Positions 1 through 32,000 are shown, numbered from the stretch's first letter. The stretch is 32,000 bases of DNA from Nitrososphaerota archaeon (GCA_002713205.1 PAVW01000011.1:26143-58142); one strand, 5' to 3'. The notes: generated from the letters alone by a model not told the origin. Made by a program: numbers and translations.

Positions 1-83
1 AAGGTAATTTAAAATAATTGAATTAAAGATATTCTTATGAATATTTTATTAAATATATTATAAATGTATTAAAAGTGGGCTAA

Positions 84-701
84 TTGGATAATAGAATTGC
101 AATTATAGGTTTTCTTATTACTGTGTTAGGGGTTTCATTATTTGCAAGTTCTTCAGTTACTGTTTTGTCTGAATTTGATAATATTCCAAAAGCGAGTTTT
201 ATAACATATTATGCGAATGTAACAACTTATCCATTGCCATTCGCTAATTATAAGTTAGAACTTATAAATAGTTTAAAGGAACCTGAATACGACTTCGAAG
301 GAAAAATAATATCAGAAGGTCATTATATTGATTTCTATATATTTGATGAAGAAAATTTAAAGTTGTTTAGAGGTTGCGGAGCATCACACAATGGACCAAT
401 TGAATGTAGAGATTGGAACCCAATTGTTGAAAGATATAATTTAACTGGAACATTTACTAGAATATTAGATCCAAAAATGGAAAAAGTAAATGTAGTTGTT
501 CATAATAAAGATCCAGATAAAATTATTCAAAATTCGATCAATATTAGATTAGAATCTCAGTACAGCGGGTTTGCCGTTATTATTTTTATAATTGGTTTGG
601 TAATATTCTACATGGGATTAGCAAATGAAAAAAAGATTACAAGAAGCAAACGTGTTAACTTGATAAAAAGTAGATTCAATAATAAACAAAATTTTCAGTA
701 A
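84..701 (+). CDS. hypothetical membrane-anchored protein (TM helices at both ends, central soluble domain)
   Basis: 205-aa ORF with a TTG start. Hydrophobic segments IAIIGFLITVLGVSLFA and GFAVIIFIIGLVIFYMGL flank a ~140-aa domain with N-x-S/T sequons (NVT, NLT) and two Cys. No family recognised. Confidence 0.45.
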   Translation: MDNRIAIIGFLITVLGVSLFASSSVTVLSEFDNIPKASFITYYANVTTYPLPFANYKLELINSLKEPEYDFEGKIISEGHYIDFYIFDEENLKLFRGCGASHNGPIECRDWNPIVERYNLTGTFTRILDPKMEKVNVVVHNKDPDKIIQNSINIRLESQYSGFAVIIFIIGLVIFYMGLANEKKITRSKRVNLIKSRFNNKQNFQ

Positions 702-719
702 TTATTATGTGAAATAAAC

Positions 720-2309
720 ATGAACGTCATCGGTAGAGGAACTTGGATAGATAAAATCGGAAAGGATATAATAAAAAGAGAATTGGAATTAGAAAGACCT
801 ACTGAGAATATAAATGTAGAAAGTGGACTCGGTGCTTCAGGCATACCACATATAGGAAGTTTAGGAGATGCAGTTAGAGCATATGGTATAAAATTATCAT
901 TAAACGATCAAGGTTATCAATGCAATCTCATTGCATATTCTGATGATATGGACGGCCTAAGGAAAGTCCCAGAAGGATTTCCCAAAAGTCTAAATGAAGA
1001 AATCTGTAAACCGGTATCATCTATTGTTGATCCATTTGAATGTCATAATTCATATGGCGAACATATGAGTTCATTACTTCTTGACGGATTAGAAAAACTA
1101 AACATTGAATATGAATTCCAAAGTGCTGCAAAGGCATACAAAGAAGGAATATTAAATGAGCAAATTGCAAAAATTTTAAGTCATGCAGAAAAGATTGGTT
1201 CAAAAATTTCAGAAATAACAGGACAAACAAAATTTAAGAATACATTACCTTATTATCCAATCTGTAAGAATTGTGGAAAAATATATGTCAATATTCCCAT
1301 ATCATTTGACAGTAAAAAAAATACTTTATATTATAAATGTAGTGGGGCAGAAATTGGAAAAAAATGGATCAATGGATGTAATTATGAAGGGCAATTAGAT
1401 ATTCGTGATGGAAAAGGAAAGTTAAGTTGGAAAACAGAATTTGCAGCACGTTGGTCAGCGTTTGATATAAAATTTGAAGCGTATGGTAAAGATATAGAAG
1501 ATTCTGTTAAAATAAATGACTGGGTTTCAGATAATATTCTAAACTTTTCGCATCCATATCATATAAGATATGAAATGTTTCTCGATAAATCAGGTAAGAA
1601 AATTTCAAAATCTATAGGAAATGTTTTAACGCCACAAAAATGGCTGCAATATGGAACTGCTTCATCTCTATTATTATTAATGTTTAAAAGAATTACAGGA
1701 TCAAGGTCTTTATCAGTTAAAGACATTCCAACATATATGGATGAAATAGATGTAATTGAAAAAGTGTATTTCGACAAAACAATACTAGAAAACAAAGAAA
1801 AAACTGTCAGAACAAAAGGTCTGTATGAATATATACATCATCTGAATCCACCAGAAAAAATGGCAGTGCATCTTCCTTATAGATTATTAATAGAATTAGC
1901 AGAAATTGCACCTGAGAATAATTCACAGGAATATGTATTAAAAAAACTTGTTGAATATCAGTATATAAAAGAAATAGATGAGAATATTATAGAAAGAATT
2001 AACTTAGGGATAAATTGGTCGAGAGATTTTAAATCTTATGATATAACGGATGTTAAGCTAAATGAAAGTGAGAAGAGTGCATTATTACAATTGATTTCAT
2101 TATTGGAAAAGAATTCAGATCCCGAAATAATTCAGAGTGAGGTATTTGATATAGCAAAGAAGAACAATATAAAACCAAGATTATTCTTTCAATTAATTTA
2201 TCGAATATTATTAGGTAGTGATAAAGGACCAAGACTAGGCAAATATATTATTGATGCGGATAAAACCACTATAATAACAAAACTCAAGGCATTAATAACG
2301 AAATCTTAA
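720..2309 (+). CDS. lysK: lysyl-tRNA synthetase, class I (archaeal type)
   Basis: 529 aa. HIGH-type motif in GASGIPHIGSLGD and KMSKS-type motif in GKKISKSIGN. Length and the Cys-rich insertion (CKNCGK...C) are typical of class I LysRS. Confidence 0.9.
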   Translation: MNVIGRGTWIDKIGKDIIKRELELERPTENINVESGLGASGIPHIGSLGDAVRAYGIKLSLNDQGYQCNLIAYSDDMDGLRKVPEGFPKSLNEEICKPVSSIVDPFECHNSYGEHMSSLLLDGLEKLNIEYEFQSAAKAYKEGILNEQIAKILSHAEKIGSKISEITGQTKFKNTLPYYPICKNCGKIYVNIPISFDSKKNTLYYKCSGAEIGKKWINGCNYEGQLDIRDGKGKLSWKTEFAARWSAFDIKFEAYGKDIEDSVKINDWVSDNILNFSHPYHIRYEMFLDKSGKKISKSIGNVLTPQKWLQYGTASSLLLLMFKRITGSRSLSVKDIPTYMDEIDVIEKVYFDKTILENKEKTVRTKGLYEYIHHLNPPEKMAVHLPYRLLIELAEIAPENNSQEYVLKKLVEYQYIKEIDENIIERINLGINWSRDFKSYDITDVKLNESEKSALLQLISLLEKNSDPEIIQSEVFDIAKKNNIKPRLFFQLIYRILLGSDKGPRLGKYIIDADKTTIITKLKALITKS

Positions 2310-2360
2310 CTATAATAATGATTTAATTTAGAATAAGATTAGTATCAAAAGTGAGTTGCA

Positions 2361-3116
2361 TTGGGAAAAGCACAAAATTCAGTAGAGGCATTAAATAATA
2401 GGATATCTACTCATGCAAATTTTGCTAAATATGAAATAAATGATTGGATAATTCCCATTCTAGACGTTCAGAAACACGATCATGTGTTAGATATTGCATG
2501 TGGAAATGGTAAACAATTAATTCCAATTAGTAAAATAATTGATGATTCAGGTTCAATAACAGGCTTGGATATATCAGAAGAACTGCTAAACGAGGTCAAC
2601 ACATATACAAAGAAAACTAAAAACATCATTCTAAAACAGGGAAAAATGGAAAATATAGACACAGATTTCAAAGATAAGTATTTTGATTTAATTTTCTGTT
2701 GTTTTGGATTATATTATTCTACTAATTATAAGAGAACAATAAAAGACATTCATAATAAACTAAAGAACAATGGAAAATGTTTTGTTTGTGGACCAATAAA
2801 AGGAAACAATTTAGAATTAACTGATATTCATGAGGTGTTTGGAAGACTTCCAAATGAATATGTCATACATAATAATTTCATTGAGACTAAAGCATTACCT
2901 TATTTCAAATCAGTATTCAGTGAAGTCAATATAGAAATTTTTGAAAATCCAATTACATTTCCAAATAAGGAAGCATTATTAAAATATTGGAAATCGTACA
3001 CTTTATTTGAACAGGAAGTACAGAACGAATTTGAAAATGCAATAACAAATATATTCAAAAAAGAGGGAAAGTTTATTACAAAAAAAATTGTGATGGGAAT
3101 AACGGCAAAGAAGTAA
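2361..3116 (+). CDS. class I SAM-dependent methyltransferase
   Basis: 251 aa. SAM-binding motif I VLDIACGNGK followed by an acidic loop GLDISEE. A non-ATG (TTG) start is required because no in-frame ATG precedes motif I. Confidence 0.75.
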   Translation: MGKAQNSVEALNNRISTHANFAKYEINDWIIPILDVQKHDHVLDIACGNGKQLIPISKIIDDSGSITGLDISEELLNEVNTYTKKTKNIILKQGKMENIDTDFKDKYFDLIFCCFGLYYSTNYKRTIKDIHNKLKNNGKCFVCGPIKGNNLELTDIHEVFGRLPNEYVIHNNFIETKALPYFKSVFSEVNIEIFENPITFPNKEALLKYWKSYTLFEQEVQNEFENAITNIFKKEGKFITKKIVMGITAKK

Positions 3117-3118
3117 GA

Positions 3119-3817
3119 ATGACAGTTAGTTATAAAAATCTAGTAGTATTGATTATTGCACCACATCCTGATGATGAAGTATTGGGATGCGGAGGACTGA
3201 TATCAAGAGTAAAAGCAGAAGGAGGCAAAGTGCACGTTCTATGCTTTACTGTTGGGGATATTAAACAATATGGAGGTTATAGCCATACTGAAAAAAGAAT
3301 AAAAGAAATGAACAAAGTGATGAAATATCTAAAAGTAAATTCATTTAATTTAGCATTAGTTGGAGACAAATATCATTTAAAACTAGACAAAGTTCCGCAA
3401 AAAAATTTAATCAATATAATTGAAAAAGGGGAAGTTTCTATATCTACAACAAAACCCAACATGATTTGTATTCCATTTATAGGTTCTACAAATCAGGATC
3501 ATGTAGCAGTGGCAAAAGCAAGTTTTACAGCGTGCAGGCCAGTAAAAGATTCAGAAAAAAACATTGCGCAAATTGTATTATCATATGAACAACCTGAGAC
3601 AAATTGGACAAGAAAAAGATTTCATCCTAATTTCTTTATAGATATAACCAAAAATCTAAAAACTAAGCAAAAAGCATTGTCTTTGTATTCATCACAAATA
3701 AGAAGTAAAAACCATCCAAGAACACCAAGTATAATTGAAAAAATAGCAGAGTTAAGAGGTAGTGAAATAGGTGTCAAATATGCTGAAGCATATGAATGTC
3801 ACAGATTTATTGTATAA
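3119..3817 (+). CDS. PIG-L / LmbE family N-acetyl-sugar deacetylase
   Basis: 232 aa. Diagnostic N-terminal motif IIAPHPDDEVLGCGG and a downstream HxxH-like NQDHVAVA. Starts 2 nt after the preceding stop codon. Confidence 0.8.
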   Translation: MTVSYKNLVVLIIAPHPDDEVLGCGGLISRVKAEGGKVHVLCFTVGDIKQYGGYSHTEKRIKEMNKVMKYLKVNSFNLALVGDKYHLKLDKVPQKNLINIIEKGEVSISTTKPNMICIPFIGSTNQDHVAVAKASFTACRPVKDSEKNIAQIVLSYEQPETNWTRKRFHPNFFIDITKNLKTKQKALSLYSSQIRSKNHPRTPSIIEKIAELRGSEIGVKYAEAYECHRFIV

Positions 3818-3856
3818 TCATGGAATAATTTATTATCGATAGACAAGGAAAATGAA

Positions 3857-4831
3857 ATGAAAGTTTTAGTAACAGGATCATCAGGATTTTACGGTTCACA
3901 TCTCATAGATGCGTTATTACAAGAAAAAAATGTAGAAATAATAGGAGTCGACAACCTTCACCGACTAAAAGATTTTCCTATAGAACCCTTCAATGTTGTG
4001 CAAGATAAAAGTGGACTAAAAGAAAGATTTTCAAATTTAAATATGGATTTTAGAGATCTAACCGCAGAAAAAATTGATGCGTATAATATAGACTGTATAA
4101 TTCATTTAGCATCATTAGTGTCAATTCCAGAATCAATGAATAAACCAATGGAATATTTTGAATTAAATGAAATTGGAACATTCAAATTGTGTCAAGAATT
4201 GTTAAAAACAAAATGTAAACCATTTTTAATATATGCATCTTCCCCAGAAGTTTACGGAAATCCAATTTATACTCCAATGGATATTAATCATCCATGCAGG
4301 CCTCGTAGTGTTTATGCAGCTACAAAATTAGCTGCAGAGAAACATTGTATGGTACTAAATGAATGGTATGATTATCCAGTTGCAATAATTAGGAATTTCA
4401 ACACCTATGGAGAAAATCAAAGTAATACTTACAGAGGATATCCAGCAGTAGTACCAGAATTTATAACCAGAGCAATAAAAAATGAAGAAATACGAATTCA
4501 TGGAAATGGAATGCAGACAAGAGATTTAATGTATGTAAAAGACGCAGTAGGAGCATATGTTAAAGTAATGAATGAAAGGAAAAAATCGCATGGGCAAATA
4601 TTTAATATAGGCACGGGTATTCAAACAGGAATATTAGAACTTGCAAATAAAATTATCAAGATATCAGGATCATCATCTAATATTCGTCATGAAAAAGAAC
4701 GTGCTGCAGATTTAGAACAATTAGAGGCAGATTGTAGTAAAACAGAAAAATTACTTGATTGGAAACCTAAATATTCAATTAACCAAGGACTTGAAATTAC
4801 TATTTCATGGTTTAAAAAATTACTAGAATAA
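3857..4831 (+). CDS. NAD-dependent nucleotide-sugar epimerase/dehydratase (extended SDR)
   Basis: 324 aa. Rossmann motif VTGSSGFYGSHL, SSPEVYG, and the catalytic YxxxK in YAATKLAAE. Confidence 0.85.
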   Translation: MKVLVTGSSGFYGSHLIDALLQEKNVEIIGVDNLHRLKDFPIEPFNVVQDKSGLKERFSNLNMDFRDLTAEKIDAYNIDCIIHLASLVSIPESMNKPMEYFELNEIGTFKLCQELLKTKCKPFLIYASSPEVYGNPIYTPMDINHPCRPRSVYAATKLAAEKHCMVLNEWYDYPVAIIRNFNTYGENQSNTYRGYPAVVPEFITRAIKNEEIRIHGNGMQTRDLMYVKDAVGAYVKVMNERKKSHGQIFNIGTGIQTGILELANKIIKISGSSSNIRHEKERAADLEQLEADCSKTEKLLDWKPKYSINQGLEITISWFKKLLE

Positions 4832-4845
4832 ATATAAATTCAGAG

Positions 4846-5793
4846 ATGAATTTGACAGATATTATAAATAATATCAACAATTACAAAACAATGAACAATA
4901 AACTGAAAAAGAAAATAACAATAATTAATGATGCCGCATGGGTAGGTTATGAAATTGCAGAAGGTCTTAGAGAATTAGATAAAGATGTGCTTTATCTTCC
5001 AAGAAATTTTGCCGGTCCTAATGCAAAATCAAATTTTATATATTCAGTGTATGGAAAAATATTTAGTCCTGTTATTAATGCAATTAAAGCAACGGGAATA
5101 ATTCATGTAAATTATGCGTTGCAAGATGCATTTTGTGTTAGATTATTAGGGAAAAAAATAAATGTGTTACATTGTCATGGAACGGATTTATTTGGATTAT
5201 TAGATGAACAATTTAAAAAAGAAAGTAAAGATTTGACAAGATGGAAAACGATAATAGAAGGCAATATAAAATCTGCACGGACGGTATTAGTATCAACTCC
5301 AGAAATGCTTACATTAGCAAAACAAATAAGAAGAGATGCAGAATATTTACCAAATCCAGTCGATGTAAAAAGGTTTTCGCCTAAAACGATAGAGCAAAAA
5401 GAAGTCAGAGCAATAGGTTTTGATTCATGGTATGAAAAAGTGCCGAAAGAAGTAATTGATTTTCTTGAAAAGAACAATGTAAAAGTAGATGTTTATGATA
5501 GAAGGCCTTTTTCATATCTAGAATTTCAAAAAACATTAACAAAATATCAAATTTACATAGATAGAATCCATACAAAAGGCGTATCATCTTTTAGCAAAGC
5601 ATGTTTAGAAGCAATGTCATGCGGATTAGTCACGATAGATTTTCGACATAAAGAAAATGTCATTGAAAGAGCAACTAATATTTTAAATTACAAAAATCGA
5701 AAAAATGAAGCAAAGAAAAATAGAAAATTTATACTAGAAAAACACGATAGGCTGAAAGTAACTAAAAAATTATTAGAAATATACAACAGGTAG
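4846..5793 (+). CDS. putative GT-B fold glycosyltransferase (GT4-like, divergent)
   Basis: 315 aa. HCHGTD, LPNPVDVKRF and CLEAMSCGLVTI resemble GT4/Glycos_transf_1 motifs, but the match is weak. Confidence 0.5.
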   Translation: MNLTDIINNINNYKTMNNKLKKKITIINDAAWVGYEIAEGLRELDKDVLYLPRNFAGPNAKSNFIYSVYGKIFSPVINAIKATGIIHVNYALQDAFCVRLLGKKINVLHCHGTDLFGLLDEQFKKESKDLTRWKTIIEGNIKSARTVLVSTPEMLTLAKQIRRDAEYLPNPVDVKRFSPKTIEQKEVRAIGFDSWYEKVPKEVIDFLEKNNVKVDVYDRRPFSYLEFQKTLTKYQIYIDRIHTKGVSSFSKACLEAMSCGLVTIDFRHKENVIERATNILNYKNRKNEAKKNRKFILEKHDRLKVTKKLLEIYNR

Positions 5794-5801
5794 AAATAAT
5801 T

Positions 5802-6911
5802 ATGAAAATTGCAATAATACACTATGATTTATCAATGCGAACAGGTGCTCAACGATTAGTTTTAGGTATGGGAAATGCCATGAAAGAAATAGGCCATGAT
5901 ATAGCATATTTTACTTCAATCTATGATGAAAATAAGGCATTTAAGGAATTTGAAAAAGAAAATTTAATATCTTTTGATGGTAAAAGAGATTTTTTTGGAC
6001 GATTTAGAGGATTAACTGCATATCGCGAGAGTAGGAAGATGATTGAAAAATGTAGAAAAGAGTTTAATCCTGATTTGTATATTTTTAGTTCGAATTATTA
6101 TTTAGCAAGCGAATACAATCCATCAATGATTTACTGTCATCATCCAGAACAATTACTTGTGAATAATGGAGACATTGTTAGAAAAATATTGCATGTGCCA
6201 ATAGACAGAGCTGAAAAAAAAGGATTTCAAAAGACAGATAGAATATTATGTAATTCACAATTTACTAGTAATGTAATAAAAAGAACGTTTCAAAGAAGTA
6301 GTACAATATTATTTCCTGGAGTAGATACAGAGAGATTTTCATTTAGCAATATTGAAGAGAATTTTATTTTAACAGTAAACAGAATCATGCCTGGAAAGAA
6401 TTTAGAATTTGCAATAGATATAATAAACAATATAACAAAATCGAGAAAAGACATAAAGCTAATCATTGCAGGGACCAAGCAAATTGGTTTTGAGTGGTAT
6501 ATTCAATCATTAGAAAATAAAATAAGAGAGTTAAAACTTGAGAAATTCATTGAAATAAAAATTGACGTGTCAGATAAAAATTTGATAGAACTCTATAAGA
6601 AATGTATAATTTTCTTATATACGCCAATTGAAGAACATTTTGGAATAGCGCCAATAGAAGCAATGTCCTGTGGAAAACCAGTAATAGCATTTTCAAAAGG
6701 AGGTCCAAAAGAAACTATTCAACACGAAAAAACAGGCTATGTATTAGAAGATAACATTACACTATGGGAAGAGAAAATTATTAATTTATTAGAAGATAAA
6801 GAAAAAAGAACAGATATGGGAATAATGGCAAGAGAAAGAGTTGTAAACAACTTTAGTTGGGACGTATTTACAAAGAAACTAGAAAAATGCCTTCAAGAAC
6901 TATCTAATTAA
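5802..6911 (+). CDS. glycosyltransferase family 4 (GT1-domain)
   Basis: 369 aa. Canonical C-terminal motif EHFGIAPIEAMSCGKPVIAFSKGGPKETI and FPGVDTERF. Confidence 0.85.
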   Translation: MKIAIIHYDLSMRTGAQRLVLGMGNAMKEIGHDIAYFTSIYDENKAFKEFEKENLISFDGKRDFFGRFRGLTAYRESRKMIEKCRKEFNPDLYIFSSNYYLASEYNPSMIYCHHPEQLLVNNGDIVRKILHVPIDRAEKKGFQKTDRILCNSQFTSNVIKRTFQRSSTILFPGVDTERFSFSNIEENFILTVNRIMPGKNLEFAIDIINNITKSRKDIKLIIAGTKQIGFEWYIQSLENKIRELKLEKFIEIKIDVSDKNLIELYKKCIIFLYTPIEEHFGIAPIEAMSCGKPVIAFSKGGPKETIQHEKTGYVLEDNITLWEEKIINLLEDKEKRTDMGIMARERVVNNFSWDVFTKKLEKCLQELSN

Positions 6912-8871
6912 TTAAATTAGAATCAATTTGTAACGAACTATTTGGGAAGACAACAGTTTCAGGATTGTTAGGATGATGTTTACGTAATTCATCAATAACA
7001 GAATTCCATGTATTAAACACCCTAACATCATCTGGATAATGATCATGGATATAACGCTGATTAACAGTAGGGCAATAGAATATTAGGTGTCGATCTTGCA
7101 ATGGTCCACCAAATGTTCCATGTTTGTCTCGTCTTATATGATGAAGCATACCCGTGCCAACAAGCCCATGTTCACCAATGCCTTCTGATGACGCAGTGAC
7201 TACAACTATACTGCCGCCTCTGCGAACAATTTCTTTATCAGAATCTCTAGAACCCCATATATTCAGGGAATTTAATGCCAATAAGAACCATGTATCTCGA
7301 GGGAATGCATTAAAAATTCCAACATCTACATTATATGAAACTTTTGTAGCATAGATTTTCGATGCTTCTTTAGATGCACTAAGAAATACATTTTTAGGAT
7401 TGCCAGAGAAAACACCTGCGGTTTTTCCGAGAGAATTGGAAATAGTATTAACTATGAAATCCAATCCTGCCATTTTAGAAGCTTCTTCTATATCATCACG
7501 TCTACTGTTATCTTCAACTTGTCCAATTTTACCTTGAAGAGATTTATTAACAGGTCTGTGATTTACGTCAATTGACTCAATGCCCGCTAGTCCAGGCATT
7601 ACAATTTTTCCACCACCACTAAATCCTGCATAAGGATGAGGCATTAATGTGCCAATACCAATTTTGAAATCAGCTTGAAGAAACAAATTATCAATATACA
7701 CAGGAGTTCCACTAGAGGTAGTTCCAAGAAATTTATTATTCTGATATGCGTTATGACAATATATCTTATAATTATCGACTATATTTTTACCAAGTTTTTT
7801 ACAAAGTTCGGTAAATGTAAGAGAACGATGAGTCCCTGTACTGACAATAAAGTAGATATCGCCATCATTAATACCTGCATTATGTAATTCTTGAAGAATG
7901 AACGGAATAATACGAAAAGCTTCTGTAGGTTTAGTAAGATCGTCAACTGTAATACATATTGATTTGCAATTTTTTGTTTGAATTGACAGTTTATCAGTAT
8001 TTAATGGATTTAATATAGATTGTTGAATATAATTGTCTGGAATTTCTTGTGCGTCATTCATTTGGGAAACATTCACATTCCATTCTGGAGGAAAAGTAAG
8101 ACTAAGTAAATCATTCCCATACCAAGATTTCCAAGGTATGGAAATAGAATTAATTTCTTTAACATGATTTACTGTAGAATCCGGCATAAGTAATTCGGCT
8201 AATTTAAGATCAGCATATTCATCAATATTGACAGAACGTTCAGAAGGCATCACATGTGCAATGCTTTTACTACCTTTAATTGACTTTGAATTTACAATTA
8301 CATCACGTTTTGTAGCATAAATTGCACCATTTCTAATATAAACAGGAGGAAGTGTTTGTCTGGGAGTATTTTCTATTCCTTCATCAGTATAATCAAGCAA
8401 TTGTCCATCGATTATAGTTTTCATTCGGTGGGGATGTATTCCACCAACATCAACCACACTAATAACTGAATCAGCATTAGTATCAATTAATTTATTTATA
8501 CAATCATCAATATCCTGACAAGTACGTAAAGGAGTAGTAGGTTGAAGCATTACAATTATGTCATATGTTGATTTCTCTTGTTTTTCAATTTCTTTTACAG
8601 CATGAATCAATACATCAATTGCCAATGAATCATCTTGGCTTAATGGTTCAGGGCGTATAAATGGAACAGAAGCACCATATAATTTAGATACGTCAATAAT
8701 TTCTTGATCTTCTGAAGAAACCACTACATTTGACAGTAATGTAGATTTCAATCCTTCAGAAATAGTATATGAGATCAGAGGTCGATTAAGAATTGGAACT
8801 AAATTTTTTCTCTTAATAGTTTTTGAACCGCCTCGAGCAGGAATTATACCTAAAACTCTCTTCTGTGTCAT
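6904..8871 (-). CDS. fusion protein: CMP-sugar-acid (acylneuraminate/KDO-type) cytidylyltransferase domain + LarA/DUF2088-like nickel-pincer racemase/epimerase domain
   Basis: 655 aa. The N-terminus GIIPARGGSKTIKRKN...QPTTPLR is typical of NeuA/KdsB-type cytidylyltransferases. The C-terminal ~415 aa carry VDDLTKP, STGTHR, MPHPYAGFSGGGK and IDVNHR, with LarA-like spacing. Its start codon overlaps the stop of the upstream neuB-like gene by 4 nt. Confidence 0.8.
   Translation of the reverse strand: MTQKRVLGIIPARGGSKTIKRKNLVPILNRPLISYTISEGLKSTLLSNVVVSSEDQEIIDVSKLYGASVPFIRPEPLSQDDSLAIDVLIHAVKEIEKQEKSTYDIIVMLQPTTPLRTCQDIDDCINKLIDTNADSVISVVDVGGIHPHRMKTIIDGQLLDYTDEGIENTPRQTLPPVYIRNGAIYATKRDVIVNSKSIKGSKSIAHVMPSERSVNIDEYADLKLAELLMPDSTVNHVKEINSISIPWKSWYGNDLLSLTFPPEWNVNVSQMNDAQEIPDNYIQQSILNPLNTDKLSIQTKNCKSICITVDDLTKPTEAFRIIPFILQELHNAGINDGDIYFIVSTGTHRSLTFTELCKKLGKNIVDNYKIYCHNAYQNNKFLGTTSSGTPVYIDNLFLQADFKIGIGTLMPHPYAGFSGGGKIVMPGLAGIESIDVNHRPVNKSLQGKIGQVEDNSRRDDIEEASKMAGLDFIVNTISNSLGKTAGVFSGNPKNVFLSASKEASKIYATKVSYNVDVGIFNAFPRDTWFLLALNSLNIWGSRDSDKEIVRRGGSIVVVTASSEGIGEHGLVGTGMLHHIRRDKHGTFGGPLQDRHLIFYCPTVNQRYIHDHYPDDVRVFNTWNSVIDELRKHHPNNPETVVFPNSSLQIDSNLIN
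6907..8154 (-). other. LarA-like (DUF2088) domain of the fusion (aa ~240-655)
   Basis: H348, H412, K422 (codon AAA at 7606-7608, minus strand) and H438 reproduce the His108/His174/Lys184/His200 spacing of lactate racemase, at a constant offset of ~238-240 residues. Confidence 0.65.
8188..8871 (-). other. cytidylyltransferase domain of the fusion (aa 1 to ~228)
   Basis: The domain boundary is estimated from where NeuA-like similarity ends (…ADLKLAELLMP). It is approximate. Confidence 0.6.
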
Positions 8872-9818
8872 AAATTAACTTCTTCCCAATTATATATAGT
8901 TCTTCCATTTATTATTGATGCAAATCTACCTCGATAATAATCTCGATTTAAGAGTTCTTCATCGCTAAGTGTATGAGATTCAGAACCAAGCATTATTTCA
9001 TAATTATGAATTTGTTTAACGTGTTCATAAAGTTCATCATTTTTCATTGTAGAATATTCAACAAGATTTTTAAGTTTTTCAGGATTGATGGAAACAGGAC
9101 CGTCTTTGGTCTGCGAAGCATCAAGTATAGTGAAATGTCGTTCTATAATATTTGCACCCTTCCACAATGCAACAATATCAGCGTCAAGACCAGTAAGATC
9201 AGATTGAGTATGATCACTAAAACCAACTTGATTAGTAAAATGTCTTAGATAATTAATACGATTAAGATTTAATTTGTCAATAGGAGTTGGATATATAGTT
9301 ACACAATGTAAAAAGAAGAAATTTTGATCATTTAATATGTCAGCTGTTGTTTCAATTTCATGATCGTGAGTAGCACCAGTTGAAACATATATTTTTTCAA
9401 ATTTATTCTTTAGATCCTTAATTAAGGGAAAGCTTGCACAATCATAACTAGCAATTTTTATTTCTTTAAATCCTAAATCAAGAATTAATTTTAATCTACT
9501 TCGATTAAAAATTGTAGTTAAAGGTATAATGCCTGCTGCATTACATTCATCAATAAACTGAGAATGAACATCAACACTTAGATCAAGTTTTTGTAATCTT
9601 GCAAACTCTGGAGAATATGGACGTGTTATAGAAGTTACAACACCGCTATTATCAGTCACTCCATCTTCAAACCTTTCACGAAAAGTTAAATCTGCAGAGT
9701 ATATTGTTTGAATTTTTGCATGAGTTGCACCACAATCTGCAGCACTCCATATCATTTCTTTCAATAAGTCTATATTTCCGTTATGATTTTGGCATAATTC
9801 AGCAATGATTTTGGCCAA
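8868..9818 (-). CDS. NeuB-family sugar-acid synthase (N-acetylneuraminate / nonulosonate synthase-like), C-terminal SAF domain apparently missing or degenerate
   Basis: 316 aa. N-terminal signature IAELCQNHNGNIDLLKEMIWSAADCGATHAKIQT and a later SDHT motif. A TTG start is required to include the signature. Only ~25 aa follow the point where a ~60-aa SAF domain is expected. Confidence 0.75.
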   Translation of the reverse strand: MAKIIAELCQNHNGNIDLLKEMIWSAADCGATHAKIQTIYSADLTFRERFEDGVTDNSGVVTSITRPYSPEFARLQKLDLSVDVHSQFIDECNAAGIIPLTTIFNRSRLKLILDLGFKEIKIASYDCASFPLIKDLKNKFEKIYVSTGATHDHEIETTADILNDQNFFFLHCVTIYPTPIDKLNLNRINYLRHFTNQVGFSDHTQSDLTGLDADIVALWKGANIIERHFTILDASQTKDGPVSINPEKLKNLVEYSTMKNDELYEHVKQIHNYEIMLGSESHTLSDEELLNRDYYRGRFASIINGRTIYNWEEVNL

Positions 9819-9842
9819 TATAATCTAGAATTATATTGCTAA

Positions 9843-9849
9843 AATATAA
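9843..9849. promoter_or_regulatory. candidate shared TATA box centred in a 55-bp divergent spacer
   Basis: AATATAA lies 25 nt from the neuB-like start (9818, minus strand) and 25 nt from the TIM-barrel start (9874, plus strand). It forms an inverted repeat with TTATATT at 9831-9837. Confidence 0.4.
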
Positions 9850-9873
9850 GCCTGCAAATGATATATTTAGCAT

Positions 9874-10764
9874 ATGATTGGTACTTCAACATCTTTCTAT
9901 GGTTATGGTGATAAATCAATAGAAATTAAAATTGAAAAATTGATTAATATTTTTTCTGAATGCGGGATAACTCCATATATCCAAATAGGAGCAGGAAAAT
10001 CGAATATGGAATATAATAAATTAATCAAAACTCTCAATAGATTTAGAAAAGAATCTGGAGTAATATTCACAATTCATCAAAGTATTTGGTTGCCATCTGA
10101 TGATTTTTATATTAATATTGCTAGTTCTGATGAAAAAATAAGAGATGCCAGTATGAAATGTATAAAAAATAACATAGATTTTGCTAAAGATATAGAGGCA
10201 AAAAATGTATCATTTCATGGAGGCTATGCAACAAAAATATTAACGCAATTAAAAGAATTTGCACCGTTAACAGCACATGCCCAAGTTAGTTATGAAGAAG
10301 CGTACAATAATTCAAATGAATCATTAAAAGAATTAAAAGACTATGCGAAAAATGACATTCAATTAAGTATTGAGAATTTCAATTATAGACCTGAAAGAAG
10401 ATATATGTTTTCACGTGTTAATGATTTCAAGAATCTCCCAACAGGAATTGGAATAATATTGAACGTAGGACATTTATATTACACAGAAAAGAGGATAAAA
10501 GACAATAATTATATAAAAAAAATGATCGATGTATTGAAAGACAGGGTCTATGAAATGCATCTAAATGACAATGATGGTACAGAGGATCTTCACATGTTAA
10601 TTGGAGATGGAAACATACCAATAAAAGAGATAATAAAACATGTGTCCCAAGATAAAGAGATGCCTCATCTCATTATCGAGGCGCATAAAACTCGTCATAA
10701 ATATTCAGATAATGATCTGAAAAACAACATAATAAAATTAAAAAATATTGTCAAAGATATTTAA
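9874..10764 (+). CDS. xylose-isomerase-like TIM-barrel protein (sugar phosphate isomerase/epimerase family)
   Basis: 296 aa. Family-typical metal and active-site strands: VSFHGGY, LSIENFN, LNVGHLY, EMHLNDNDG...H. Confidence 0.65.
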   Translation: MIGTSTSFYGYGDKSIEIKIEKLINIFSECGITPYIQIGAGKSNMEYNKLIKTLNRFRKESGVIFTIHQSIWLPSDDFYINIASSDEKIRDASMKCIKNNIDFAKDIEAKNVSFHGGYATKILTQLKEFAPLTAHAQVSYEEAYNNSNESLKELKDYAKNDIQLSIENFNYRPERRYMFSRVNDFKNLPTGIGIILNVGHLYYTEKRIKDNNYIKKMIDVLKDRVYEMHLNDNDGTEDLHMLIGDGNIPIKEIIKHVSQDKEMPHLIIEAHKTRHKYSDNDLKNNIIKLKNIVKDI

Positions 10765-12483
10765 TCATATAGTTTCATATGTGATATGATCAATTTTTTG
10801 AATCATTTTTTTACCAAAAATACCCCAACCGTCAAAAAATAAAGATGGTTTATTAGTTTTAGATAGAAGATGATAAATATCAAAATTTGAATAGGATACA
10901 TGATTATTCATAATCAATATACAATCAGCATCTTTGAAACCGGTTTCAAGATCAACTGGAATTACATTAAATTGTAACAAATCATTTTGATTCAAGACTG
11001 GATCATATCCAAATATATTCTTGGTGAGCTGACTAAGATTATTTGTAACGTCAAGAGTAGATGATTGTCTAGTATCAGAAGTTTCAGGATTTCCTTTAAA
11101 GGCAAAACCAATAACAAATATTTTCATTTGAGATAAATCCTTACCAGAAATTTTGGAGAAACGTTCAATTTTTGAAATTATATAACTTGACATATTTTCG
11201 TTGATATAACGTGCTGTTTCTGTAAGTTTTGGAACATATCCTTTTTTCTTGGAGCTAGATATTAAGAGATAGGGATCTTTTTTTAAACACACACCACCAA
11301 CACCTGGACTAGGTTTAGGAATACGATTACGGGGATAACCTTCATTAGCAGCTTGGATTATTTTTGATGTATCGAGATCATATTTATCAGCAATTTGAGC
11401 AATTTGATTAGAATAAGCAAAAGTAAGATCACGAAAAGTATTATCCATTAATTTAATCAATTCCGCTTCTTCTAGATGTTCAACATTTACAATGGTATGA
11501 GTAAGTTTTTTGAATATACTAGTTGCTAAATCAGAACTAAAGGAATCAAGGCCTGCAACAATCTGCGGGAGTTCTCTAATTTCCTTAAGCGCTTGTCCAG
11601 CAACAGTACGCTCAGGAGCACAAGCTAAATTGAAATCTTGTCCAGGGGATAAACCAGATATATTTTTCAATATAGGCATGACAATATTACGCGTTGTCCC
11701 AATAGGAACAGTAGATCGAACTATTACAAGATCATTTTTAGATATATTTTTTGCTATGTATTCAGTGGCTTTTTCTAAATATTGAGTAATAGGTTCATTA
11801 TTATCATCTATTGGAGTTTGAACACACAATATATGAATGTCCGCAGATACCGATTCAGAATTAGATTGAATAATTAAATTTTTTCCAAGATGGAATTTAA
11901 GTAATGAATCCAATCCAACTTCATGTATATGTGGCAAACCGTCATTTAATTTTTCTATAATGTCTTTATCGGAATCGATTCCAATGACCTTAAAACCTAC
12001 ATTAGCTAAAGAAACAGCTAATGTTAGTCCAACATATCCAAGACCAATAACTGAGATTGATTTCAGGTTATTTTTATTAATTACGTCCGAATAATCGATA
12101 ATATCAATAACTTGATTTTTATTATCAAGAATTAAAATATTTTTAATATTAGTTTTATGGGTTTTATTTTTATACAGTTCAGTGAGTTTTTTATTCAACA
12201 TAACACTTTTTTCCTGAGATGATAAATTATTGTTTAGAGTAATAGGATTAGTATTCATTATTGAATTAATTTTACCATCGAGATTAGAACCGTGTAGTAA
12301 TGCACGTCTTATATCACCATCAGTAATTACACCCAACAAGGAATTAGAATCATCTACAACAATAGCAATCCCAGATGGTAAATTATAATGAGGTGCTTTA
12401 TTTATGAGTTCAAGAGCTTTTGCAATAGTATAATCACGGTTTACAAAAAGTCTTTCAATATCTATCAATACACATACACTCAA
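10765..12483 (-). CDS. CBS-pair domain fused to a UDP-glucose/GDP-mannose-family nucleotide-sugar 6-dehydrogenase
   Basis: 572 aa. A CBS pair lies at aa ~12-134 (VITDGDIRRAL...). It is followed by the Rossmann motif ISVIGLGYVGLTLAVSLA and the catalytic Cys motif GVGGVCLKKD. TTG start. Confidence 0.8.
   Translation of the reverse strand: MSVCVLIDIERLFVNRDYTIAKALELINKAPHYNLPSGIAIVVDDSNSLLGVITDGDIRRALLHGSNLDGKINSIMNTNPITLNNNLSSQEKSVMLNKKLTELYKNKTHKTNIKNILILDNKNQVIDIIDYSDVINKNNLKSISVIGLGYVGLTLAVSLANVGFKVIGIDSDKDIIEKLNDGLPHIHEVGLDSLLKFHLGKNLIIQSNSESVSADIHILCVQTPIDDNNEPITQYLEKATEYIAKNISKNDLVIVRSTVPIGTTRNIVMPILKNISGLSPGQDFNLACAPERTVAGQALKEIRELPQIVAGLDSFSSDLATSIFKKLTHTIVNVEHLEEAELIKLMDNTFRDLTFAYSNQIAQIADKYDLDTSKIIQAANEGYPRNRIPKPSPGVGGVCLKKDPYLLISSSKKKGYVPKLTETARYINENMSSYIISKIERFSKISGKDLSQMKIFVIGFAFKGNPETSDTRQSSTLDVTNNLSQLTKNIFGYDPVLNQNDLLQFNVIPVDLETGFKDADCILIMNNHVSYSNFDIYHLLSKTNKPSLFFDGWGIFGKKMIQKIDHITYETI
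12082..12450 (-). other. CBS-pair regulatory module of the dehydrogenase (aa ~12-134)
   Basis: Two CBS-like repeats are read from the translation. The boundaries are approximate. Confidence 0.55.
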
Positions 12484-12484
12484 A

Positions 12485-13954
12485 TTATCTATTATAATCT
12501 ATTTTCTCATTAACAAAATCAACTATATATTTTAGCAGGCGTTCAGAAGATTGTCCATCAATTTTATAGCATTGAGATTCTACAATTCGAGCGCGTCCAT
12601 CGAAATCTAAACCTGGGTTGTCAAGATAATCATTAATATTAGTTAATAATTCTTTAGACGATCGAGCAATTTTAACGCCATTAGAATTCAATAAATGCAT
12701 ATAATGAGAATATTGAAAATGTCTTTTAACAGACTTGAAAGAATTAATATCTTGGTCAGTATCAAATGCAATATTAATCACAGGTGTGTCAAAGATACAC
12801 GATTCAATAGTTATAGTAGAAGCAATATTAATCATAACATCCGAATGAAAAAGAGTATTACTTAGAAGTCCATAATCTTCTATATCAGATTTCCAGTGAT
12901 ATCCAGAATCTATAAATTCATTAGATGATTTGCCAGGAATTTGAAGAAATACATCAGGTTTTTCTATAACATTCTGGAAATCAGAAGTACTACGACGTGG
13001 ATGAACACGTAATAACAACTGACACGGCTTATGTAATTTATTTTCTTCAATAGCAGTCTGGATTATTTCTACAATATTTGGTTCAATATCAGATAACTGT
13101 TTAGTTCCTGTCGCATAGACAATAATATTTTTATCAGGATTACCACCAAATGATTGAATGAATTTTTTTCTATCTCGAATCAATGAATTATCATGATGTA
13201 AATCAAATTGAGGAACACCACAAATTTTAACTTGTGATGATTTATAATTCAGAAATTCTATTGCTTCATTTTGCATTATTTTATTCCAAACTATTAATTG
13301 ATCAAACTTAACTGGAACTTCCCATTTTGACGTTAAATTATCCCAACTAGGAACATATGCAATCATCGGAATATTCATTTTTTTACCACGACGAACGACA
13401 GGATATGTATAAAACGAAAAAGGATATGTGACAAAAATAACTTGCGGATTATATGTATCAAAGATTTCTTTATAATTATTATCCAAAAACAGAGTCGAAT
13501 CAATCCATGCAAATAATGAATTAATAATATTACTTTTTGATAACGATTTGCCAATGAATTTTCTGAAAAGCGATAAAACGGGATGTTGATTATTAAATTG
13601 AGAAATTTTTAATTTTAATGTTTCAGAGTGATTTTTATCGTCGTCAGCGAAAACATAATTGCGTAGTAAACCAAATGCGATTTCAAATCGACTTCTTTGA
13701 TATTTTATCAGAGGTCGAACAATTATGTTAGGGTCTGATGAATTAATCATATTATCCTCGGCAAGAATTACAATTCGAAATCCAAAATTAGATATTGATT
13801 TGAGAATATCATCATTTATAATAGATTTCCAACCAATTCCATAAGGTAAAACTATCAAAATAGTATTATGTTTAGATTCGTCTTTCATATTCATAGTGCA
13901 TCGAAATAAATATTTAATAGTATAATTTGAAAAATAACTCAGGAAAAAATTCAT
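12485..13954 (-). CDS. unassigned GT-B-like protein (TagF/CDP-glycerol-phosphotransferase-like or capsule-type transferase)
   Basis: 489 aa. YVPSWDNLTSKW, LLLRVHPRRS and DVMINIASTITIESCIFDTPVINIAF loosely resemble the TagF-family motifs YAPTWR, HP and D..ITDYSS. The true start may be Met21 or Met23 (13894 or 13888). Confidence 0.4.
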   Translation of the reverse strand: MNFFLSYFSNYTIKYLFRCTMNMKDESKHNTILIVLPYGIGWKSIINDDILKSISNFGFRIVILAEDNMINSSDPNIIVRPLIKYQRSRFEIAFGLLRNYVFADDDKNHSETLKLKISQFNNQHPVLSLFRKFIGKSLSKSNIINSLFAWIDSTLFLDNNYKEIFDTYNPQVIFVTYPFSFYTYPVVRRGKKMNIPMIAYVPSWDNLTSKWEVPVKFDQLIVWNKIMQNEAIEFLNYKSSQVKICGVPQFDLHHDNSLIRDRKKFIQSFGGNPDKNIIVYATGTKQLSDIEPNIVEIIQTAIEENKLHKPCQLLLRVHPRRSTSDFQNVIEKPDVFLQIPGKSSNEFIDSGYHWKSDIEDYGLLSNTLFHSDVMINIASTITIESCIFDTPVINIAFDTDQDINSFKSVKRHFQYSHYMHLLNSNGVKIARSSKELLTNINDYLDNPGLDFDGRARIVESQCYKIDGQSSERLLKYIVDFVNEKIDYNR

Positions 13955-14042
13955 AAGAATTAATTAATAATAATATAAATACACATATTTTCAAGAATGA
14001 AATTATTCTAAACCTTAAGTAAAATGTATCGATAGATACTTT

Positions 14043-15392
14043 GTGAAAACAGAAGAAATAGAAGATCTTCCAAAAGACATCAGAACAGGGAAAAAAATCA
14101 TATCAGTGTATGGGATCGGATTTGTAGGAACTGCAATAACATCAGTGTGGCTTAGAGCAGGCGCAACAGTAATAGCAGTAGATAAAAATAATAAAATTGT
14201 AAATTCAATAAATGATAAAAAGATAGCAAATACAGAACCAAAAGCTAAAGAAGCATTCATAGAAGCAGTAAATAATAAAAAATTGTTTGGTACCAGAAAT
14301 ATTAAATTAGCGGCAAAAAAATCACAAATAAAAATAGTATCAGTTCCGGTAGGTATCAAAAATCATATTGCAGATTTAAGTAATGTGTATTCAGTAATAG
14401 ACGATATTACAATTAATCTAAATAGAAACGATATAATCATAATGACTCCAACAGTTCCAATAGGAACATCAAATCAATTGATAAAAAGAATGGAAAGTAA
14501 AACAAAAATGAAGGTTAATGAAGATTTTTTTTATATTTATTCACCAGAACGTATAGCAATAGGTCAAGCAATTGCAGATATTGAAAATAACTATCCAGCA
14601 ATTATATCAGGTGTTGGTAAAAAAAGTTTAAAAATTGCTAAAAAAATTTTTGGAATGATATCTAGTAAAAATCCCATAGTTATGACATCGACAAAAGCTG
14701 CCGAAGCAGAAAAATTAATAGAGGGACTTTATAGAGATGTGAATATTGCACTGGTAAATCAAATAGCAATATTATGTGAAAAAGAAGGAATTGATATTTG
14801 GGAAATTAGAAATGCTGCAAATTCACAACCATTTAGTAATCTACATAAAGCAGGAATTGGAGTAGGAGGATATTGCATTCCAATTTATCCACATTTATTA
14901 TTACAAACTGCAAAAAATAGAGGAATAAATCTAAATTTAGCCTCAATAAGTAGAGAAATCAACGAAGCAATGCCTGCACATTGTGTAAATAGAATACTTA
15001 AAGAATTAAAACAAACGAACAAAAAGAAAAAAGCAGCTATTTTAGGACTTGCATTTCGTGGAGATATTCCAGATAAAAGATTGTCACCAACTTATGATCT
15101 AGTTAATGAGTTGCTAGCAAATGATATTAAAGTAACCGTGCATGATCCATTTTTTGATAATGATTCATTACTTCCAAAGTCAGTAAAAGTTACTAAAAAT
15201 TTAAAAAAAGCAATTAGAAATGTAGATATCATAATAGTAGCAACAAACCATAATCAATATAACAAGCTGAACGATGAATTTGTTGTAAAAAATTCGAAGG
15301 CAAAAACAATTGTATTCGATGGAAGAGGCATATTAAATAGAAAAAATTTTACAAAGATAAAATTAATCACTATAGGTCAAAAAAATGATTAA
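14043..15392 (+). CDS. nucleotide-sugar 6-dehydrogenase (UDP-ManNAc/UDP-GlcNAc dehydrogenase-like)
   Basis: 449 aa with a GTG start. Rossmann motif ISVYGIGFVGTAITSVW, SPERIAIGQA, and the catalytic Cys in GIGVGGYCIPIYP. Confidence 0.85.
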   Translation: MKTEEIEDLPKDIRTGKKIISVYGIGFVGTAITSVWLRAGATVIAVDKNNKIVNSINDKKIANTEPKAKEAFIEAVNNKKLFGTRNIKLAAKKSQIKIVSVPVGIKNHIADLSNVYSVIDDITINLNRNDIIIMTPTVPIGTSNQLIKRMESKTKMKVNEDFFYIYSPERIAIGQAIADIENNYPAIISGVGKKSLKIAKKIFGMISSKNPIVMTSTKAAEAEKLIEGLYRDVNIALVNQIAILCEKEGIDIWEIRNAANSQPFSNLHKAGIGVGGYCIPIYPHLLLQTAKNRGINLNLASISREINEAMPAHCVNRILKELKQTNKKKKAAILGLAFRGDIPDKRLSPTYDLVNELLANDIKVTVHDPFFDNDSLLPKSVKVTKNLKKAIRNVDIIIVATNHNQYNKLNDEFVVKNSKAKTIVFDGRGILNRKNFTKIKLITIGQKND

Positions 15393-16078
15393 TGAAATTT
15401 TTTGAATTCTTTATTTGCTTCGTCAATATCTTTATGATTATCAATAGAACGCCATTTGTTATCTGAATATTTAATTGAAAACAATTGATTATTTGATGCA
15501 AGTTTAGGAAATACATCAGACTCCAGACTTCCAGATTCTGGAAGAAAATTGAAAATTTGAGATGAAATGCAATAAATTCCTGCGTTAATCCAACAGTCTC
15601 TTAATATTGGTTTTTCAGAAAATGTTTTAATTAAATTATGATCGTCTATTTCAACAATTCCAAATGGGCTTTGTAAAGGTACAACTGCCATAGTTGTGAT
15701 AATTGGCGTAATAGTTTGATGTATTAATTCATCTGGAACAATATCAGTCATAATATCACCATTAATTGTCAAAAAATTTTTTTCATCCTGAAGACTCTTC
15801 TGTGCATTTCGTAATGCGCCAGCAGTTCCAAGTGGTTCTTCCTCAATAGAATAATCAATTTTTACTCCAAATTTACTGCCATCTCCAATGTAATCCATAA
15901 TGGATTCTTGTCTATAACCTGTACAAAGTACAATTTCTTGAATTCCACAGGATTTAAGCCATAATATTTGCCATTCAATAATAGGAGAACCTAAAATGTT
16001 CACCATGGGTTTAGGTTTATCATCAGTTAATGGTCTTAATCTCTTCCCTTTTCCTCCTGCTAGAATAACTGATTTCAT
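15389..16078 (-). CDS. sugar-1-phosphate nucleotidyltransferase (NDP-sugar pyrophosphorylase)
   Basis: 229 aa. N-terminal signature MKSVILAGGKGKRLRPLTDDKPKPMV. Confidence 0.85.
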   Translation of the reverse strand: MKSVILAGGKGKRLRPLTDDKPKPMVNILGSPIIEWQILWLKSCGIQEIVLCTGYRQESIMDYIGDGSKFGVKIDYSIEEEPLGTAGALRNAQKSLQDEKNFLTINGDIMTDIVPDELIHQTITPIITTMAVVPLQSPFGIVEIDDHNLIKTFSEKPILRDCWINAGIYCISSQIFNFLPESGSLESDVFPKLASNNQLFSIKYSDNKWRSIDNHKDIDEANKEFKKFH

Positions 16079-16126
16079 TTTTTGTGATTATTGTTAATAA
16101 AAACTATAGTTTATCTTTTATCCAAA

Positions 16127-16134
16127 AAATATAT
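16127..16134 (+). promoter_or_regulatory. candidate TATA box for the HTH-CBS regulator gene
   Basis: AAATATAT lies 26-33 nt upstream of the ATG at 16160. Confidence 0.35.
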
Positions 16135-16159
16135 GTTTAAAGCAAGTCTGTAATATTGT

Positions 16160-16711
16160 ATGTTCGATATAGACGATATAGCCAGATTAAGAAAACAATT
16201 GGGTTTAACGCAGGCAGAGTTATCAGAATTATCTGGAATAAATCAATCATTAATTAATAGACTTGAATCAAAACAAATTGAACCGTCATATTCCAAAGTC
16301 AAAATATTAATTGAAACGCTCCAAAAACAAGAAAGGAGAAAATCAAGAACGTGTGGAGATATAGCATCAAAATCAGTATATAAAATTCAATCAAAATCTA
16401 CACTAAAAGAAGCTGCACGAATAATTCAGAAAAAAAATGTTTCGCAATTACCTGTTTTTGACGGAGAAGAAGTAATAGGAAGTTTATCAGAAAAAACAAT
16501 TCTACGTGTTCTTTCTGAGTCAGGTTCATCAGAAGAAGCTTTTAAAAAAATAATCGAAAATGTCATGGAGTCATCATTTCCAACAGTAGACAAAAATACA
16601 CCCATAGAATTATTATATCAAATATTAGAATTCTTTGACGCAGTTATTGTTATGAATAAAGCAAAAATCATAGGAATAATAACTAGAAGTGATTTATTTA
16701 AATTAAAATAA
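16160..16711 (+). CDS. XRE-type HTH + CBS-pair putative transcriptional regulator
   Basis: 183 aa. The HTH is LRKQLGLTQAELSELSGINQSLINRLE. It is followed by two CBS-like repeats (VSQLPVFDGEEVIGSLSE; AVIVMNKAKIIGIITRSD). Confidence 0.75.
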   Translation: MFDIDDIARLRKQLGLTQAELSELSGINQSLINRLESKQIEPSYSKVKILIETLQKQERRKSRTCGDIASKSVYKIQSKSTLKEAARIIQKKNVSQLPVFDGEEVIGSLSEKTILRVLSESGSSEEAFKKIIENVMESSFPTVDKNTPIELLYQILEFFDAVIVMNKAKIIGIITRSDLFKLK

Positions 16712-16762
16712 TTTCATAGGAAATATTTTTAATTAACCGCATTTAAAGAAAGTAAATAAGAA

Positions 16763-17695
16763 TTGATACAAAATTGGATTTCAGGAATATATTCTCGTAG
16801 CGAAACATTAATCGAAGCTACTAGAAGACAGGATAAAACTCTTCAACAATTATATGAAAATGAAAAAAGAAAACTGATTAAACGTCAAATAAAAAATAAA
16901 TTTGATTATATATCAGATCCATTAATTGATTGGGACGATCATATAAGACCATTTACAGATAATCTAAGAGGTGTAGAAAAGGGAGCATTAACAAGGTACT
17001 ATGAGAACAATACTTTCTATCGTCAACCAATAATCACAAACAAAATTACAACATCAGGTCAAATATTAAAAAATAATATTTGTTTTAATTTATTCCCAAA
17101 ACGAACAAAAATAAAAATAGATGTGTTAGATCCATTCACTCTATATGATTTATCAGTAAACGAATTTTATAAATCAGAAGAAGAATTAATTGGAGACTTT
17201 GGGAATATAATTAGAAAGGAATTACTTCGAATAAAAGATAATGTCAATTTAATTCAATTTAACGCACCTTCATTGGCAAGAGTACAAGAAAAAGAACAAT
17301 TAAATATGGTAAAAGAAGTAATGAACAAAGTAACAAAAAATCTTAATGTAACAACTTGTCTGAATTTATGGGGTTCAGATATATCAAATACAATAAATGA
17401 ATTTGTAAATTTTCCTGTAGATGTCATTGGTATAGATTTTATTACAACAAAAATTAACAAATGTGATCCTATTCCAATAAATAAGATGTTAGCATGTGGA
17501 TTGATAGATGCAAAAAATACAAAAATGGAAGAGAAAAAACAAATTATTCAAAAATTGAAAACAATCAGAAAACAATTTGGAGTAAAATCGATATCACTAA
17601 TACCAAGTTGGGATTTTGAATTTATTCCAGAGACATTTGCTAATAGAAAAATAGAGTTAATGAAATTAATTAAACAAGATATGAAGGAGAAGTAA
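16763..17695 (+). CDS. MetE-like (beta/alpha)8 barrel lacking zinc ligands (N-terminal-half equivalent of cobalamin-independent methionine synthase)
   Basis: 310 aa with a TTG start. It has overall MetE/URO-D-like features but no HxC or DCG zinc motifs. It lies immediately upstream of the catalytic-type paralogue. Confidence 0.55.
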   Translation: MIQNWISGIYSRSETLIEATRRQDKTLQQLYENEKRKLIKRQIKNKFDYISDPLIDWDDHIRPFTDNLRGVEKGALTRYYENNTFYRQPIITNKITTSGQILKNNICFNLFPKRTKIKIDVLDPFTLYDLSVNEFYKSEEELIGDFGNIIRKELLRIKDNVNLIQFNAPSLARVQEKEQLNMVKEVMNKVTKNLNVTTCLNLWGSDISNTINEFVNFPVDVIGIDFITTKINKCDPIPINKMLACGLIDAKNTKMEEKKQIIQKLKTIRKQFGVKSISLIPSWDFEFIPETFANRKIELMKLIKQDMKEK

Positions 17696-17703
17696 GAGTT
17701 TAT

Positions 17704-18723
17704 ATGAAAAAGTTTCCGATTGCAACCCAAGAAATAGGAAGTATAAGAAAACCAAAATGGTTAGTAAAATTATTACAGAATAAAGATATTTCAGAGGAAA
17801 TAAAGCAAACTGCAAGAGACGATATGTCATTACTAAATCTAAAGATGTTCGAAGATATAGGATTAGACGTGGTATATGATGGAGAGGCAAAACGTGTTGA
17901 AATGTATGAGTATAGTGTAAGAAGAATAGAAGGCATAACGCTAGCAGGAAAAATTAGATCATGGGATAATAAATATTACAATAAGGGAAGGTGTACAAAG
18001 AAAGTAAAATACAAAGGGCCATATCATTTAGATGAATTCATGTTTATAAAAAAGAATGCGAGAAAAATGATAAAATTGCCAATAACAGGAGCTTATACAT
18101 TAGCGGATTGGTCTTATAATGAATGTTATAAATCAAAAGAAGATTTTACAATCGACTTAGCAAGGAAAATAATAAGACCATTGATTAGAGATTTGGTAAA
18201 AGAAGGAGCTGATTTCATTCAAATTGATGAACCTGCAGCAACAACTCACCCAGATGAGATAAATCTAGTAGTAGATTCTTTCAATGAATCAATAAAAGGA
18301 ATAAATGCAAAATTTGGAGTTCATATATGTTATAGTGGAAATTATTCAGATATGTATCCACATGTATTGGAAATGAAGAATCATCAATATGAATTGGAAT
18401 TTGCTAATAGAGATTCTTGGAGTAAAGGTGTTCAACATGCAAAAAGAAATGGTTATAGTTCATTTCTCAAAACATTTAGAGAATATGGAGAAAAAAAAGA
18501 AATTGGATTAGGCGTGTTGGATGTACATGTAAATGAAATAGAACCAATAGAAATTATTCGTGATAGAATACTATACGCGGTAAAAATAGTCGATGATCCA
18601 AATTTAATACATGTTAATCCTGATTGTGGTTTGAGAACACGGAGTAGGGAAACATCTTTTGCTAAATTGAAAAACATGGTAAGTGGAGCAAAATTAGCAA
18701 AAAAATCTCTTGGATTAATTTAA
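17704..18723 (+). CDS. metE: cobalamin-independent methionine synthase, catalytic (C-terminal-type) barrel
   Basis: 339 aa. N-terminal EIGSIRKPKW, zinc-ligand motifs HICYS (His-x-Cys) and NPDCGLRTR (Cys), and IQIDEPA. Confidence 0.8.
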   Translation: MKKFPIATQEIGSIRKPKWLVKLLQNKDISEEIKQTARDDMSLLNLKMFEDIGLDVVYDGEAKRVEMYEYSVRRIEGITLAGKIRSWDNKYYNKGRCTKKVKYKGPYHLDEFMFIKKNARKMIKLPITGAYTLADWSYNECYKSKEDFTIDLARKIIRPLIRDLVKEGADFIQIDEPAATTHPDEINLVVDSFNESIKGINAKFGVHICYSGNYSDMYPHVLEMKNHQYELEFANRDSWSKGVQHAKRNGYSSFLKTFREYGEKKEIGLGVLDVHVNEIEPIEIIRDRILYAVKIVDDPNLIHVNPDCGLRTRSRETSFAKLKNMVSGAKLAKKSLGLI

Positions 18724-18724
18724 T

Positions 18725-20173
18725 TTAATCTAGTCTTTTTCTATCAGAAGCATTAGACACAGTAGGAACGGGTGTTGTGGGCGACGGAGAAGGACTAGCG
18801 GCTTTAATCGTATCAGCTTTAGGGTTATAGGATCGATAAACATGAGCCAATATGGCAAAGACAATAAAAATACATCCTGTTTCAAAAAGTGCAAGAGCCC
18901 AATAGCCACTTTGATATGCCATTAAAGCCATACCATTGAGTAATACTTCAAAGGCAACTAATGAAATAATAACAATTGACGTCCAAGTAGTATTAAGAAT
19001 TATTGGTCGAGGTTTCGAGAAAGTTCTTTTAGGACTTGCAAAGGTAGAACGCGCTTTTAAGAATCCATACACTAACACAAAGCTAAATACAACTCCAATT
19101 AACATAATACTATACATAGGAATAGGTTCAATAAACAACCTTTGAGTTAGAGTTTTCGATACATCAGGATCAACATAAAATCCCCAAACAGTTGTAACAA
19201 AAATTTGACTAATACTTGCAATGCCTATCGCAGTAAAGAAAGGCCTATCTTTCCAACTAATTTTTCTACTATGATCAATAAATGGAACAAATAGGAACAT
19301 TACAATTAATAATGCAGGTAAAAGACCTCCAGTAATAAATTTATCAAATCCAGTACGAATGAAAGCATATAACCCAGTGAGATACCATTCAGGAACAGTT
19401 ATACCAGGCGGATGACTAGGGTCAAATTTCACTCCCATTTCGACAGGGAATATCCCACCAGTTATAAAAATTAATCCAGTTAGAGCAGACCACATAGGAA
19501 GATCAAATACTACGAATCTTGGAAAGTGTACAAACATCAATATTCCCATAACGATTGGGATTATAAACACGTGTAGAGCATAAAGTCGTAGAAGAAAATC
19601 AGAGAATCCTTGTCCCCATATTAACGTAGCTAATTGAGGACCTATAATAGGGCTAAAAACAGTTAACGATACACCAATGCTTATTGCTAATTCAGCACGA
19701 TCATTAAAGAGAAGATTATAACCAGTAAATGCTTCCAATATAGTTATTACACCAAGAATTACTCCAGTAACCCAAATCATTTCATTTTTTATTTTATACC
19801 TACCACTGAAATATTGATAATACAAATGTAAGACTGCCATAAAGACCATCGCATTAGATGCATGATAATGGAGATTTCTAATTGCAAAACCATATGGGAT
19901 TTCTTCATCAATAAATGCAACACTATCCCATGCACCTTCAATACCAGGGACATAAAATAGCATCAAGAATGCACCAGTCAATCCGAGTAATAAGAATAAA
20001 GCAAAAGTCAACATGCCACTGTACCCCATGGGACTGAGATATTTTTTAGGAAGAGTGAATCTCAGACCTAAAAAGACAGTGCGTTCAAGACGATTTACGG
20101 TATAATCCCAAAACTTTAGAATAAGATTTTTTTTCTTAGACGTAGCTGCCAATTCCAACCTTCCCTTCTTCAT
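18725..20173 (-). CDS. cytochrome b (fused b6-like N-terminal domain + subunit-IV-like domain + extra C-terminal TM helices) of a complex III analogue
   Basis: 482 aa. Heme-ligand His pairs occur in NLHYHASNAMVFMAVLH and LHVFIIPIVMGILMFVH. Qo-site PEWY motif in VPEWYLTG. About 12 hydrophobic helices. Pro/Ser/Thr-rich tail SPSPSPTTPVPT. Confidence 0.85.
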   Translation of the reverse strand: MKKGRLELAATSKKKNLILKFWDYTVNRLERTVFLGLRFTLPKKYLSPMGYSGMLTFALFLLLGLTGAFLMLFYVPGIEGAWDSVAFIDEEIPYGFAIRNLHYHASNAMVFMAVLHLYYQYFSGRYKIKNEMIWVTGVILGVITILEAFTGYNLLFNDRAELAISIGVSLTVFSPIIGPQLATLIWGQGFSDFLLRLYALHVFIIPIVMGILMFVHFPRFVVFDLPMWSALTGLIFITGGIFPVEMGVKFDPSHPPGITVPEWYLTGLYAFIRTGFDKFITGGLLPALLIVMFLFVPFIDHSRKISWKDRPFFTAIGIASISQIFVTTVWGFYVDPDVSKTLTQRLFIEPIPMYSIMLIGVVFSFVLVYGFLKARSTFASPKRTFSKPRPIILNTTWTSIVIISLVAFEVLLNGMALMAYQSGYWALALFETGCIFIVFAILAHVYRSYNPKADTIKAASPSPSPTTPVPTVSNASDRKRLD

Positions 20174-20202
20174 CTAAAGAATTATAGCACATCTCTGTTA
20201 CT

Positions 20203-20982
20203 TTATTCAGGATTTTTATCCCCTCTTACGTAACGGCCCATTCCAATCACCCCATCATCATCTAAAGAATTATCTGGAGGCAATACCCAAATATCCCCTT
20301 TATCATCAATCTCTAGTGGGAGTGTAGGTAATGCGTTATTTGGTGCAGATTGCAACATAGCTGGCCCTGCATGAGATAAACCATTTCTAACATCGTAATT
20401 ACTTCCATGGCATGGACATTCAATATTACCTATGATTGTTTCTCCATTAATTTCAGTTTCTCGACCTTCAATATAGTCCCAGAGACACCACAAATGCACA
20501 CAAACCATACTGTATATCCTAAAAGCAGATACATCATTATTAGTTCCACCAAGCGAGTCAGCTAAACGTATTAATTGAAAACGGCGAAATGGTTCAGCAT
20601 CCAATTCGGTATCACCAGTTCTTGGAAATGGAAATACAATTGAGCTATCAGGATCAATGTTATCAATATTTGCAAATGTACCATCGTTTTTCATAATTCT
20701 TTGTCGTTCAGGTTTTACACCTCCTAAAGTTGAAGTGAAAAATGAACCGTATGGAATAAACGGAGTCAAGCCTAAAATACCACCAACAACGGCAAGTGTT
20801 TTAAGAAAATTTCTACGATCTTTTACTACAGGTGCAGATTCAGGTTTAACAACATTTTCAGAAGAGGAATCAACTGATGATTGTTTGTGAGTATTTAGTG
20901 GAGATTCGCTTTCATTTATAGAATTTTCTGTAGAACTTGCGTTCTTTGAATTTTCTTCATTTAATTTAGTTTCACCAGACAA
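20203..20982 (-). CDS. Rieske [2Fe-2S] protein with twin-arginine signal
   Basis: 259 aa. Box I CVHLWC, box II CPCHGSNY and the Tat motif DRRNFLKTLAVVGG. The only canonical in-frame start upstream of the RR motif is a TTG. Confidence 0.9.
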   Translation of the reverse strand: MSGETKLNEENSKNASSTENSINESESPLNTHKQSSVDSSSENVVKPESAPVVKDRRNFLKTLAVVGGILGLTPFIPYGSFFTSTLGGVKPERQRIMKNDGTFANIDNIDPDSSIVFPFPRTGDTELDAEPFRRFQLIRLADSLGGTNNDVSAFRIYSMVCVHLWCLWDYIEGRETEINGETIIGNIECPCHGSNYDVRNGLSHAGPAMLQSAPNNALPTLPLEIDDKGDIWVLPPDNSLDDDGVIGMGRYVRGDKNPE

Positions 20983-20984
20983 AC

Positions 20985-21004
20985 ATAGTCAACCCTATAG
21001 TCAA
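20985..21004. repeat. direct repeat ATAGTCAA-N4-ATAGTCAA in the Rieske/cupredoxin divergent control region
   Basis: Exact 8-mers at 20985-20992 and 20997-21004, 12-nt period, starting 3 nt upstream of the Rieske TTG start. Confidence 0.5.
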
Positions 21005-21075
21005 TCGAACATTCTTGTGACAACGAATATATATATCTATTTTCTTCAATTCCAAAAATGGGTTTAAAATGCGAG

Positions 21076-21083
21076 ATTTATAA
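21076..21083 (+). promoter_or_regulatory. candidate TATA box for the cupredoxin gene
   Basis: ATTTATAA lies 25-32 nt upstream of the TTG start at 21108 and is preceded by the purine-rich, BRE-like GCGAG. Confidence 0.35.
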
Positions 21084-21107
21084 GCATCTTTACTTTGAAT
21101 TTAATTA

Positions 21108-21569
21108 TTGAGTCAAGTATCAAAGTGGGCAGGTCCATTAACAGTAATTTTATTAGTTGCAAGTCTAGCAGCGCTCGGATATTATCAATTTATTTACATG
21201 CCAATAGCAAATGCTGAAGTAGAGGTACCACAAGAATGGTTAGAACCTCCGGAAGAATCAATTATCGAAATAATAATTGGATCAGTAAATCAAGATCAAG
21301 AGGAAAATTATGTTCCAAGAGAAATAACAGTAAAGCTAGGAATTAATAATCGTGTTATATGGAAAAACATCGATACAATAATACATACAGTAAGTGCTGA
21401 CTCAGGAGCTGAAGAAGAATTTGAAGAAGAAGCAGGAAGAGCAAATTTCTTAGATCCAGATGGAGGAGAATTTAGTTTTACTTTTACCATGCCTGGTGAA
21501 TATTTCTATCATTGTGAACCACATCCATGGATGAGAGGAACAGTAATAGTTTTAGAACCTGAAGCTTAA
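21108..21569 (+). CDS. membrane-anchored type 1 blue copper protein (plastocyanin/amicyanin-like cupredoxin)
   Basis: 153 aa. N-terminal TM anchor, His ligand in IIHTVSAD, and C-terminal ligand loop YHCEPHPWMRG (Cys-x2-His-x2-Met). A TTG start is needed to include the anchor. Confidence 0.85.
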   Translation: MSQVSKWAGPLTVILLVASLAALGYYQFIYMPIANAEVEVPQEWLEPPEESIIEIIIGSVNQDQEENYVPREITVKLGINNRVIWKNIDTIIHTVSADSGAEEEFEEEAGRANFLDPDGGEFSFTFTMPGEYFYHCEPHPWMRGTVIVLEPEA

Positions 21570-22141
21570 TTTATTTCATTAATTATCTTTGCACGTGCAA
21601 ATAATTTTGCAATTCGAATTGGCTCAGGAATAGAACCTTGTAATAAAAATTTATTTAAAACTTTTTTTGTATCAAAAGTAGACAGACCAGCAACATTAAC
21701 ATAAACAACATAACCTGTTTTAGTAGAAATTTTTAATACCTCGCCATTTTGAATATAAATTTTTATTTTTTGTTTCCATGTATCAGGAAATTTATTTTTA
21801 AAATTTAATTCAAGATTTTTTGGAGACTTAAGTGATACAGAAATTATAGGGACAGCAAGTGAATCATACAAAGCATGAAGATTAATAATATTATAGCTGC
21901 TAAGAATAGAACCCAAAATCATAATTAGATTGATATCAGTTCGTTTCATTTTTTTATATAATAATATAATATTCTTTGTAATATCATCACCACCAATTTT
22001 ACATTCACCATAATTACAACCGTCAATTACCAAATCACTTCTCATTACAACAGCACACAATGTAGAGTTCTTTGCAGTGCGTTTAGAACATTCTGCAATA
22101 CCCATAGCACGAATAGCATGTTTTTCTAAATGAATTTTCAT
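21566..22141 (-). CDS. DUF99 / UPF0215 family protein (endonuclease V-like fold)
   Basis: 191 aa. The N-terminal pattern IRAMGIAECS...LCAVVMRSDLVIDG matches my recollection of archaeal DUF99 proteins. Function unknown. Confidence 0.55.
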   Translation of the reverse strand: MKIHLEKHAIRAMGIAECSKRTAKNSTLCAVVMRSDLVIDGCNYGECKIGGDDITKNIILLYKKMKRTDINLIMILGSILSSYNIINLHALYDSLAVPIISVSLKSPKNLELNFKNKFPDTWKQKIKIYIQNGEVLKISTKTGYVVYVNVAGLSTFDTKKVLNKFLLQGSIPEPIRIAKLFARAKIINEIN

Positions 22142-22170
22142 GAATAATCGGATTAATCAAAAAATTTAAA

Positions 22171-23610
22171 TCAATAACTAGGTTCAGATATTCTCTTTGG
22201 TCTATTTTTATATTTTTTAAGAATTGAAGAAATGGATTTTTGGAAAAGTAGAGATCTTTCAGGCGCATTACCAATGTGCTTTGAATAATCAGAAAGATTT
22301 TTTATATTAAATGAAAATTTGGATAAGTTCTTATTTTTTGAAATTAATTCAAACAAAGGATTAGGATTGCCAAGTTCTACTTCGTCCCAAGCTTTTAAGG
22401 AAATTTTTCTAAATTCTTCGTGTAAACTTTGACGATTTTTACCTTGTTTCGATAGATCCATCATAATGGGTTCAATTAATGCAAATGGCCCATATGCATT
22501 GAGATTTTTATTGATATTAATTTTAGAGATTTCCATTCCAGACAGTATTTTTGAATAAATTATCAAACATTCATCGAGTGCCAAAAAGCTCTCAGGAATT
22601 ATTATTCTCCGATTTGCTGAATCATCAAGTGTTCGTTCTAAGATGCTATTTGCTGCATTAGAATGAGCTACAGAAAGAAATGATGAGATATATCTTGTTA
22701 AAGAAGAAATACGTTCCGACATCATAGGATTGCGTTTAAATGGCATAGCACTAGAACTGACTTGATGTTTTTTCATTGGTTCTTTAAACTCTCCAAAAGG
22801 AGGAGATTGTAAAATTCGAAAATCAATAGAGAATTTATGCAGACTTTGTGCAAGTGAAGACAATGCAGATAAAATTAAAAAATCAACTTTACGTGGATAT
22901 GTTTGAGAAGAAATTAAGAAGGATTTAAGATCCAATTTTTTCATAACCGTGTTTTCAAGATTTTGGGGATTTTTACCCAATAATCTTTGATAGCTTGCAG
23001 ACGTACCAACAGCACCTTTTATTCCTTTGCCAAGAGCAAAATTCTCGAGAATAAATTCAATATTTTTAATATCAAGAAATAAATCTTGTGCGTAAAGCGA
23101 GAATCGATAGCCGAGGGTTGTCGGTTCTGCAGGTTGAATATGCGTCCAACCCATACAAACAGTGTTATTATAAGACTTAATTTTTTTAGATAGTAAATCC
23201 ATACAATCAACTGTTTTTTCTAAGATAATTGTTAGAGCTTCTCGAATTATCAACATATCCGCATTATCCTCAATATCCATAGAAGTTGCACCGAGATGGA
23301 TTTTTCCACCTCCTTTTTTTGCTTGAGTTGAAAATGTTTTAATTTCTGACATTAAATCATGACGGATTTTTTTCTCAATAGCTAATGAACGAGGTATATT
23401 CACGCTGCTTGATGATGAAAATTTCTTAATATTATTTAATTCTGATTTAGATATTAATCCGTATTCATACTGTGATGAAGCTAAAGCGTACCAAATTTTT
23501 CTCCATTGTGTACGTTTATATTTCTCTGAAAAAAGCACTCTCATTTCTGAGCTTCCATAACGCCATGAAAAAGGAGAGAGAAAATTATTAAAATCTGGAT
23601 TCATGCACAA
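22171..23610 (-). CDS. purB: adenylosuccinate lyase
   Basis: 479 aa. Fumarate-lyase signature SSAMPFKRNP plus TSMDIEDNA and GWTHIQPAEPTTLG, which are typical of PurB. Confidence 0.9.
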   Translation of the reverse strand: MCMNPDFNNFLSPFSWRYGSSEMRVLFSEKYKRTQWRKIWYALASSQYEYGLISKSELNNIKKFSSSSSVNIPRSLAIEKKIRHDLMSEIKTFSTQAKKGGGKIHLGATSMDIEDNADMLIIREALTIILEKTVDCMDLLSKKIKSYNNTVCMGWTHIQPAEPTTLGYRFSLYAQDLFLDIKNIEFILENFALGKGIKGAVGTSASYQRLLGKNPQNLENTVMKKLDLKSFLISSQTYPRKVDFLILSALSSLAQSLHKFSIDFRILQSPPFGEFKEPMKKHQVSSSAMPFKRNPMMSERISSLTRYISSFLSVAHSNAANSILERTLDDSANRRIIIPESFLALDECLIIYSKILSGMEISKININKNLNAYGPFALIEPIMMDLSKQGKNRQSLHEEFRKISLKAWDEVELGNPNPLFELISKNKNLSKFSFNIKNLSDYSKHIGNAPERSLLFQKSISSILKKYKNRPKRISEPSY

Positions 23611-23613
23611 TAC

Positions 23614-25029
23614 TCATTTCTTTTTATTTTTATTAAGTTTAGGCATTCCTGGTTTGGTGATATCAATTAAATTAAATAATAAAGAGATTTCATTATCTGT
23701 TAATATTTTTTCTTGTTTAATTACATCAAGAATATGTAATCCTGAATCTGATGCTTTTTGAACTATTTTTGATGCTGCAGAATACCCAACTAAAGTATTT
23801 AGAACAGTAGCTAATCCAATACTGTTTTCGGCATATTTTCGACAAGTTTCTTTATTAGCAATAATGTGATCAACACACAATAAACGGAATTGTCTAATTG
23901 CATTAGTCAATATATTTATCGAAAATAATAAATTAATAGCAATCATCGGCATCATAACATTAAGTTCAAGTTGTCCTGCTTGTACCGCAAAATTAATTCC
24001 AGTATCACATCCAATAACCTGAAAGCAGACCATATTAACCATTTCTGGAATAGAAGGATTAACTTTTCCTGGCATAATAGATGAGCCTGGAGCTACAGCA
24101 GGTAATATAATTTCTGAGAAACCGGTTCTCGGACCAGAAGAAAGCAATCTTAGATCATTACAAATTCTTGTTAATTCCAATGAAAGAATACGAAGAGTCG
24201 AAGACAGATGTGCTATATCTTGTTGACTTTGCATGGATTCTCGAAAGTCTCGTGATAAAATAAATTTAGCATCTAATTGAGTTGATAAGTTTTTTATTAT
24301 TGTAGAAGAATATTTAGGATGAGTATTAATTCCTGTACCTGCAGCACTACCGCCTATACCCAACACATAAAGAGATTTTTTTGAATGTTGAATTTCTTGA
24401 AGAGATTTATTAATTGTAAGCGAATATGCGCTAAATTCTTGACCAAGAGTAATAGGTACAGCATCTTGTAAATGAGTTCGAGCTGATTTTACAACCAAAT
24501 TAAATTCTTTAGCTTTAGAAGAAAAAGAAGAAGATAGATTAGAGATTTCAGATTCTAAATTTAAAATTGTATGTAAAGTCGATATGCGCATTGCAGTAGG
24601 AAAAGTATCATTAGTAGATTGAGACATATTTACATGATCGTTAGGATGAATAGGATAATATTTTCCAAGTTTTTCACCTAGAATTTCATTTGATCGATTT
24701 GCAATAACTTCATTACAATTCATATTAAATGATGTTCCTGCACCCATTTGAAAAACATCTACAAGAAATTGATTTCGAAATTTACCTTGTAATATTTCAT
24801 CAGTAGTCTTTATTATTGCTCGAGCAAATTTATTATTCAATAAACCAAGATGGTTATTAGTCACAGCTGCAGCCTTTTTAATGGAAGTATAAGCATTAAT
24901 AAATTCACTTGGATATTTTAATCCACTAATCGGAAAATTATCAATTGCTCTTTGTGTTTGAATACCATAATATGCATTTACAGGAACTTTTTTCTTGCCT
25001 AGAGAATCATATTCTATTCTGAACTTCAT
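23614..25029 (-). CDS. aspartate ammonia-lyase / class II fumarate hydratase family lyase (motifs lean towards aspartase)
   Basis: 471 aa. GSSIMPGKVNP signature. AYYGIQTQRA, HPNDHVNMSQSTND and THLQDAVPITLGQEF resemble AspA more than FumC (SSND, DATP), but not decisively. Confidence 0.85.
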   Translation of the reverse strand: MKFRIEYDSLGKKKVPVNAYYGIQTQRAIDNFPISGLKYPSEFINAYTSIKKAAAVTNNHLGLLNNKFARAIIKTTDEILQGKFRNQFLVDVFQMGAGTSFNMNCNEVIANRSNEILGEKLGKYYPIHPNDHVNMSQSTNDTFPTAMRISTLHTILNLESEISNLSSSFSSKAKEFNLVVKSARTHLQDAVPITLGQEFSAYSLTINKSLQEIQHSKKSLYVLGIGGSAAGTGINTHPKYSSTIIKNLSTQLDAKFILSRDFRESMQSQQDIAHLSSTLRILSLELTRICNDLRLLSSGPRTGFSEIILPAVAPGSSIMPGKVNPSIPEMVNMVCFQVIGCDTGINFAVQAGQLELNVMMPMIAINLLFSINILTNAIRQFRLLCVDHIIANKETCRKYAENSIGLATVLNTLVGYSAASKIVQKASDSGLHILDVIKQEKILTDNEISLLFNLIDITKPGMPKLNKNKKK

Positions 25030-25050
25030 ACGTACAACTATTTATGGGAA

Positions 25051-25062
25051 AAATATCTATAT
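25051..25062. promoter_or_regulatory. candidate shared TATA-like element in a 57-bp divergent spacer
   Basis: AAATATCTATAT covers positions -25 to -31 relative to both start codons (25029 on the minus strand, 25087 on the plus strand). Confidence 0.35.
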
Positions 25063-25086
25063 CTGAATTACGGATTATAATACATT

Positions 25087-25731
25087 ATGTTTAAAGATAG
25101 GCGCCAAGCAGGCGATGAATTAGCTAAAATAATAGTTTCAAATCATTATTCAAATCCAATTATATGTGCCATACCAAGAGGAGGCATAGAAATAGGTTTT
25201 TATATAGCAAAGAAATTGAAGTGTAGATTAAACACTATTACTTCAAAAAAACTAAGAGCGCCAAATCAACCTGAATTAGCAATTGGAGCAGTTGCTCAAG
25301 ATGGTACAATATATATTGATAACAGTTTAGTAGAATCTCTGCAAATAAATGAATCTTATATTGAAAATGAAATAAAAAAACAGTTGTCGGAATTATCTGC
25401 ACGTAATAATATGTATAAAAAATTTAGTTGTGATAGCAATATACAGAATAACACAGTTATAATAAGCGATGATGGAATTGCAACAGGGTCTACACTAAAA
25501 GCTGCAATTCTATCATTAAAAAAGAATCATGTAGAGAACATAATTATTGCGACGCCAGTAGTAGCTAATGATACAAAAATAGAACTTGGAAAATTTGTGA
25601 AAAATATAATTTCACTGAACAATCCAATATTCATGTCATCAGTAAGTAGTTTTTATGAAAACTTTCCTCAGCTTACGCATGAAGAAGGAGTAGACATGTT
25701 AAAGAAATCAATAATAAAAAAAATAGATTAA
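25087..25731 (+). CDS. type I phosphoribosyltransferase-family protein (substrate unknown)
   Basis: 214 aa. PRPP-binding loop VIISDDGIATGSTLKAA and an N-terminal RRQAG...IPRGG pattern. Confidence 0.75.
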   Translation: MFKDRRQAGDELAKIIVSNHYSNPIICAIPRGGIEIGFYIAKKLKCRLNTITSKKLRAPNQPELAIGAVAQDGTIYIDNSLVESLQINESYIENEIKKQLSELSARNNMYKKFSCDSNIQNNTVIISDDGIATGSTLKAAILSLKKNHVENIIIATPVVANDTKIELGKFVKNIISLNNPIFMSSVSSFYENFPQLTHEEGVDMLKKSIIKKID

Positions 25732-26084
25732 TAACCCTGTTTTTGTCTCATGTGATTTATTTTATTTTTTCTTTTATATTCATTAAGAATATCTTTCGGG
25801 GACATATCTAATTCAATTGAAGCTTGAACTACAAAATGCCATATATCAATCAACTCTTCCTTCGCCAAAGTTTGGTTAAAAGTTGAACTTTGTTTCCACC
25901 ATTTCCAAGAAGTAAGACTTTGTAATTCAATTGTTTCATGAATAATTGCGGTGCATAAAGCAGAAATACGTTCTTCTTTATCTTTAGGATATCTATTCAA
26001 TTCCAGTATAGATGTATAGTCTTTCTGTAATTGGAAAATGTTATTCAATATATCATCATCGACATCACGAATAATTTTTGCCAT
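25728..26084 (-). CDS. all-alpha NTP pyrophosphohydrolase, dimeric dUTPase-like
   Basis: 118 aa. HETIELQ...WKWWK...EELIDIWHFVVQ...YKRKNKINHMRQKQGY matches the dimeric dUTPase (dUTPase_2-like) pattern as I recall it. Confidence 0.55.
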   Translation of the reverse strand: MAKIIRDVDDDILNNIFQLQKDYTSILELNRYPKDKEERISALCTAIIHETIELQSLTSWKWWKQSSTFNQTLAKEELIDIWHFVVQASIELDMSPKDILNEYKRKNKINHMRQKQGY

Positions 26085-26105
26085 ATGTAATGAAACGAAG
26101 TATAG

Positions 26106-26118
26106 TTTAATATAAATT
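26106..26118. promoter_or_regulatory. candidate shared TATA-like element in a 50-bp divergent spacer
   Basis: TTTAATATAAATT is centred between the starts at 26084 (minus strand) and 26135 (plus strand), about 25 nt from each. Confidence 0.35.
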
Positions 26119-26134
26119 ACGTTGAAATCTAAAC

Positions 26135-26329
26135 GTGGATATAAAAAAAATTAGGAAAAATAAGCTAGTTGTATTTCTGTTATTCAGTAGCGCAATGATT
26201 TGTTTTATGGCATTAGGAGTACTTTTAATAATATATTATTTTGATACCAGGCACCCTATGTTTGTCTTATTAGGATTTCCATTAGCGTTCTTAATGTTAG
26301 AGGTTTTAAGACAAATTGTTAAAGAATAA
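26135..26329 (+). CDS. small hypothetical two-TM membrane protein
   Basis: 64 aa with a GTG start and two hydrophobic helices. It overlaps the downstream kinase ORF by 14 nt. Coding status is uncertain. Confidence 0.35.
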   Translation: MDIKKIRKNKLVVFLLFSSAMICFMALGVLLIIYYFDTRHPMFVLLGFPLAFLMLEVLRQIVKE

Positions 26330-27347
26330 ATTTACAAATGTGTTCAAAGAAATTAAAATTACGATATTAGCAGATGTTTTTATAGATCGAATAATTCGAA
26401 TTCCAAATTTTGAATTTTTATTAAAAAAAATAAAAGAAAAATCAAAAGTTGGAGGTGGAAGTATAAGACAAATTTCTCAAAAAGAGGTCATAGGAGGCAA
26501 TGCAACGAACATTGCATATGCATTAGCAAAATTAGGTGCACAAGTAAATCTATTTGTGATTGCTGATGATTTTACAAAAGAATTATTGAATCATCGTTTT
26601 AATGAATATGAAAATGTTCAGATAAATATAATCAAAGGTCAACCAGGTTTCACTGTAGCACTGGAAACAAAATTTAGTGGGAAAGAATCCAATATAATGC
26701 TAAGTGATGTAGGTGGAATAAAGTATTTTGACGGAAGTGAAATGGTAAGAAAATTCAAGAAGACATTCAAACAATCGGATGTAACAATAATATCTAATTG
26801 GGCCTCAAATCTCAATGGAAATGATTTAATAAAAAATGTATTTTCTATTACTAATAATTCTATAAGATTATTAGATTGTGCAGATATATCGACGTCGGTA
26901 GATAGATTGCCGAAACTTATAGACGATATAATTCGGAAAGATCTAGTTGATATAATTAGTTTAAATGAAAATGAATGTAGTGTATTGAGTCAATATCTAG
27001 GATTTAAGAAATTATCAGAAAATTATTCAGTTAAAGATATAAAAGAGATAGCTGTGAGTTTATCGTCGCATCTTAATTTGTCAATAGAAATTCATACACC
27101 ATTAGGTTCATGTTCGGCAAGCGATAATGATGTTCATTTTGTAAAATCGTTTGAAATACAACCTATAAGGCTTACAGGAGCTGGAGACGTTTGGAATGCA
27201 GCAAATGTACTTGGGATAAAAAAAGAGATTTCAGTCGAAAAGAGACTTAAGTTTGCTAATGCTTGCGCAGCAATTTATGTATCTAGCTTTCGAAATAACG
27301 ATTTTGATCTGTCTGATGTAGATAAATTTTATAATCCATTCACTTAG
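26316..27347 (+). CDS. PfkB/ribokinase-family carbohydrate kinase
   Basis: 343 aa. GGNATNIAYALAKLGA (GG motif) and LTGAGDVWNAA (anion-hole/catalytic motif). TTG start, with no in-frame ATG nearby. Confidence 0.75.
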   Translation: MLKNKFTNVFKEIKITILADVFIDRIIRIPNFEFLLKKIKEKSKVGGGSIRQISQKEVIGGNATNIAYALAKLGAQVNLFVIADDFTKELLNHRFNEYENVQINIIKGQPGFTVALETKFSGKESNIMLSDVGGIKYFDGSEMVRKFKKTFKQSDVTIISNWASNLNGNDLIKNVFSITNNSIRLLDCADISTSVDRLPKLIDDIIRKDLVDIISLNENECSVLSQYLGFKKLSENYSVKDIKEIAVSLSSHLNLSIEIHTPLGSCSASDNDVHFVKSFEIQPIRLTGAGDVWNAANVLGIKKEISVEKRLKFANACAAIYVSSFRNNDFDLSDVDKFYNPFT

Positions 27348-27942
27348 TATTTTTCAATTGTGTTAAAGTGATACTGCCTTCACGCAGAATTATAAGATTA
27401 CCATCTTTAATTTGTACAACGGTAGATTCCAATTGTTTAGTGGAATCATTAGCTAAAATTGCATCAAAATCATTCAATTCAGAAATTACTTCAGAATAAG
27501 TAGAATGGGATTTTTTGCCCGATATATTAGCACTGCTACCCACCAAATAACCTCCACATGCAGAGATAAGTTTGATTGTAAGAGGATTATTTGGAACTCG
27601 TATTCCCAACAAGTCAGAATTAATTGTTAACAACTTAGGTAGAGCATGATTTTTTATCGGCGCCACTATAGTCAAGGGACCTGGCCAAAATTTTAGTGCA
27701 AATTTATTTAATATTTCATTAAATTCAACTAATTTACGAGCGTAATCAATTGATTGACATAATACAGGCAAGGGTTTGTTTCTTCGTTGTTTAATATGGA
27801 AAATTTTTTCAATTGATTTTTCATTAAAAGGATCACAGCCAATTCCATAAACGGTATCAGTAGGAAATACGATAATTCCGCCATGTTTAACGATATCAGA
27901 TAATTTAATAATGTCAGAGTCAGAGTTCTTGAAAATTTTCAT
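27340..27942 (-). CDS. tsaC: L-threonylcarbamoyladenylate synthase, single-domain YrdC/TsaC type
   Basis: 200 aa. FPTDTVYGIGCDP, KQRRNKPLPVL and SSANISG. No Sua5 C-terminal domain. Confidence 0.85.
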   Translation of the reverse strand: MKIFKNSDSDIIKLSDIVKHGGIIVFPTDTVYGIGCDPFNEKSIEKIFHIKQRRNKPLPVLCQSIDYARKLVEFNEILNKFALKFWPGPLTIVAPIKNHALPKLLTINSDLLGIRVPNNPLTIKLISACGGYLVGSSANISGKKSHSTYSEVISELNDFDAILANDSTKQLESTVVQIKDGNLIILREGSITLTQLKNTK

Positions 27943-28034
27943 CTATATATAAATTATCACGGTTTTGTATATAATTACTTACAAAGCTTTTAAATATTCA
28001 GAATATTATCCTTTGATTTGCGGAAGATAAGTTA

Positions 28035-28844
28035 TTGACAAAGAAATATAATGGCAATAATATTACAAATTTGAAAAATAAATATACTAAAGATATCAAG
28101 AGATATATAAACAATAGTGGAAAGTTGGTCATACTATTTTCATATATAACTACTACAAGTATAATGTTAAGAGGACTAATCGTAAGCATATTCTTTGCAT
28201 TTCCAATAGGATTCTTCAGAATTAAACCTGCAGATGAAAACTATAACAAAACAATAATCAAAATAAGATCAAAAGTAATCATAAGATGTGCTAGAATATT
28301 AGCAGGAGGAATTTGGATAATATTAATGTATTTCATAATAAAATATTCGGGAATAAACAACATGAATACTTTAGTATCTGGTTTTTTAATTACAATTGCA
28401 CTGAGTCAACAAATTGAATCTGCGGCAATGGAAGTAACAACTTCACATATAAGAATTTTTATTTCGTCATGGAATACAGTTCTGTATATTTTCGCAAAAA
28501 GGAAAAGAGGAGAAAGATGGAACGAGATTGTAGAAGAAGCAGAAATGTTATGGATTCATCCACAAATTAGATATTCGGAGCCATTAGAACGACTAGAGGG
28601 AAAATTGAAGGAGCAACAGTTAATGAAACATATTAATAAAGACAGGGAAGAAATGAGCTATTATAAAGAGGTCGAAGACGATAACGAGAGCAAAATAAAA
28701 TTTGCAAACCATGCGATTGAATATCTCCAGAATAAACTAAACATTCATGATAAAATATACGAGCATCAACAGAGGCTTGGTACTTGGACATATGTAATAT
28801 TTTTAGCAATTGGAACGCTCATTTGGCTGGTTCAACCTTTCTAG
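28035..28844 (+). CDS. hypothetical membrane protein with a cytoplasmic charged/coiled-coil-like region
   Basis: 269-aa ORF from TTG. The more plausible start is the ATG at 28164 (Met44). It has three or four N-terminal TM helices, a Glu/Lys-rich segment (EPLERLEGKLKEQQLMKHINKDREEMSYYKEVEDDNE) and a final TM helix. No family recognised. Confidence 0.45.
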   Translation: MTKKYNGNNITNLKNKYTKDIKRYINNSGKLVILFSYITTTSIMLRGLIVSIFFAFPIGFFRIKPADENYNKTIIKIRSKVIIRCARILAGGIWIILMYFIIKYSGINNMNTLVSGFLITIALSQQIESAAMEVTTSHIRIFISSWNTVLYIFAKRKRGERWNEIVEEAEMLWIHPQIRYSEPLERLEGKLKEQQLMKHINKDREEMSYYKEVEDDNESKIKFANHAIEYLQNKLNIHDKIYEHQQRLGTWTYVIFLAIGTLIWLVQPF

Positions 28845-28853
28845 CAGATTAAG

Positions 28854-28879
28854 TTATTCGAATTCTTTCAACCGAATAA
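28854..28879 (+). other. inverted repeat TTATTCG-N12-CGAATAA downstream of the membrane-protein ORF
   Basis: The 7-bp arms were read directly (28854-28860 and 28873-28879), 10 nt after the stop at 28844. A role as terminator or regulator is unproven. Confidence 0.3.
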
Positions 28880-28939
28880 TCAATCATCATAGACTATTAC
28901 GATTATCGTCAAATTATTAGATTTTGTGTTGAAGAGTAA

Positions 28940-29872
28940 TTGTTACATTCTAATTTAAAAAATATTGAACTGAATCAGAGATTAGATTGTAATTTTAATT
29001 ATCACATTACAGAAGAAAGCAAATTAAAAGATGGAGACCGTAATCTTGGAAAATATCATGAATTCAATAAATTAAATGATTTAACTAGTAAAGAATGGCT
29101 AAAATTTCAGAAAAGTTGGTTTATTTTAAATCCAAAGCCTAGAGCAAAAAATGTTCTGCTACATCCAGCAAAATTTCCAGAAGAATTAGTCGAGTATTTT
29201 ATTAGATTCTTCACAAAACGAGGAGATACCGTACTTGATCCTATGGTGGGAACAGGAAGCAGTATAATTTCATCAATGAATACTGGAAGAAATAGCATTG
29301 GTATTGAATTATCCAAGAAATACACTAACATTACAGAAAATAGAATTAGAGAGAAAATAGATAATATGGAAAAACAAAAAGATAGTGGGATAAAAAAAAT
29401 TAATATAAAATTATACAATGGTGATTCAAGAAATCTGGAACAATTAAAAATGAACAATATAGATTATTGCATTACTTCACCACCATATTGGAATATGTTA
29501 CGTGTAAAAGGATTTGAAACTCAGAAGATGAGAAAAGATAACAATTTAGATTTATATTATTCTGATAATGAAAAAGATTTGGGAAATATAGATGAATATG
29601 AAATATTTCTTGAAGAATTATCTGATATTTATTTGAAGGTTCATAATGTTCTAAAAACAGGAGGATATCTAACTGTGATAGTTAAGAATATTAAAAAGAA
29701 TGGAAAAATTTTCCCGTTGGCTTGGGATTTGGTAAACAAATTAAAATTTTTTACACTTAAAGATGAAAAAATATGGTGTCAAGATAATGTCAAATTAGCA
29801 CCATACGGTTACGGATATTCATGGGTAAGCAATACTGTGCATCACTATTGTTTAATTTTTAAGAAAGAATAA
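28940..29872 (+). CDS. N4-cytosine/N6-adenine DNA methyltransferase (N6_N4_Mtase-like), circularly permuted motif order, no adjacent endonuclease
   Basis: 310 aa. HPAKFPEELVEYFIRFFTKRGDTVLDPMVGTGSS (motifs X and I, 29162-29263) comes before CITSPPYWN (motif IV, SPPY at 29477-29488). The TTG start lies directly after an in-frame TAA (28937-28939). Confidence 0.8.
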   Translation: MLHSNLKNIELNQRLDCNFNYHITEESKLKDGDRNLGKYHEFNKLNDLTSKEWLKFQKSWFILNPKPRAKNVLLHPAKFPEELVEYFIRFFTKRGDTVLDPMVGTGSSIISSMNTGRNSIGIELSKKYTNITENRIREKIDNMEKQKDSGIKKINIKLYNGDSRNLEQLKMNNIDYCITSPPYWNMLRVKGFETQKMRKDNNLDLYYSDNEKDLGNIDEYEIFLEELSDIYLKVHNVLKTGGYLTVIVKNIKKNGKIFPLAWDLVNKLKFFTLKDEKIWCQDNVKLAPYGYGYSWVSNTVHHYCLIFKKE

Positions 29873-29896
29873 TCACAATAAGTAATAGATAGTTTT

Positions 29897-29983
29897 GCCC
29901 CAGTAGCTCAGACCGGTCAGAGCGACTAAATAATGTCGAACCTCGTAAGTAGTAGGCCCTGGGTTCAAATCCCAGCTGGGGCT
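29897..29983 (+). tRNA. tRNA-Thr (anticodon CGU) with a 12-nt intron at a non-canonical position in the anticodon stem; CCA not encoded
   Basis: Manual fold. Acceptor GCCCCAG/CTGGGGC, D arm GCTC-AGACCGGTCA-GAGC, T arm CTGGG-TTCAAAT-CCCAG, 5-nt variable loop AGGCC, discriminator U. Removing 29929-29940 yields anticodon stem ACTAC/GTAGT and loop CTCGTAA, with the anticodon CGT at 29944-29946. Confidence 0.8.
29929..29940 (+). other. putative tRNA intron (AATAATGTCGAA; the boundary may shift by 1 nt to 29928-29939)
   Basis: The anticodon arm region is 29 nt instead of 17 nt. A proper stem and 7-nt loop form only after a 12-nt excision between tRNA positions 30/31 (or 29/30). Confidence 0.6.
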
Positions 29984-30017
29984 TGGTTTATATAGAAAAT
30001 GAACTGGCTATTTAGAT

Positions 30018-30716
30018 ATGGAGATATTTAGTTTTGCAATTCTTGCTTTTATTATGGGAATTAAACATGCTTTTGATGCAGATCATGTACTATTAGTCTC
30101 AAATTTTTTATCTAGAACGAAGAGATTAGATGAATCACTTAACATTAGTCTGAATTGGGGAGTGGGACATATGTTAACTGCAGGAATTATAACTTTAATT
30201 ATTTTTTACAATGTAAATTCGCGTCCGGTTGTTATGTTATTAGAAAATTTTGAGATAATTATAGCATCAATAATGGTAGTAATGGGAATAATTAGTTTAA
30301 CCATAGGAATTCCGTTACAACATAAACACGAGCATAATCATGATGGAATTAAACATGAACATGTTCACACGCATAGAGTTGGAGGATTTATAAAAAAAGA
30401 TTTGAAAGCACATCATGCTTCATTCGGAGTAGGGATAATACACGGACTGGCAAGTAATGATGAATTATTTATTGTGCTAATTTTAGGGCTAGGAATTGGT
30501 TCAGTTACTACGTTACTTGGTGCATTATTTTTATTCTCAACTGGAGTAGTATTAGGAATGATGCTTTTTAGTATATTATTATTAAAATCTTCAAACGTTC
30601 TTACAAAAAATTTTAAATTGATTTTAAATTATGGATTTGGAATATCTGCGATAATATATGGATTGTATTTATTCAGTATAAATACAGGTTTAGAAATATT
30701 TCAACATTTATTCTAA
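30018..30716 (+). CDS. NiCoT/NicO-like nickel/cobalt transporter (UreH-like short form) with a His-rich loop
   Basis: 232 aa with about 6 TM helices. HX4DH signature in GIKHAFDADHVLL, a GVGHMLTAG motif, and a central loop QHKHEHNHDGIKHEHVHTHR. Confidence 0.7.
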   Translation: MEIFSFAILAFIMGIKHAFDADHVLLVSNFLSRTKRLDESLNISLNWGVGHMLTAGIITLIIFYNVNSRPVVMLLENFEIIIASIMVVMGIISLTIGIPLQHKHEHNHDGIKHEHVHTHRVGGFIKKDLKAHHASFGVGIIHGLASNDELFIVLILGLGIGSVTTLLGALFLFSTGVVLGMMLFSILLLKSSNVLTKNFKLILNYGFGISAIIYGLYLFSINTGLEIFQHLF

Positions 30717-32000
30717 GAAAATTGCAGGTCTCATAGGTCTAGAGTGAATTGAACGATTCTTTGGGTCATAAATTTTTGAATCGTCTTCAGAATATAAATC
30801 AACTTGGATATCATCATGCGTTTTATAGAAAGACTGGAGTTCTTTAAGAATTTTAATTTCATCAAATAAACCGACGCGAAGAATACGTAATTTTAAATCA
30901 GAATTCATAGTAGATAATTCTTTAAATAAATTCTGGCAGAATTTTGGTATATTCTTCTTAAATTCAGAATATTCAGGATTGCTCAAGCTATTTTCAATCA
31001 GTTCCTTAAGGTTAAGTTGTTCTTGTTTTAATGCAAACAAAAATATACTCCATTTCCAACTAGATGGTACATAAATAGAGATTCGCTGGATTTGGATTTT
31101 CGTGACCTTAAGGATATTATTTATATCTTCAATCGTATTCTTAATTAATTCCTCAGACAATTCTGCACTCTCATCAATTAGAGTTTCATCGACAGTTGGC
31201 CAGTTCTGAAGAGTAATTGAATCTTTATGGCCAAACATTTCCCATACTTCTTCACAGAAAAATGGTGCAAAAGGAGCTAAAAGCTTTATACGTGTTTCAA
31301 AGAAATATTTTAAAAATGAATTCTTATCATTTATAGAAAGAGTCGTTCTTCTATTATACCATTGTAGATCTATATCAAGAAGGTAAACAATATTATGAAG
31401 AGATTCCCTAACACGAAGTTTATCCATGGAGTCGGTAGAAACTTTTATTGTTCTTTGCAATCTATTCACCAACCATTTCTCAATAGAATCAGCTTGAGTT
31501 ACATCATAATTAGGCGTATTCTTGATTTCGTTAACAAGATCATACATTCTATTCAATCGTTCGTTGAATGATTTGACCAATTCAAGACTGAAATCAGCGT
31601 CTTGTAATAATTCTGCGGCAGACATTATTCCAAGACGAATAGGATCAGCACCATATGTTTTCACAGCTTGTCGAAGAGGTATTATATTGCCGAAAGATTT
31701 AGACATCTTTTTTCCATCCATTAATACAGAACCGTTAACTACAATTTGTTTTGGCCATAAATTGTTAGGAAATATTGCAGAATGATTAAAAACGAAAAAT
31801 GTAAGATGGTTAGGTACAAGATCACGACCAGAATGTCTACTGTCTAATGGATAGAAATATAAAAATTCATTTCTGATTTCAGCAAGGAGTGATTTATCAA
31901 TTTTGGTTTGTTCAGAAACTGATTTGAGAGTTCCAATACCAAGAAATACATAATCAAAAAATTCTTCAGGTAGATTTGATGGATTAAGATTATTTTCTTT
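30708..32000 (-). CDS. leuS: leucyl-tRNA synthetase, 3' portion (the gene continues beyond the window edge)
   Basis: KMSKS motif in MDGKKMSKSFGN. I translated the minus frame upstream of the ORF-track Met (31721) and found it open to position 32000 (…HSAIFPNNLWPKQIVVNGSVLMDGKKMSKS). The listed Met is therefore internal. Confidence 0.9.
   Translation of the reverse strand, partial: KENNLNPSNLPEEFFDYVFLGIGTLKSVSEQTKIDKSLLAEIRNEFLYFYPLDSRHSGRDLVPNHLTFFVFNHSAIFPNNLWPKQIVVNGSVLMDGKKMSKSFGNIIPLRQAVKTYGADPIRLGIMSAAELLQDADFSLELVKSFNERLNRMYDLVNEIKNTPNYDVTQADSIEKWLVNRLQRTIKVSTDSMDKLRVRESLHNIVYLLDIDLQWYNRRTTLSINDKNSFLKYFFETRIKLLAPFAPFFCEEVWEMFGHKDSITLQNWPTVDETLIDESAELSEELIKNTIEDINNILKVTKIQIQRISIYVPSSWKWSIFLFALKQEQLNLKELIENSLSNPEYSEFKKNIPKFCQNLFKELSTMNSDLKLRILRVGLFDEIKILKELQSFYKTHDDIQVDLYSEDDSKIYDPKNRSIHSRPMRPAIFLE

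Follow-up and report, generated by a model that had tools for sequence, protein, structure and literature searches.

Known bacterial routes to nonulosonic acids (NulO) begin from amino- or deoxy-sugars and generate epimers by means of NAD-dependent enzyme pairs; the Kdn pathway consists of a Kdn-9-P synthase, a HAD phosphatase and a CMP-Kdn synthetase (9T4Z being for the synthetase). Precedents for the model proposed below are provided by EpaA/EpaB, where a cytidylyltransferase is fused to a hydride-transfer domain and C8 is epimerised (PMC12053666), and by ElaABC, a further such system (PMC13656337). Among nickel-pincer enzymes, LarA homologues include racemases of glycerate and of lactate (PMC11770544, whose text mentions neither cytidylyltransferase nor neuraminate), LarA_Ip has five carboxylate ligands, including R73, Q295 and K298 (PMC11851776), and NphT, a non-LarA member of this group, acts on neutral sugars (PMC13524815). 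Here we describe a five-gene module for a putative sialic-acid-like surface sugar; it is conserved among the small-genome marine archaea of one family and matches none of the routes described so far.

Layout of the locus and its host

The window (a stretch of 32,000 nucleotides, PAVW01000011.1:26143-58142, from Nitrososphaerota archaeon assembly GCA_002713205.1) contains twelve ORFs that cover positions 2361–16078 in six strand blocks (five genes on the plus strand, two on minus, one on plus, two on minus, one on plus and one on minus). Their borders are those given in an earlier note on this DNA, lysK (720–2309) and an HTH-CBS gene (16160–16711). Intergenic gaps range from −8 to 88 bp and therefore leave no space for an overlooked gene; as also claimed, the interval encodes no aminotransferase, acetyltransferase or 2-epimerase. 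Comparison of gene neighbourhoods revealed an identical order of the 12 genes in six congeners with spanning contigs (a seventh is partly covered), at 56–80% amino-acid identity, so the cluster is not a chance arrangement. This full synteny, together with a GC content resembling that of the flanks, rules out the variable island that had been left as an option.

A single 12-gene pathway, implied by the same note, is ruled out by the family genome G012, which retains seven of the genes with no NeuB, TIM barrel, CBS-dehydrogenase or LarA. Five of these seven form a plus-strand module A: a class I SAM methyltransferase (2361–3116), a PIG-L family deacetylase (3119–3817), an extended SDR epimerase/dehydratase (3857–4831; under the LegB, GalE and PseB cut-offs), a divergent GT-B/GT4-like protein (4846–5793) and a GT4 glycosyltransferase (5802–6911; PF00534, E 1e-35), the last two being kept in G014 as well. 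The other two form module B: a second NDP-sugar 6-dehydrogenase, DH2 (14043–15392, plus strand; TIGR03026, 335 bits), and a sugar-1-phosphate nucleotidylyltransferase (15389–16078, minus strand; PF00483, E 8e-41). This pair occurs together in G012, G014 and G031 and is therefore independent of the core NeuB subfamily; the nucleotidylyltransferase has DNA-level matches also in the ammonia oxidisers G022 and G028. The core is a set of five genes (6904–13954) encoding a NulO-transferase-like GT, a CBS-fused UDP-HexNAc 6-dehydrogenase, a TIM barrel, a SAF-less NeuB and a NeuA::LarA fusion.

The host had been taken for an ammonia oxidiser, which is ruled out by the absence of amoA from all 15 family genomes (completeness is 90% or more in five); the gene is found in seven other genomes of the order. 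Judged by gene content, the host is instead HMT-like, with many PQQ dehydrogenases. Heterotrophic marine Thaumarchaea (HMT/HMN) have amoA-free genomes of ~0.8–1.0 Mb with many PQQ dehydrogenases (PMC7300363), and the genomes of this genus span 0.8–1.0 Mb and carry no amoA, with ~13 PQQ-dehydrogenase ORFs in the present assembly (G000). Nor are the envelope glycans of ammonia-oxidising archaea essentially uncharacterised, as the note had it, an N-glycan of Ns. viennensis having been described (PMC12153357).

The five core genes

The divergent NeuB-family synthase (8868–9818, minus strand; 316 aa; PF03102, 169 bits) scores 165 bits against TIGR03569 (NeuB, cut-off 399.65) and 139 against PseI (cut-off 340). 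Its PEP- and metal-binding residues K35, Q37, K121, S124, H203, E226 and H228 are invariant in 24 homologues, the SAF domain is absent, and six arginines (R47, R66, R74, R292, R296, R298) are found throughout the subfamily. The Glu134 position is occupied by Asp, a feature of the synthases of archaea and eukaryotes (PMC8208679). By HMM cut-offs and the homologues gathered, a set with no characterised NeuB, LegI or PseI reference sequences, the SAF-less NeuB forms a subfamily of its own, spanning dozens of 50%-identity clusters from archaea, bacteria and large phages; the cluster look-ups revealed no cultured organism among the members. Databases label this subfamily "legionaminate synthase" or "general stress protein". 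An orthologue is present in 13 of the 14 relatives, no close NeuB was seen among 400 other genomes sampled from the phylum and one distant NeuB among 400 genomes of a bacterial phylum, and queries of plasmid and phage GenBank yielded nothing at the thresholds applied. G001, G004 and G008 (91–96% complete) have no NeuB besides the core one, and a PF02350 epimerase (NeuC/WecB) was not detected in them. Together with the sub-threshold scores and the separate subfamily, this supports the earlier proposal of a 2-keto-3-deoxy sugar acid made outside the Neu5Ac, Leg and Pse routes.

The enzymes missing from the interval proved to be present elsewhere in G000, which has two NeuC genes over the cut-off and further NeuB, NeuA and DegT genes on contigs C2 and C8, as well as a DegT gene on C18; yet most relatives searched have no NeuC. 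Ordinary Neu5Ac or Leg synthesis, supplied in trans by the neuC/legBC-like genes of C2/C8 and with LarA as a bystander, is accordingly conceivable, and we regard it as very unlikely. The two contigs carry NeuB and NeuA of their own, their genes were not found in most congeners with an intact core, and C8 matches Nitrosopumilaceae-type genomes better than congeners at the DNA level (a tetranucleotide comparison for mis-binning of C2/C8 was suggestive only). A bystander role also sits poorly with the 76% identity of the LarA domain, among the best-conserved parts of the module, vs 56–68% for the dehydrogenase, TIM barrel and transferase.

The fusion protein (6904–8871, minus strand; PF02348 and PF09861) joins a NeuA-type cytidylyltransferase (aa 1–230) to a LarA-family nickel-pincer domain (aa 236–655). 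In its AlphaFold model (pLDDT 93.6) the NeuA part matches 6IFD and the LarA part matches LarA 9EIA. Invariant residues of the LarA domain are D311, H348, H412, K422 and H438 (the last four across 81 sequences). At the LarA_Ip carboxylate-ligand positions R73/R75, Q295 and K298 the domain has K314, L531 and N534; by this residue correspondence it lacks two of the five ligands (Q295 = L531, K298 = N534), with K314 in place of R73. None of 23 cytidylyltransferase-linked homologues keeps the Lys at the K298 position and 20 have no Gln, vs 18 of 32 unlinked ones that keep both, counts that include kin and hence are not independent. The domain, the sole intact LarA in the assembly, scores below every LarA subfamily cut-off tested. 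The cofactor genes larB, larC and larE are adjacent and all over cut-off (C13:24383–27198); larC occurs in 34 of 41 genomes of the order, and larBCE is therefore not specific to the fusion. LarA::NeuA is found in 13 of the 15 family genomes and in locus L046, and the same LarA clade also stands beside other synthases, with no sugar dehydrogenase, in L043, L044, L047 and L049–L052. KdsA was rejected as a partner of this clade, the PF00793 gene of L044 scoring as a DAHP synthase. Fused and adjacent LarA-linked cytidylyltransferases fall in two clades rather than one.

The domain calls of the earlier note hold. Qualifications apply to 4846–5793, which has no Pfam or NCBIfam match and is GT4-like by profile comparison only (hhalign to a GT4 set, 91%, E 1e-6), the TIM barrel, and the "TagF-like" protein. 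The AP-endonuclease-2 TIM barrel (9874–10764, plus strand), previously called an isomerase, has metal ligands of the endonuclease-IV type (invariant H68, H115, E167, H200, H229, D238, H240 and E269, with N197 at an Asp site), not proven isomerase ones. Profile matches are to MJ1311 and endonuclease IV; in the fold search (Foldseek) MJ1311 ranks first, followed by ketose 3-epimerases, a ranking that does not separate hydrolase from epimerase. We propose it as a putative NDP-sugar hydrolase, with the isomerase as the alternative. A TIM-SAF fusion in L047/L048 was rejected, as the protein in question fails to align with the cluster TIM barrel (19%). The CBS-fused NDP-sugar 6-dehydrogenase of the UDP-HexNAc type (10765–12483, minus strand; TIGR03026, 365 bits) has archaeal UDP-ManNAc dehydrogenase 4R16 as its nearest solved structure, and an orthologue in 13 of the 15 family genomes (not found in G012 and G014). 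The GT-B "TagF-like" protein (12485–13954, minus strand; PF04464, E 7e-10), whose true start is probably ~20 codons inside the annotated ORF, has as its best match the BFO_1060 NulO-transferase domain (49.9 bits, cut-off 200), and is a probable CMP-ulosonate transferase.

Partner genes in relatives and the proposed product

The CBS-dehydrogenase and the transferase follow the distribution of the core NeuB in archaea and at one bacterial locus. The dehydrogenase adjoins the same NeuB subfamily in L046, L133 and L134, where, as in the family genomes, the transferase accompanies the module; G008 retains both genes, though unlinked. In G014 a hydrolysing NeuC, present in one copy and adjoining the orthologous NeuB, occupies the TIM-barrel position (TIGR03568, 355 bits vs cut-off 236). 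Two halves of the transferase gene lie at the ends of its contigs C119 and C73 with no exact overlap, and we infer that these join.

LarA and a D-2-hydroxyacid dehydrogenase alternate next to the core NeuB subfamily. An unfused NeuA with a 2-hydroxyacid dehydrogenase and no LarA is found in L134 and G014, and G538 has the same set next to a less closely related NeuB. In 14 of 18 viral loci (some of these being near-duplicates) the dehydrogenase gene is no more than ~1.5 kb away from NeuB, and its product retains the Arg/Glu/His triad. The tree of these partner dehydrogenases is poorly resolved, with 75% support for the cellular ones and the phage ones apart, so that a single clade is not established. 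Three fusions involve NeuB of this subfamily: with the 2-hydroxyacid dehydrogenase in P0445 (a single sequence), with the N-terminal half of the CBS-dehydrogenase in P0446 (39% to the cluster CBS-dehydrogenase vs 24% to DH2; another protein of the same cluster is split), and with a DegT aminotransferase in P0447.

We tentatively favour, at somewhat less than even chances, a reading in which the five core genes serve both the synthesis and the transfer of a non-canonical ulosonic acid. This would most likely be a nonulosonic acid that carries a further carboxylate at C9 (nonulosaric acid) and whose C8 is epimerised by LarA. The CBS-dehydrogenase would turn an NDP-hexose or NDP-HexNAc into the uronate by oxidation at C6, and the TIM barrel would hydrolyse off the nucleotide, the task of NeuC in relatives. 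Condensation of the resulting free uronate with PEP would fall to the divergent NeuB, whose additional arginines would hold the distal carboxylate and so stand in for the absent SAF domain. After addition of CMP by the NeuA domain, LarA could invert C8 through nickel-pincer hydride transfer with cofactor from larBCE; C8 would be a 2-hydroxy acid because the hydroxyl there adjoins the carboxylate. The BFO_1060-like transferase would then attach the sugar, with OH or NHAc at C5, to a glycan of the cell surface, which is probably an AglB-dependent N-glycan. This reading draws on the alternation of LarA with the D-2-hydroxyacid dehydrogenase, two families that both use 2-hydroxy acids, on the tracking of CBS-dehydrogenase and transferase, on the P0445 and P0446 fusions, on the NeuC of G014, which speaks for an unphosphorylated aldose, and on the subfamily arginines, invariant LarA residues and larBCE. 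Against it stand the lost carboxylate ligands, the LarA clade beside other synthases with no sugar dehydrogenase, the viral loci and G538 with no adjacent NDP-sugar dehydrogenase, L133 with neither LarA nor 2-hydroxyacid dehydrogenase within 10 kb, the DegT of P0447, the possibly separate origins of the partner dehydrogenases, the single P0445, the splitting of P0446 and the unspecific larBCE; a lone D-specific dehydrogenase would, moreover, require an 8-oxo precursor.

The loss of Q295 and K298 in the linked LarA clade would be accommodated by a neutral-tailed, Neu5Ac- or Kdn-like product, with LarA as a one-protein C7/C8 epimerase of the CMP-sugar (a nickel counterpart to ElaA/ElaC or EpaA/EpaB). 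The uronic acids formed by the dehydrogenases would then be other residues of the glycan that carries this product. The use of neutral sugars by NphT, the pairing of LarA with cytidylyltransferases of two clades and with a range of synthases, and the NeuC beside the core NeuB of G014 agree with it. We hold it improbable, as it leaves unexplained both the D-2-hydroxyacid dehydrogenase replacement and fusion and the close tracking of CBS-dehydrogenase and NeuB, and no ManNAc source was found in relatives with no NeuC/WecB.

Equally doubtful is a sugar-phosphate (Kdn-9-P/NANS-like) route, in which the arginines would recognise a 6-phosphate and the TIM barrel would act as the 9-phosphatase. A small D-2-hydroxy acid (glycerate or lactate, both known LarA-homologue substrates) would come from LarA or the dehydrogenase and serve as an acyl or ether substituent. 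Aminotransferase, acetyltransferase and epimerase would all be unneeded, the Asp at Glu134 and the multi-metal TIM ligands could fit, and the viral loci carry class I/II aminotransferase and HAD genes. Yet the module has no acyl-activating or acyl-transfer gene and no kinase is in view. The NeuC in the TIM-barrel position of G014 favours an unphosphorylated aldose, the LarA–NeuA fusion better fits a common substrate, and the residues following the LarA catalytic His are P, Y, unlike the F, F of lactate racemase.

Less probable again is a shorter or different ulosonic or ulosaric acid (C7–C8, Dha-like), or an amino-substituted product formed with the C18 DegT aminotransferase. The DAHP-synthase-like gene beside the same LarA clade in L044, L050 and L051, the NeuB::DegT fusion and a chain length left unconstrained by the absent SAF would suit it, as would the occurrence of C18 DegT in 15 of 15 family genomes. 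The latter, however, include module-free G012, and the gene adjoins GT2 and HMG-CoA synthase genes; the UDP-HexNAc-type dehydrogenase and the NeuC of G014 indicate a six-carbon aldose.

Still more tentative than the reading for this locus is its extension to the whole of the widespread, undescribed NeuB subfamily, which would convert a uronic acid into a dicarboxylic nine-carbon sugar, with C8 set either by a CMP-synthetase-fused nickel-pincer epimerase or by a D-2-hydroxyacid dehydrogenase. A literature search on "nonulosaric" found no report, nor was one found of a dicarboxylic nine-carbon sugar of the nonulosonic type. If true, this would be the first glycan-biosynthesis role of the nickel-pincer cofactor, in the core genome of an abundant deep-ocean archaeal family. 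The module suggests both a different entry point (uronate) and a different cofactor, and gives the uncharacterised LarA clade and the SAF-less NeuB subfamily a concrete substrate hypothesis. The sugar probably matters for the surface of these globally distributed dark-ocean archaea, because a genome of under 1 Mb retains the module at high identity family-wide. In large phages, counterparts of these genes are suggestive of phage glycosylation.

Comparison with known systems

With the Neu5Ac, Leg and Pse pathways (NeuC-NeuB-NeuA; LegB-C-H-G-I-F; PseB-C-H-G-I-F) the module shares the PEP-condensation residues, NeuA-type CMP activation and a dedicated transferase. It differs in having a 6-dehydrogenase, a TIM barrel and a LarA domain in place of NeuC, aminotransferase and acetyltransferase (LegG is also absent from the module). 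Beyond the PseI score, the best candidates remained under the cut-offs for PseF (151/206), PseB (31/408), PseC (C18 DegT, 263/424), LegB (the SDR, 180/475) and LegC (the unlinked C18 DegT, 247/420). The Kdn pathway likewise needs no aminotransferase, acetyltransferase or 2-epimerase, but the module has no HAD phosphatase (generic HADs are encoded elsewhere in the assembly, and the TIM barrel could take the phosphatase role), and its NeuB is 23% identical to the NeuB of L047, whose motifs, which we take to be Kdn/NANS-like, it lacks.

The TagF-like protein and its L046, L133 and L134 homologues have Tannerella forsythia Tanf_01245/BFO_1060 (PMC5420450) as their best NCBIfam match, a remote one (50–85 bits vs cut-off 200). 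[quoted passage not shown] The LarA domain has the two-domain fold (TM 0.84 to 9EIA), both catalytic His, the cofactor Lys and His, and the larBCE of its superfamily (LarA_Lp 5HUQ, LarA_Ip 9EIA, Mar2 6D6Z, GntE; PMC7583248, PMC11770544, PMC11851776), and departs from it by R→K, Q→L and K→N at carboxylate ligands and by being joined to NeuA within a glycan locus. In Acinetobacter baumannii, EpaA/EpaB and ElaA/B/C (PMC12053666, PMC13656337) similarly couple a cytidylyltransferase (by fusion in EpaA) to a hydride-transfer enzyme that resets a side-chain stereocentre; theirs are two NAD(P)-dependent oxidoreductases acting on 9-deoxy sugars, whereas here a single putative nickel-pincer domain would take their place.

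Gene content, conservation and limits of the module

The interval 2361–16078 was confirmed to hold twelve ORFs in six strand blocks, running from lysK to the HTH-CBS gene with gaps of −8 to 88 bp and, as claimed in the earlier note, including no aminotransferase, acetyltransferase or 2-epimerase. Pfam and NCBIfam matches bore out the methyltransferase, PIG-L deacetylase, SDR protein, cytidylyltransferase::LarA fusion (NeuA::LarA), NeuB, AP-endonuclease-2 TIM barrel, CBS-fused dehydrogenase, PF04464 (TagF-like) protein, second dehydrogenase and nucleotidyltransferase. The same holds for one of the two proposed GT4-like transferases, but the other (4846–5793) has no match in either collection and is GT4-like by profile comparison only.

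Gene order and strand are identical for all twelve genes in the six congeners that have a contig covering the whole block (56–80% identity), which argues against the variable island that had been raised as an alternative; in a seventh congener the contigs cover the block partly. The core NeuB occurs in 14 of the 15 family genomes and the NeuA::LarA fusion in 13, and a search of 400 other genomes from the phylum gave no copy of this NeuB. Contiguous and conserved as they are, the twelve genes do not form a single pathway. One genome (G012) lacks NeuB, the TIM barrel, the CBS-dehydrogenase and LarA, but retains both flanks, i.e. the methyltransferase–PIG-L–SDR–GT–GT4 set and the second dehydrogenase with the nucleotidyltransferase; another (G008) keeps all five core genes divided between two places. 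These patterns confine the pathway to five genes, 6904–13954 (transferase, CBS-dehydrogenase, TIM barrel, NeuB and NeuA::LarA), lying between two older glycan modules. Exactly these five, co-oriented and adjoining a flippase and AglB, are found on an unrelated archaeal contig (L046); the assembly under study (G000) has AglB on contig C14.

In G008 the fusion is directly followed by heptose-type genes (L028:10991–13673; HddA-like kinase, GmhA-like isomerase, GmhB-like phosphatase and nucleotidyltransferase), and comparable SIS, HAD and nucleotidyltransferase genes (L134:15815–18407) are found close to the module of L134. A separate glycan locus of G000 (C17:15973–29643) encodes a flippase, SDRs, a UDP-glucose-dehydrogenase-like protein and a nucleotidyltransferase; G012 has a similar block (L178) beside a split transferase gene. 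Elsewhere in the window are cytochrome b, Rieske and cupredoxin genes (18725–21569), an endonuclease-dU-like gene (21566–22141) and an N6/N4 DNA methylase (28940–29872).

The host had been taken for an ammonia oxidiser. The 15 family genomes, five of which are 90% complete or better, yielded no amoA, whereas the gene occurs in seven genomes elsewhere in the order; G000 (919 kb, 76% complete) carries about 13 PQQ-dehydrogenase ORFs. Judged by gene content, the host appears to fit the heterotrophic marine Thaumarchaea described in PMC7300363 rather than ammonia oxidisers; its relatives are titled Nitrososphaerales MAGs. Against the statement that envelope glycans of ammonia-oxidising archaea are essentially uncharacterised, an N-glycan structure from one of them has been published (PMC12153357).

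Core enzymes and the LarA domain

The NeuB protein keeps the PEP and metal residues, lacks a SAF domain and scores well below the cut-offs for NeuB (165 versus 400 bits) and PseI (139 versus 340 bits). Within its subfamily of dozens of 50% clusters, the beta2-alpha2 loop and the C-terminal arm have conserved arginines, which, we infer, would hold a negatively charged group at the distal end of the aldose. The TIM barrel is of the AP-endonuclease-2 type and retains eight of the nine aligned endonuclease-IV-type ligands. The fold search listed MJ1311, ketose epimerases and endonuclease IV, with no preference that would establish the isomerase role proposed for it. The nearest relatives of the CBS-dehydrogenase are UDP-ManNAc dehydrogenases, and the TagF-like protein best matches, below cut-off, the BFO_1060 domain, to which the Tannerella NulO transferase is homologous.

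The NeuA domain is closest to the CMP-Neu5Ac synthetase 6IFD. The predicted structure of the LarA domain (pLDDT 93.6) folds like LarA (TM 0.84) and retains D311, H348, H412, K422 and H438. The residues that bind the carboxylate in LarA_Ip, R73, Q295 and K298 (PMC11851776), are replaced here by Lys, Leu and Asn, changes characteristic of the LarA clade linked to cytidylyltransferases. The genes larC, larB and larE are adjacent on G000 C13:24383–27198 (L016–L018). As LarC occurs in 34 of 41 genomes of the order, most without this LarA, other nickel-pincer enzymes may exist and await discovery in Nitrososphaerales. A degenerate LarA-like protein of 372 aa is encoded at G000 C18:40021–41139 (16.6 bits against a broad LarA profile), and a membrane protein at 30018–30716 (+) of the window is a candidate NiCoT-like nickel permease, its Pfam match being a borderline DsbD_2 only.

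Natural replacements and a putative hexuronate route

In G014 (83% complete), orthologous NeuB (57%) and NeuA (59%) are unfused and neither LarA nor the TIM barrel was found; where the TIM barrel would be there is a hydrolysing NeuC, and next to the transferase gene, on the far side of a presumed contig join, lies a D-2-hydroxyacid dehydrogenase. Between NeuC and transferase, this genome also encodes a 279-aa NDP-sugar-dehydrogenase-like protein without the UDP-binding domain (L033:8052–8891). Locus L134 has transferase, CBS-dehydrogenase, TIM barrel, NeuB and NeuA, then a 2-hydroxyacid dehydrogenase in LarA's place, and G538 combines a more distant NeuB with NeuC, NeuA and a D-2-hydroxyacid dehydrogenase. 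In the LarA-bearing genomes tested, 2-hydroxyacid dehydrogenase matches are at housekeeping level only (31–37%). L133, a locus whose gene content marks it as bacterial, combines CBS-dehydrogenase, NeuB and NeuA without LarA or 2-hydroxyacid dehydrogenase. A longer-form search turned up three fusion partners of this NeuB, each in a single sequence: a 2-hydroxyacid dehydrogenase (P0445), the CBS-dehydrogenase's N-terminal half (P0446) and a DegT aminotransferase (P0447).

In 14 of 18 viral loci, several of them near-duplicates, a 2-hydroxyacid dehydrogenase lies within about 1.5 kb of the NeuB homologue. These IMG/VR contigs (L136–L153, NeuB near 10000) represent large low-GC phage with this NeuB subfamily (33–39%), adjoining the D-2-hydroxyacid dehydrogenase. 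Genes for radical SAM, class I/II aminotransferase, nucleotidyltransferase and HAD proteins accompany the two, and apparent structural genes follow downstream; these are probably phage glycosylation loci.

LarA and D-2-hydroxyacid dehydrogenase belong to unrelated families whose substrates are 2-hydroxy acids, and one takes the place of the other at the same position; the uronate-forming CBS-dehydrogenase, for its part, tracks the NeuB synthase. The simplest link between the two patterns would be condensation by NeuB of PEP with a hexuronate, giving a product with C9 as carboxylate and C8 as 2-hydroxy-acid centre. Viewed from its carboxyl, C5 of a D-hexuronate is an L-type centre, so that a racemase or a D-specific dehydrogenase would both lead to the 8-epimer. 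The TIM/NeuC exchange suggests that the barrel releases the nucleotide from an NDP-sugar.

We regard this uronate plus PEP model, every step of which is hypothetical, as possible, at somewhat less than even odds. Against it, this LarA lacks two carboxylate ligands, and its clade is also paired with other synthases where a sugar dehydrogenase is absent. The 2-hydroxyacid dehydrogenase route has no known source of an 8-oxo precursor, the independent loci are few and the fusions are singletons. Among the alternatives, a neutral C7/C8 epimerase seems unlikely, as does, to a similar degree, synthesis through sugar phosphates with a small hydroxy acid as substituent; a different chain length or an amino product is less probable still.

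Three bacterial loci (L044:2693–9239, L050:4003–9248 and L051:2737–9305) have a cytidylyltransferase followed by this LarA clade, with DAHP-synthase-like and shikimate-dehydrogenase-like genes and, in L044 and L051, a Gfo/Idh/MocA oxidoreductase; they possibly encode a CMP-heptulosonate pathway. Cytidylyltransferase–LarA pairs at L043:7117–9251 and L052:7269–9284 have no ulosonate synthase within 8 kb, and split transketolase and E1-dehydrogenase genes lie close by in L043. In L047:7924–17278 a NeuA::LarA fusion accompanies a SAF-bearing Kdn/NANS-like NeuB and a second NeuB-NeuC-NeuA set.

Relation to canonical nonulosonic acid pathways

Canonical NulO synthesis in trans is very unlikely. The missing enzymes do occur elsewhere in G000, where contigs C2 and C8 hold two NeuC over cut-off, four further NeuB-like genes and DegT genes, but these clusters include a NeuB/NeuA of their own and went undetected in most congeners. 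In G001, G004 and G008 (91–96% complete) the core NeuB is the only one, and no PF02350 protein scores over cut-off. The C8 DNA is more similar to Nitrosopumilaceae-type genomes than to congeners, so C2 and C8 may be islands or mis-binned. Both are mild compositional outliers, their NulO-type clusters (L013 and L014) comprising NeuC, canonical NeuB, formyltransferases, a carbamoyltransferase and aminotransferases. The DegT gene on C18 is family-wide, present in G012 too, and lies amid housekeeping genes.

In the papers searched, whose coverage is incomplete, neither the term 'nonulosaric' nor any link between 2-hydroxyacid dehydrogenases and NulO synthesis appeared. Overall, the module would work like a NulO pathway but belongs to none of the Neu, Leg and Pse routes. 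The architecture of NeuA::LarA has a precedent in EpaA, where a cytidylyltransferase is joined in one protein to an aldo-keto reductase that the 8-epimerisation of pseudaminic acid requires (PMC12053666).
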